Positions 1 through 50,146 of a DNA stretch of 50,146 nucleotides are shown here, in pieces. The notes beneath the pieces were generated by a model, which saw only the letters and a list, made by a program, of their open reading frames with translations, did not search any database and was not told the origin of the DNA. Source of the DNA: Vicinamibacteria bacterium (GTDB lineage Bacteria; Acidobacteriota; Vicinamibacteria; Fen-336; JAGNNV01); the NCBI GenBank assembly GCA_035432945.1, contig DAORUA010000001.1:3500-53645 (forward strand). Reading direction: 5' to 3'. Each line of letters begins with the position of its first letter. The first letter of the stretch is position 1. A program made the translations under genes and the position numbers.

Positions 1-2027
1 ATCGTGGAATTCAGCACCAACGGGGGGGCGAGCTGGTCGAACGCCTCCGCGTTGGTGCTGTATTCCACGATGCCGCCGTCGTAGTTGATCGAGACGCCGC
101 TGTCGAAGCCGTAGGAGTGATTGAACTGGAGGAGCGCCCCCGAGGGGATCGTCGGGAGGTTGGCCGCGAGGGCGATGCGGGCATCCGCTACCGCGTCGCG
201 GTCGTAGCCCCAGAGGCTGTCGACTCCGGTGGTGGCGTACGCTGCGCCGCCCAGAACATTGTTCGGGTCGCTCGTCCTGGACCACCATCCCTTGGTGGGG
301 GGATTGGGCGAAGCCGGTTCCGAAATCGTCCAGTTGCCGAGGCCGCTCTCAAAACTGTCGAAGAAGAGGTTGGCCGGGGCCTGGCCCGCCGGGCACAGGG
401 CGGGGGGCGTGGCCTGGGTGGGAGAGCACGGCCACGTGTTGGCCATCTGCACCGCGTTCAGGGCCTTGGAGACCTCCGCGCAGTTGCCCGCGGTGATTCC
501 GGCGGTGCCGATCAGGTCGGTGCAGGCCTGCTGCAGCGCCACGTAGTTGTCGAGGAAATCGGAGGCGGAGGTCAGGTACTGGGTGAGCGCGCGGTACTGG
601 ATCTTCGCGGCCTTGGTGAGGCCGATGCCGGTCACGGTGATGCTGTTGTACCCGCCGCCGTCGACCATCAGGGCGTACGCGTGATTGGGGACGCCGCTGT
701 TGGTGTGGACGCCGCCCGCGTCCTCGCCTGCGGGGTCGATATCGCAACGGAACTGGCTGTCCGACATCTTCCCGGGGTCCCCCTTGAGGGTCGGCGTCAT
801 CATGTTCCGAACGCCGCCGGCGACGAGTTCCTCGCCAACGAGCCACCTCGATCCGCCGGGCTCCGAGTTTCCGTTCGACAGGTCGACGCTCTCCCCGAAG
901 ATGTCCGAGAACGACTCGTTCAAAGCGCCCGATTGCATGTAATAGAAGAGATTGGCGGTTCTCTCCGTCACCGCGTGGGTGAGCTCGTGGGCCACCACGT
1001 CGTCGGCCTGGGGGAAGCCGGCGCCGTAGACCATCTGGCTGCCGTTCCAGAACGCGTTGTCGTACGGGCACGCGCCCTCGCAGTAGTTGATGGTCGATAC
1101 GATCTGCCCGCCGGCGTTGTCGAAACTGTCCCGGCCGAAGTTCGTGAAGTAGAAGTCGTAGGTATCGCCCGCGTAGTCGTAGGCCTTGTCGGCGTCGGAA
1201 TTGCCGGTGAGGCCGCCTCCTTCCGAGCGCATCAGCGTCCCCGGAAGCGCGCTGGCGCCGTTCCCGTTGTAGACGGAGCGGTTCTTCGCGTCGGTGAGCT
1301 GGGAGAAGTCGAGGAGAACCATCCGGCTGCGCGCGTCGATCCAGATGAACTGGCGGAGCCTCGGTCCCGAAGCCTCCACGAACCAGGCGAGGCGGGTCGG
1401 GAAGTCGCGGCCGCCCAGGAGGGCCTGGTTGAGGATCTCGAGCCGCGGTTCACCGAAGCGGGCGTCTGGAGCATTGAACTTCCGGGTCACGAAGGAGCGG
1501 GCGGCGGAGAGCGCGTCGAGCGCGGTGACCGTGGGGTCGAGGCTGACCGAATCGAGGTCATCGAGGGTCTTCCCGTTCGCGGCCAGGACCCGGTCCCCCC
1601 GCAGGTGCACAACCAGTTCCCCGCCGGCGACCGGAATGCCCGAGCGGACCTGCCGCATGCGGACGTGATCCATGCCGAGCGCGTCCCGGTTCACCCGGCC
1701 GATCCTGACGTCGTCGCGTCCGCGCAAGCCGAAGGCCTCGCCGTAGGAGGCGACGAAGGACGCGGCCCGGTCCGCCGGGGCGGGTGCTAGACGGTCGGGG
1801 ACGGGAATCGAACGCCCCCGGGGGGCGGAGAGGAACGTGGCGAGCCCGGTCCGGGTCGACCGGGTGACCTGGATGTCCGCCCCCGTGGCCAGGGACATGG
1901 CCCGGATCGCGGCCTCGGACCTCGGCTCCTGCGCGCGGGCCTGCGCGCCCAGGGTGCACAGAAGTACTGCGCCCAGGGCCACGAGGGCGCGCGCCGATCC
2001 TCGACCGACGTTGTCCTTGCTGCTCAT
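1..2027 (-). CDS. Secreted M4 (thermolysin-like) zinc metalloprotease preproenzyme; 3' end runs off the left edge
   Basis: Absent from the ORF track because there is no stop inside the window. My minus-strand translation from ATG 2027..2025 stays open to position 1. It starts with the signal peptide MSSKDNVGRGSARALVALGAVLLCTLGAQA, followed by a propeptide. It then shows VVAHELTHAVTE (HELTH = 975..989), GALNESFSDIFGE and GGVHTNSGVPNHAY, the three thermolysin-family active-site blocks. An extra C-terminal domain (FFDSFESGLGNW...) follows the catalytic core. Confidence 0.9.
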   Translation of the reverse strand, partial: MSSKDNVGRGSARALVALGAVLLCTLGAQARAQEPRSEAAIRAMSLATGADIQVTRSTRTGLATFLSAPRGRSIPVPDRLAPAPADRAASFVASYGEAFGLRGRDDVRIGRVNRDALGMDHVRMRQVRSGIPVAGGELVVHLRGDRVLAANGKTLDDLDSVSLDPTVTALDALSAARSFVTRKFNAPDARFGEPRLEILNQALLGGRDFPTRLAWFVEASGPRLRQFIWIDARSRMVLLDFSQLTDAKNRSVYNGNGASALPGTLMRSEGGGLTGNSDADKAYDYAGDTYDFYFTNFGRDSFDNAGGQIVSTINYCEGACPYDNAFWNGSQMVYGAGFPQADDVVAHELTHAVTERTANLFYYMQSGALNESFSDIFGESVDLSNGNSEPGGSRWLVGEELVAGGVRNMMTPTLKGDPGKMSDSQFRCDIDPAGEDAGGVHTNSGVPNHAYALMVDGGGYNSITVTGIGLTKAAKIQYRALTQYLTSASDFLDNYVALQQACTDLIGTAGITAGNCAEVSKALNAVQMANTWPCSPTQATPPALCPAGQAPANLFFDSFESGLGNWTISEPASPNPPTKGWWSRTSDPNNVLGGAAYATTGVDSLWGYDRDAVADARIALAANLPTIPSGALLQFNHSYGFDSGVSINYDGGIVEYSTNAEAFDQLAPPLVLNST

Positions 2028-2103
2028 AACCCGCCATTTTGGCTCCCCCTCATCGCGGGGCACAAACGGAACGAAGCGGCGGGTCAGTCGAATGTGAGCC
2101 GGC

Positions 2104-3558
2104 TCACCAGATATTCGCCGACCCGACCACCTTCCAGACCGGGTCGGTCGCGGTGAAGGGCAGGAACGAGCCGGCCCCGTTCTTCGTGGTCCCGTTCATG
2201 AACCAGACCGAGAAGATGCCGGTGGGCGTGGGGTTGTGCCAGAGGAGATCCGGGAGACCATCGTTGTTGAAGTCGGTCCTGGTCGAGACCAGCGTGTACG
2301 CGGGATTCGTGACCTGGGCGTCGGGGTAGTTGATCGTGCCCGTCACCGCGACCCCCGCGACATTCCAGGCCTGGATCTGGCCGGTGGCGGAGTTGTACAG
2401 GACGAGTTCGTCGTCGCCGTCGTTGTTGGCGTCCGCGGCGGCCACCACGCGCACCGTCCCCGCCCCGGGGAGCAGGGTGGTGATGTCGTACTGGCCGAGC
2501 AGGGTCGCGTTGTCGTGCTGCATCACCCGCACCACCCCGGTGGCCGAGTTGTAGAAGGCGATGTCCTGGGTGCCGTTGCCGTCGGCGTCGAAGGCGGTGG
2601 CGACCCTCCACGGCGGGCCCAGGGTGTAGGGCAGGAACTGGAAGCCCTTGAGATTGTCGCCGTCGATGTACCAGAAGAGCAGCCGGCCGTCGTTCACGTT
2701 GTGCCAGAGGTAGTCGAGCTGGCCGTCCTGATCGAAGTCGGCCACCGCGCCCACCGTCCAGCCGGGGTCGGTGGCCCACGGGGTGACCCAGTTGAAGGTG
2801 TCGAGAGTGTTGCCGCCGGTCATGTGCCACCGGTACAGGCGGTTGGTGACGAAGTTGTGGAACATGAGACGGGACCTTCCGGTGGTGCCGTCGGTGTTGG
2901 TGATGGTGCCCTGGGCCGCTCCGTCGCCGATGGACGCGGTTCCAGTGGGATTCGAGAGATTGACGAAGAAGGTCTCGTACGGCTCCTGGGCGGCGTCGCC
3001 TACGATCTGCACGGTGACCGTCTTGGTCTGCTCGCCCGTGTTGAAGGTGACCGTGCCGTTCGTGGCGGTGTAGTCGCCGGGGGCGGTGGCGCTGCCGTCG
3101 GCGGTCGCGTAGTCGACGGTCACGGCCGCGGGAGCGGGCGCGCTCAGGGTGACCTTGAAGTCGATGGGCGTGAACCCGGCGTTGCCTTCGCCCGAGGTCT
3201 TGTCGGCGATGGAGACGCGGAGACCGTCGTCGGCCTGGATGGTGCCGGTGCCCTGGCTGTCGAAGATCGTGGCCTCGGTGGCGTTCGCGAGATTCAGGAA
3301 CACGGTTTCGTCGGGCTCGATCGCGGCGTCGGGGGAGATGGGCACGGAGACCGTCTTCGAGGCGGCGCCGGGGACGAAGGTGAGGGTTCCGTTCGTGGCG
3401 GTGTAGTCGGTTCCCGCGGTGGCCGTTCCGTTCGCGGTCGCGTAGTCCACGGTGATGGTGTAGATGGAGGTGGCGGAGAGGACCACCGTGAAGTTCAGGC
3501 TCGGCGGCGCGCCTCCCGTGCCCTCGACCACGAGGGCGTTGGTGACGCTGATCGAGGA
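2104..3558 (-). repeat. Copy A of a 1455-nt dispersed direct repeat (2 Calx-beta repeats plus the FG-GAP tail coding block)
   Basis: It aligns gap-free with 5312..6766 at a constant offset of 3208 nt. A 48-nt stretch, 2821..2868, is identical to 6029..6076. Confidence 0.9.
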
Positions 3559-5217
3559 GTCGTCGTTGTTGATGACGCCCACGCCCTGCGCGTCGCCGAG
3601 GATCGCGTTGGTGGGAGCGGAGAGGTTCACGTAGTAGGTCTCGTTGGCCTCGAGGGCGAGGTCGCTGATGACCGGCACCGTGAACGTCCGGGTGGTGACT
3701 CCGGGGGCGAAGGTCAGGGTCGTGGGCCCGGTGGCGGTGTAGTCCGAGCCCGCGGTGGCGGTGTTGTTGGCGGTGGCCGCGGAGACGGTGACGGTGAGGG
3801 CGCTCGGGGCGTTCAGGCTGACCGTGAAGTTGGCGTTGATGACGCCCGAGTTGCCTTCGGTCAACACCACGTCGTTGACCGAGACCGTGGTCACCGCGTC
3901 GCTGATCGTCACCTGGAGCTGATAACCCTGCGCGTTGTTGACCGCGCCCGCGAAGGCGCGGATGAAGAAGGTGCCCGCGCCGGGCAGGATGGTGGCGGGA
4001 ATGTTCTCGGCCACCCCCGCGCCCCCCGCGTTGGCGAAGGCGAGGATGGTGCTTCCGTCCGTGCCCCTCAGTTCGACCGCGAGATCGTTCACCGCGAGCG
4101 CGTTGAAGCTCACACCCGCGCTGCACGAGCCGTCGCCGTTCTGGGGTCCGGCGAGGTAGGTCGAGCCCACGGGGGTGACCGCGACCGCGGCCTTTTTTCC
4201 CGCGGGCACCGTGAACTTGTAGAAGTCGACATCGGCGTCATCGTCGGCGGAAAGATCACTGATGGTGGTCGTCCCATTGCCGAGCGCGCCGAGGTTCGAG
4301 GCGGTGCCGGAGGTTTCGTTGTTCTCCTTGTCGTCGCCGTATCCGCGCCAGCCCGCGAGCTTGTCGTCGAGCTGCGCGTGGGTGAACGCAGTGGCCAGAA
4401 CGGGTTCCATGAGCTTGGTGTTGTTCATGGGGCACGAGTGCTGGAACCCGAGGCCGTGGCCGTGCTCGTGGGCGATGATGTTGCGCAGGCCGAGCGACCC
4501 ATTGGCGAGGCCGCCGCCCGGATTGGAGTAGTAGCTGTCGCCGGTGTCGATCACCATGTCGCCGACTTCGGGATAGTAGTTGTAGGCGAGGACGTTGAAG
4601 TTGCCGTCGATGAAGTGACCGCCGATGCGCACGTCGGCGCGCGTGTTCAGAACGCCGGGATTGAATGGAAAGGCGCCGCCGTTCGCGAGCAGGGCGCTGT
4701 CGTCGTAGTTCACCTTGACGTAGGTAACGCCGGTGATCGCGCCCCAGGTGTCGAACACGGTCTGGAAGTGCGCGGTCCAGGCCGCCTCGCTGCCATAGAT
4801 GCCGGTGAGGAAAGCCCGGAGGTTGCTGGGGGCGTTCGTCTCCGACGCGTGGCCCGCGGTCGCATTCATGGGAGTGCCGTCGGGCACGATGTTCCAGGTC
4901 AGGGTCGTGACCTGTCCCTGGACGAGGCCGCCGCCGTCCGTCGCGGTGGCGTCCCAGCGGAAGGAGTCGGGGAACTGGAAGGAGGGGCCCTGCAGGCTGG
5001 AGAAGAGATTCTGTTCCCGCGCGTATTGCTCGAGGACCTCCCGCCTGGTTCCGGGGGCGAAGCAGGCCACCGGCGGGATGGCGCGGCGAATGCCGGCCTG
5101 GCCGGGAGAAGGCGCGCTGGAAGGCGCGGGCGAGAGGTTCCCGCGCCGGGTCGCGGACGCCGCCGTGATCGCCGCGATGGCCAACGAAAGCCAGACCGAA
5201 CTGCGGATGCGCTTCAT
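2104..5217 (-). CDS. Secreted metzincin-type zinc protease fused to a PPC-like module, 3 Calx-beta repeats and a C-terminal FG-GAP/VCBS propeller
   Basis: ORF track, 1037 aa. Signal peptide MKRIRSSVWLSLAIAAITAASA, with GGAGGA 5 nt upstream of ATG 5217. The zinc site HEHGHGLGFQH lies at 4438..4470, followed by DVDFYKFTVPAG (pre-peptidase C-terminal-like). Three Calx-beta repeats follow (..DYxxxxGTxTFxPG..EPxETF..). The FG-GAP-type repeats are DFDQDGQLDYLWHN, DADGNGTQDIAFYN, DANNDGDDELVLYN and DFNNDGLPDLLWHN. Confidence 0.9.
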   Translation of the reverse strand: MKRIRSSVWLSLAIAAITAASATRRGNLSPAPSSAPSPGQAGIRRAIPPVACFAPGTRREVLEQYAREQNLFSSLQGPSFQFPDSFRWDATATDGGGLVQGQVTTLTWNIVPDGTPMNATAGHASETNAPSNLRAFLTGIYGSEAAWTAHFQTVFDTWGAITGVTYVKVNYDDSALLANGGAFPFNPGVLNTRADVRIGGHFIDGNFNVLAYNYYPEVGDMVIDTGDSYYSNPGGGLANGSLGLRNIIAHEHGHGLGFQHSCPMNNTKLMEPVLATAFTHAQLDDKLAGWRGYGDDKENNETSGTASNLGALGNGTTTISDLSADDDADVDFYKFTVPAGKKAAVAVTPVGSTYLAGPQNGDGSCSAGVSFNALAVNDLAVELRGTDGSTILAFANAGGAGVAENIPATILPGAGTFFIRAFAGAVNNAQGYQLQVTISDAVTTVSVNDVVLTEGNSGVINANFTVSLNAPSALTVTVSAATANNTATAGSDYTATGPTTLTFAPGVTTRTFTVPVISDLALEANETYYVNLSAPTNAILGDAQGVGVINNDDSSISVTNALVVEGTGGAPPSLNFTVVLSATSIYTITVDYATANGTATAGTDYTATNGTLTFVPGAASKTVSVPISPDAAIEPDETVFLNLANATEATIFDSQGTGTIQADDGLRVSIADKTSGEGNAGFTPIDFKVTLSAPAPAAVTVDYATADGSATAPGDYTATNGTVTFNTGEQTKTVTVQIVGDAAQEPYETFFVNLSNPTGTASIGDGAAQGTITNTDGTTGRSRLMFHNFVTNRLYRWHMTGGNTLDTFNWVTPWATDPGWTVGAVADFDQDGQLDYLWHNVNDGRLLFWYIDGDNLKGFQFLPYTLGPPWRVATAFDADGNGTQDIAFYNSATGVVRVMQHDNATLLGQYDITTLLPGAGTVRVVAAADANNDGDDELVLYNSATGQIQAWNVAGVAVTGTINYPDAQVTNPAYTLVSTRTDFNNDGLPDLLWHNPTPTGIFSVWFMNGTTKNGAGSFLPFTATDPVWKVVGSANIW
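2890..3885 (-). repeat. Three tandem Calx-beta coding repeats (about 330 nt each)
   Basis: These correspond to aa 445..776 of the 1037-aa protein. Each repeat has the (V/I)S(V/I)...EG...F.V.LS....V.V.YAT..GTA....DY....GT(L/V)TF..G....T..V....D...EP.ETF pattern. Confidence 0.8.
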
Positions 5218-5311
5218 CGCTTCCTCCAGGGGACACTGCAGCGCGACCCCGACGCGGTGTCGCGACTTTTCGAAATGGTATCAGGAGCCCGGCCGGGGCG
5301 GCGGGCCTCGG

Positions 5312-6766
5312 CTACCAGACGTTGGCGGACCCGACGACCCTCCACACCGGATCGGTGGCGGTGAAGGGCTGGAAGACACCGGTGCCGAGCCTCGTGGTCC
5401 CGTTCATGAACCACACCGAGAAGATGCCGGTGGGGGTGGGGTTGTGCCAGAGGAAGTCGGCGAGGCCGTCGTTGTTGAAGTCCGTCTTCGTGGAGACGAG
5501 GGTGAACGAGGGCGACGTGGCTTGTGTGTTGGCGTACGTGGTCGTGCTCGTGACATTCGCGCCGGTCACGTCCCAGGCCTGAACGTGTCCGGTGGCGGAG
5601 TTGTAGAGGGCGAGTTCATCGTCGCCGTCGTTGTTCGCATCGACGGCGGCAACCACGCGGACAGTGCCCGTGCCGGGCAGAAGCGTGGTGAGGTCGTACT
5701 GACCGAGCAGAGTCGCATTGTCGTGCCGCATCACGCGCACCACCCCGGTGGCGGAGTTGTAGAAGACGAGGTCGGGCGTGCCGTTGCCGTCGGCATCGAA
5801 GGTGGTGGCCACGGTCCAGGGCGGACCCATCTGGTAGGGCAGGAACTGATAGCCCTTGAGGTTGTCGCCGTCGATGTACCAGAAGAGCATGCGGCCATCG
5901 TTCAGGTTGTGCCAGAGGTAATCGAGCTGGCCGTCCTGGTCGAAATCGGCCACCGCGCCCACGGTCCAGCCGGGGTCGGTGGCCCACGGGGTCACCCAGT
6001 TGAAGGTGTCGAGAGTGTTGCCGTTCTTCATGTGCCACCGGTACAGGCGGTTGGTGACGAAGTTGTGGAACATGAGGCGGGAGCGATCGGTGGCGCCGTC
6101 GGTGTTCGTGATGGTGCCCTGGCCGCGGCCGTCTCCGATGTTGGCCCCGCCGGTGGGGTTGGAGAGATCCACGAAGAACGTCTCGTAGGGCTCCTTCTCC
6201 GTGTCGCCGACGACCTGAATCGTGACGGTCTTGGTCTGCTCGCCCGTATTGAAGGTGACCGTGCCGTTGGCGGCGGTGTAGTCGAGGGGGGCGGTGGCGG
6301 TGCCGTCGGCGGTCGCATAATCGACGGTGACCGTGCCCGGGGCGGGAGCGGACAGGCTGACCGTGAAGGTCACGGGAGTGAATCCGGTGTCACCTTCGGG
6401 AGTGGTCTTGTCGCCTATGGATACCAGCAGCCCATCGTCGGCGAGGATCGTGCCGACACCCTGGCCGTCGAAGATCGTGGCTCCCACCGCGTTCGAGAGA
6501 TTCAGCAGGACGGTCTCGTTCGGCTCCACAACGGCGTCCGGAATGATCGGGACCTGCACGACGAGAGAGGCCACGCCAGGCGGGAAGGAAAGAGTTCCCG
6601 AGACCGGCGTGTAGTCCGACCCCGCGGTTGCCGTGCCACTGGCCGTGGCATAGTCGACCGTCACCGTGGAGGTCGAGGTCGCCGAGAGAATGACGGTGAA
6701 GGCGAGCTTGTTGGGTGTGCCAGTGGTGCCCTCGGCGATCGCGAAATCGGTAACGGAGATGGTGGA
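5312..6766 (-). repeat. Copy B of the 1455-nt dispersed direct repeat
   Basis: See copy A. By hand count, the last 257 aa show 43 differences, about 83% identity. Confidence 0.9.
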
Positions 6767-9700
6767 GAGGTCGTCGTTGAGAATGGTGCCGGTGGCGGTG
6801 CCCTGCCCGGGGGCGATCGTTGCGCCGGTGGGTGAGGAGAGGGTGACCGTGAACGTTTCGTTCGGTTCGGCGATCGCGTCGCCGATGATCTGGACGAGCA
6901 CGAACTTCTCGAAATCTCCGATCCCGAAGCTGAGCTGACCGGAGGTGCTGGTGAAATCCGCGCCCGGCGTGGCCGTGCCCGCGGCGGTCGCGTAGTTCAC
7001 GGTGACGGGCGCGGTGGCAGGCCGGGAGAGGCGGACGGGGAAGGCCAGCGTGCTGCCCGCGAGGTAGCCCTCGGGCCCACGAGCACTGGAGATTCCGATC
7101 GAGGTGGGATCGAGACTGTCGTCGTCGATGATGGCGCCGAGAGCCTCGATGTCACCTGGTCCGGCGCCCGAGAGCGCGGACAGCGTGACCTTGAAGTACT
7201 CCGTCGGTTCGACTGACGTGTCCCCGATGACGTCGACGTTGATAGTCTTCGATACCTCGCCGGGAGCGAACGTGATCGTGCCGCTCACGGGCGTGTAGTC
7301 GACGTTTGACGTGGCGTTGACGTCGCTGGTCGCGAACAAGGCCGTGACCGTATCGGTGGAGGGGCCGGACAGCGTCACCGCGAACGACGCGGTCGCTATG
7401 CTCGAGGAGCCTTCGAGCACGGACGTGTTCGCGATCGCCATCGATGGAAACGTGGGGATCAGTCGAAGTTGCTGGGGTGCGGCAGCATGGCGGCTGTCGC
7501 CGGCCTGTGACACCCGTATTCCGCAAAGGCCGGATGCACCCGCGAGTACCCGCACACGATTTCCTGCGACTACGCAGGTTGAAGGGGTCCAAGTGTCGAA
7601 TTCGGGAGGCAGACCGCTGCTTGCAGACGCGCGCAGAATCGTGGTGATTCCCTCGGCCAGTTGAGTTGGTGCTTCGAACTGGATCGATTGGCCGAAGTGA
7701 ATGACGACGGGTGCGCGGCGAGACGAAGAGGTTTCATCCCCCAGCTCGCCGTAGCCGTTGTAGCCCCAGCACTGGAGACCACCGCCCACGGTAATTGCGC
7801 AGGTGTGATAGCCGCCCGTCGATACGAGGGCTGCATTGCTCGTGAGACCGACGACATCCGTCGGTGTCAGTTGCTGAGTTCCCGTGCCGTCCCCGATCTG
7901 ACCATCAGCATTCCAGCCCCAGCACTTGAGTCGGCCGGTGTTGGTAACCGCGCAGGTGTGGAACTTGCCGGCCGCGATGCTCGTCACGCCGCTTGCGAGG
8001 CCTACCACGTCCGTTGGGGTGAGCCGCGTTGTCGTGGTCCCGTCTCCGATCTGACCGCCCGCGTTCAAGCCCCAGCATTTCACGCCGCCCGCGGTGGTCA
8101 GCGCGCAGGTGTGCTGCGCGCCCGCAACGATCGCCTTGACGCCGCTCGTGAGCCCGGCCGCGTCCCCCGGAATCACGCGTTGCGTCGTCGTCCCGTCACC
8201 CAGTTTTCCGTTCAGATTGCTGCCCCAGCACTTTGCCCCGCCGGCCGTGGTCAGGGCGCAGGTGTGAAAGTCGCCCGCGGTGACGGCCGCGGCGACGGAA
8301 AGACCATACACCAGGCCCGGAGTCGACTCGAGTGTCGTGACAAAGCCGTTTCCCAACTGACCGTTTTGGTTGTTGCCCCAGCATCTCAAACCCCCGCTCT
8401 TTGTGATTGCGCAAGTGTGATAGAGCCCCGCCGAGATCTGGGAGGCATCGCTCATCTGAACAACCGCTACCGGCACGGTTCGGGACGTTACGGAATTGTC
8501 ACCGAGCGCGGCCAGTCCGTTGTACCCCCAGCACTTTGGGGGGCCGGTCGCGGTGACCGCGCACGTGTGATAGCCCCCGGCCGAAACCTGAACGACGCCG
8601 CTCGAAAGGCCAACGACCTCCATTGGAACCCCACGACTGGTCTGCGTGCCATCTCCGAGCTCTCCGTCAAGATTGTTGCCCCAGCACTGGACCGTACCGC
8701 CGCGGGTCGCGGCGCAGGTGTGATAGAGCCCGGTCGAGACCAGGGACACGCCACTTGCGAGTCCAGCCACGTCCGAGGGAGTGGGGCGCGACGTCGTGGT
8801 ACCGTTGCCGAGCTGGCCATCCAGGTTGCGTCCCCAGCACTTGAGTCCGCCGTCAACGGCCAGGGCACAGGTATGCGACACTCCCGCGAAGACCTCCGAC
8901 ACCGGGGTGCCCAGACCCCGAACGGTTGTTGCCGAATGCCGCTCAACCTGGGTTCCGTCGCCCAATTCACCGTCCACGTTCCGGCCCCAGCATTTGATGC
9001 CGCCCCAGTCGGTAACAGCGCACGAATGACCTTCTCCCGATGCGAGGCGCGCCGCTCCGGTGACACCGATGACATCGACAGGGCTTAGCCGAGTGAGTGT
9101 AGTCTCGTCGCCGAGTTGTCCCCAGAGGTTATTTCCCCAGCACTTGACCCTCCCGGACGCAACGATTGCGCAAGTGTGCAACGATCCTGCCTGCACTGCA
9201 GTGACTCCGGTCAGGCCGCTGACTTGGATCGGTCCGGAACGAACGCCGGTCGTACCATCGCCCACCTGCCCATAGACGTTCCAACCCCAGCACCTCACGG
9301 TTCCTTCCAACATCAAGGCGCAGGTGTGAGTACCGCCGGCGGTTATCGCGATCACTCCGGCCTCGAGACCGGGAACCTGCAGCGGCGTCATCCCTGACCC
9401 CGTCATGCCGTCGACCTGACCATAGGTATTGTCGCCCCAGCATTTGACCGCCCCCTGGGCGGTCAGGGCGCAAGAGTGAGAAGAGCCCGTGGCAATCGCC
9501 GATACGCCGCTCGCGAGTCCTTCGACCATCACTGGAATTGACTCCCACGCGCTGGTGATGCCGTTCCCGAGTTGCCCATAGACGTTTTCTCCCCAGCATT
9601 TCACGCCTCCAGAGGAAGACAATGCACAGCTATGGAATCTTCGCGCCGCAAGTGCGACCACGTCAGTCGACAATCCAGGAAAGTCGAGCGGCGTCAAAGC

Positions 9701-10681
9701 GGGGGAGGCCGACACCTGATGGTTCGTGCCCCAGCACTTCACACTCCCACGACTAGTCAGCGCGCAACTCCCTGACGCCGCCAAGGCCACGCCTGTCGTC
9801 GTTGCATTCAGCAGAGTGGGAGTCGCCGGTGCGACGGAGGCATTGAAGAGAACCGGGCTTCCGGAAAGACCCGGGGCCGTGGCCGAGAGGGTGTTGTTCC
9901 CGAAGCCCTCCTCGTTTCCGAGAATCCAGGCGCCGACCCGGGCCACGCCCGACAGGTCCGTGTCCTGGGCCTCATCGACGACGAACCCTCCACCGGTCTC
10001 GACCGCGAAGGTCACGCTGACCCCGGGGACGGGCAACCCGGTCTGGTCTCGAACCACAACCGCGGGGGCGATGGGAACAAAGGACCCCTTGGCTGCGACC
10101 TGACCGTCACCTTGGTAGGCCGAAACCTGAGTCGGGGTGGTCAAGTAGTTGTACCGGATCGATCCAAACAGGGCGGCCTGCCCTCCTTCGCAGTGCTGCT
10201 CAAAGTCCGCGGCAAACGTCAGGACAGATCCGTCGTTCGCGTAGGTTGCTTCGAAAACGACGAAGCGACCAGTGAGCGTATTGCAGCCGCGACCGTCACC
10301 GTACAAAGCCAGGCCAGGGTTCGAGATGCTCTCGAACGGGTAACGCGTAGCCCCTTCGTACACCCCAGCGGTGAGCGGTGCATTGTTGGGCGCGGCGAGG
10401 TCCAGATACCACCAAGTGGCTAAGCCGGGGGCGATGACGGAGAAGGAGACGCCGTTCTTGTTGTTGCGCGACGGAGTGAAGGTCGCGCCAGTCGGATCGA
10501 GGGTCCGCTGCTGTCCTTGACCGATGTAGTCGCCGGACTGACTGTTCAGGAACAGCAGGGTGGACGTCTGTTGAGCAAGAGCCGAGTAGGCGGAGGACGC
10601 CCAGAGAAGAGCGGCGACGACAACTAGCCTAAGTGCCTTCAACCCAGGGACCCTCCCCTTGAAGTGCGCGATCGGACTCAT
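5312..10681 (-). CDS. Giant secreted RCC1-repeat protein (14 blades) with a Big_1-like Ig domain, 4 Calx-beta repeats and a C-terminal FG-GAP/VCBS propeller
   Basis: ORF track, 1789 aa. It starts with a signal peptide (..LLWASSAYSALAQQ), an N-terminal beta-rich domain and a Big_1-like domain (VVVRDQTGLPVPGVSVTF). Fourteen repeats of about 52 aa follow, each with H(T/S)CA...(K/R/Q)CWGxN..G(Q/E)(L/I)GDG. Then come an Ig-like spacer, four Calx-beta repeats, and a tail that aligns gap-free with the tail of 2104..5217. Confidence 0.9.
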   Translation of the reverse strand: MSPIAHFKGRVPGLKALRLVVVAALLWASSAYSALAQQTSTLLFLNSQSGDYIGQGQQRTLDPTGATFTPSRNNKNGVSFSVIAPGLATWWYLDLAAPNNAPLTAGVYEGATRYPFESISNPGLALYGDGRGCNTLTGRFVVFEATYANDGSVLTFAADFEQHCEGGQAALFGSIRYNYLTTPTQVSAYQGDGQVAAKGSFVPIAPAVVVRDQTGLPVPGVSVTFAVETGGGFVVDEAQDTDLSGVARVGAWILGNEEGFGNNTLSATAPGLSGSPVLFNASVAPATPTLLNATTTGVALAASGSCALTSRGSVKCWGTNHQVSASPALTPLDFPGLSTDVVALAARRFHSCALSSSGGVKCWGENVYGQLGNGITSAWESIPVMVEGLASGVSAIATGSSHSCALTAQGAVKCWGDNTYGQVDGMTGSGMTPLQVPGLEAGVIAITAGGTHTCALMLEGTVRCWGWNVYGQVGDGTTGVRSGPIQVSGLTGVTAVQAGSLHTCAIVASGRVKCWGNNLWGQLGDETTLTRLSPVDVIGVTGAARLASGEGHSCAVTDWGGIKCWGRNVDGELGDGTQVERHSATTVRGLGTPVSEVFAGVSHTCALAVDGGLKCWGRNLDGQLGNGTTTSRPTPSDVAGLASGVSLVSTGLYHTCAATRGGTVQCWGNNLDGELGDGTQTSRGVPMEVVGLSSGVVQVSAGGYHTCAVTATGPPKCWGYNGLAALGDNSVTSRTVPVAVVQMSDASQISAGLYHTCAITKSGGLRCWGNNQNGQLGNGFVTTLESTPGLVYGLSVAAAVTAGDFHTCALTTAGGAKCWGSNLNGKLGDGTTTQRVIPGDAAGLTSGVKAIVAGAQHTCALTTAGGVKCWGLNAGGQIGDGTTTTRLTPTDVVGLASGVTSIAAGKFHTCAVTNTGRLKCWGWNADGQIGDGTGTQQLTPTDVVGLTSNAALVSTGGYHTCAITVGGGLQCWGYNGYGELGDETSSSRRAPVVIHFGQSIQFEAPTQLAEGITTILRASASSGLPPEFDTWTPSTCVVAGNRVRVLAGASGLCGIRVSQAGDSRHAAAPQQLRLIPTFPSMAIANTSVLEGSSSIATASFAVTLSGPSTDTVTALFATSDVNATSNVDYTPVSGTITFAPGEVSKTINVDVIGDTSVEPTEYFKVTLSALSGAGPGDIEALGAIIDDDSLDPTSIGISSARGPEGYLAGSTLAFPVRLSRPATAPVTVNYATAAGTATPGADFTSTSGQLSFGIGDFEKFVLVQIIGDAIAEPNETFTVTLSSPTGATIAPGQGTATGTILNDDLSTISVTDFAIAEGTTGTPNKLAFTVILSATSTSTVTVDYATASGTATAGSDYTPVSGTLSFPPGVASLVVQVPIIPDAVVEPNETVLLNLSNAVGATIFDGQGVGTILADDGLLVSIGDKTTPEGDTGFTPVTFTVSLSAPAPGTVTVDYATADGTATAPLDYTAANGTVTFNTGEQTKTVTIQVVGDTEKEPYETFFVDLSNPTGGANIGDGRGQGTITNTDGATDRSRLMFHNFVTNRLYRWHMKNGNTLDTFNWVTPWATDPGWTVGAVADFDQDGQLDYLWHNLNDGRMLFWYIDGDNLKGYQFLPYQMGPPWTVATTFDADGNGTPDLVFYNSATGVVRVMRHDNATLLGQYDLTTLLPGTGTVRVVAAVDANNDGDDELALYNSATGHVQAWDVTGANVTSTTTYANTQATSPSFTLVSTKTDFNNDGLADFLWHNPTPTGIFSVWFMNGTTRLGTGVFQPFTATDPVWRVVGSANVW
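6098..7441 (-). repeat. Four tandem Calx-beta coding repeats
   Basis: These correspond to aa 1081..1528 of the 1789-aa protein and show the same pattern as 2890..3885. Confidence 0.8.
7712..9784 (-). repeat. Tandem coding array of 14 RCC1-type blades (period about 150-156 nt)
   Basis: The plus strand shows a recurring ccccagca(c/t) motif, the reverse complement of the CWG codons. It appears near 7766, 7915, 8063, 8221, 8375, 8525, 8675, 8830, 8985, 9135, 9285, 9435, 9590 and 9725. Confidence 0.85.
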
Positions 10682-10699
10682 CGGCGAGGCTCCTCGCCG
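10682..10699 (-). promoter_or_regulatory. Hairpin that encloses the Shine-Dalgarno sequence and abuts the start codon of the RCC1 gene
   Basis: The minus-strand RNA reads CGGCGAGG-AG-CCTCGCCG and is followed immediately by ATG (10681). The only SD-like element, GAGGAG, lies in the left arm and loop. A second hairpin, CGGAAG(N7)CTTCCG, lies at 10717..10735. Confidence 0.45.
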
Positions 10700-10753
10700 G
10701 TCACAAGGTACCCAGTCGGAAGCATACGCCTTCCGGGCGGCCAGTCTGGAGGG

Positions 10754-12352
10754 CTAGAACGTCCGCGTTGACGAGGCGGGCGCCTCTTCCTCCCAGCCTC
10801 CCGGGGCCGACTCGAACTCCGCCGGCTGGAAGTACCTCGAACTCGCCATGTGGATCCCGCTGGCGCGCCGGGTCCGATGCAGCGTGGCGCCGGTTGCTCC
10901 CTCGATTACGTCCTTCATCGCGACGGCATCACCGTCCAAAGTCACAGTCCGGACGAGACGAGCTGAAGCCTTGACCCGGTTTCCCATCAGCCTTCGCACC
11001 ACGATCTTGCGGAAGAGATCGCCGATCCATTGCACGCGAAGAACCGTGGAATTGAGAATGCGCAGCGCGACCATCTGGTAGGTCTTGAGGTCCTCGTGGA
11101 GGGAGAGGAAGAAATCCGCTTCCACCGCGATCTCGCCGTCGGTCACGCTCTTCGCTCGACCGGCCGCGGGTACGCGTGTGACGTAACGTCTGCCGCCCTC
11201 CAGAAGCAGATAGCCGCCGTCCTCACCCGTGAGTCTCCAGGCGCCGTCAGGGTTCCGTCGGTACACGACCACCGCCCCCCCGAGGCCCGACGCCACGTAG
11301 ACCGCGCGGTTCGGGGTCCGTCGCACGAAGATTCCCGCGTTAGGAAAGTCGAGGCGCTCCGGCTGTGCCAAAACCATGGGCGTCGTGATCGGCTGTGCCG
11401 CGACCACGTCCGCGGCCTCGCGCGCATCGTCGCCCAGCCGGATCGCGTTGCCGAAGTCGAGGCTCGAAGGCAGCGGCACGAGGCCCTCATCCCAGGCCTT
11501 CTGAATCCGCGCGGCGAGCGGCGCGAAGCGCGCATCGCGCCGGGCCGCGACCTCGAACGAGTAGGGATAAATGAGAGCGGTGGAACGGCATCCGAGCAGG
11601 GGATTGATCGTCCCGTCCGGCATCACGATCGCGTCCATGAACTCCATCGCCTTGTCGACCGCGGGCCAGAGATTCAGGTCGGGATAGAGCAGCCCCGCTT
11701 TAGTCAAGTAGCGGAGCGTGCGTGTCTGGTAGCCGGCATCGGGGCCGTGATACTCCCGGAACCACCCTTCGGTCTTGTCGAACCACGAGAGTGTCCGCGC
11801 CACATACTCGCGGCCGCGGGCCTCGGCGGGCGCGTCGCTGAATGCCTTCGCGTAATGGAGCAGCTCGTACCCATACTGCGCGATGTGATTCGCGACCTCG
11901 CCATGCTTCTCGTCCGTGCGGAGAAGGAAGACGACGCCGCGCCGGATGATGCCTTCGAGTTGCAGGGCCGCCGCTTTCGACAGCAGGCCCGAGCCGTGGA
12001 GATCCACCAGCGTCGCCAGGAAGTCGAAGAAGACACCCGGCGACTTTTCGTGCGGGTAACACTGATCGAAGCTCCCGTCGCCCCACTGGATCCGGCCCAG
12101 GTAACGCACGGTCGCGTCCAGCCACGGCCGGATCGCGTCGAGGCCGCCGCTGCGCCGCGCGTAGGCGATCGCGAGATTGAGGCCGTACTGCATGGTGGAG
12201 TCGGAGAAGTCCTTGTACTTCCAGCCCCAGTACGGACGGTCCATCGACCCATACGACGGCGAGCCGGGATCGCGGTTCCAGGCGGAGAGAACCTGCCGGG
12301 CCACGATCCGGAACTCGCGCTCGTAGGGGTTCGTGGGTGGAGGCAGTGTCAT
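10754..12352 (-). CDS. Hypothetical protein with a helical-toroid-like N-half and a beta-rich C-half (polysaccharide lyase/epimerase-like layout; function unknown)
   Basis: The track gives 10754..12757, but the first 135 codons are an Arg-rich alternate frame of the upstream gene. ATG 12352..12350 overlaps the upstream TGA 12351..12349 (ATGA). The protein starts MTLPPPTNPYEREF and contains WGWKYKDFSDSTMQYGLNLAIAY and GDGSFDQCYPHEK. I recognised no catalytic motif. Confidence 0.7.
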   Translation of the reverse strand: MTLPPPTNPYEREFRIVARQVLSAWNRDPGSPSYGSMDRPYWGWKYKDFSDSTMQYGLNLAIAYARRSGGLDAIRPWLDATVRYLGRIQWGDGSFDQCYPHEKSPGVFFDFLATLVDLHGSGLLSKAAALQLEGIIRRGVVFLLRTDEKHGEVANHIAQYGYELLHYAKAFSDAPAEARGREYVARTLSWFDKTEGWFREYHGPDAGYQTRTLRYLTKAGLLYPDLNLWPAVDKAMEFMDAIVMPDGTINPLLGCRSTALIYPYSFEVAARRDARFAPLAARIQKAWDEGLVPLPSSLDFGNAIRLGDDAREAADVVAAQPITTPMVLAQPERLDFPNAGIFVRRTPNRAVYVASGLGGAVVVYRRNPDGAWRLTGEDGGYLLLEGGRRYVTRVPAAGRAKSVTDGEIAVEADFFLSLHEDLKTYQMVALRILNSTVLRVQWIGDLFRKIVVRRLMGNRVKASARLVRTVTLDGDAVAMKDVIEGATGATLHRTRRASGIHMASSRYFQPAEFESAPGGWEEEAPASSTRTF

Positions 12353-13401
12353 CCGAGTTTCCTGACCAGGGGCGAGGTGAGTGCGGCCCACAGCGGCGCC
12401 GGAAGCCGTCGTCCCACGCCACGGGCCAGAGAATACAGGCCGGAACTCGAATCGTTGCGCTCCTCGTTCGATGCGGGGATCGAGAGAACGGTGGTGAGCG
12501 ACTGGGTGGCGCCCCACTTCTTCTTGAAGGCGAGGAGGCTCTCCTGCTTCGGGGAGTCGCTGCCGAAATCGAAGGAGTGCGCGCCTGAGCGCTCGGCCTC
12601 GCGCAGCGCCTCGAAGAGCATCAGGTCGTTGGCGCGCATTTCCTGCCCCAGAGGCGTCGACGCGGAGTAGCCGTACACGTAGCGATCGGCGAACGCGAAG
12701 AAGAGGCCCCCCGCCACCGGTCCCTTTGGGCTCAGGATCACGAGGAAGCGCGCCCACTCGCGTCCTTCATCGAGCATGGCCTCGAAGAGCGCGCGCGGGA
12801 ACACGGGGACGCCGAGACGCGACTGGGTCGAGAGATGGAGCTGGTGCCAGGTCTCCGCGTGCTCGGGGCCGCGGCGCCATTCGAAGGTGAGCGCGTTTCG
12901 CTCCGCCTGCCTAACCATGTTCCGGTTCTTCTTGCCCACCCGGTTCCACAGGTCGCCCTGCTGCAGGGGCATGACGCTGTGGACCCAGTACTTCGAGACC
13001 GAGAAGCCCTCCGCTCGCGCGATGCCTTCGTTGACCTGGGCGCAGGACTTGAGGACGACGCTCGAGGCCCCGGTTTCCGCCATCGCCTGGCGCGCCGCGA
13101 CGTAGGCCGCGCGTTCGGTCTCGGGGCTCGTGGCGAGGACGCCGCCGCGGTCGCGGAAGGGGACGCCGACCAGGCGGCGGGACGCGAGACCCTTCACTTC
13201 GAAGAGCGGGACCGCCGCGACGATCCGGCCATCGGCCTCGCGTAGGGCGAGGCCCCTGGCGGCGTAGCCGAGGCCCCGCTTCAGGACGCGGGCCCAGTCG
13301 GAGAGATGGTAGATCGAGGCATCGGGATGACGCCTCACGAACTCATCCCAATCCTTCCAGTCCTGGTCGGAAACGGGCGAGGTCGCTCGAAGGCCGCTCA
13401 T
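12349..13401 (-). CDS. FemAB-like / GNAT-fold (Acetyltransf_6-type) transferase
   Basis: ORF track, 350 aa. The C-terminal half shows YVYGYSASTPLGQEMRANDLMLFEALREAERSGAHSFDFGSDSPKQESLLAFKKKWGA, typical of FemAB-related proteins found in exopolysaccharide loci. Its ATG overlaps the upstream stop (ATGA at 13398..13401). Confidence 0.8.
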   Translation of the reverse strand: MSGLRATSPVSDQDWKDWDEFVRRHPDASIYHLSDWARVLKRGLGYAARGLALREADGRIVAAVPLFEVKGLASRRLVGVPFRDRGGVLATSPETERAAYVAARQAMAETGASSVVLKSCAQVNEGIARAEGFSVSKYWVHSVMPLQQGDLWNRVGKKNRNMVRQAERNALTFEWRRGPEHAETWHQLHLSTQSRLGVPVFPRALFEAMLDEGREWARFLVILSPKGPVAGGLFFAFADRYVYGYSASTPLGQEMRANDLMLFEALREAERSGAHSFDFGSDSPKQESLLAFKKKWGATQSLTTVLSIPASNEERNDSSSGLYSLARGVGRRLPAPLWAALTSPLVRKLG

Positions 13402-14699
13402 CGGGCGCCCATCACTTCGAGCATTTCCTCGAAGCCGCTCTGCCAGCCGTAGTCCGTGGAGAGGGTGTGGGGGTGCCAGAGGATCGCGGCCTCGCCGCCC
13501 ACCGCGCGCACCTCGTCGATGAAGTGTCGAAGGCGCGAGCCCCGGGCCGAGGGATCGAGCTCCGCATAGTCGTACAGGTGCGAGTCCATGACCATCAAAG
13601 GGAGGACCTCGAGCCTGTGGGGCTCACCGGCCTTCGCGTTCCAGGGGCGGTGGCGCAGGGCCGCGCTCACCCGGAACCCGGGCCGATCGTTGAAGCCCAG
13701 GGTCGAATCGAGGGAGAAGCCCGCCTGCTCCTGGGCCGCCCAGGTGTGTGTCCACGAGAATCGCATCCAGTGCTGGCGGCACGCGCGCACCTCGCCGGAC
13801 ACGAGCTTGCCCACCGCCGCTCGCTCCTCCCCCAGGCGCGTCGCGTCGTTCCACGAGGAGTAGGACGGATGGACGCCGACTTCGTGACCGCGCGCGACAA
13901 GGCCGCGCAGCCGCCCGCCAAGGCCCGGCGTGTCAAGCGGGTAGCCGGGATCGAGCAGCGCGTCCACCGGACCCCGCCACCCGCGACGGGCGTGGATGAA
14001 GAAGAGGCTGCGATGGCCGGCGGCCTCGACCGCGTTCGCGACCTCGTCGATCCGGTCATAGGTGCCCGAGCCGAACGCGAAGGACGCCGCCGAGGCCGCG
14101 ACGCCGCGGGCACGCCGAAGTTCGCCCCGGATCGACAGTCGCAGCGCCCTGAAGCCACGGAAGGCTGACTGCTTGAACCGGATCGCCAGGGTCTTCGCCA
14201 GTGCGTCGACATCGTGAGTCAGGAGGATCCGGCCGGTGGGGCGAGGGCCGAAGAGTTCGGTCTCGTCGCGTCCCGACTCTCTGGCCGCCCACCGCCGCAG
14301 GAACAGCGCGATGCGATTGACCCACGCGTGTTCGAACGCGCGCGGATCGAGGGGGCCGAGGCGATAGGAATACGAGTGGATCGGGCCGTGAGCGTTCTCG
14401 TGCGCGCGCTCGGCCGAGCCGGAGAGATACCAGGCCGCCGCGGTCCACCAGTCGATGGCGCGCCACCCTTCGCCCGGCTCCGCCGCTTCGGCGCCCATCG
14501 CCAAGGCGGGGACGAGCAGCATCCCGTCAACCCCGCAATCCCGCGCCCAGGGGGGAAGGCGCACTTCGACCAACTCCGCCAGCGTCGATGTCCGCCCGGG
14601 AGCGGTCGGCATGGTCAGCGCCTCGATCGCGGACGGATTGTCCGGCCAGTAACCCGAGAGCGCGCGAGCGGCCCAGGTGTCAGGGGCGGCTTTGGTCAT
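13398..14699 (-). CDS. Polysaccharide deacetylase-like (CE4-type) protein with an N-terminal extension of about 150 aa
   Basis: ORF track, 433 aa. The motif RILLTHDVDAL resembles the CE4 Asp-Asp metal-binding motif, and GHEVGVHPSY and WHPH are His-containing blocks. It overlaps both neighbours, by 4 nt downstream and 20 nt upstream. Confidence 0.7.
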   Translation of the reverse strand: MTKAAPDTWAARALSGYWPDNPSAIEALTMPTAPGRTSTLAELVEVRLPPWARDCGVDGMLLVPALAMGAEAAEPGEGWRAIDWWTAAAWYLSGSAERAHENAHGPIHSYSYRLGPLDPRAFEHAWVNRIALFLRRWAARESGRDETELFGPRPTGRILLTHDVDALAKTLAIRFKQSAFRGFRALRLSIRGELRRARGVAASAASFAFGSGTYDRIDEVANAVEAAGHRSLFFIHARRGWRGPVDALLDPGYPLDTPGLGGRLRGLVARGHEVGVHPSYSSWNDATRLGEERAAVGKLVSGEVRACRQHWMRFSWTHTWAAQEQAGFSLDSTLGFNDRPGFRVSAALRHRPWNAKAGEPHRLEVLPLMVMDSHLYDYAELDPSARGSRLRHFIDEVRAVGGEAAILWHPHTLSTDYGWQSGFEEMLEVMGAR

Positions 14700-16605
14700 G
14701 CGGAGGCGCGTCGATGAACTCCCGATGCCACAGCTCCAGATTGAGCGCGCCCCACAAGGCGCGAGCCGCCGGTCCCGGATCCTCCAGCAGTTGTTCGAGC
14801 GCGGATCGTCGGAAGAAGCCGCGGGTGAGCGCCCGGGGCGAGAGCAGGATGTCGTGGAGGAAATCGCGCACCGGGCCCTTCGCCGCCCATTCGCGCAGGG
14901 GCACGGGGAAGCCCATCTTGTCCTGACGGTCCGCGACCTTCGTGGGAATGGAACCGGTGAGGGCCTCGCGCAGGACCTCCTTCGAGCGCCCGTGCCGCAG
15001 CTTCATGGAGCCCGGGATCCGCGCCGCCACCTTCGCCACTTCGACGTCGAGCAGGGGAACCCGGCTCTCGATCGAGGCGGCCATGCTCATGCGGTCCTCC
15101 ACCTGGAGCAGAGCCTGCAGGAGCGTGCTCGAATCGAAGGCGAGCATGCGCTCGAGCAGCGAACGCGGGCCGGGGCGATCGAAGACCCGGCGGAACTTCT
15201 CGAACACGAGATCCTCGGTGTCGGCCCCCAGCGCTTCGGCCTCGAGCACGCCGCGCCAGGGCCCGCGGCGGTCCACCAGCCGGAAGTAACGCCGGTCCGC
15301 GGGATCGAAGAGACCCTCGGCGAAGAAGTGCTGGAGCAGCGGCTCGTAGCCCTTGAGCTGGGGCAGGGCCGCGCTCATCTCCGAAAGACTGAGCGACGCG
15401 CTCTCGCCCGGATCGACCTTCGCCCCCGGCCCGTGGATCGCGGCCTGGAGCACCGCGCCCGTCTCCGCCACGAGATAGCGCGCGTAGCCGCCGAAGAGTT
15501 CGTCGCCGCCCTGGCCGCCGAGCACGACTTTGACGTGCTTCTGCGCGGCGCGGCTTACGAAGAACTGCGGGAACAGGCCCGGGCCGGCCGCGGGCTCGTC
15601 CATGGCGCGAACCAGGCCGGGCATGAGGTCGACGAAGTCCTTCGGGCCGGGCGTGCTCACCACCAGTTCGAGGTCGAGGGCGGACGCGGCCTCGCGCGCG
15701 AACGCGGATTCGTCGTAGGCCTCGCCCTCGTCGAACCGGCCGTGGAATGCGGGAATCCTGCGGCCCGTGGCCCTGCGCGCGAGGGCCGCGACCGCGGTCG
15801 AGTCGAGACCGCCCGACAGATACACGCCGATGGGGACGTCGCTGCGGATCTGGAAGCGCGCGCTCGAGTCGAGGGCGGCGCGCAGGTCGGCGACACCCTC
15901 CTCCACCGAGGTGTAGAGCGGCGATTCGAAATCGAAGTCCCAGTAGCGGACCACGCTCCGGATCCGCACGCCCTTGCCCTTCACGTAGGTGCCGGGCTCG
16001 ATCTTGCGCACACCGCTGAAGAGGGTGCGCTCGGAGAGGGTGAACTGGAAGGTGAGGTACTCGGCGAGCGCCTCGTGATCGAGCGCGCGCCGGAAATCCG
16101 GATGGGCGAGGAAGGCCTTGATCTCGGAGGCGAAGCCGATCTCCTGGCCGAACTCGGCGAGGTAGAGGGGTTTGATGCCGAAAGGGTCGCGGGCCAGCAT
16201 CCATTCGCCGCTCTTGAGGTCGCAGAACGCGAACGCGAACATGCCGTTCAGCTGGGTGAGGGCCTTCTCCCCGCGCCGGATCAGGATCTCCAGAAGCACT
16301 TCGGCGTCGGAAGAGGTGTGGAACCGGACACCCTCGTCGGTGAGTTCGCGCTTCAGTTCGAGGTAGTTGTAGATCTCGCCGTTGAAGGTGAGGGCGTAAC
16401 GGCCGTCCCCGGAGATCATGGGCTGGGCCCCGCCCTCCACGTCGATGATGGAGAGCCGCCGGTGCCCGAGCACGACCCCCGCCCCCTCCGCCCGTCCCTC
16501 GCCGTCGGGTCCGCGATGCGCGAGAGCCTTCATCATGCCGTCGACGATGCTTCGTCCTTCCGCGATCGGCCGGCCCGTCCCGAACAGTCCGCAGATCCCG
16601 CACAT
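14680..16605 (-). CDS. Asparagine synthase-family glutamine amidotransferase (AsnB paralog 1)
   Basis: ORF track, 641 aa. It has the N-terminal nucleophile MCGICG, the block RRLSIIDxxGGAQP, and the PP-loop YLSGGLDST. Confidence 0.9.
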   Translation of the reverse strand: MCGICGLFGTGRPIAEGRSIVDGMMKALAHRGPDGEGRAEGAGVVLGHRRLSIIDVEGGAQPMISGDGRYALTFNGEIYNYLELKRELTDEGVRFHTSSDAEVLLEILIRRGEKALTQLNGMFAFAFCDLKSGEWMLARDPFGIKPLYLAEFGQEIGFASEIKAFLAHPDFRRALDHEALAEYLTFQFTLSERTLFSGVRKIEPGTYVKGKGVRIRSVVRYWDFDFESPLYTSVEEGVADLRAALDSSARFQIRSDVPIGVYLSGGLDSTAVAALARRATGRRIPAFHGRFDEGEAYDESAFAREAASALDLELVVSTPGPKDFVDLMPGLVRAMDEPAAGPGLFPQFFVSRAAQKHVKVVLGGQGGDELFGGYARYLVAETGAVLQAAIHGPGAKVDPGESASLSLSEMSAALPQLKGYEPLLQHFFAEGLFDPADRRYFRLVDRRGPWRGVLEAEALGADTEDLVFEKFRRVFDRPGPRSLLERMLAFDSSTLLQALLQVEDRMSMAASIESRVPLLDVEVAKVAARIPGSMKLRHGRSKEVLREALTGSIPTKVADRQDKMGFPVPLREWAAKGPVRDFLHDILLSPRALTRGFFRRSALEQLLEDPGPAARALWGALNLELWHREFIDAPPHDQSRP

Positions 16606-16611
16606 GACCGG

Positions 16612-17412
16612 TTACCTCGCCGCCCGGGTCTCGGCCGCGGCCGACCGGTAACGCGCGTTGGTGCGCCATCCGCCCCAGGGCCAGTGGTACAGCAGGGCCA
16701 TGGTGAGGTAGCCCACGGTGGTGAGGCTCGAGATCATCTTCGAGGCGGAAAGCTTGCGATCGTACCGGAGCACGAAGGGCACCTCGGCGAAGCGCGCCCC
16801 GAGCATGCGGAGCTTGACCAGCTTTTCGAGGGTGCAGGTGAAGCCGAGGCCCTTGAGCTGGATGAAGTCGTTCCCGAAGACCCGGATCGCCCTTCGCACG
16901 ATGCCGGCGCGGTAGGCCCGGAAGCCGCACGAGTATTCCTGCACTCCCGAGATGGGGAAGAGGATCTTCATGAAGAGGTTGGCCCCGCGGCTCACGAAGG
17001 CGCGATAGGCGTTCACGCCCTTCTGCCCGCCGCCCTCCTGGAAGCGCGAGGCGATGACCACGTCGTAACCCTCGTCCAGCTTCTTCTTCATCAGGTGCAT
17101 GAAGGAGGGGTCATGGGTGTCGTCGCAGTCCATGCGGATGATGATGTCGTCGTCCTTCAGAAGGTCGGCCGCGCGCTCGAAGAGGTCGCGGCTCGCCTCG
17201 CCCAGGCCCCGGTTGAGCTTGTGAGTGATGACTTCGAGCCGCACCTTCGCGGGGTAGGCCGCGAGGACCTGGGCGGTCTTGTCGTTGCTCCCGTCGTCGC
17301 AGACCACGATCGCGCCTTCGCCGCCCTCTTCCGCGAAGAACTGCTCGATCTTGGGAAGGAGGATGGGCAGGCTCTCTTCCTCGTTGTAGGCGGGCAGGAG
17401 GACGACGATCAT
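16612..17412 (-). CDS. GT2 glycosyltransferase, DPM1/polyprenyl-phosphate sugar synthase-like
   Basis: The track ORF 16612..18237 is over-extended into the alternate frame of the upstream AsnB. The real start is ATG 17412..17410, which shares one base with the upstream TGA (TGATG). The protein starts MIVVLLPAYNEEESLP and contains VVCDDGSNDKT and RMDCDDTHDP (DxD). Confidence 0.85.
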   Translation of the reverse strand: MIVVLLPAYNEEESLPILLPKIEQFFAEEGGEGAIVVCDDGSNDKTAQVLAAYPAKVRLEVITHKLNRGLGEASRDLFERAADLLKDDDIIIRMDCDDTHDPSFMHLMKKKLDEGYDVVIASRFQEGGGQKGVNAYRAFVSRGANLFMKILFPISGVQEYSCGFRAYRAGIVRRAIRVFGNDFIQLKGLGFTCTLEKLVKLRMLGARFAEVPFVLRYDRKLSASKMISSLTTVGYLTMALLYHWPWGGWRTNARYRSAAAETRAAR

Positions 17413-19403
17413 CAGAAGAAGTTCTCCGATTTCGAGATCCAGCGCTCGTGCCACAGCACCGCGTTCAGGATGGTCCAGAGCTGGAAGCTGCGTCCACCCC
17501 CGCCTTCGGTCTGCGCCTTCAGGAGGCCGTTCACGAAGGACTCGTCGATGAGGCCCAGCTTGCGGAAGTGCGATCGTTCCCACGCCGCGACGCAGCGCTT
17601 TCCGAAGCCGGGATCCTGGAACCACTCCTCCATGGGCGCGCCGAAGCCCTGCTTCTTCCGATGAACGAGATCGTGGGGCAGATGCCGTTCCGCGACCTTC
17701 TTGACCACCCATTTCCCCACCCCGTCGCGCAGCTTGTAGCGGGCGGGCAGGCGGGCCGCGAACTCCACCACCTCGTGATCGAGGAAGGGCACGCGCGCCT
17801 CCACGGCGTGGGCCATGGTGAGCTTGTCCACGCGCATCAGGAGATGCTCGGAAAGCCGGAGTTTCATCTCCATGTAGGGAATCTTGGCAAGAATCTCGTC
17901 CGTCCCGAAGCCGGGCCCGAAGTTCCCCAGGTAGTGCGAGACCACGGCGTGGGAGTCGAGCGCGCGATGCGAATCCGGGAGCAGCCCCTCGACCGGGCAG
18001 TCGATGGTCTGGTTGAACCGGGACGGATCGGGGGTCAACTGGTCGCGCACGCCTCCCACGAAGCACGCGGCGCCGCCCCAGAAGAGTTCCTGTCCCTTGC
18101 GCGCGCGCGCCTCGAACTCCGCGTCCTCGCCGGAGAGGAGAGGAGAGGATCTCCCGAAGAGCCGCCGGAAGAGCGAGGGCTTGTGAAGGGCGGGCCGATA
18201 GACCTCCGCGTCCTTCCTCCGGTAGTGATCGCACCACCAGTAGCCGAGGAAGTTCTCGTCCGAGCCTTCGCCCACCTGGACCACGGTGGTGCCGCTCTTC
18301 TTCACCAGTTCGGAGAGGAAGAAGAGCGGGATGCAGACGTTGTCGGCGATGGGCTCATCCTGCAGTTCGACCAGGCGGGGCAGGAAGTCTTCCGCTTCCT
18401 TGCGCTTGATCAGGACCTCGTGGTGCGCGGTCTTGAAGATCCCGCTCACCCGCCGGGCGTGGGTGAACTCGTTGTAGCTCTCCTCGCCTTCGTAGCCGAC
18501 CGAGAAGGTGTCGACCGGACGGTTCATCCGCTCCGCCATCAGGGCCACGTTCAGCGATGAATCGACGCCGCCCGAGAGCAGGACCCCGAAGGGCACGTCG
18601 GAAACCATGCGCCGCTCCACGGACTTCCGGAGCAGCCGCTCGAGCTCGTCCACCGCCTTGTCATCCGACATCTCGGCGTCGCTGAACATCCGCGACGCGT
18701 CGGGCTTGCAGTCCCAGTAGCGGGTGGCCCGGGCCCGGCCGTCGGCCTCGATGGTGACCCGGTGGCCGGCCGGGATCTTGAAGATCCCGCGGAAGAGGGT
18801 GAGGGGAGCGGGGGCCACGATGAAGGTGAAGTAGTGCCAGAGGGCGGTGAGGTCCATCTCCGGCTTGACTTCGTCGTGTTCGAGCAGGGCCTTGATCTCG
18901 GAGGCGAAGAGCCACTCGCCGCTCGAGGTCCGGGTCAGGTACATGGGCTTGATGCCCACCCGGTCGCGCACGAGGTGGAGGCGCGGGCGTCCCGCGTCCC
19001 GTTCGTCGCAGATCGCCACCGCGAACATGCCGAAGAATTTCTCGATGCCTTGAAGGCCCCACTCCTCGTATGCGTGGAGCAGCGCCTCGGTGTCGGAGTG
19101 GTCGGTCTTCCAGGTGTAGCGGCCGAGGGCCTCGAGCTCCTTGCGGACCTCCGCGTGGTTGTACAGCTCGCCGTTGAAGATGATGGTGACGTCGCCGCGC
19201 GCGTTCCCCATCGGCTGCGCCGCCGCCTCGGACAGGTCGATGATCGAGAGCCTTCGGTGAGCGAGCAGGAACGAGCCGTCGCGCGAGCGCCACAGGCCGG
19301 CGCCGTCGGGTCCGCGGTGCGCGATGCGGTCGCGCATCCGGGCCATGGTGGCGTCGCTGGTCCTCGCCCCTCCCGGTCTGAATGCGCCCGCGATCCCGCA
19401 CAT
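17412..19403 (-). CDS. Asparagine synthase-family glutamine amidotransferase (AsnB paralog 2)
   Basis: ORF track, 663 aa. It has MCGIAG, RRLSIIDLSEAAAQP and the PP-loop LLSGGVDSS. Confidence 0.9.
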   Translation of the reverse strand: MCGIAGAFRPGGARTSDATMARMRDRIAHRGPDGAGLWRSRDGSFLLAHRRLSIIDLSEAAAQPMGNARGDVTIIFNGELYNHAEVRKELEALGRYTWKTDHSDTEALLHAYEEWGLQGIEKFFGMFAVAICDERDAGRPRLHLVRDRVGIKPMYLTRTSSGEWLFASEIKALLEHDEVKPEMDLTALWHYFTFIVAPAPLTLFRGIFKIPAGHRVTIEADGRARATRYWDCKPDASRMFSDAEMSDDKAVDELERLLRKSVERRMVSDVPFGVLLSGGVDSSLNVALMAERMNRPVDTFSVGYEGEESYNEFTHARRVSGIFKTAHHEVLIKRKEAEDFLPRLVELQDEPIADNVCIPLFFLSELVKKSGTTVVQVGEGSDENFLGYWWCDHYRRKDAEVYRPALHKPSLFRRLFGRSSPLLSGEDAEFEARARKGQELFWGGAACFVGGVRDQLTPDPSRFNQTIDCPVEGLLPDSHRALDSHAVVSHYLGNFGPGFGTDEILAKIPYMEMKLRLSEHLLMRVDKLTMAHAVEARVPFLDHEVVEFAARLPARYKLRDGVGKWVVKKVAERHLPHDLVHRKKQGFGAPMEEWFQDPGFGKRCVAAWERSHFRKLGLIDESFVNGLLKAQTEGGGGRSFQLWTILNAVLWHERWISKSENFF

Positions 19404-19406
19404 GGC

Positions 19407-21161
19407 TTACTTGCTCTCCACGGCCGCGGGCGAGTCCCCGTACCGGACGTCCCAGTTTCCCTGGAGGACGCAGAGCGCGCCCTGAGCGATCGAGGCGTCG
19501 GCCAGGATGCGGATATCCATGTATCGGCTCATCGCGAAGATCACATCGGAATTGATCGAGAAGAACCTCGCCTGCTCCTTTTCATAGTAGCCCGCGCGCA
19601 CGAGCTGGGTGCTGATCGAGAACACGCCCTCGCCGAGCGGCAGCGCGTCGAGGGAGACGGAGAGGGTCGCGTGACGGCCCGCGGCCGCGCTGATCCTGAT
19701 CTCGGGACCGAAGATGCGCACGCCGAATGGCACCTCTTCGCGATACAGGCTCACCGCCACCTGGATGGAAGCGTCGAAGTCGGGATCCACCACGGACAGG
19801 TCGAACTCGAACCGGACGGGCCGGCCGTGATGGAAGATGCGCGCGTCCTCGCCCTTCTCGTTCAGCACGCGCGTCTTTTCGATGGTGATGCTGCCCTCGC
19901 CGAACACGGGTCCCTGCGCCTTCTCGGCCGGGACGAGGCCCTCGCTGACCGGGACCAGGTCGGAGTGGATCTCGCCCCAGCCCGCTTCGAAGTGGCCGCG
20001 TCCAAGCAGGACGCGTCCGTCCGGGCTGAACACCCGGAACTCGAGATCGCAGGGCGCCTCCGTGCGCAGGGCGCAGGAAATGGAACTCGGCTCGACATCC
20101 ACGCGGGCATCGAGCGCCACCGCGACCCGGTAGAGGGGCGACCCGTGATTCCTGAAGATCCTTACCCGGCGTTGATCCACGGTGGCGAGCTCGCCCCAGG
20201 CGCTGCCTTCCACGATGATGCCCGGGGTTCCGCCGAGCGACTCCTCAGAGAGGGGCGCGGTTTCGCGCCCGCCATCGGGATGGTGGAGCTCGATCCGAGC
20301 GATCTTCAAGGGGCTGGCCGGAGGACGACCGTCCGCGGTCCGGATCTCGATCAAGGAGCGGCCCTTGCCGGGAAGGGAGGGCGAGGCGCCGCGCAGCGCC
20401 TTTGCGCGCAGGCGTTCCTCCTCCTGCAGGCGGATCGACTCCTCGTAAGCCCGGGCGACCTCGTTGCCGTCTCCGTCTCGAACGATGCGCCCCTGGTTCA
20501 GCCAGATCACCCGGCTGGCCAGGCGAACCGCGGCATAGACATCGTGGCTCACCAGGATCGTGGTCGTGCCCAGTTGAGCGCACATTTCGCGGATACGATC
20601 GAAGCTCTTGCGGGCGAAGTAGGAATCGCCCACGCCGAGGACCTCATCGAGGATCAGGACTTCGGGGACCACCGCGGTGGAGATCGCAAACATCAGCCGT
20701 GCGCCCATGCCCGTCGAATAGGTCCGCATCGGCTGATCCGCGTAGTCCTCGATCTCGGCGAATTCGATGGCGTCGACGGCGAGGCGATCGGCGCGGGCCC
20801 CCATGATCCCGATCTGGGCGAGATAGCCGACGGCGTTCTCGCGACCGGTGAAGTCGGGATGAAAGCCTGCGCCGATCTGAAGGAGCGCATGAACCTTGCC
20901 CCGCACCTCGAGCGTGCCCGCGGTGGGCCGGATGACCCGGGTGATGAGCTTCAGCAGTGTGCTCTTCCCGGCGCCGTTTCTGCCGATGATCGCGATGCGC
21001 TCGCCCCGCTTCACCTCGAGGTCGACATCGTGAAGCGCCGGATAGCTTGCGGCCCGGCCGCTCCTGAGCAAACCCATCACATCGAGAAGGCGGTGATAGG
21101 GCTTCGAGTAGAGCTTGTAGACCTTGGACAGGCCGCGCGCTACGACGACCGGGTCACTCAT
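19407..21161 (-). CDS. wzt: Polysaccharide ABC exporter ATP-binding protein (Wzt/TagH-type) with a C-terminal extension of about 330 aa
   Basis: ORF track, 584 aa. Walker A is GRNGAGKST, the signature is YSTGMGARL and Walker B is LILDEVL. A coiled segment follows, then two beta-rich modules. The last of these (ITIEKTRVLNEKGE..FEFDLSV..LPLGEGVFSIS..) resembles the Wzt C-terminal glycan-binding domain. Confidence 0.85.
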   Translation of the reverse strand: MSDPVVVARGLSKVYKLYSKPYHRLLDVMGLLRSGRAASYPALHDVDLEVKRGERIAIIGRNGAGKSTLLKLITRVIRPTAGTLEVRGKVHALLQIGAGFHPDFTGRENAVGYLAQIGIMGARADRLAVDAIEFAEIEDYADQPMRTYSTGMGARLMFAISTAVVPEVLILDEVLGVGDSYFARKSFDRIREMCAQLGTTTILVSHDVYAAVRLASRVIWLNQGRIVRDGDGNEVARAYEESIRLQEEERLRAKALRGASPSLPGKGRSLIEIRTADGRPPASPLKIARIELHHPDGGRETAPLSEESLGGTPGIIVEGSAWGELATVDQRRVRIFRNHGSPLYRVAVALDARVDVEPSSISCALRTEAPCDLEFRVFSPDGRVLLGRGHFEAGWGEIHSDLVPVSEGLVPAEKAQGPVFGEGSITIEKTRVLNEKGEDARIFHHGRPVRFEFDLSVVDPDFDASIQVAVSLYREEVPFGVRIFGPEIRISAAAGRHATLSVSLDALPLGEGVFSISTQLVRAGYYEKEQARFFSINSDVIFAMSRYMDIRILADASIAQGALCVLQGNWDVRYGDSPAAVESK

Positions 21162-21954
21162 CGGCGAGAAGCGCGTCGCGGAGGCGCTCGAAAAACGCCG
21201 CGCCCGCCACGAAGAAGAAGATCCCCACCAGGAGCGTGGGCCAGGGGATGGCGTCTTTCCAGGGGCCGGTGGTGTCGAACAGACACTGGCGATAGGCGTC
21301 GATGAGATAGGTCAGAGGATTCAGGAAGATGACGAAGCGAAGCGCGGGCGGCACCATGTCGGGTCTGAAGCCGATGGGGGAAATGAAGATCAGAAAGGTG
21401 AGGCCCAGATTGACGAAATAGGCGATGTCCGGGAGGACGACGGCCACCAGGGAGAGGATCCAGGCGATGCCCCAGAGCAGGAGGATCTGGCCGACGAGGA
21501 TAAGGGGCAGGGCAAGGACCCGCGGCGTCAGTCTCAGGTCCGCCGCGGAAAGCAGGATGAGCAGGACGGTTGCCACCACTTGCGAGGCCAGCCCCACCAG
21601 AACCGCGCGAACCGGAAGCAGTTCGATCGGGAAGAGGACATTGCGAACGAACTGCAGGTTCTGTCGGATGGAGAGGCAGGAGAGGTTGATGGCCTCGGAG
21701 AGTCCGAGATAGGGGACCAGCCCGCAAAAGACGAAGAGGAGATAGTCCATCTGTCCCATCCCCGGGAGACGGGCGCCCAAGACGAAGGCGAACGTGAACA
21801 CGTACGCGGAGAGGAGGAGGATGGGATAGAGGACCACCCACGCGCGGCCCAGAATCGACGAGGCGTGGCGTTTCCGAATCTCCACCTTCGTCGTGGTAAG
21901 GAGCACCACCCGATTGTCCCGAAGGATCCGCAGGGCCTGAAGGGCGGAGTTCAT
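21154..21954 (-). CDS. wzm: ABC-2 type polysaccharide exporter permease (Wzm-type)
   Basis: The track ORF 21154..22431 is over-extended. ATG 21954..21952 overlaps the upstream TGA (ATGA). The 266-aa protein starts MNSALQALRILRDNRVVL and has about 6 hydrophobic helices. It overlaps wzt by 8 nt. Confidence 0.85.
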   Translation of the reverse strand: MNSALQALRILRDNRVVLLTTTKVEIRKRHASSILGRAWVVLYPILLLSAYVFTFAFVLGARLPGMGQMDYLLFVFCGLVPYLGLSEAINLSCLSIRQNLQFVRNVLFPIELLPVRAVLVGLASQVVATVLLILLSAADLRLTPRVLALPLILVGQILLLWGIAWILSLVAVVLPDIAYFVNLGLTFLIFISPIGFRPDMVPPALRFVIFLNPLTYLIDAYRQCLFDTTGPWKDAIPWPTLLVGIFFFVAGAAFFERLRDALLADE

Positions 21955-23870
21955 TGCGCCGGTCCGGAATCGACGTCGAGGACAAAACGGAAGCGGACCC
22001 CGCCCTCGGTCCGGAGATTCGTCTCGAACCGGATCAGGGTCGAGGGCGTCCGGCGGCCGTACGACGGGGATGCGTAGCCCGCGTCGAGTCGGGTGACGAG
22101 ACCCGGCCCGGAAGTCAGGATCCTCCGTTCGCCCCCCCGGTGCAGGCGCACCGCGCCACCTTCGAGGACTTCGGCGCGGACCCCGGGGTCGAGGTGGAAC
22201 GAGAAGGTGGCGGGACCCTGGAAGGCACCTTCGAGGTGGTCGTCGATGATCAAACGGAGGCCATCCTCGTGCAGGGTGAAACTTCGAGTATGAACGGCGC
22301 CGTGGGCATCGCGCGCGTAGCCACGGTGAAGGCCACGATACTTCAGGACGCCCGCCCCCGCGGCGCATTCGAGGTGCTCGGGGTGGGACAAGCTGAGGAT
22401 TCGGAAAAGCCAGTCCGGCCGTATGGCACACTGCTCGATGTCACCCAGCTGGACGGTGCTGTGGAACGAGGTGCCGCGATGGAGATTTCGGGCTTCCGGG
22501 TCGCCGGTGTACACGTAGCTCCCGGGATCCACTATCCACGGGCCGCCCTCGGCGTGAAACTCGAATGAGAGAAGGTCGTTGTGCTTGTGGTTGCCGAAGC
22601 CGCGCGTCCCCGTCTCCCCGTTGGTCACTAGGAGCCAGGCGTCCTTCGTCCGGAGCACGGCCAGGCCGGCATGGGGGAAGAGACGGGCGATGGGTGCGGT
22701 CGCCCCAGCTTCGCTTGCGGCGCCCTCCTTCGGGTCGTATCCCCAGAAACCGGTCTCCCATGACCCGGCCTTGCCCTCGTGAGCGCGCCAGTCGGCGCGC
22801 CCGAACATCGCGGCGGCCGGACCGAACAGATGAGACGGGTCGCGCGGATCGTTCGTGCCGTAGCCCGAGAAGATGTGAACCCGCCCGTCGTCGGCGTCGC
22901 CCACGACGGGCATCAGGCCGTCGGGACGAAGGCAGCCGACCATGAAGTCGATCATGGACGCGAGCCGCGACAGGTAGGCCTCGGAAAGAGGCCGCCCCCG
23001 GCATTCCGCCAGCCGGGCGCCGGCGAGGAATAGTTCCGTCACCAGCCTGTGATACGGCACCGACGATTCGTAGTCCGCGCCGTCCGGCAGGACCTGAACC
23101 TCGATCTCCTTCTCGAGCGATGAACGACAGAACTCCTCCCACTCCAGGGAGACGGGGTCGCCATCGAAGACCAGAGCCACGAAGAAGAGACCCACCACGT
23201 TGCTCAGGAGGTGGTTGCTCGTCACCTCGTAGTGGTTCTCGAGATTCTCGAAGATGAAATGACCGTGGTGGTACAGCGCCTCGTAGGCGCCGGTCATTCC
23301 CTCGTGCTGGAATCTCGCCTCCCGCAGGTCCTCAAGCGCCATCGCCCAGCTGGCCGCTCGCAAGGCCACGTCCATGGTGCAGGTCCACTGGATTCCCCGG
23401 CCTTCCGGGTTTGCCTGCATGAAGTCCGCGATCTCGTCGAGAACCTCGTGGGCGAACTCCGCCCGCCCCGTGATTCGGAAGGCTTGAGTCAGGGCCGCGA
23501 AGTGCTGACATCGCCCGAGCTCCCATGGATGCTTGATGTCCGCCAGGCCCGGGCGCATCTCAAAGAGCTTCCATTCCTTGAAGGGGACGTGGTTCGGAAA
23601 ACGAAGATTCCTGACCGGATCGAGGGCCCAGTCGAGGGGAGCGTAACCGTTCGCCCTCGTGCTCCGATCGGGGTCCCTTGGGACGAACAGTCCGCTGCCG
23701 AGCAGGTCGAATTCGTGGCGCAAGGCGCGCTCGGCTGCTTGGATGGACTCCCTTGCGAGGGCGGGCTCATCGTGCGCGAGGCGAGTGATGACGTCTTCGC
23801 GCAACACGGAGTAGAGGCGTGACGGCCCGCGCGGCTCCCCCGGGAAGCTCCGGGCCCTGGGCGCGGCCAT
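21951..23870 (-). CDS. Heparinase II/III-family (alginate-lyase-fold) protein
   Basis: The track ORF 21951..24458 is over-extended into the upstream gene. The start is ATG 23870..23868 (MAAPRARSF...). The protein has an alpha-toroid N-half, then GFGNHKHNDLLSFEFHAEGGPWIVDPGSYVYTGD, the characteristic heparinase II/III block. Confidence 0.85.
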   Translation of the reverse strand: MAAPRARSFPGEPRGPSRLYSVLREDVITRLAHDEPALARESIQAAERALRHEFDLLGSGLFVPRDPDRSTRANGYAPLDWALDPVRNLRFPNHVPFKEWKLFEMRPGLADIKHPWELGRCQHFAALTQAFRITGRAEFAHEVLDEIADFMQANPEGRGIQWTCTMDVALRAASWAMALEDLREARFQHEGMTGAYEALYHHGHFIFENLENHYEVTSNHLLSNVVGLFFVALVFDGDPVSLEWEEFCRSSLEKEIEVQVLPDGADYESSVPYHRLVTELFLAGARLAECRGRPLSEAYLSRLASMIDFMVGCLRPDGLMPVVGDADDGRVHIFSGYGTNDPRDPSHLFGPAAAMFGRADWRAHEGKAGSWETGFWGYDPKEGAASEAGATAPIARLFPHAGLAVLRTKDAWLLVTNGETGTRGFGNHKHNDLLSFEFHAEGGPWIVDPGSYVYTGDPEARNLHRGTSFHSTVQLGDIEQCAIRPDWLFRILSLSHPEHLECAAGAGVLKYRGLHRGYARDAHGAVHTRSFTLHEDGLRLIIDDHLEGAFQGPATFSFHLDPGVRAEVLEGGAVRLHRGGERRILTSGPGLVTRLDAGYASPSYGRRTPSTLIRFETNLRTEGGVRFRFVLDVDSGPAQ

Positions 23871-23959
23871 CGCTTGAGTCTTCTCCGAGTCCGGCCGGAG
23901 CCCGCGGAGGAACGCTCTGATCCTCCCGCCCGCGGTGTGGCCTCCGCCGATCTGGAACC

Positions 23960-26359
23960 TCAAAGGAACCTCACGGAGAGGTCGGAGAGAAAGGCCGCCC
24001 GCCGGCCCAACCCCATTCGGTGGAGCGCGCGCGTCGGGCCATTCGTCGGTTCGACATTGATGCCGCGCAAGCGCGCCTCTCCGAACGCGCGGGCGGCCCG
24101 GAGGATCTCGGAGGCATGGAAGGTCCGGATTGCCACACCTCCCGAAAGCGCCTCCTCGCCCCGCGCCACCACCTCGTCCGGCGAGTAGTCGCCGAGCTGT
24201 TTCTTCGCCAGGCCCCCGAGAATCACCTGGTCGATCCAGAACCCCATCGCAGAGTTCAGGCGAAGTCGCGCCCGGAGAACGCCACCGCCGCGCAGGAATG
24301 CCCGCGCTGTTTTCAAGGTGTCCTCGGGAGAGCGATCGTAGTCGAAGCCACGTTCGGTCACCAGAAGATCGAAGGCGCCCTCGCTTGCGGGGACGGCGGC
24401 CAGGCTTCCCGGAAGGACGCGGACGCCCGGGCCGAAATCCGCGATGAAGGCCGACCATTTCCGGGCCCAGGGTTCGAGGATCAGGATCTCCGCGCCCGAG
24501 CCCCGGAGCGGGTTGAGAATCGCCGGATTCTCGATGGCGAAGCCGAGTACGCGGCGCGGGGCTCTCCCCAGCTCGGCCGCGATTCCCTCGAGAAGGAGGT
24601 CCGCGCTTCTGGCTGTGACCTCACTGCCCGCGCCGCCGTGGGCGCGAGTTGGGCCGTTGGGCCCCACGTCTTCCGAAATCCCGGGCACGCGGGCGGGGCG
24701 GCCGGAGAGGGCGAGGAAGATGCGCTGCACATGGGCTGACCAGGTGAAGTGTTCGAGTAGCGCCCGACGCGCGTTGGCTCCGAGGGCGGCGGAGACCTCG
24801 TCGGCCTTCGCCAGCTTGGTCACTCCGAGGACGAAGCTCTCCACGTCTCCGGGGCGGCACAGCACTCCTCGCTCGGAGGTCACCTGCTTCTCCCCGACCT
24901 CGCCGGGAAGGAGCGCAGGTGAGAGCACCTCGCCGATCTGCTCGAGATCGCTCGCCACGATGCCCACGCCGTAGCCCATGTATTCGAAGAGCTTGGTCGG
25001 AGAGCCGAAGAAGGGGCCGTCGACCATGTTGCGGCTGTGCGGAGAGATCAGGACGTCACAAGCCTTCTGATACCGGGCGCCGTCGGCCTGGGTGGTTCGG
25101 CCCACGCTGATGACCCGGCTCCCGAGGCGGTGAGCCGCCACCGTCTCGTCCACCAAGTGTTTGAAGTTCCCGTCGCCGATGAGCAGGAAGCGGCTGTTCG
25201 GATCTGCTTCGCAGATCCGCGGGATCGCGGCGGCGAGCACGTCGATCCCGTGCCAGCCCCCAAACGTCCCGCAGAAGCCGATGACCCGGTCCTCGGCCTT
25301 AAAGCCGAGTGACTCCCGGATCTTCGCGCGTTCCTCCTGCGTCCCCGGGGCGTACATGGCAGGATCTCCGCCGTTTGGGTTGACCAGGATCCGCCCCGGT
25401 TCGATGCCGCGCTGGACCAGGTCTGCCTTGATGTGTTTGGACACCACCACGATCAATGTAGCTTCCCGAAAGACGAAATCCTCGATCCGCAGAAGATCGC
25501 GCTCGTACACATACCCCGACGAACCGAAGCTCCGCCCGAGCGAGATCTCCGATCCGTTGTACTCGGCGATGTAGGGAATGCGGAGCTCCCGACAAAGCCT
25601 CGCGGCGACGAAGCTCCCGAGGACGACTCGTTCGTACACGTACGCGGGTCGCTCCATCTCGAAGGCCGCCTTGAGGATCGGATAGTAGTGGCGGTTCGCA
25701 ACGATGATGTCGCGCTCGCTGCCCAGCGCGTCGGGGTTGGTGAGCACGACCTGAGGCACGCCGAACTCGTCAAGCATCGCGAATCGATGGGGCACCACGG
25801 CCACCAGGCTCCCGGTGCGCCGTTCCAGTTCGCGAGCCACATGGCAGGTGTGGCCGTAGCTGCCGCCGGATTCGACCTTTGCCCAGTAGTCGAGACGCAC
25901 GTACAGGCCCCGCCCCTTGACTCTTCCGCTCTCGGGAATCTCCAGAGGAGCGGGAGAAGCCCCTTCCGAATCGGGAGGTTCGGGAAGGTCCGCGGCGCCC
26001 AGCGGACGTCCCTGGTAAGCCGAATAAAGACGCGCGAGGACGGCCACGCGAAAATGGAGCCTGCGCCTTGCGGCATCGACCAGTTCGATGGCCTGTTCGC
26101 GGGGCCAGTAGAAATACGCAGGGAGACCGCGGGCCGCGGCCTGATCGAGAAGCCGGAAGTGCGACCGCCCGGCCCATCCCCGATTCAGGCCGAGGATGAG
26201 GCCGTCGACCTGCGCTCGCGCGAGTTCGCCCTGGGCGTTCGTGGTGTGGCCCATCTCGCCGGGAAGGTCGAGCGTGAGCCTGGTGCGCGCCGGCCCCGGC
26301 GCGTCGCTCAGATCCAGTGAGGCGAAACGGACATCGTCGAGATAGAGATAGCGGGGCAT
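23960..26359 (-). CDS. GT4 (GT-B) glycosyltransferase with an unknown N-terminal domain and a C-terminal class-I methyltransferase-like domain
   Basis: ORF track, 799 aa. The GT4 core shows GGSYGHTCHVAREL, a second Rossmann half, and SPTKLFEYMGYGVGIVASD (the E-x7-E region). The C-terminal 210 aa or so contain FDLLVTERGFDY and LKTARAFLRGGGVLRARL, which resemble MTase motifs II and III. Motif I reads VLGFAIENP and has no GxGxG. Confidence 0.8.
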   Translation of the reverse strand: MPRYLYLDDVRFASLDLSDAPGPARTRLTLDLPGEMGHTTNAQGELARAQVDGLILGLNRGWAGRSHFRLLDQAAARGLPAYFYWPREQAIELVDAARRRLHFRVAVLARLYSAYQGRPLGAADLPEPPDSEGASPAPLEIPESGRVKGRGLYVRLDYWAKVESGGSYGHTCHVARELERRTGSLVAVVPHRFAMLDEFGVPQVVLTNPDALGSERDIIVANRHYYPILKAAFEMERPAYVYERVVLGSFVAARLCRELRIPYIAEYNGSEISLGRSFGSSGYVYERDLLRIEDFVFREATLIVVVSKHIKADLVQRGIEPGRILVNPNGGDPAMYAPGTQEERAKIRESLGFKAEDRVIGFCGTFGGWHGIDVLAAAIPRICEADPNSRFLLIGDGNFKHLVDETVAAHRLGSRVISVGRTTQADGARYQKACDVLISPHSRNMVDGPFFGSPTKLFEYMGYGVGIVASDLEQIGEVLSPALLPGEVGEKQVTSERGVLCRPGDVESFVLGVTKLAKADEVSAALGANARRALLEHFTWSAHVQRIFLALSGRPARVPGISEDVGPNGPTRAHGGAGSEVTARSADLLLEGIAAELGRAPRRVLGFAIENPAILNPLRGSGAEILILEPWARKWSAFIADFGPGVRVLPGSLAAVPASEGAFDLLVTERGFDYDRSPEDTLKTARAFLRGGGVLRARLRLNSAMGFWIDQVILGGLAKKQLGDYSPDEVVARGEEALSGGVAIRTFHASEILRAARAFGEARLRGINVEPTNGPTRALHRMGLGRRAAFLSDLSVRFL

Positions 26360-26362
26360 CTT

Positions 26363-29002
26363 CTACGTGAGCCCGGCGCCCTCGTCGCGAAGCAGGAGGT
26401 CGTTCACGGTGAGCGCCACCGCGGAGGTTTCGAACAGCTCCGCCGCGCCGATCGGCGCTTCGGCCCCCGCCTTCAGACACTCGCCGGTGGCCTTCAGTTC
26501 GAGGGCATGGCCCTTGTCGGCCTCGCTCGACTCCCAAAGCACTTCACCGGTGGACTGGCGGACGAGCTTCTTGAAGTCGTCGATCAGGTACGACTCCTGG
26601 TCGCAGAAGACCTCGATCCTCTCCTTGCCGAGACCGGCCTTGGGTCCGAGCGCGGTGTAGACGAGGTTCCCGAGGCTGCCGTCCTCGTAGCCGATGGTGG
26701 CGCAGAAATTGTCGGTGCGGGCGAAGGGCCGATCGCCGGGCCGGATCGCGGTCGCGTCGATCGATGTCGCCGGAGCGCCCGCGAGGGACCGCATCAGGTC
26801 GTACATGTGGCAGGCCTCGCCGAGGTTGCGTCCGCCGCCGTGAGCGCCGTGGACCCAGTGATCGAGAGGAATGTAGCCCGCGTGCAGCCGATAGTTGATG
26901 ACGAGGGGGGACCGCCGGTCTTTCAGGATCTCGCGGAGGCGGGCCACGGCCGGCGCGAAGCGCCGATTGAAGCCGACCATCAGGAACCTGCGATCCGAAC
27001 GGGCCCAGGAGGCCTCCACGCGTTCGAGCTCGGTCCAGGTCAGGGCCAGGGGTTTCTCGACGAAGACCGCCCGGCCCGCGTCGAGGCACTTGACCACCTG
27101 ATCCGCGTGCTCGTGATGCCGGGTGGCCACCACCAGGAGCGAGATCTCCGGCCGGGTCAGGACCTCGTCGAGACCGCTCGCGAGAATCTCCACCCGGTTC
27201 GCGCGCGCGAAGTTGCCGCCGCGGACCGCGTCCCGGCTGACCACGCCGCGCAGGAAGAAGAGATCCTTCAGCCGGTCCATCTGGGGCACCAGGGTCGAGA
27301 CCCCGAACCCTCCAGCGCCCACCAGGGCGTAGGAGGCGGGGCCGGCGGCGGGCGCCTTTCGATGGCCCCCGAGGGTCAGCGCGGTGTCCGCGCTCGTGGC
27401 CGGGGTGGAGGAGTACTCGAGGGCCACGCCGAGCGGCGCTTCGGCCGCGGACTCCGCGAGTTCCTTGTAGACCTCGGGGGCCTTCTCGAAGGGAACGACC
27501 CGGTCGGTCAGGCTGCGCACCGAGACGCGGCCGGTGGAGATCGCCTCCAGGAAGGCGGCCATGTTGCGGTTCAAGGTCCAGCGCACGTAGGGCAGCGGGT
27601 AGTCGATGCCCTGTTCCTCGTACCGCGCGTCGTAGCGGCCGGGGCCGTAGGACGTGCTCATGAGCAGGTCGATTTCCTTGCGGTAGAACTGCGCGCGCTC
27701 CGCCTTGAGGCCGATGTCGCCCACGATGACCACCCGCGCCCGTCGCCGCGCCACTTCCATGGCGAGGTTCAGGATGGCATCCGATTTGGAGGCCGCGGTG
27801 ATGATGACGGCATCGACACCCTGGCCCTGGGTGAGGTCGCGGACCAGGCGCCGGAAACTCTCGGGGTCCGCGCTTCCATCGGTAAGGCCGAGCGCCATCG
27901 CGCGCTTCACCCGGTCGGCGGACAGATCGAGGCCCAGGACCGAGCATCCGCCGGCCTTGAGCAGTTGCGCGGTCAGCTGGCCGATGAGGCCGAGGCCGAT
28001 CACCGCGATGCGCTCGCCCAGTTCCGGTCGCGCCCGTCGCACCCCCTGAAGGGCGATGGATCCGATCGTGGTCGCCGAAGCCTCCATGAGGTCCACGCCC
28101 TCGGGGACGCGGACCACGAGGTTCCTGGGCACGCTCACGAACTCGGCGTGGTTCGCAAGGCCGGCCCCGCAGGCCGCGACCCTGTCCCCGATCGCGAGAT
28201 CTTCGATCCCCGCGCCCAGGCCCACGATCTCGCCGGCCACGGAGTAGCCGATGTTGAAACCGATGTCGTCGATGTCCCTCGCGGCCGAGGCCTCGGACCC
28301 GTCGATGGCCTGCGCTTCGACCGATTCGAAGGTGGCGCTGCCGGGGATCTCCTGGGCCGCGATCACCACCGAGAAGGCGGGCGAGGAGTCGGCGGTGATG
28401 ACGAGGGTGTCGTCGATGCCGCCCGGCCCGAACTCGCGCGACCCGAGCCACCGCACGCCGCCTTCGGAAAGCGCACCGACCTGGAAGCGCCCGTGCGCGA
28501 TCTGGCCGCGCACCCGGATGCAGGGGACCTTGCCCTCGGGGAGAGGTATCTCCGCGGAGACCACCTGGTAATGGCCGGGCGAGCCGCCCGCCTCGACCAG
28601 GAAACCCGTGCCGCGGGGTTCGAACTTCGCCGCCGCGGACCGGGTCCACGTGCCCACGGTGGCGAGGGGATCTCGCGCGAGAGGCTTCGAGGCGAGATTC
28701 GCGAAGGCAGCCTGGGCTCGAACCGCCGCGTGTTCGGAGATCTGATACGCCCGCTTCATGGCGAGGCGCGGATTCCGGGCTGCCGCCTTCAGGTACTTCG
28801 CGATCAGCTGCGCCTTCGCCTGGGCGCCCGCGACCGAGCGCTCGGAAGAGGAAAGACCCGGATCGGGGCGAAGGGAGGAAAGTTCCGTCCCCGTGCTGAC
28901 GTACGAGTAGTGGACCCGGATCAGAACGCCCCCGGGGGCGAGCGAGGGCGCCGGGACTCTGGCCAGAAATGCCCGGCGACTGTTCAGGAGTAATTGTCTC
29001 AA
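26363..29002 (-). CDS. Bi-domain oxidoreductase (MDR alcohol-dehydrogenase-like domain plus Gfo/Idh/MocA domain)
   Basis: ORF track, 879 aa, with a TTG start at 29002..29000 (M)RQLLLNS. The MDR part contains VLIRVHYSYVSTGTE, GYSVAGEIVGLG and the Rossmann motif VIGLGLIG. The Gfo/Idh/MocA part contains YALVGAGGFG and VFVEKPLA. Confidence 0.85.
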   Translation of the reverse strand: MRQLLLNSRRAFLARVPAPSLAPGGVLIRVHYSYVSTGTELSSLRPDPGLSSSERSVAGAQAKAQLIAKYLKAAARNPRLAMKRAYQISEHAAVRAQAAFANLASKPLARDPLATVGTWTRSAAAKFEPRGTGFLVEAGGSPGHYQVVSAEIPLPEGKVPCIRVRGQIAHGRFQVGALSEGGVRWLGSREFGPGGIDDTLVITADSSPAFSVVIAAQEIPGSATFESVEAQAIDGSEASAARDIDDIGFNIGYSVAGEIVGLGAGIEDLAIGDRVAACGAGLANHAEFVSVPRNLVVRVPEGVDLMEASATTIGSIALQGVRRARPELGERIAVIGLGLIGQLTAQLLKAGGCSVLGLDLSADRVKRAMALGLTDGSADPESFRRLVRDLTQGQGVDAVIITAASKSDAILNLAMEVARRRARVVIVGDIGLKAERAQFYRKEIDLLMSTSYGPGRYDARYEEQGIDYPLPYVRWTLNRNMAAFLEAISTGRVSVRSLTDRVVPFEKAPEVYKELAESAAEAPLGVALEYSSTPATSADTALTLGGHRKAPAAGPASYALVGAGGFGVSTLVPQMDRLKDLFFLRGVVSRDAVRGGNFARANRVEILASGLDEVLTRPEISLLVVATRHHEHADQVVKCLDAGRAVFVEKPLALTWTELERVEASWARSDRRFLMVGFNRRFAPAVARLREILKDRRSPLVINYRLHAGYIPLDHWVHGAHGGGRNLGEACHMYDLMRSLAGAPATSIDATAIRPGDRPFARTDNFCATIGYEDGSLGNLVYTALGPKAGLGKERIEVFCDQESYLIDDFKKLVRQSTGEVLWESSEADKGHALELKATGECLKAGAEAPIGAAELFETSAVALTVNDLLLRDEGAGLT

Positions 29003-29047
29003 GGTATTTCCAGACGCAAGGCTTATGGTGGCCGGCTATTTTCGCAC

Positions 29048-29067
29048 AGGGGCTGGAGGAGGCCCCT
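29048..29067 (-). promoter_or_regulatory. Intercistronic hairpin in one of the two gaps over 70 bp within the glycan operon
   Basis: The sequence is aggggc-tggaggag-gcccct (6-bp stem, 8-nt loop) and starts 9 nt after the GT4 stop on the minus strand. No U-tract follows. A comparable imperfect hairpin (GGAGGA/TCCTCC) lies at 23904..23929 in the other gap. Confidence 0.35.
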
Positions 29068-29075
29068 TCAAGAGG

Positions 29076-30245
29076 CTAGGGCCAGGCCAGTCCCACGGCG
29101 TCGAGGAGCGCGCCCCCGGGGTCGCGCGGCGCCTTCTTCCGGGGTTGCGCGCAGACGCTCTCGAAGATGCGGAGCACGCGCTCGACATCATCGGGGAGCG
29201 ACGCCTTTCTTGTGGCCACGGCGCGGCCTTCCTCCCCCAGGGCCGCGCGAAGACGGTCGTCGCGCAGCAACCGGCCGAGGCCTTCGGCTATGGAAGGGGC
29301 GTCGATCTCGGCGAACAGGGCCGACCGACCCTCGTCGACGATTTCGGCGTAGCCAGGCAGGCGGCCCAGCAGGACGGGCGCTCCACAGGCGAGCGCCTCG
29401 AAGAGCGACTGCGGCAGGCCATCGGAAACCGGCGCCATCACCACGGCCGCGGCGGCGGAATAGAGCCCCCGCATCTCCGTCTGCGGCACCGCCCCCACGA
29501 AATGGACCCGCGGGACCAGATCGAGCCCGGCCACTCGCCGCTCGATGTCCCGGCGATACCCGGCGTCCGCGCCGTACTCCGCGATGAGCAGCACGGCGGC
29601 GGGAGACAACCGGGCCACCTCGGCGAAGGCCTCCACGATCAGGTGGATGTTGTAGAGAGGCCGGAGGAGCCGCGGGCTCAGGACCACGAGGGCTTCATCG
29701 GGGAGCTGCAGCCGACGCCGCCAGGCCGCCGCTCCCGCGGGATCGGGGAAGAACTGGCGCGGGTCGATGCCCCAGCGGACCACGTGGGCCTTTCCGCCCA
29801 CGTCGGCCAGTTCGGACAGCGCGGGGAGCAACCCTTCCGATTTGACCAGCAGGGCGTCGGCGCGTTCGAGAATCCGCCGGGTGGCGCGCTTCGCCATCCG
29901 CGAGAGACCGCCCGGATGCTGGTCGGGAAGCACGTCCCCGCCGACCACGTTCACGACCAGGGGTCGGATCCCCGTGAGGAGGGCGAGAGATCCGAGCCGG
30001 CCCCCCGCGTAATGGAGGTGAAGAAGGTCCGGTTCGAACGACCGGACGTCCCGCAGGAAGCCCGCGAGGGCCCGCGCGCCCGCCAGGGGGCTCCGCGGTA
30101 TCGGACGCGTGCGCACCTCGATGCCGGTCACGGGCAGCACGGGACCCAGGGTCACGAGTCGGACCCTCGGGCCGCGGGCCGCGAGCGCCGCGCTGCGGCC
30201 CACCACGTGCACGGACTGCCCGTTTCCGATGACCGCGACCCGCAT
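29076..30245 (-). CDS. GT4 glycosyltransferase
   Basis: The track ORF 29076..30941 is over-extended into the upstream DUF354 gene. The start is ATG 30245..30243 (MRVAVIGNGQSVH). The block MAPVSDGLPQSLFEALACGAPVL is GT4 E-x7-E-like. Confidence 0.85.
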   Translation of the reverse strand: MRVAVIGNGQSVHVVGRSAALAARGPRVRLVTLGPVLPVTGIEVRTRPIPRSPLAGARALAGFLRDVRSFEPDLLHLHYAGGRLGSLALLTGIRPLVVNVVGGDVLPDQHPGGLSRMAKRATRRILERADALLVKSEGLLPALSELADVGGKAHVVRWGIDPRQFFPDPAGAAAWRRRLQLPDEALVVLSPRLLRPLYNIHLIVEAFAEVARLSPAAVLLIAEYGADAGYRRDIERRVAGLDLVPRVHFVGAVPQTEMRGLYSAAAAVVMAPVSDGLPQSLFEALACGAPVLLGRLPGYAEIVDEGRSALFAEIDAPSIAEGLGRLLRDDRLRAALGEEGRAVATRKASLPDDVERVLRIFESVCAQPRKKAPRDPGGALLDAVGLAWP

Positions 30246-30253
30246 GGGTGTCT

Positions 30254-31297
30254 TCAGTTTCCCCGCCCCTTCGCGGCGGCCGCGGTCGCCTCGTTCACCA
30301 CGAAGTCGACGACATCGATGTGGCCCTGCGCGAATTCCCGCGCGCGCGCGCGCCAGGCTGGCCCGGCGGCCGGATCCCCCAGCAGGGCCTCCGCCCGGTC
30401 GAGGGCGGGGGCCACGAGGGGGAACGATTCGACGAGACCGGCTCGCTGCAGCACCTGGAAGTTCCCCATGGTGCCCACCAGCGAGGAAACATAGAGGGAA
30501 GGCGTGCCCAGCAGGCCGGCCTCGGTGGCCATGGTGGCGCCATCTCCGATGACGAGACTGGCCTGGGCCAGGACGTGGTGGATGAGATGGGGCTCGAGCT
30601 TCAGGGCAGAGGATTCGAGGGAAGTCGGGATGCCTCGCTCGGCGCTCACGAAGACGCGGAGATGCCGGCTCAGCCGCCGCACCGCCTCCTCCTGCTGCTC
30701 GACCCCGAACCCGGCGTGTCCCCGGTCGTGACCCGCGGTCCAGGAAACGAAGCGGGCGACCGCGAACGGTTCGCCGGCCCCCACGCCCAGGGCGCCGCGG
30801 ATCGCAGGGTCGGGCGTGAACCGGGCCGGATGCAGATAGGCGAGTTCGTGCAGGCCCCGGTAGCGCCGCTGGCCCGCTCCGATGTCCTTGAGAAATGTGT
30901 AGGGGGTGTAGATCCGGGTGGCGAGGGGATAGGTCAGCCATCGGTCCAGGGCCACGTGCTCCGTATCGGTGAAGACCAGGGATGGGACCCGGCTCAGACG
31001 TCCCGCGGGGGCGATGAACACGCCGCCGATGGCCATGAGGACATCGGGCTGGAAGGAACGCACGAGCCGGAGGAGGCGGAAGAGCCGCAGCGGATACTCC
31101 GCGTACAGCCCGGCCTGGCTCGAGGCGGCCCGGGAGAGAACGACGTGGTCCAGGCCGTGGAGGCGCAGCAGCCGCAGGGTCACGTCCTTGTCGCGGGCGG
31201 AGACACGAACGTCGTGCCCCCGCGCCCTCAGGGTCTCGATGACGCCACGGAAGAAGTGGACGTGCGCGGGGTGCCCGACATCCACGAGGAAACGCAC
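30254..31297 (-). CDS. DUF354-family protein (GT-B-like fold, putative glycosyltransferase/epimerase-like)
   Basis: ORF track, 347 aa, with a GTG start at 31297..31295. The N-terminus (M)RFLVDVGHPAHVHFFRGVIETLRARGH matches the conserved DUF354 opening. Confidence 0.75.
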   Translation of the reverse strand: MRFLVDVGHPAHVHFFRGVIETLRARGHDVRVSARDKDVTLRLLRLHGLDHVVLSRAASSQAGLYAEYPLRLFRLLRLVRSFQPDVLMAIGGVFIAPAGRLSRVPSLVFTDTEHVALDRWLTYPLATRIYTPYTFLKDIGAGQRRYRGLHELAYLHPARFTPDPAIRGALGVGAGEPFAVARFVSWTAGHDRGHAGFGVEQQEEAVRRLSRHLRVFVSAERGIPTSLESSALKLEPHLIHHVLAQASLVIGDGATMATEAGLLGTPSLYVSSLVGTMGNFQVLQRAGLVESFPLVAPALDRAEALLGDPAAGPAWRARAREFAQGHIDVVDFVVNEATAAAAKGRGN

Positions 31298-31302
31298 CGC
31301 CC

Positions 31303-32259
31303 CTACTTCAGTTCCTTGTTTCTTTCCATGTCCATCCAGAGAGCGAACAGGATGCTCTGGATGCCGGAGTTGAGACAGACCGCGGCGAAGATGGCGGACA
31401 CCGCGCTGATCGGGCCCACCGCGAAGCGAAGGTACGCGAGGTAGCCCCCGAAGAGCAGAGAGCCCCCGGTCAGGAGAAGGCCGAAGAACAGGAAGAAGAT
31501 CAGGGGATGGAAGTCCCGGATGATGTACTTCTCCTTCATCCTCCAGAAATAGCAGCGGAACAGCAGCCAGGAGATGGTGGGGATGACCTTGTGGAGGCGG
31601 ATGCCCGAGACCTCGCCCACGTTGTACACCGGCTTGATGGGGACGTCCCGGACCCGGAAATCGTAGTTGTTCAACTCCACCAGCAGGTGGTTGGGGAAAC
31701 CGTAGCGCGGGTAGAGGCGGCGGAGCTGGAGCACGGCCAGGGCCTCCGCGGTGATCACGGTGTAGCCGGTCTGGGAGTCGGCGACGTGCCAGTATCCGGA
31801 CGCGATCTTGGTCAGCAGCGAAAGCACCGCGTTCCCGATGTAGCGGGTGCGGGGAATGAGCTTCCAGGCCTCGCCGGTGATGAGGCGGTTGCCCTTCGCG
31901 TAGTCCACCTCGCCCCGCGCGCAGGGGCCCAGGAGCTTGGGAAGGTCTTCCGGGTCCATCTGGGCGTCGCCGGCCATCACCGCGATGAGGTGCTTCTCGG
32001 CCGCGATGCGAAGGGCGGCTTCGTAACCGGTCACGATGGCCGCGCCCACGCCCTGGTTGTGCGCGTGCCGGATGACCATGAGCCGATTGCCGTGCTGGGA
32101 CTTGAGCGCGTCCAGCCTCTCCGGGGTCTTGTCGGAGGAGGCATCGTCCACCACGATGATGTGATCGACGAACGCCTGGATGCCGTTCACCACGCGGTCG
32201 ATGAGCAACTCCTCGTTGTGAGCAGGGACGACAACCGACACGAGATGTTCCTGGAACAT
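31303..32259 (-). CDS. Membrane-anchored GT2, GtrB/ArnC-like polyprenyl-phosphate glycosyltransferase
   Basis: The track ORF 31303..33309 is over-extended. ATG 32259..32257 has GAAGG 6 nt upstream. The protein starts MFQEHLVSVVVPAHNEE and contains VVDDASSDKT and MAGDAQMDPED. The C-terminal hydrophobic helices include LIFFLFFGLLLTGGSLLFGGYLAYL and ISAVSAIFAAVCLNSGIQSILFALW. Confidence 0.85.
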   Translation of the reverse strand: MFQEHLVSVVVPAHNEELLIDRVVNGIQAFVDHIIVVDDASSDKTPERLDALKSQHGNRLMVIRHAHNQGVGAAIVTGYEAALRIAAEKHLIAVMAGDAQMDPEDLPKLLGPCARGEVDYAKGNRLITGEAWKLIPRTRYIGNAVLSLLTKIASGYWHVADSQTGYTVITAEALAVLQLRRLYPRYGFPNHLLVELNNYDFRVRDVPIKPVYNVGEVSGIRLHKVIPTISWLLFRCYFWRMKEKYIIRDFHPLIFFLFFGLLLTGGSLLFGGYLAYLRFAVGPISAVSAIFAAVCLNSGIQSILFALWMDMERNKELK

Positions 32260-32276
32260 GGGAGCCTTCGGCGAGT

Positions 32277-33548
32277 CTATTTCTTCACGAGCCGAAAGAC
32301 CCGGAAATCCTTCGCGTCCCGGTATTCGAGAACGAGATCGAGCCGGGGCTCGCCACTTTCGGGGGTCGGTGTATCCACCGGCGGATCCGGCTCGCCGGGA
32401 CCGAGGAAGAGATGGGTCACGGAAAACGCCTCCGCCAATCGCGCCACCGGTTCTCCGCGCCGCGTCGTCTCGGCCAGTCGCGCTCGACGGAACGGCTCGG
32501 GGAGCGGCGACGGGGCGGCTCCGTCCGCGAGCGGCGGGAAAAGGACGCGGCGCCCGGCGAGGGCGGCGATCGGCGCGCTGTAGGCGGGCGATGCGAGCAC
32601 CACGCTCGTGGCCGGGACATTCCGCTCGATCCATTCCAGGGGCCTCCGCAGTGCGGAGTTGTCGCCCCTCGATTCGTCGAACCCGGCCACGGTGCCGCGC
32701 GGATCCCACCAGAGGAGGCCGCTGCCGCAGAAGACACAAAGAAGGAGGAGGGCCTCGGCGCGCCGCGTCCGGACCGGCGCATGGAGGGCCGAGCGCAGGG
32801 CGGCCCGCAGCGGCGAGGCGAGCGCGATGGTCGCGCCGACGAGAAGGGCCGCGGCCGCGCCGGGCGCGACGCCCCCCCCGAGGGCGCGCGCGAGCACGGC
32901 CCCGGCGATCCAGGCCGCGGCGACGCTCCACCGGACGCGGTGAAACGCCCTTGCCGCCTTCGGTCCGCGGGCCGCCAGCGCGACCATTCCGGCGAGGGCG
33001 CCGGCGACCACGAGAGCGGCGGGGCGCAGCAGCATCGAGCCAAAGGGAGCAGAGCCCGGCCACAGGCCGCCTCCGAGCGCGATGCAGGCCGCGAAGGCGG
33101 CAGTGGCGCGGTTCTTCAGGAAGGCGAACGGCAACACGGTCAGGAGTCCGAGAGTCAGAAGGGTGGACAACTGGGGAACGAGAACCACCACCGAAAAGGG
33201 AACGCCCGCCGAGGCCAGGGACGAGACCATGGAGGTCCCGGGCTCGGTGCCGACCACGAACCCGCCCTGCTTCGGCTCCGCGCGCGCGTTGACCCCCGCC
33301 TGCGCCCAATCCTCGGTCAGCGCCGGATCCGTGCCAAGCCCCAGGGGCGACGAGATCTGAACCAGCCAGTAGCCAAGCCCCAGGAATCCCCCCAGGCTCA
33401 GAGTCAGGAGGGCGAGCCTGGGTCTTTGACGCGCCCAGGCGATCGCGGCCAGGAGGGCGAAGGCGACGAGCGCGGCCCGGAGCGCCGGGACCGCGGCCTC
33501 CTGGCCGGCGACCAGACCGAGGGCGCCCAGGCCGCGGTCGTGCATCAT
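32277..33548 (-). CDS. Polytopic membrane protein with a C-terminal soluble domain (GT-C-like candidate), paralog of 33545..35272
   Basis: ORF track, 423 aa, with about 8 hydrophobic helices. These are followed by a WWDP motif and a soluble tail of about 130 aa. Its ATG overlaps the upstream TGA (ATGA at 33545..33548). Confidence 0.7.
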   Translation of the reverse strand: MMHDRGLGALGLVAGQEAAVPALRAALVAFALLAAIAWARQRPRLALLTLSLGGFLGLGYWLVQISSPLGLGTDPALTEDWAQAGVNARAEPKQGGFVVGTEPGTSMVSSLASAGVPFSVVVLVPQLSTLLTLGLLTVLPFAFLKNRATAAFAACIALGGGLWPGSAPFGSMLLRPAALVVAGALAGMVALAARGPKAARAFHRVRWSVAAAWIAGAVLARALGGGVAPGAAAALLVGATIALASPLRAALRSALHAPVRTRRAEALLLLCVFCGSGLLWWDPRGTVAGFDESRGDNSALRRPLEWIERNVPATSVVLASPAYSAPIAALAGRRVLFPPLADGAAPSPLPEPFRRARLAETTRRGEPVARLAEAFSVTHLFLGPGEPDPPVDTPTPESGEPRLDLVLEYRDAKDFRVFRLVKK

Positions 33549-35272
33549 GGGAGATCCTCGTATCGGACCTTGAAGATCATCACCCGGGCGTGGGCGAATT
33601 CCCGGTCGTACACCGGCACGAGGTAGGCGCGGGCGGCGAGCAGATCGAGGGTGATCTCCGGCGCCTGATCCATTGGAAACGACGTGGCCAGGACGAACTG
33701 AATCGAGTAGCGATCACGGCCCTCGGCCAGCAGGGAGCGCGGGCCGTCGCGGAGCAGCGCATTCTCGACCTCCATGCGTTTGAGGTGATCGTTCGGGAGG
33801 TTGAGCGCATCGGAGATCAGCACCCGCCGAGCGCCATACGCCGCGATCCATCGCGCGTAGTTCCGGTCCCCGGCGAACACGGCGTCGGGCGGCGTGTTGT
33901 TTCTCACGAAGCGGGTGGGCTCGGCGATCCAGTCGGGCAGCGGCTGGCGCGCGGCCACGAAGTACTGGTCCATCGTCCCGGGGTCCCACCAGGCCGGAAG
34001 CAGAGAGGGAAGGAGGAGGACGAGCGCCATGGCGGCCGCGACCGCGCTGCGCCCCGCCGCGAGGGGGCTTCGATTCTCCCGGATCCGGCCCAGGATCAGG
34101 AGCATGGCCCGGAACATCCCGACCCCCGCGAAGAGGCCGGTCCAGAACCGGCACCAGTAGAACGCCTCATCCTGCTCGCGGGCCTGGCCGAGGAGGCCCA
34201 GGACCGGGAAGAGTTGCCACACGAGGTGAGATGCCAGCCACTGGCTCGCGAGGATTCGACCGAACCGGCCGTCCTTGCCATAGGAACTCCACGCGCCGAA
34301 CGCGCTCAGCAGAAAGAGCGCGCCCAGCCGCAGCGGCCCTTCGAAGGGTCTCTCGGAGAAGGGTGAAACCCGCAGCGAGGCGTCGCCCTCGAGAAGCAGA
34401 GGGTAGGCCAGCGCGAGCATGGCCAGGTACGGGCTCACGATCAACAGGTTCACGCCCACCGCGGTTCCGACATCGATGGCATCCTTCATCCGCTCGCTTC
34501 GGCGGGTCAGCCACGACAGGGCCGCGAACACGGCGAAGCCCGCGACCACGAGAGCCATGTGAATGACGAAGGCCCATCCGACGAGCTGAAGGACGAACCC
34601 CGCGACCAGCCGGGTTCTCCAGGTGCCGGCGCGAGCCAGGGCGAGGGCGGCGAACGGAGCGAGGACGAGGCCGAGGGCGTGGTTGGGCTTCAGGAGGAAG
34701 GTGAGCGCCCACGGATTTCGAAAGGGCCCGGCGAAGTCACCGGGCACGGCGATGAGGAGGAGTGCTCCGAGGGCGGCGAACGCGGCCTCGACGTTCCGGT
34801 GTTCGGATGGCTCCATGCCCCGGATCCAGCAGGAGCGAAGGGAGAGCAGGAGGGCGAGACCCGCGAGCAAGGGAGCCCACTGGAAGACCAGGTTCACCCG
34901 ATCGACGTTGAAGCCGGAGGCGAGGGCGACGAGAAGCGGCCAGACCGGTTCGAAATGAAGGTGATGGACCTGGGAGGTGTGGAGGGGCGAGAAGCCCAGG
35001 GCCACCACGTTCGCCCAGCCGAGGTGATTCTCGCGGTCCATGCTGCCATTGGCGCCGTACACGCTGGGGAGGGGGAACATGGTGGCGAACCAGGCCAGGA
35101 GGTGGCCGGTCGCCGCGATTCCCAGCACGATCCGGCCGGCGCGCCGATCATCCGCGCCCCGGGTCAGAAGCGCCGCGCCCAGCAGGGCCGCGACCGTGAA
35201 GACGAGTCGCGCGGCGGCGAGCCAACGGTCGACGTCCATCCCGTCGAGGTTGAAGCCGAAGAGGTTCAGCAC
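33545..35272 (-). CDS. Polytopic membrane protein with a C-terminal soluble domain (GT-C-like candidate; ArnT/PMT-like or ligase/polymerase-like)
   Basis: ORF track, 575 aa, with a GTG start at 35272 (an alternative ATG lies at 35239). It has about 11-12 hydrophobic helices. These are followed by WWDP and a soluble tail whose layout parallels 32277..33548. Confidence 0.7.
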   Translation of the reverse strand: MLNLFGFNLDGMDVDRWLAAARLVFTVAALLGAALLTRGADDRRAGRIVLGIAATGHLLAWFATMFPLPSVYGANGSMDRENHLGWANVVALGFSPLHTSQVHHLHFEPVWPLLVALASGFNVDRVNLVFQWAPLLAGLALLLSLRSCWIRGMEPSEHRNVEAAFAALGALLLIAVPGDFAGPFRNPWALTFLLKPNHALGLVLAPFAALALARAGTWRTRLVAGFVLQLVGWAFVIHMALVVAGFAVFAALSWLTRRSERMKDAIDVGTAVGVNLLIVSPYLAMLALAYPLLLEGDASLRVSPFSERPFEGPLRLGALFLLSAFGAWSSYGKDGRFGRILASQWLASHLVWQLFPVLGLLGQAREQDEAFYWCRFWTGLFAGVGMFRAMLLILGRIRENRSPLAAGRSAVAAAMALVLLLPSLLPAWWDPGTMDQYFVAARQPLPDWIAEPTRFVRNNTPPDAVFAGDRNYARWIAAYGARRVLISDALNLPNDHLKRMEVENALLRDGPRSLLAEGRDRYSIQFVLATSFPMDQAPEITLDLLAARAYLVPVYDREFAHARVMIFKVRYEDLP

Positions 35273-35347
35273 CGCACCATCATCGAGTGGAACTTAGCAC
35301 CGGCCCGCCCGCGGGTTCGGTCGATCATTTCTGCGACAATCAAGCGG
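35273..35347. promoter_or_regulatory. 75-bp divergent intergenic region that must hold the promoters for the 17-gene minus-strand operon and for the plus-strand AsnB3-GT4 pair
   Basis: This is the only non-coding DNA between the divergent starts at 35272 (minus) and 35348 (plus), and it is locally less GC-rich (tcgatcatttctgcgacaatcaagcgg). I could not confidently assign -35 and -10 boxes. Confidence 0.4.
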
Positions 35348-37279
35348 ATGTGCGGCATTGTCGGCGTTGTGACTCGCGATCCGACCCGTCTGCGTGACAT
35401 CGGGCGAATGACCGAGGCGATACGTCATCGCGGCCCCGACGATGAGGGGTACCTTTTCGTCGACAGCCGGACGGGCACGGTGTGTCCAGGCCGCGGCCGG
35501 GATACCCATCGAGACGCGCCGGGAGCGGATCTGGCCGCGATCGACACCGCCCCCTTCGACGTCGCGTTTGGCCACCGGAGGCTCTCGATCCTTGATCTCT
35601 CGGTGGGCGGACATCAGCCCATGGCGTCGCGGGACCGCCGGTACTGGATCACCTACAACGGCGAGATCTACAACTACATCGAACTGCGGGCGGAACTCGA
35701 GGGCCTGGGCTTCCGCTTCTCGACCGCTTCCGACACCGAGGTCCTGATCGCGGCCTGGGAGACCTGGGGCGCCGCGGCCCTGCCGCGCTTGAACGGAATG
35801 TGGGCCTTCGCCCTCATCGACCTGCGGGAGCGCCGCCTCGTTCTGTCGCGTGACCGGTTCGGAGAAAAGCCCCTCTTCTACCGGCACGACCGGACCGCGT
35901 TCGCCTTCGCGTCGGAGATCGGGGCCCTCAAGGCCGGCGGGTGGATCCGGGGCGTGGACGAGCAGGTCCTTTCCTCCTTCCTGAGCCAGGGCGTGGTCGA
36001 TGAGGGCGAGAGGACCTTCTTCGACGGCGTCACCCGCGTTCCGCCGGGAGGCACGCTCGTGCTCGATCTCCGGAGCTTCGACCTGGCCGCGTCCCGCTCG
36101 TACTCCCTTCCCCTGGAGGGCGGCGCCGAGCCCTCGGTCGAGGAATTCAGGGACCTTCTGGATGATGCCATCCGCATTCGACGGCGCAGCGACGTCCCGG
36201 TGGGCACCTGCCTTTCGGGCGGGCTCGACTCTTCCGCGATCACCGCGCTCTCGTCGCGGCAGCTGAAGGGCGCGGGCGACTATCACGCGTTCTCCGCGTT
36301 GTACGCGGACGCCGGGCTATCGGAGGCGCCCTTCGTGAAGGACGCGGTTTCCGCGACCGGAGTGATCGACCATGTGATCACTCCCGACGGCGCCGGATTG
36401 CGCGCCGACCTGGTGAGTTTCATCAAGACCCAGGGCGAACCCACCCCTTCCCTTGGCGCCTACACCCAGTATTGCGTGGCCCGCGCGGCGGCCGCCGCCG
36501 GGGTCAAGGTTCTTCTCGACGGGCAGGGCGCCGACGAACTCCTGGCGGGCTACCACTACCAGGCGGGGCCGTATCTGGCCGAGATCTGGAGCCGCCGCGG
36601 TCCCCTCGCGGCCGCGGGAGAGATCCGGGCCCTGGCCCGGAACATGTCGCGCACGCCCCTGTGGCTGGGCGCGCTCGCCGCCTACCATCGTTTCCCCTGG
36701 CCCGCGACGGCGCGGTCGCTCATTCGCGCCCGAGGCGCCTCGCACGCGGTGCTTCCCGAAGGCGCGCTGGCCCCGGATTTCCGCGCGCTTGCCCGGGCGG
36801 GGCTCAAGCACCAGCCGAGCCGGAGCATCGATGACGAGCGGCGGCTCAGCCTGGGGGTCACGAGCCTTCCCGCGCTGCTTCGCTACGAGGACCGAAACAC
36901 CATGCGCTTCGCGGTCGAGGCGCGGCTGCCCTTTCTGGATTTCCGGGTGGTCGACGCCGGCCTGCGGTTGTCTTCGGCCTCGCTCTTCCGCGGCGGCTGG
37001 ACGAAGTCCATTCTTCGCGATGCGGTCTCCGGTCTCCTGCCCGAGTCCATCGTTCGCCGGAAGGACAAACTCGGCTTCGCCACGCCGGACGCGCGTCTGC
37101 TGCGCGAGGCCTTCCCCGTGGTGCGGGAGGCGCTCATGGATTGCGGCGACCTCGACGGCCGCCTCGATCGAGGCTTCGTGCGGGAGCGGCTCGCGGAAGG
37201 AGAGGCGCTCGCGGATCGGCCCTTCCTGGCGCGGTGGTGCGCCTCCGCGATCTGGCTTCGCGAGTGTCTCCGTGCCTGA
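35348..37279 (+). CDS. Asparagine synthase-family glutamine amidotransferase (AsnB paralog 3)
   Basis: The track ORF 34559..37279 is over-extended across the divergent gene. The real start is ATG 35348 (MCGIVGV). It has RRLSILDLSVGGHQP and the PP-loop CLSGGLDSS. Confidence 0.9.
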   Translation: MCGIVGVVTRDPTRLRDIGRMTEAIRHRGPDDEGYLFVDSRTGTVCPGRGRDTHRDAPGADLAAIDTAPFDVAFGHRRLSILDLSVGGHQPMASRDRRYWITYNGEIYNYIELRAELEGLGFRFSTASDTEVLIAAWETWGAAALPRLNGMWAFALIDLRERRLVLSRDRFGEKPLFYRHDRTAFAFASEIGALKAGGWIRGVDEQVLSSFLSQGVVDEGERTFFDGVTRVPPGGTLVLDLRSFDLAASRSYSLPLEGGAEPSVEEFRDLLDDAIRIRRRSDVPVGTCLSGGLDSSAITALSSRQLKGAGDYHAFSALYADAGLSEAPFVKDAVSATGVIDHVITPDGAGLRADLVSFIKTQGEPTPSLGAYTQYCVARAAAAAGVKVLLDGQGADELLAGYHYQAGPYLAEIWSRRGPLAAAGEIRALARNMSRTPLWLGALAAYHRFPWPATARSLIRARGASHAVLPEGALAPDFRALARAGLKHQPSRSIDDERRLSLGVTSLPALLRYEDRNTMRFAVEARLPFLDFRVVDAGLRLSSASLFRGGWTKSILRDAVSGLLPESIVRRKDKLGFATPDARLLREAFPVVREALMDCGDLDGRLDRGFVRERLAEGEALADRPFLARWCASAIWLRECLRA

Positions 37280-38384
37280 GGCTCGGAGCGCGGCGCCCCC
37301 GAGGTGCCTCTTCGTCATCAACGACCTGGCGCGCGCCGGCGCGGAGAAGCAGGCGAGTCTCCTCGCCCTCGGGCTCCGCGAGCTCGGATGGTCGGTGTCC
37401 TTCGTGCTGATCAAGGAGCGAAACGACTTCGCCGATCCCCTGGCCGCCGCCTCGATTCCAGTGGCCGCGCTCCATCGGCGCGGTCCGTTCGACCAGGGAA
37501 TAGTCGGGCGACTCCGCCGCGTGATCGCGGAGTCGTCACCGGATGTGGTCGTGTCCTTCCTCTTCCTGGCAAACCTGCTCACCGTCCTGGCCTCGCGCTC
37601 CCTGAAGAACCGCCCGAAGGTGGTGGTTTCGGTTCGGGAGTCGTACCAGCGCAACCATTCCGCGATCCATCGGCTGATCGCGCGCCTGGCGCATCGAAGC
37701 GCCGACCTCACCATCGTCAATTCGATGAGCATCCTCCGCGAAGAGGAGGCCGGGTTTCCGAAGACCGCCCGGATCGTCCACCTCCCGAACGCGGTGGTTC
37801 CAAGGCCAGAGGACCCTGTGCCCTGGCCCGCGTTCGGCGCGCGGGGCGGAGGGCTGGTCGTGTCCGTCGGACAACTGGCCCCGGTCAAGGGCCATCGCAT
37901 CCTGATCGAGGCCTTCGCTTCGGTCGCCGGGGCGAACCCCGACGTCCGCCTCGCGCTGGTCGGCGCGGGACCCGAAGAACCGGGTCTCCGGGCCCTTGCC
38001 CTTGCCCGGGGCGTCTCGGATCGCGTCCTTTTCATTGGGCACCAGGAAGACCCGCTCCCGTTCATGGCCGCCGCGGATCTCTTCGTCCAGCCCTCCCTGT
38101 CCGAGGGCATGTCGAATTCCCTGATGGAAGCCATGTCCCTCGGCCGCTGCATCGTGGCCACCCGGGTCGGGGCCGCGCCGGATGTGCTCGAGGACGAGGT
38201 GCATGCGCTGCTGTGTCCGCCCACCGCGGCAGGCCTGGCCGCGGCCCTGAACCGCGCCCTCGGAGATCCGGGCCTTCGCGATCGACTGGGCGAGGCCGCC
38301 CGGCGGCGGTCGCGGGACTTCTCCATCGATCGCATCGCGGGAGAGTTGGACGCCCTTCTGCGCGACGCGGTTCGGCGGCGCTAA
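37272..38384 (+). CDS. GT4 glycosyltransferase
   Basis: This is the frame of track ORF 36453..38384, whose upstream part is an alternate frame of AsnB 3. The first plausible start is GTG 37272, which overlaps the AsnB stop by 8 nt. The protein contains CLFVINDLARAGAEKQ and QPSLSEGMSNSLMEAMSLGRCIVAT (E-x7-E). The exact start is uncertain. Confidence 0.8.
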   Translation: MPEARSAAPPRCLFVINDLARAGAEKQASLLALGLRELGWSVSFVLIKERNDFADPLAAASIPVAALHRRGPFDQGIVGRLRRVIAESSPDVVVSFLFLANLLTVLASRSLKNRPKVVVSVRESYQRNHSAIHRLIARLAHRSADLTIVNSMSILREEEAGFPKTARIVHLPNAVVPRPEDPVPWPAFGARGGGLVVSVGQLAPVKGHRILIEAFASVAGANPDVRLALVGAGPEEPGLRALALARGVSDRVLFIGHQEDPLPFMAAADLFVQPSLSEGMSNSLMEAMSLGRCIVATRVGAAPDVLEDEVHALLCPPTAAGLAAALNRALGDPGLRDRLGEAARRRSRDFSIDRIAGELDALLRDAVRRR

Positions 38385-38402
38385 AGGCGGGTGGACCGGC
38401 GG

Positions 38403-40253
38403 TCAACCCCCTTCCACCACCTCGGTGAACCACAACTCGAGGCACAGCAGCGCCCAGAGCCGGAAGCCATGCGACTCGCGGCCGGAGGTGTGATCCGAGA
38501 TCATCCGCTCCACCCGGGCCGGGTCGAACAACCCCCGTTGGCGCGCCCGCTGCGAAAGAAGCGTGTCGCGTACCATGGGCTGGAGCTCGCCTTTGAACCA
38601 GGCGCCGATCGGGATGGCGAATCCCATCTTGGGCCGGTCGATCACCGACGCGGGCAAGTGCCTTCGCGCCAGGGCCTTGAGGACGAGCTTTCCTTCAGAG
38701 AAGTTGCTGGAAATACCTTCCGGAATCCGCAGCGCCCACTCCACGAGTTCATGATCGAGAAGAGGAGACCGTCCTTCGAGGGAGTTCGCCATGGTCGCGA
38801 TGTCGACCTTGGTCAGGATGTCTCCGGGCAGGTAGGTCATGGCATCGCAGTACTGGAGGAGTCTCACTCCAACCGGTTCGCCTGATTCGGCCATGAACGA
38901 GTAGAGCCACTCGTAGGAGTCGATCGCATCGACTTCCTGGCGCATGTCGTCGGTGTAGAGCCCTCTCTTCTCCTCCGGAGAGAAGTACGACATCAACCGG
39001 GCGTAGCCCTGGCGGGGATTGTGTCCGGCTCCGGCGAACGCGCGTCGAGCCCTCAGGGGAAGGGCGCGCCACTGGGCCAGGGCGCGGGCCGCGGGGGCTA
39101 TGGGCATCAGGAGGCGGGCGAGCTTGAAGTAGGGGAGCGCCCGGTAGCGGTCGTAGCCCGCGAAGAACTCGTCCCCCCCGTCCCCATTCAAGGCCACGGT
39201 GACATGCTCGCGGGTGAGCTTCGCGAGGTAGTACGAAGGCAGCGCCGATGAATCGGCATACGGCTCCCCGTAGTGCCGCACCAGTTTCGGCAGAACCTCG
39301 GCGGCATTCGACTTCACCACGAACTCGTGGTGGTCCGTCGCGTACCGTTCCGCCACCGCGCGGGCATGCGGGAGTTCGTTGAAGCCGCTCTCCTCGAAGC
39401 CGATGGAGAAGGTCTTCACCTTCGTGAACTCGGACATCAGGGCGACGATGAGCGACGAGTCGACGCCGCCGGAGAGAAAGGCGCCGAGGGGAACCTCGCT
39501 CATCAGGCGCTTGCGCACCGCCTCCTTGAGCCGCCGTTCGGTCTCGTTGACCGCGTCTTCCATGGTGAGGTCGAGCCGCGGCCCGCAGTTCGGCTGCCAG
39601 TACCTCGAGACCTTCGCCTTCCCGCCCTCGAAGACCAGGACATGCGCGGGCGGGAGCTTCCGGATCGCCTTGAACCCCGAGGCGGGGGCGGGAACGTACT
39701 GGTAGGTCAGGCAATCGTGGATCGCTCTTCGGTCCACGTCGCGCGACACCCGCGGGTCCGCGAGGACCGCGGAGAATTCGCTGCCGAAGGTGATCCGGCC
39801 CTGCGACTCCGCGTAGGCGAGCGGCTTCTTGCCGAGCCGGTCGCGGCCGAGCAGGAGGCGCTGCCGGTCTTCGTCCCAGATGGCGAAGGCGAACATGCCG
39901 TGGAGATGCTTCGGAACATCGTCGCCCCACTGCTCGAAACCGTGGACGATGGTCTCCACGTCGGAGTGCGTCTTGAAATGGTGGCCGAGCCCTTCGAGCT
40001 CGCGGCGAAGGTCGAGGTAGTTGTAGATCTCGCCGTTGGCCATGACCTGGATCCGGCCGGTCTCGTTGGCGATCGGCTGGGCGCCGCCCGCGACGTCGAT
40101 GATCGACAGCCGGCGAAACGAGAACCCCGCGCGCCCGAACACTTCGACCCGGCCGTCATCGGGGCCCCGATGGGTGATGGCCTGCCCCATCCGCTCCAGA
40201 AGCTCACGCGAAGGAGCCCCCTCCGCTTCGACGACACCCGCGATTCCACACAT
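38403..40253 (-). CDS. Asparagine synthase-family glutamine amidotransferase (AsnB paralog 4)
   Basis: ORF track, 616 aa. It has MCGIAG, RRLSIIDVAGGAQP and the PP-loop FLSGGVDSS. Confidence 0.9.
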   Translation of the reverse strand: MCGIAGVVEAEGAPSRELLERMGQAITHRGPDDGRVEVFGRAGFSFRRLSIIDVAGGAQPIANETGRIQVMANGEIYNYLDLRRELEGLGHHFKTHSDVETIVHGFEQWGDDVPKHLHGMFAFAIWDEDRQRLLLGRDRLGKKPLAYAESQGRITFGSEFSAVLADPRVSRDVDRRAIHDCLTYQYVPAPASGFKAIRKLPPAHVLVFEGGKAKVSRYWQPNCGPRLDLTMEDAVNETERRLKEAVRKRLMSEVPLGAFLSGGVDSSLIVALMSEFTKVKTFSIGFEESGFNELPHARAVAERYATDHHEFVVKSNAAEVLPKLVRHYGEPYADSSALPSYYLAKLTREHVTVALNGDGGDEFFAGYDRYRALPYFKLARLLMPIAPAARALAQWRALPLRARRAFAGAGHNPRQGYARLMSYFSPEEKRGLYTDDMRQEVDAIDSYEWLYSFMAESGEPVGVRLLQYCDAMTYLPGDILTKVDIATMANSLEGRSPLLDHELVEWALRIPEGISSNFSEGKLVLKALARRHLPASVIDRPKMGFAIPIGAWFKGELQPMVRDTLLSQRARQRGLFDPARVERMISDHTSGRESHGFRLWALLCLELWFTEVVEGG

Positions 40254-40284
40254 GGAAAGGCGAGGTTACCTTCCGACGGGCGGG

Positions 40285-41034
40285 CTACCCGAACATCAGG
40301 ACGAAGGCCACCTTGCCCGCGAGGTACACGGCCCAGGGGATCAAGACACCCCACACCCCGGTGCTCAAGCCGCGCTTGCCCGCGACCGCGAATCCGGTGG
40401 CGAAGAGGAACAGGGTCCACAAGGAGAAGAGATCAAAGCTGGAGAGCAGGCTCCAGAGCCACCGGGACATGCTGCCAACCTCGAAGAAGATGGTGGGATT
40501 CGCCTGGATGATCTGGTTGGGGTCGACATTCCAGTCGCCCTTGAGCCAGAAGACCAGCAGCATGATCGGGGTCTGGATGAGCCCCAGGGCCGCGAAGGTC
40601 CAGACCACGGTCGCGAAGGACCGCATGAAGGACACGTCCGCGGCCATGAAGAACCGGAAGATGAACATGAAGAGGCCGGCGAGGACGAGGTCGATCAGCA
40701 CCGGCGCTATGAACGGGGCGATGCGTCCCCAGGTCCGCATGAATCGAGCCTGGGTGTTGATGATCTGCTCGACCTGCTCGGCGGGCATCTGCTGGATTCT
40801 CGTGTTCTGCTCCATCTGCGCTTTCATGAACTCCCGCGCATCCATCTTCTCCAGCCAGATCGAAGTGAAGAGCACGCCCATCGCGATCTGAAGCAGAAGG
40901 GCCATCCACACCCGCGGCTTCACGAAGATCTTCGAAAAGGTCTCCGTGGGCTCGAAGTAGAGGTTGAACAGGTTCCCGAGGAACGAACCGGAGTCCGCGG
41001 GAGGCGCTTCGGGGACGGCTGGAGTTTCGGTCAC
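40285..41034 (-). CDS. Yip1-domain-like integral membrane protein
   Basis: ORF track, 249 aa, with a GTG start at 41034 and GAGGAG 6 nt upstream. It has five hydrophobic helices, and its N-terminal FEPTETFSKIFVKPRVW segment is typical of bacterial Yip1-family proteins. The family call rests on memory only. Confidence 0.6.
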   Translation of the reverse strand: MTETPAVPEAPPADSGSFLGNLFNLYFEPTETFSKIFVKPRVWMALLLQIAMGVLFTSIWLEKMDAREFMKAQMEQNTRIQQMPAEQVEQIINTQARFMRTWGRIAPFIAPVLIDLVLAGLFMFIFRFFMAADVSFMRSFATVVWTFAALGLIQTPIMLLVFWLKGDWNVDPNQIIQANPTIFFEVGSMSRWLWSLLSSFDLFSLWTLFLFATGFAVAGKRGLSTGVWGVLIPWAVYLAGKVAFVLMFG

Positions 41035-41056
41035 GAGGGTCTCCTCGCGGCTGAAT

Positions 41057-42307
41057 CTACTCGTATCTGAGGGCGTCGATGGGGTCGAGCTTGGCCGCCT
41101 TGAGGGCGGGCCACAGGCCGAAGAAGAGGCCCACCGCGAGGGACGACACGAAGGCGGCTCCCACCCACTGCGGCTGGAAGGCCGCGGGGAAGGGCGAAAG
41201 CGCGTTGACGATGGCCGCGAAGCCGCCCCCGATGGCGATGCCGAGCAGGCCGCCCACGCCGGTGAGAGTCATGGCCTCGGTCAGGAACTGCCAGAGGATG
41301 TCGCGCCGCTTGGCCCCGAGCGCCTTGCGAATGCCGATCTCCCGCGTTCTCTCCGTCACCGAGACCAGCATGATGTTCATGACCCCCACCCCGCCCACCA
41401 CCAGGCCGATGGACGAGATGGCGATCATCACCAGGTAGATGCCGCCGGTGATCTGGTTGTAGAGATCGGTGATCGCGTCCTGGGTGAAGACCGCGAAGGT
41501 GTCCTTGGCGAAGAACTTCAACCGCCGCTTCCGCCGCAGGGTCTCGCGGATCTGTTCCTCGGCCTGGGCCAGGCGTTCCGGCGAGACCGCCTTGACGTCG
41601 GCCGCGTAGCCCTGGAGCCCCTGGAAATTCTGGGGCGGGAGGCTCTTCAGGGGCACGAGGATGAAATTGTCGCGGTTGATGAACAGGAACTTTCCCTGCC
41701 GCTCGGTCACCCCGATGACCCGGAACTTCCGTCCGTCGATGGAGAGTTCCTTGTCGATGGGGTCGAGACCGGGGAAGACCGCGTCCACGATCTCCGGGCC
41801 GATCACCGCCACCGGCGCCGAGCGCGCGGTCTCGCTCTCGTTGAAGAAGCGACCGCGCTCCACGAAGATGTTGTGCACGCCCTCGTAGTCGGGGGTGCTG
41901 CCGAAGACCTGGGCCGCGTTCACCCGCAGGTCCTTGTACTTGATCATGTCGGCGCGCACGAATTCGAGCGGGCTGATCTGGGCCACGTAGGACAGTTCGC
42001 GGATGGCCTTGACCTCGTCGTCGGTCAGCAGCTTGCGCCGCCGTCGCTCCTCCGCGGGGAGATTCTCCCCGGGCTGGAACGGCCGGATCAGAAGGAAGGC
42101 CGACCCGAGCTTGTTGAGCTGGGAGGAGAGCGAGTTATTGAGACCCGCGATGATCGAGGAGACCACGGACACCGTCATGATGCCCATGACCACGCCGAGG
42201 ATGGTGAGGGCCGCGCGCATCTTGTAGGAGACGAGCGAGGAGAGGCCCATCTTGACCGCCTCGAAGAAGCCGAACAGCGCGATCCGGAAGGCTCCTTTGC
42301 GGGCCAT
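41057..42307 (-). CDS. MacB/FtsX-type ABC transporter permease (second of two paralogs)
   Basis: ORF track, 416 aa. It has an N-terminal TM helix (RAALTILGVVMGIMTV), a large periplasmic domain, and an FtsX-type C-terminal 3-TM bundle (ERTREIGIRKALGAKRRDI). Confidence 0.85.
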   Translation of the reverse strand: MARKGAFRIALFGFFEAVKMGLSSLVSYKMRAALTILGVVMGIMTVSVVSSIIAGLNNSLSSQLNKLGSAFLLIRPFQPGENLPAEERRRRKLLTDDEVKAIRELSYVAQISPLEFVRADMIKYKDLRVNAAQVFGSTPDYEGVHNIFVERGRFFNESETARSAPVAVIGPEIVDAVFPGLDPIDKELSIDGRKFRVIGVTERQGKFLFINRDNFILVPLKSLPPQNFQGLQGYAADVKAVSPERLAQAEEQIRETLRRKRRLKFFAKDTFAVFTQDAITDLYNQITGGIYLVMIAISSIGLVVGGVGVMNIMLVSVTERTREIGIRKALGAKRRDILWQFLTEAMTLTGVGGLLGIAIGGGFAAIVNALSPFPAAFQPQWVGAAFVSSLAVGLFFGLWPALKAAKLDPIDALRYE

Positions 42308-42309
42308 GG

Positions 42310-43551
42310 CTACTCGCTCCTCAGGGCGACCACGGGGTCGAGGGCGGCCGCGCGCGAGGCGGGATAGATGCCGGCCACCAGGCCCACCACGGTGGACGAA
42401 ACCACCGCGATGGCCACCGCCCAGAGCTGGACGGGGGCGGAGAACTCGTCACCCACGAAGCCCGACATCACCTTGCCCACCACGAAGGAGAAGAGCGACG
42501 CCGCGACCACGCCCAGGAGCCCTCCCACCCCGGTGAGAAGCACCGACTCGACGATGAACTGGCTCTGAATGTCCCGGCGTCGGGCGCCCAGCGCCTTGCG
42601 CACGCCGATCTCCTTGATGCGTTCGGTCACCGACACCAGCATGATGTTCATGACCACCACCCCGCCGACCAGCAGGCTGATCCCGGTGACCACGAGGGTC
42701 ACCACGTAGATTCCCTGGGTCGCGCTGTTCCACAGGTCCATGACGCTCTCGCCCGTCTCGATGCTGAAATCGTCGGGGTCGGTGTAGGCGAGGTGGCGGC
42801 GGTTGCGCAGGGCGAGCCGCGCCTGGTCCTGGGCCTGCTCGAACACCGCCATGGACTGGGCCTCGACCTGGATGGTGACCGAGCGCCGCGATCCGAAGGC
42901 CTTGCGGAAGGCGGTGATGGGCACCCACACGAAGGTGTCCTGGCTCTGGCCGAAGACCTTGCCCTTCTTCTCTCCCACCCCGACCACCCGGAACCGGTTG
43001 CCGTCGATGATGACTTCCTTGCCGATGGGCTCGGCGTTCGGAAACAGCGCGTCCACCACGTCGGTTCCGATCACCGCCACCGGCCGGGCCGATTCGATGT
43101 CGTCGTTGATCAGGTGCCGGCCCAGCATGAGATCCCGGATCGCGCCGATCCGCGAGTAGTTCTCGGTGATGCCCATGACCTGGACGCCTTCGTGGCGGAC
43201 CGAGCCGTACTTCACGGTCCGGCCCGTGACCAGCAGGCCGCCGACCTCGGAGCAGTAGGTGCAGGCCTCCTTGATCAGTTCGATGTCGCGCAGGACCAGG
43301 TCCTTGCGCTTGTTGAACTCGCGGAACTGATCGAAGGAGACGATGATGTCGGGAAATTTCTGGACGGTGAAGCTCTTGGTTCCGAGGGCCAGGACCTTGT
43401 CCGCCATGTACCGGTCGAGCCCGTCGGTGATCGCCACCACCGCGATCACCGAGGCGATGCCGATGACCACCCCCAGGATGGTGAGCACGGATCGCAGCTT
43501 GTTCGCCTTCACCGAGGCGATGGCGATACTGATGGCTTCACGAAACGGCAT
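42310..43551 (-). CDS. MacB/FtsX-type ABC transporter permease (first of two paralogs)
   Basis: ORF track, 413 aa, with the same layout (RSVLTILGVVIGIASV ... ERIKEIGVRKALGARRRDI). AAGGAG lies 9 nt upstream of ATG 43551. Confidence 0.85.
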   Translation of the reverse strand: MPFREAISIAIASVKANKLRSVLTILGVVIGIASVIAVVAITDGLDRYMADKVLALGTKSFTVQKFPDIIVSFDQFREFNKRKDLVLRDIELIKEACTYCSEVGGLLVTGRTVKYGSVRHEGVQVMGITENYSRIGAIRDLMLGRHLINDDIESARPVAVIGTDVVDALFPNAEPIGKEVIIDGNRFRVVGVGEKKGKVFGQSQDTFVWVPITAFRKAFGSRRSVTIQVEAQSMAVFEQAQDQARLALRNRRHLAYTDPDDFSIETGESVMDLWNSATQGIYVVTLVVTGISLLVGGVVVMNIMLVSVTERIKEIGVRKALGARRRDIQSQFIVESVLLTGVGGLLGVVAASLFSFVVGKVMSGFVGDEFSAPVQLWAVAIAVVSSTVVGLVAGIYPASRAAALDPVVALRSE

Positions 43552-43597
43552 CAGGTGCGCTCCTTGACGAAGACCGGGCCGGCGGGAGGCTTGGGCC

Positions 43598-44311
43598 TCA
43601 AGCCTTCTTCGGACTCAGTTCGTCGCTCGCTATCTTGCCATCGCGGATCATGATGACCCGATGCGCGTGCTCGGCGATGTCCCGTTCGTGGGTGACCAGG
43701 ATGATGGTGTTTCCGGCCTCGTGCAGGCGTTCGAACAGGCGCATGATCTCCTCGCCCGTGGTGGAGTCGAGGTTACCGGTGGGCTCGTCGGCGAGCAGGA
43801 TCGCGGGGCCCATGACCAGGGCGCGGGCGATGGCGACGCGCTGCCGCTGGCCGCCCGAGAGCTCGTTGGGCTTGTGGCTCATGCGGCTGCCCAGCTCGAC
43901 CTTCTCGAGGGCCTGGCGGGCCCGGTCCATGCGCTCGCTCTTGGAGATGCCCGCGTAGACGAGGGGCAGTTCGACGTTTTCCAGAGCGGAGGCGCGGGGG
44001 AGCAGGTTGAAGGTCTGGAAGACGAAGCCGATCTCCTTGTTGCGGACCTCGGCGAGGGCGTCGTCGCTCATCTTCGACACCAGCTGGTTCCGCAGGTAGT
44101 ACTCGCCCTGGGAGGGGGTGTCGAGACAACCGATGAGATTCATGAGGGTCGACTTGCCCGAGCCTGAGGGGCCCATGATGGCGAGGTACTCGTTGGGCTG
44201 GATCTCGAAGGACACGCCGCGGAGGGCGTGGATCGTTTCCTCGCCCATCTGGTAGGTGCGCCAGAGATCGACGCACCGGATGATCGATGAGGCTTCGCTT
44301 ACGGCCGTCAC
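43598..44311 (-). CDS. ABC transporter ATP-binding protein (MacB/LolD-type)
   Basis: ORF track, 237 aa, with a GTG start that overlaps the upstream TGA (GTGA). Walker A is GPSGSGKST, the signature is [15 protein letters not shown] and Walker B is [11 protein letters not shown]. Confidence 0.9.
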
Positions 44312-45603
44312 TTGGCGGCCTTGTTCTTGGATTGATCCTCGAACTTGATCTGAGCGTCGTTGCGCAGGGTCCTCAGGGTTCGATAGGAACCGATGACGAT
44401 GTCCTCGCCGTCCTTCACGCCTTCGGTGATCTCGATGTCGGTGTCGCCGACGATGCCGGTCTTCACCGCCTTGAAGACGGCCTTGCCGGCCTGGACCACG
44501 AAGACGCCTTCCTTCTCCTCGAGCTTGGCCGTGCGCGTGGGCGCGTTCTGGCCGTCGCTGGGGCCGGTCTGACCGATGGCGGGATCCACGACCTTGCCGT
44601 CCTTGTCGACCTGCCGGACCACCACGGCCTGGATGGGCGCCGCGGTGACCCCCTCGCGGCGCGCGGTGATGACGTCGGCGGTGGCGTTCAAACCCGGGCG
44701 CAGGGTGGCGGGCGGGTCCTTGAGCGTCACCGTGACCTTGAAGTCCTTGGCCTGGTTGGAATTGTTCACGTTGGAGCCGGTGGCGGCGGCGCCGCGCGGA
44801 ATCGCCGAAGAGCCGATCTCGGTGACCTCGCCCTTGATGATCGAACCCTCGAGGGCGTCGACGCGCACCTCGGCGGTCTGCCCGAGGGCCAGGTTCCGGA
44901 TGTCCGTCTCGTCGACCAGGATCTCGACTTCCATCACCGAAAGATCCGCGACCACGCAGATGACGGTGGGGGAGAAGCTCTGGGCGCCGATGACGGTCTC
45001 GCCTTCTTCCTTCTGCAGACTGGTGACGACACCGTCCATGGGCGCCATGACAGTGGTCTTGCCGAGGTCGTCCTGGGTGGTGGCCACCACCGCGGCCTGC
45101 TGGGCGATGCGCTTGCGCTGCGACTCGACCGCGGCCTGCTTCATCTTGAACTCGGACTCGGCCTGCTCGAGGACCTGGTCGGAAACCAGCTTGTCCGCGT
45201 GCATCTTCTTCTGGCGATCGAGCGACTGCCGGCTCAGTTCGAGGTCGGCGAGGGTGCGATCCAGGTCGGACCGGGAAGCCGCGAGGCTCGCTTCGGACTG
45301 GCGGGCGCCTTCTTCGTAGCGCTTGGCGTCGATCCGGGCCAGGATCTGGCCCCGCTTCACCCGGTCGCCTTCCTTGATCAGCAACTGCACGATCCGGCCG
45401 GCCACGTCGGAGGAGACGTTCACGAACTTCTTGGGGCGGATCTCTCCGGAGGCGGAGACCTTCGAAACCAGGTCCTTCTTGCCGACTTTGCCGGTCTGGA
45501 CCTCGATCTTCTTCCCGCTGGCCCGGGCCACGCTGCCGGCGATCACGCCCCCGATCACCACGAGCGCTCCGATGAACAGCGCGATTTTCTTGCCCTTCGA
45601 CAT
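44308..45603 (-). CDS. Periplasmic adaptor (HlyD/MacA-type membrane fusion protein)
   Basis: ORF track, 431 aa. It has an N-terminal anchor ([17 protein letters not shown]), a coiled-coil hairpin region, and lipoyl and beta-barrel blocks. GGAGG lies 4 nt upstream of ATG 45603. Confidence 0.85.
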
Positions 45604-45753
45604 GAAACCTCCAGAATTGCCGGCCAGCTAGCAGTCTCCCGGAGAAACCTTAAGAAACTCCAGCGACCGTGGACGGGACCTGCCTGTCGTCCAACAGTGT
45701 GAATACGGAACGTGTCACGGTTAAGTTCCGAGCGGGTTATCTTACGTTCCCCC

Positions 45754-46257
45754 ATGGACATGGACCAAGACCGCAAGGAGACCGCGCCCGGCGCCCGCGG
45801 GCGCGTCGAGTCGATCCAGATTTCTAACGGCGGCGTGCCCAAACACAACGTCGCCTCGGCCATCGAGGTGACGGCGGGCGGATTGGCGGGAGATCGGCAG
45901 CGGGACCTTCGCTTCCACGGTGGGCCGGATCGGGCCGTGTGCCTCTTTTCGCAGGAACAGATCGACTCTTTGCGCAACGAGGGCCATCCCATCGACCGGG
46001 GGACCACGGGTGAGAATCTCACCATCTCCGGGCTGGACTGGAAACTCGTGCGTCCCGGGAGCCGCTTGATGGTCGGAGAGGTGACGCTCGAGATCACCGC
46101 GCCCGCGCATCCGTGCCGGAACATCGCGGGATCGTTCGCGGATGGAGATTTTTCGAGGCTTTCCGCGAAGATTCACCCGGGAACCGGCCGGATGTACGCC
46201 CGGGTCCTCACCCCGGGGATGATTCGGCCCGGGGAACCCGTCACCGTGCAGACCTGA
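45754..46257 (+). CDS. MOSC domain protein (YiiM-like)
   Basis: The track ORF starts at GTG 45712, and in-frame ATGs lie at 45754 and 45760. The start is unresolved, and no Shine-Dalgarno sequence precedes any of them. The protein contains GRVESIQISNGGVPK, DLRFHGGPDRAVCLFS and GENLTISGLDW. Confidence 0.75.
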   Translation: MDMDQDRKETAPGARGRVESIQISNGGVPKHNVASAIEVTAGGLAGDRQRDLRFHGGPDRAVCLFSQEQIDSLRNEGHPIDRGTTGENLTISGLDWKLVRPGSRLMVGEVTLEITAPAHPCRNIAGSFADGDFSRLSAKIHPGTGRMYARVLTPGMIRPGEPVTVQT

Positions 46258-46408
46258 CGGGGGCTGTCCTCGGTTTCCTCCTCCTGTCATCGACGCGGGA
46301 CAACTCGGACCGCCAGGACTCCCTTCCGGGTACCGGGCCCGGGCACAGGGTTTGCTACGGTTCAGGGCGGCAGGGTCTCTTCCAGAGCCTGCCGGTGAGG
46401 TTTCAGCC

Positions 46409-47533
46409 ATGAAGACACTAAAAGTCATCGGAATGGTCCCCCTGGTCCTGATCGCCGCGACTGCGTTCTCGCAAGGCGACAATCGTGCCGTTCCCCGGGG
46501 CGGAGGTGGCGGCGGCGGTTCTTCCGCGGGCTCGGCGGGCTCCCGGCATACCGGGGGCGGAGGTGGCGGAGCCCCGCAGGGCGGAGGTGGCGGTGCTTCG
46601 GCAAACGCTCCCCGCGGCGGCTCGTCGGGCGGAGGCGCCTACCAGTCGGGCGCCGAGGGTCGACGGCCGCGCCCGGGCACGGGCACGGGCAACCGCGACT
46701 ACTACGGCAACGAGTACAGCCACTACAACGGCCGCTACGGCTATTACGGGTACGGCGGCTACTACGGATACCCCTATTACTACAGCCCGTATGCCTATTG
46801 GGGCTATCCGGGCTACGGGTGGGGCTATGGGCTTGGCTATGGCTACGGTTATGGCGATTACTACGGCTATTACCCCGCGCCCTACTATGGCGGCGGCGGC
46901 GGCACGTATCGCGAGACGAACGTCGCGCAGATCCGAACCCTGGTCGATCCGCCCAAGACCCGGGTCTATGTCGACGGTTACTACGCGGGCGTCGCGGATG
47001 ATTTCGACGGCATGTTCCAGCGCCTGACCATTTCCCCCGGCCGTCACGACATCACCCTGAAGCTCGAGGGATATGCCTCGCACACCTACTCCGTCTACGC
47101 CGGCGGCGCCGATACGATCAAGCTTCGCTGGGACATGGTGAAGGGCACGGGCGAGACCCGGGAGACCGTCGGCGAGGAATTCGAGCGCCGCTTGCCGGAG
47201 GCCCGCGACCCCGCTCGCGAACCTCAGCCGGCCGAACCGTCCGCGGCCCGACCGGAACCCGGCCGCGAGGTCGATTCCGAGCGCGCCGCTCCGCCCTCGA
47301 TTCAGATGCCCCAGGCCGGCCGCGGCGAAATCCTCTTCGACATCCTGCCTCTCGACGCCTCCGTCTACATCGACGGCGAATTCCACGGCAAGGCGTCCCA
47401 GGTGACGCGGGTCCCGCTTCCCTTCGGTCGCCACCGCGTCGAGGTGGTCCGTCCGGGCTATCTCACCGAAGAGACCGAGATCAACGTCGACGCCGACGGC
47501 CGCAAGGTCGTGGTCAAGCTCGACCGCAGGTAA
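46409..47533 (+). CDS. Secreted protein with a Gly-rich then Gly/Tyr-rich low-complexity region and two PEGA domains
   Basis: The track ORF 46352..47533 is trimmed to ATG 46409, which has GGTGAGG 8 nt upstream. The signal peptide is MKTLKVIGMVPLVLIAATAFSQG. The PEGA-like blocks are TRVYVDGYYAG..ISPGRHDITLKLEGY and ASVYIDGEFHGK..LPFGRHRVEVVRPGY. Confidence 0.85.
   Translation: MKTLKVIGMVPLVLIAATAFSQGDNRAVPRGGGGGGGSSAGSAGSRHTGGGGGGAPQGGGGGASANAPRGGSSGGGAYQSGAEGRRPRPGTGTGNRDYYGNEYSHYNGRYGYYGYGGYYGYPYYYSPYAYWGYPGYGWGYGLGYGYGYGDYYGYYPAPYYGGGGGTYRETNVAQIRTLVDPPKTRVYVDGYYAGVADDFDGMFQRLTISPGRHDITLKLEGYASHTYSVYAGGADTIKLRWDMVKGTGETRETVGEEFERRLPEARDPAREPQPAEPSAARPEPGREVDSERAAPPSIQMPQAGRGEILFDILPLDASVYIDGEFHGKASQVTRVPLPFGRHRVEVVRPGYLTEETEINVDADGRKVVVKLDRR
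46496..46906 (+). repeat. Low-complexity coding tract: a poly-Gly/Ser segment followed by a Gly/Tyr-rich segment
   Basis: GGCGGAGGTGGCGG occurs three times between about 46500 and 46595. Between 46730 and 46900 there are reiterated GGCTA(C/T)/TA(C/T)GG units encoding YGYYGYGGYYGYPYYYSPYAYWGYPGYGWGYGLGYGYGYGDYYGYYPAPYYGGGGG. Confidence 0.9.
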
Positions 47534-47547
47534 GGCCCAGATCCAAA

Positions 47548-47567
47548 GCCGGCCCCTCGGGGCCGGC
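47548..47567. terminator. GC-rich hairpin between convergent genes (candidate bidirectional terminator)
   Basis: The sequence gccggcccctcggggccggc forms an 8-9 bp perfect stem. It lies 15 nt after the PEGA stop and 9 nt after the PBP-fold gene stop. There is only a weak U-run (TTTGGAT) on the minus-strand side and none on the plus side. Confidence 0.5.
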
Positions 47568-47575
47568 GCGCCGCT

Positions 47576-48610
47576 CTACTGCGAGCCCGCCGCGGTCGCG
47601 AGAATCGGGCCCGTGGGGGCGGGCACGCCCAGGAGCGAGCGGTAGAACTCTCCGGCCACCGCCGAAGCGGCGGCCCCGTTCCCCCCGCGCACGAAGGCCA
47701 CGACCACCATTTCCGAACGCGGGTAGCCGAGGGACGACGCGAACCAGCCGACGCCCGAGCACGACCCGGTCTTACCGGAGGCGACGAAGCCGGGGTCGAA
47801 GGCGCGTTGAGCGCTCCCCTCCGTCACCGAAGAGAAGAGTCCGGGCGCGAGCAGAGCCAGGGTGGGAGGCGCCGAGAGACGCGATCGTTCCCGCGCCTTG
47901 ACCGCCTGCGGGCCCGCGAACTGAGGCTCGTTGATCACGCCTCCGTTCACCAGGGCCGACATGAGAACCGCGAGCTGCATCGCCGAGGTCTTGACCCCCT
48001 GGGCGTGGGACGACATATGACCGACGCCGAGGCTTGGAATCCGGGACGGGATGACACCCGCAGTCTCGCCCGGCACGTTGACGCCGGTCACGGATCCGAG
48101 ACCCAGCTTCTGCGCATAGGCGCGCACGGTCTCGAAGCCGAGGCGTTCACCCACCCACTCGAAGTACGGGTTGCAGGAGACCGCGAGCGCTCGCTTTAGA
48201 TCGATGGGCCCATGGCCGGAGGCGATCCAGCAACCGTTCGTGCAATTGAAGCGGGACTCGGGCGTGATCACGCCTTCGGTGAGTCCGGCCACCGCCACCA
48301 CCAGCTTGAAGACGGAGCAGGGCTGGTAGGCGGTGAGAAGGCCGGACTGGGGATTGCCGATGGTGAGGACACGGCCGGTCCAGGGATCCATGGCCACGAG
48401 GGCCACGTTCGATCGATTGTGGATGGCCGCCCGCGCCGCCTCTCCCACCTTGAGATCGAAGGCCGAGGCCTCCGGAGGGGTCAGGATCGAAACCGGGGCC
48501 CACCGCGCCGGCGCCTTCTTCCGGGCCTTGGGCGCCGCGAGCGCGTCGCCGCCCATCAAGGGCAGGAGGCAGGCGAGGGCCAGGATTCGCGACGGGTTCT
48601 TGCGGGGCAT
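47576..48610 (-). CDS. Secreted standalone penicillin-binding / beta-lactamase-fold (transpeptidase-domain) protein
   Basis: ORF track, 344 aa, with a signal peptide (ILALACLLPLMGGDALA). The three active-site motifs appear in order: S-x-x-K (SVFK), S-x-N (SCN) and K-T-G (KTGS). Confidence 0.8.
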   Translation of the reverse strand: MPRKNPSRILALACLLPLMGGDALAAPKARKKAPARWAPVSILTPPEASAFDLKVGEAARAAIHNRSNVALVAMDPWTGRVLTIGNPQSGLLTAYQPCSVFKLVVAVAGLTEGVITPESRFNCTNGCWIASGHGPIDLKRALAVSCNPYFEWVGERLGFETVRAYAQKLGLGSVTGVNVPGETAGVIPSRIPSLGVGHMSSHAQGVKTSAMQLAVLMSALVNGGVINEPQFAGPQAVKARERSRLSAPPTLALLAPGLFSSVTEGSAQRAFDPGFVASGKTGSCSGVGWFASSLGYPRSEMVVVAFVRGGNGAAASAVAGEFYRSLLGVPAPTGPILATAAGSQ

Positions 48611-48781
48611 GGCGGTGAAGCAAGGAACCTATCACGACCCTGCGGGTCCCGGTTTCGCCGGGGCGGCGGTAAAATCCCGGTCCCGAAGCGACGAGTCCCC
48701 CGGGGCGGGGGTCCGGTTCGCCCCTTCGGGGCGTCGAAACCCGCGACTTTCTGCCCGCACTAGTTCAAAAGGAACTCCTCC

Positions 48782-50146
48782 ATGAAACGCTTTGGTCTGG
48801 CCCCGGCCCTCCTCGCCCTTCTCGCCACGAACGCTCTCGCCGATCTCGACAAGAACGCGAAGAAGTGGGTCGAAGAAGTGCGGCCCATCATCCTGCCCGA
48901 GGAGGAGAAGGCCTACAAGGGCCTCAAGAACAATGCGGACGCCGCCGAGTTCCAGAAGATCTTCTGGGCCCGCCGCGATCCGGATCTCGACACTCCCGTG
49001 AACGAGTTCCAGGCCGAATACGTGAAGACCGTGGCCGAGGTCGACGCGAAGTTCAAGGTCGCGGGCCGGACCGGTTCGCAGACCGACTGCGGGCGGATCA
49101 CCATCCTCCTCGGCGCGCCCGACGCGGTGAAGAAGGAGCAGACGGCTGAGGTGTCCTTCCGCTCTCCCGAGACCTGGACCTACAAGGACCGGCCCAACAT
49201 GACTTTCAAGGGCGGCTCCATCGAAATTCCCCTCGACGGCACCTGCATGCTGCCCCAGGGGAATCGTTTCGCCGAGCAGCTGAATCGGCTCGCCGAGTTC
49301 AGGATCGTCCAGACCAACCTCTCCTACAAGTTCGATCCCAAGGGCGGGCTGGTCAAGCTCGTCGATCTGCTGCCGAAGCCCACTCCCGTCCAGGCTCTCC
49401 TGAAGGAGCCGCGCACCGACTTCCAGCTCGACGCGAAGCCGGTGATGGAGATTCGCTCGCAGGACGGAGCCTCGGTCTTTGTGGCCGGTCTCATCCAGGG
49501 CGACGCCTCGGGTCTGACCGTGACGGAGGCGGGCGGGAAGAAGGTCGCGAAGGTGGTGGTCTCGGTTCACACCACGGACAAGGAAGGCCGCGTCCTCAAG
49601 TCGATGGATCGCGACGTCACCGCCGATATCGTCGACAACAAGTTCGTTTCCGCCTTCGGCATGCCGCTGCGCCCGGGCGAGCACAACATGAAGATCGCCG
49701 CCATCGATCCCAAGACGAGCAAGGGCGCGGTGGCCCAGCTCGCGATCAAGACCCAGGACTACGGGGCCGAACTCACGCTGTCTCCGGTCATGGTTCTCGC
49801 CGACATCCAGGAAGGTGCGGTGCCCGCGAAGGACGACCCTCTCTTTGAATTCACCTTCGGCGCGACCCGGTTCGTGCCCCGATACGGGAATGTCTTCAAG
49901 AAGAGCGAAACCGTGACCCTTCTGGCCGCGATCTACGGGGCTCAGAAGGACGAGGCGGGGAAGATCTCGGTGACCGGCGGCTTCCAGATCGTCAAGGACG
50001 GCAAGACGATCGCCAAGGCCCCGGATCAGACCTACGAGGTCGAGCCCGCGACACCCTCAGCCGGTCCGGTGCCGCTCGGCGGCTACGCCCCGGGCAAGTA
50101 CCTCGCTCAGCTTCGCCTGCGCGACAACGTGGCGAAGAAGGACCAC
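48782..50146 (+). CDS. GWxTD-domain family secreted protein; 3' end runs off the right edge
   Basis: Absent from the ORF track because there is no stop in the window. My translation from ATG 48782 is open for 455 codons. It starts MKRFGLAPALLALLATNALA and contains EFQKIFWARRDPDLDTPVNEFQAEY and GSQTDCGRITILLGAPD, which is the position of the GWxTD-RG motif. The minus-strand track ORF 48632..49684 is its antisense artefact. Confidence 0.8.
   Translation, partial: MKRFGLAPALLALLATNALADLDKNAKKWVEEVRPIILPEEEKAYKGLKNNADAAEFQKIFWARRDPDLDTPVNEFQAEYVKTVAEVDAKFKVAGRTGSQTDCGRITILLGAPDAVKKEQTAEVSFRSPETWTYKDRPNMTFKGGSIEIPLDGTCMLPQGNRFAEQLNRLAEFRIVQTNLSYKFDPKGGLVKLVDLLPKPTPVQALLKEPRTDFQLDAKPVMEIRSQDGASVFVAGLIQGDASGLTVTEAGGKKVAKVVVSVHTTDKEGRVLKSMDRDVTADIVDNKFVSAFGMPLRPGEHNMKIAAIDPKTSKGAVAQLAIKTQDYGAELTLSPVMVLADIQEGAVPAKDDPLFEFTFGATRFVPRYGNVFKKSETVTLLAAIYGAQKDEAGKISVTGGFQIVKDGKTIAKAPDQTYEVEPATPSAGPVPLGGYAPGKYLAQLRLRDNVAKKDH

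Follow-up and report, generated by a model that had tools for sequence, protein, structure and literature searches.

A terminal Calx-beta and FG-GAP propeller cassette common to large secreted proteins with differing heads in Vicinamibacteria

Described systems built on a constant module

The fusion of a constant module to variable heads is represented by the dockerins of cellulosomal enzymes, by SLH domains and by the T9SS C-terminal domains. In Vibrio cholerae, the paralogs Bap1 and RbmC possess a common velcro-closed FG-GAP propeller (about 70% identical), which directly binds the cell's own exopolysaccharide, while their environment-facing domains differ (PMC10102183, PMC3161981). The CWB2 proteins of C. 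difficile use a common anchor binding the polymer PSII, for which a synthesis locus was proposed in the same study (PMC4973711). In the umbrella toxin particles of Streptomyces, the C-terminal propeller lectins of UmbA occur in five-, six- and seven-bladed versions, and the UmbA4 propeller lectin of structure 9oee is bound to teichuronic acid (PMC13274773).

The window, a stretch of 50,146 nt, is DNA of a soil bacterium of the Vicinamibacteria (Acidobacteriota) and carries a gene array encoding Sec-exported multi-domain extracellular proteins. An earlier note on this DNA had regarded the combination of constant tail and variable heads as undescribed; this claim falls, as Bap1/RbmC (PMC10102183) and CWB2 (PMC4973711) precede it. 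The design of the family is already known in other bacteria, whereas this particular tail has not been previously described. Its closest precedent is Bap1/RbmC, likewise secreted paralogs with a conserved FG-GAP propeller and differing outward domains. The differences relate to (i) the number of blades, eight in Bap1/RbmC and a predicted five in the tail; (ii) the position of the propeller, which in Bap1/RbmC lies short of the extreme C-terminus and holds an inserted beta-prism domain, while the tail is terminal; (iii) the Calx-beta stalk, absent from Bap1/RbmC; (iv) the number of members, with two paralogs in Bap1/RbmC and at least 10 in the tail family, whose heads are of at least 13 kinds and include proteases; (v) the source, Gammaproteobacteria versus Acidobacteriota; and (vi) exopolysaccharide binding, demonstrated for Bap1/RbmC and putative for the tail.

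The other systems resemble the tail family in part. The CWB2, SLH and dockerin families share with it many paralogs per genome, a single non-covalent anchoring module and varied heads including proteases; however, their folds are unrelated, their Gram-positive envelope is monoderm whereas a diderm one is expected for Acidobacteriota, and the tail is a presumed anchor. UmbA has a C-terminal propeller with conserved calcium-type loops and binds a bacterial cell-surface glycopolymer, but its ligand lies on foreign cells and its polarity is reversed, the propeller being diversified and the N-terminal trypsin-like domain constant. The T9SS C-terminal domain of Bacteroidota is also a conserved, extreme C-terminal module found on many unrelated proteins with Sec signals, although it is a beta-sandwich signal of about 80-100 aa and not a 257-aa calcium-loop propeller. 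The propellers of integrin alpha and CRTAC1 consist of homologous FG-GAP repeats with DxDxDGxxD calcium loops, yet they are seven- or eight-bladed and do not form terminal cassettes.

The array and its C-terminal cassette

The window contains the first part of a tandem array with three or more tail genes, arranged as B, A and C (Table 1). Signal peptides have been identified at the N-termini of all three products, and the intergenic gaps are 72-94 nt long. Two tail copies lie in the window and a third in the same array on contig L011. Gene C, located directly downstream of A, had been overlooked in the earlier note. On L011 (99.86% identical) it extends over at least 1894 aa and runs into the same tail, its further parts being a MAM-like domain, two Calx-beta domains, a Kelch propeller, an fn3-like domain and four more Calx-beta domains; in its ortholog from MAG SSF20 (L001 1861-8241) the tail is complete.

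Table 1. Coordinates of the array genes, their parts and the neighbouring genes in the window
Feature	Positions	Strand	Details
Gene C, 5' part only	3..2027	-	675 aa to window edge; signal peptide and FTP/M4 thermolysin-like protease head
Gene A	2104..5217	-	1037 aa; GC3 0.93; Sec signal peptide, M10-like metzincin, weak PPC, 3 Calx-beta, C-terminal propeller tail
Propeller tail of A	2107..2877	-	residues 781-1037; end VVGSANIW
Calx-beta stalk of A	2878..3897	-	about residues 441-780; 3 domains
Metzincin catalytic domain of A, M10-like	4369..4776	-	zinc motif HEHGHGLGFQH at 4438-4470
Gene B	5312..10681	-	1789 aa; GC3 0.78; identical gene call in contigs L011 and L012; Sec signal peptide, N-terminal domain, weak Big_1, 14 RCC1 repeats, 4 Calx-beta, C-terminal propeller tail
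Propeller tail of B	5315..6085	-	residues 1533-1789; 83.3% identical to A tail; end VVGSANVW
Calx-beta stalk of B	6086..7441	-	about residues 1081-1532; 4 domains
RCC1 repeat region of B	7637..9811 (approximate bounds)	-	14 RCC1_2 repeats
Conserved 532-aa gene, function unassigned	10754..12352	-	immediately upstream of B; last gene of polysaccharide cluster
Polysaccharide biosynthesis/export cluster	12349..31297	-	upstream of array

The ORF coordinates and sequence statements on A and B in the earlier note were all reproduced. The last 485 aa of both proteins align gap-free with 377/485 identical residues (77.7%), and the gapless identity drops to background past about 485 aa; with 4 gaps allowed, the BLASTP match covers 577 aa at 72% identity (E = 0), far above chance. 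This common part (2107-3561 in A, 5315-6769 in B) includes the last two Calx-beta domains of each stalk and corresponds to a direct repeat of 1.24 kb with about 82% identity at the DNA level. Over the last 257 aa, the hand count of 43 differences was exact (214/257 matching, 83.3%), and both proteins terminate in VVGSAN(I/V)W directly before the stop. The heads are unrelated, as had been stated (best E = 0.07 for BLASTP of A residues 1-440 against B 1-1080). Their proposed make-up stood in its main parts: the motif HEHGHGLGFQH (A residues 250-260) lies within a Peptidase_M10 match (29.3 bits, cut-off 24), and the 14 RCC1 repeats of B represent two propellers, whereas the PPC-like module of A (17.4 bits, cut-off 25.9) and the Big_1 domain of B (22.8 bits, cut-off 34.9) are weak, sub-cut-off matches.

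The cassette consists of a Calx-beta run (at least one, usually 2-9 copies) followed by a 257-aa propeller at the extreme C-terminus. Tandem Calx-beta domains (PF03160, cut-off 27) score 163.5 bits with three copies in A and 235.8 bits with four in B. For the whole proteins, FG-GAP (PF01839) and FG-GAP_3 (PF13517) reach 36.3 and 36.4 bits in A, and 34.4 and 36.5 bits in B (gathering cut-offs 22.1 and 26.9). The Calx-beta run is better regarded as a stalk that varies in length (1-9 copies); what stays invariant is the propeller, in most cases along with the two final Calx-beta domains.

The tail is composed of five FG-GAP-type repeats of about 50 aa without an inserted domain. In A as in B, four DxDxDGxxD loops (tail positions 47, 97, 149 and 202) are predicted to bind calcium. 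The AlphaFold2 model (pLDDT 81, pTM 0.81) has 20 strands, equal to 5 x 4, and is less sure over the first 40 or so and the last 20 or so residues (pLDDT 54-68). By sequence reading, the chain starts just past, and stops just short of, the expected site of a fifth calcium loop. These chain ends, together with the repeats and the model, suggest a velcro-closed five-bladed ring, a closure that would oblige the domain to be terminal.

The best structural match to the model is the UmbA4 C-terminal propeller lectin (9oee_A; E 7e-7, TM 0.59, 14% identity), a similarity at the level of fold only, and integrin alpha propellers are also among the fold matches. At the sequence level, CRTAC1 is the sole detectable solved homolog in the PDB (E = 0.0024). 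Bap1 was neither matched by the tail profile in PDB sequences (E <= 10) nor present among the 50 listed Foldseek PDB matches, and both libraries may lack a Bap1 chain.

Two further classes of C-terminal system were considered and rejected. PEP-CTERM does not apply because A and B end in a beta-strand, ...PVWKVVGSANIW, with neither a PEP motif nor a hydrophobic helix; exosortase had no Pfam match among the window genes scanned. A polymorphic toxin is contradicted by the reversed polarity, with a variable N-terminus and a constant C-terminus, and by the gaps between the array genes, which hold no small immunity-like ORF.

The family in relatives and the concerted evolution of its tails

The tail is not confined to A and B. 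At least 10 tail-bearing genes have been identified in MAG SSF20 and five in genome J, and the tail occurs also in MAGs Go_SlAct_bin_43 and SOY_65, in every case at the extreme C-terminus and straight after at least one Calx-beta domain. Nor is it bound to one type of head, since at least 13 architectures carry the cassette across the relatives: M10-like and M4 proteases, RCC1, Kelch, NHL, DUF5122 and BNR/sortilin propellers, ELWxxDGT repeats, fn3 arrays and heads of unassigned type. The idea of a constant tail cassette fused to differing heads is in this way borne out, and the cassette defines a lineage-specific family of which A, B and C are all members. At least three tail subtypes exist. 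Genome J holds two of the types, type I ending in ...VVGSANxW and type II in ...LVGAATLW, and some members have one additional residue (P or Q) past the final W. A profile search found 48,692 FG-GAP proteins, and among the 150 listed the single-copy extreme C-terminal form was present in at least about 13 cluster representatives.

Conservation within these proteins is highest in the propeller, which is under purifying selection, with a dN/dS of 0.19 between A and B and 0.05-0.10 between orthologs. Compared to its SSF20 ortholog, B is 93% identical in the tail and only 54% in the head. The M4+Kelch and M4+MAM genes of genome J share 97% of the tail and 34% of the head, and SOY_1 and SOY_2 have tails that are 82% identical on unrelated heads, while S64_2 and SOY_1 show the reverse (heads 75%, tails 55%). 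The tails group by genome and not by head, which indicates gene conversion; an identical 3' tract of 945 nt with an abrupt end has been found in two adjacent SSF20 genes. The tails evolve in concert, a clear case of such evolution of one domain within otherwise unrelated genes. Recombination between tails keeps the copies alike within one genome and carries the cassette from gene to gene.

The polysaccharide cluster and the possible role of the tail

The cluster upstream of the array encodes a FemAB-like acyltransferase, a VimE-like deacetylase, AsnB-type amidotransferases, a GT2, a Wzt/Wzm ABC exporter, a heparinase II/III-like protein, GT4s and an oxidoreductase, with more AsnB copies up to 40253. 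The AsnB, deacetylase-like, FemAB-like and 532-aa genes precede the array in the window, SSF20 and genome J; in a fourth genome, SOY_65, one cluster gene, that for the 532-aa protein, adjoins it. A Wzy_C gene lies within the SSF20 array. The main array is genomically linked to the polysaccharide cluster, while several family members (L002, L006, L007) are located away from polysaccharide genes.

This context and the analogy with Bap1/RbmC point to glycan binding and surface retention by the tail. We give an even chance to the tail being a shared localisation module that probably binds the cell's own polysaccharide and holds the heads on the surface or in the matrix. Sec would export the multi-domain proteins carrying the cassette, the Calx-beta run would serve as a calcium-stiffened spacer, and the propeller would act as the common binding module. 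After export, it would bind one common ligand, most likely the envelope or matrix polysaccharide from the adjacent cluster. If the ligand is single and common, all heads would be kept on the cell surface or matrix and displayed there, following the "double-sided tape" logic of Bap1/RbmC. More tentatively, and with a clearly smaller chance, the tail may be a genome-specific "glycan zip-code", in which conversion matches the copies to a strain-specific polymer and distinct tail types are directed to different polymers or layers. Between the window and SOY_65, the 532-aa neighbour has 85% identity and the tails only about 55%, so that the tail type does not visibly track this flanking gene. Gene conversion among tandem repeats, moreover, occurs with or without a common ligand, which counts against reading a ligand from it. 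As a whole, the earlier interpretation of the tail as an anchoring cassette under varied heads is partly supported.

The binding could instead be aimed outside the producer, the tail being a lectin or CBM-type module that delivers the heads to soil or plant polymers or to the glycans of other microbes. The UmbA4 lectin, as the best structural match, has its glycopolymer ligand on the surface of foreign cells (PMC13274773); degradative types are frequent among the heads (three metalloprotease architecture classes and the BNR/sortilin type), some members are far from any glycan cluster, and more than one tail type is present in one genome. We consider this unlikely, because it is the lectin that has diversified in umbrella toxins, whereas here the tail is the most conserved part and is homogenised within the genome, to which a constant common ligand fits better. 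The main array is also linked to the producer's own polysaccharide cluster (by the complete flank in three genomes and by one gene in the fourth), and many heads (RCC1, Kelch, NHL) are propellers with a binding role of their own, candidates for the outward-facing side.

Docking of the tail on a protein partner (a cohesin-like scaffold, an outer-membrane protein or an S-layer), or self-association, in a dockerin-like surface complex is less probable still. Dockerins follow the same pattern of one constant, calcium-dependent module at the C-terminus of many enzyme heads, propellers are frequent platforms for protein interaction, and homogenisation within a genome would keep the copies fitted to one partner; yet the surroundings of the arrays showed no conserved gene for a candidate partner with repeated receptor modules, no dockerin, cohesin or SLH signal was obtained with Pfam and NCBIfam, and the duplicated F-hand module Dockerin_1 had no Pfam match in A or B. 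The chance is slim that the tail is a secretion or sorting signal of the T9SS kind, recognised and possibly cleaved by an outer-membrane machine. Its constant terminal position, the conserved end motif VVGSANxW with an aromatic final residue and the many cargo types would agree with such a signal, but velcro closure accounts structurally for the position and some members continue past the W. With 257 aa, four calcium loops and strong propeller repeats, the tail is far above known signals in size. No curated sorting-domain model was matched: the T9SS C-terminal models (Por_Secre_tail, TIGR04183 and relatives) gave no Pfam or NCBIfam match in A, B or the isolated tail, and the best T9SS-related match was at chance level (16 bits), to an FG-GAP-containing T9SS protein. 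Secretion-system genes are not consistently adjacent, the MacAB-like genes (41-45.6 kb) being about 30 kb off. Finally, A and B are adjacent and share a direct repeat, as would two copies of a simple local duplication, one with its head swapped by chance and nothing system-like about them. This reading is hardly credible and has been rejected: the tail has 13 or more head architectures and three or more subtypes, reaches at least 10 copies in a single genome, is under strong purifying selection and shows repeated conversion tracts, all of which refute it.

Vicinamibacteria are abundant in soil and have few cultured members, and to our knowledge the organisation of their cell surface and matrix is essentially undescribed. 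One conserved C-terminal cassette on a dozen or more large secreted proteins in each genome offers a direct route to the surface or matrix proteome, as an HMM of the tail would select the whole protein set, and supplies a concrete hypothesis, namely binding of the propeller to the polysaccharide that the adjacent cluster makes. With this family, the "double-sided tape" idea would reach beyond two Vibrio adhesins to a large group of proteins with many heads, and the cassette could be put to use as a display tag. Should the "glycan zip-code" be true, one interchangeable Calx-beta and five-bladed propeller cassette would address a whole repertoire of enzymes and binders to the cell's own polysaccharide, which would represent a previously unrecognised surface-display system in an abundant, poorly studied soil phylum and make the display tag portable. 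It is also worth recording that the repeated tails break metagenome assemblies, so that genes of this family are systematically truncated in public data.

Shared C-terminus of genes A and B

Genes B and A, neighbours on the reverse strand, are real genes by codon-position GC content and are called identically on two near-identical public contigs. Each encodes a Sec-type signal peptide at the N-terminus, followed by a head of its own and a cassette formed of a Calx-beta run and a 257-aa C-terminal FG-GAP-type propeller, here called the tail. The shared C-terminus claimed in the earlier note has been recovered in full: in a gapless alignment from the C-terminus, the last 257 residues contain exactly 43 mismatches (83.3% identity), the last 485 are 77.7% identical, identity collapses further upstream, and the final residues of both are VVGSAN(I/V)W. 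By BLASTP, the two match over 577 aa at 72% identity (E = 0). The heads are as dissimilar as that note had stated (best mutual match E = 0.07), and its domain assignments agree with Pfam: A contains an M10-type metzincin with HEHGHGLGFQH, a weak PPC, three Calx-beta domains and FG-GAP/FG-GAP_3, and B contains 14 RCC1 repeats, a weak Big_1, four Calx-beta domains and FG-GAP/FG-GAP_3. The promoter and terminator scan gave no signal exceeding shuffled expectation. ARAGORN calls a 92-nt tRNA-Asp at 5828-5919 (+), opposite the tail-coding part of B; given its excessive length and its place within a coding region that is well supported, it is regarded as spurious, almost certainly a false positive.

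The tail is composed of five repeats of about 50 aa, of the form [DxDxDGxxD]-hhW(H/Y)N-x3-G-hxhW-..., with four canonical calcium loops predicted from the sequence at tail positions 47, 97, 149 and 202. The chain starts just after, and ends just before, the point where a fifth loop is expected, so that strands from the two chain ends (RLMFHN at the N-terminus, VWKVVGS at the C-terminus) would lie side by side in a single blade. Such a layout would correspond to velcro closure of a propeller ring, providing a structural reason for the terminal position and the conserved end of the tail. The AlphaFold2 model (pLDDT 81, pTM 0.81; termini least confident) contains 20 strands, arranged as five times four; on the question of a closed propeller, raised earlier, the strand count is thereby obtained and the closure of the ring is what we infer. 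The top Foldseek match in the PDB is the C-terminal propeller lectin of Streptomyces UmbA4 with teichuronic acid (E 7e-7, TM 0.59), a fold-level likeness, followed by integrin alpha propellers, and a PDB sequence search with the tail found nothing but CRTAC1 (E = 0.0024). NCBIfam holds no curated model of the tail; its “sodium/calcium exchanger” and “SVAGG GlyGly-CTERM” matches reflect Calx-beta similarity only, far under cut-off, and were rejected.

Features of the window and of related tail-bearing contigs (SSF20, a related Vicinamibacteria MAG; J, a relative with five tail genes)
Feature	Location	Position	Strand	Description
Gene B	window	5312..10681	-	1789 aa; GC3 0.78
Gene A	window	2104..5217	-	1037 aa; GC3 0.93
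Gene C	window	3-2027, cut at window edge	-	GC3 0.89; signal peptide; FTP/M4 thermolysin head
Polysaccharide cluster	window	12349-40253	mostly -	FemAB-like acyltransferase, VimE-like deacetylase, several AsnB-type amidotransferases, GT2 and GT4, Wzm/Wzt exporter, heparinase II/III-like protein
AsnB-type paralog	window	14680-16605		
AsnB-type paralog	window	17412-19403		
AsnB-type paralog	window	34559-37279	+	~330-aa N-terminal extension
AsnB-type paralog	window	38403-40253		
MacAB-type efflux set	window	40285-45603	-	YknW-like membrane protein, two MacB/FtsX permeases, ABC ATPase, MacA/HlyD-type adaptor
Four tail genes in a row	SSF20 contig 244 (L003)			A-like fragment; M4+Kelch; M10-like + P-domain + about nine Calx-beta; BNR/sortilin + P-domain
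Three tail genes	SSF20 contig 64 (L005)			fragment; gene with unassigned head; ELWxxDGT-repeat gene
Tail gene	SSF20 contig 31			3118-aa DUF5122, cadherin-like and Ig protein
Tail genes	SSF20 contig 86			B ortholog, then second RCC1 gene, cut by contig end
Tail gene	SSF20 contig 91			BNR/sortilin gene
Five tail genes in a row	J, 120.7-kb JGI contig (L010)			RCC1; RCC1; M4+Kelch; M4+MAM+fn3; M10
Tail genes	further representatives			NHL; M4+BNR+Big_3_5; MAM + array of ~25 fn3; FG-GAP-rich head; two heads of no known type
Conserved head, ~350-460 aa	L005; L008	1960-5145; 3-3110		PLFP(G/A)DNWWNLDITNAP(V/I)DSNSAAFI...
Identical 945-nt tracts	L005	4201-5145; 9351-10295		3' ends of a neighbouring pair of genes whose heads are unrelated
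M10-head gene	L010	15094-19455		three consecutive ORFs: 442, 505 and 526 aa
Wzy_C protein	L003	2126-4342		739 aa; O-antigen ligase/polymerase-type membrane protein
Radical-SAM/SPASM and methyltransferase genes	L003; L010	10815-12710; 19527-22309		directly after the arrays

Distribution of the tail and its heads

Through a scan of species-representative genomes and local tblastn, the tail has been found confined to Vicinamibacteria MAGs. The search for further tail-bearing ORFs proposed in the earlier note yielded at least ten genes in SSF20 and five in J. The 257-aa unit always closes the protein, right after one to nine Calx-beta domains, and across the family at least 13 head architectures stand before it, which bears out the proposal that heads are grafted onto a constant tail. 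The tail-bearing genes form a multigene family that is real, clearly delimited and not described before.

The heads were established by scanning genomes, by local tblastn and by looking up contigs, as a word-indexed protein search with the tail returned 19 matches, nearly all N-terminally truncated fragments uninformative on heads. A profile search matched 48,692 FG-GAP representatives, mostly generic multi-repeat proteins; the single-stretch C-terminal form of the true members was recognized in about 13 representatives among the best 150 of 48,692, which makes the family size a minimum estimate. This terminal single-copy form is rare within the very large FG-GAP repeat class. A Verrucomicrobiales protein (30% identity) was rejected as a generic FG-GAP protein outside the family. 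Most database copies are N-terminally truncated where a contig ends, since assemblies break at the repeated tail. Public short-read contigs often stop inside the tail, as seen at the end of L011, a contig 99.86% identical to the window, and in protein fragments P0001-P0017; the truncated copies carry the labels hypothetical, VCBS or Calx-beta protein.

The conserved head of L005 and L008 (75% identical between two MAGs) has no match in Pfam or NCBIfam and could represent a so far undescribed enzymatic or binding domain. The M10-head gene of J, split into three ORFs, is either frameshifted (a pseudogene) or hit by sequencing errors.

Gene C, absent from the earlier listing, lies directly downstream of A on the same strand, 76 nt past its stop codon. 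In L011 it reaches at least 1894 aa (M4, MAM-like, two Calx-beta, Kelch propeller, fn3-like, four Calx-beta) and runs into the same tail (...DRSRLMFHNFVTNRLYRWHMKNGNTLDT) right at the contig end. The window thus covers the beginning of a gene array that runs B, A, C.

Evolution of the tails

Within these proteins, dN/dS shows the strongest constraint on the propeller: the ratio is 0.19 for the tails of A and B, and between orthologs 0.05-0.10 for the tail against 0.12-0.26 for the adjoining Calx-beta domains. Compared to its SSF20 ortholog, B shows 93% identity in the tail and 54% in the head. The tails cluster by genome rather than by head. Three tails of J are 89-98% identical to each other, compared with 70-78% to the tails of head-orthologs elsewhere, and for one pair of J genes identity is 97% in the tail and 34% in the head. 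Among the genes of other relatives, S64_2 and SOY_1 have heads 75% and tails 55% identical, and SOY_1 and SOY_2 have tails 82% identical behind unrelated heads. Paralog identities were taken from alignments; gapless profiles, which break at small indels (e.g. SOY_1 against SOY_2), were set aside.

Between A and B, dS (0.52) is not above that of orthologs (0.63-0.66), and at the DNA level the two are 91-92% identical over a stretch 180-270 aa from the end, which suggests a partial conversion tract. On SSF20 contig 64, two genes are identical over their final 945 nt and diverge abruptly beyond, reflecting either a gene conversion that happened very recently or a repeat collapsed in assembly. By their ends, at least three types of tail can be told apart: I (...VVGSANxW), II (...LVGAATLW) and III (...VVGAANVW). 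Types I and II coexist in J, where the M10-head gene carries a divergent type II and its neighbours type I.

Genomic neighbourhood and putative role of the tail

A long polysaccharide cluster with at least four AsnB-type paralogs lies upstream of B on the same strand. AsnB, deacetylase-like and FemAB-like genes and a 532-aa gene of unassigned function also precede the array in SSF20 and J, and the 532-aa gene adjoins that of SOY_65, another related MAG. Single family members on L002, L006 and L007 stand without adjacent glycan genes.

The propeller would act as a shared binding module, its ligand most likely the polysaccharide of the adjoining cluster, with the Calx-beta run as a calcium-stiffened spacer; we give this combined reading about an even chance. 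That the tail is instead an outward-directed lectin or carbohydrate-binding module is unlikely, and docking to a protein partner is rather improbable. The sorting-signal, polymorphic-toxin, dockerin and PEP-CTERM readings were rejected on the membership features tested, and a secretion or sorting signal is highly improbable. The view of A and B as a meaningless duplicate retains next to no probability and is refuted: the tail neither occurs in these two genes only nor always accompanies the same head, the two findings named earlier as fatal to the grafting proposal.

The same shared-module logic is followed by dockerins, SLH domains and T9SS C-terminal domains. The suggestion that a constant tail with variable heads had not been described as a system does not hold, as the principle is known from Bap1 and RbmC of V. 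cholerae, whose common velcro-closed FG-GAP propeller binds the organism's own exopolysaccharide and whose outward-facing domains differ (PMC10102183, PMC3161981), and from the CWB2 proteins of C. difficile, which have a PSII-binding anchor in common (PMC4973711). The cassette lacks the defining features tested for all of these families and is placed outside them; it plausibly works like Bap1/RbmC without being a member. The design of a shared anchor with variable heads is known, the tail family is new to it, and its anchor role is putative. Literature searches for Calx-beta with FG-GAP in Acidobacteria, and for Calx-beta in Vicinamibacter, returned no papers.

The AsnB, FemAB-like and VimE-like set resembles XrtA/PEP-CTERM-associated EPS loci and 2,3-diacetamido-uronic acid pathways, with all matches under the NCBIfam cut-offs; no exosortase was found with the cluster. 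The Wzy_C protein, encoded between two cassette genes of the SSF20 array, is a candidate polymerase, or a candidate O-oligosaccharyltransferase with the cassette proteins as substrates. Radical-SAM/SPASM and methyltransferase genes follow the arrays of SSF20 and J, and the MacAB-type efflux set of the window is located about 30 kb from the array.
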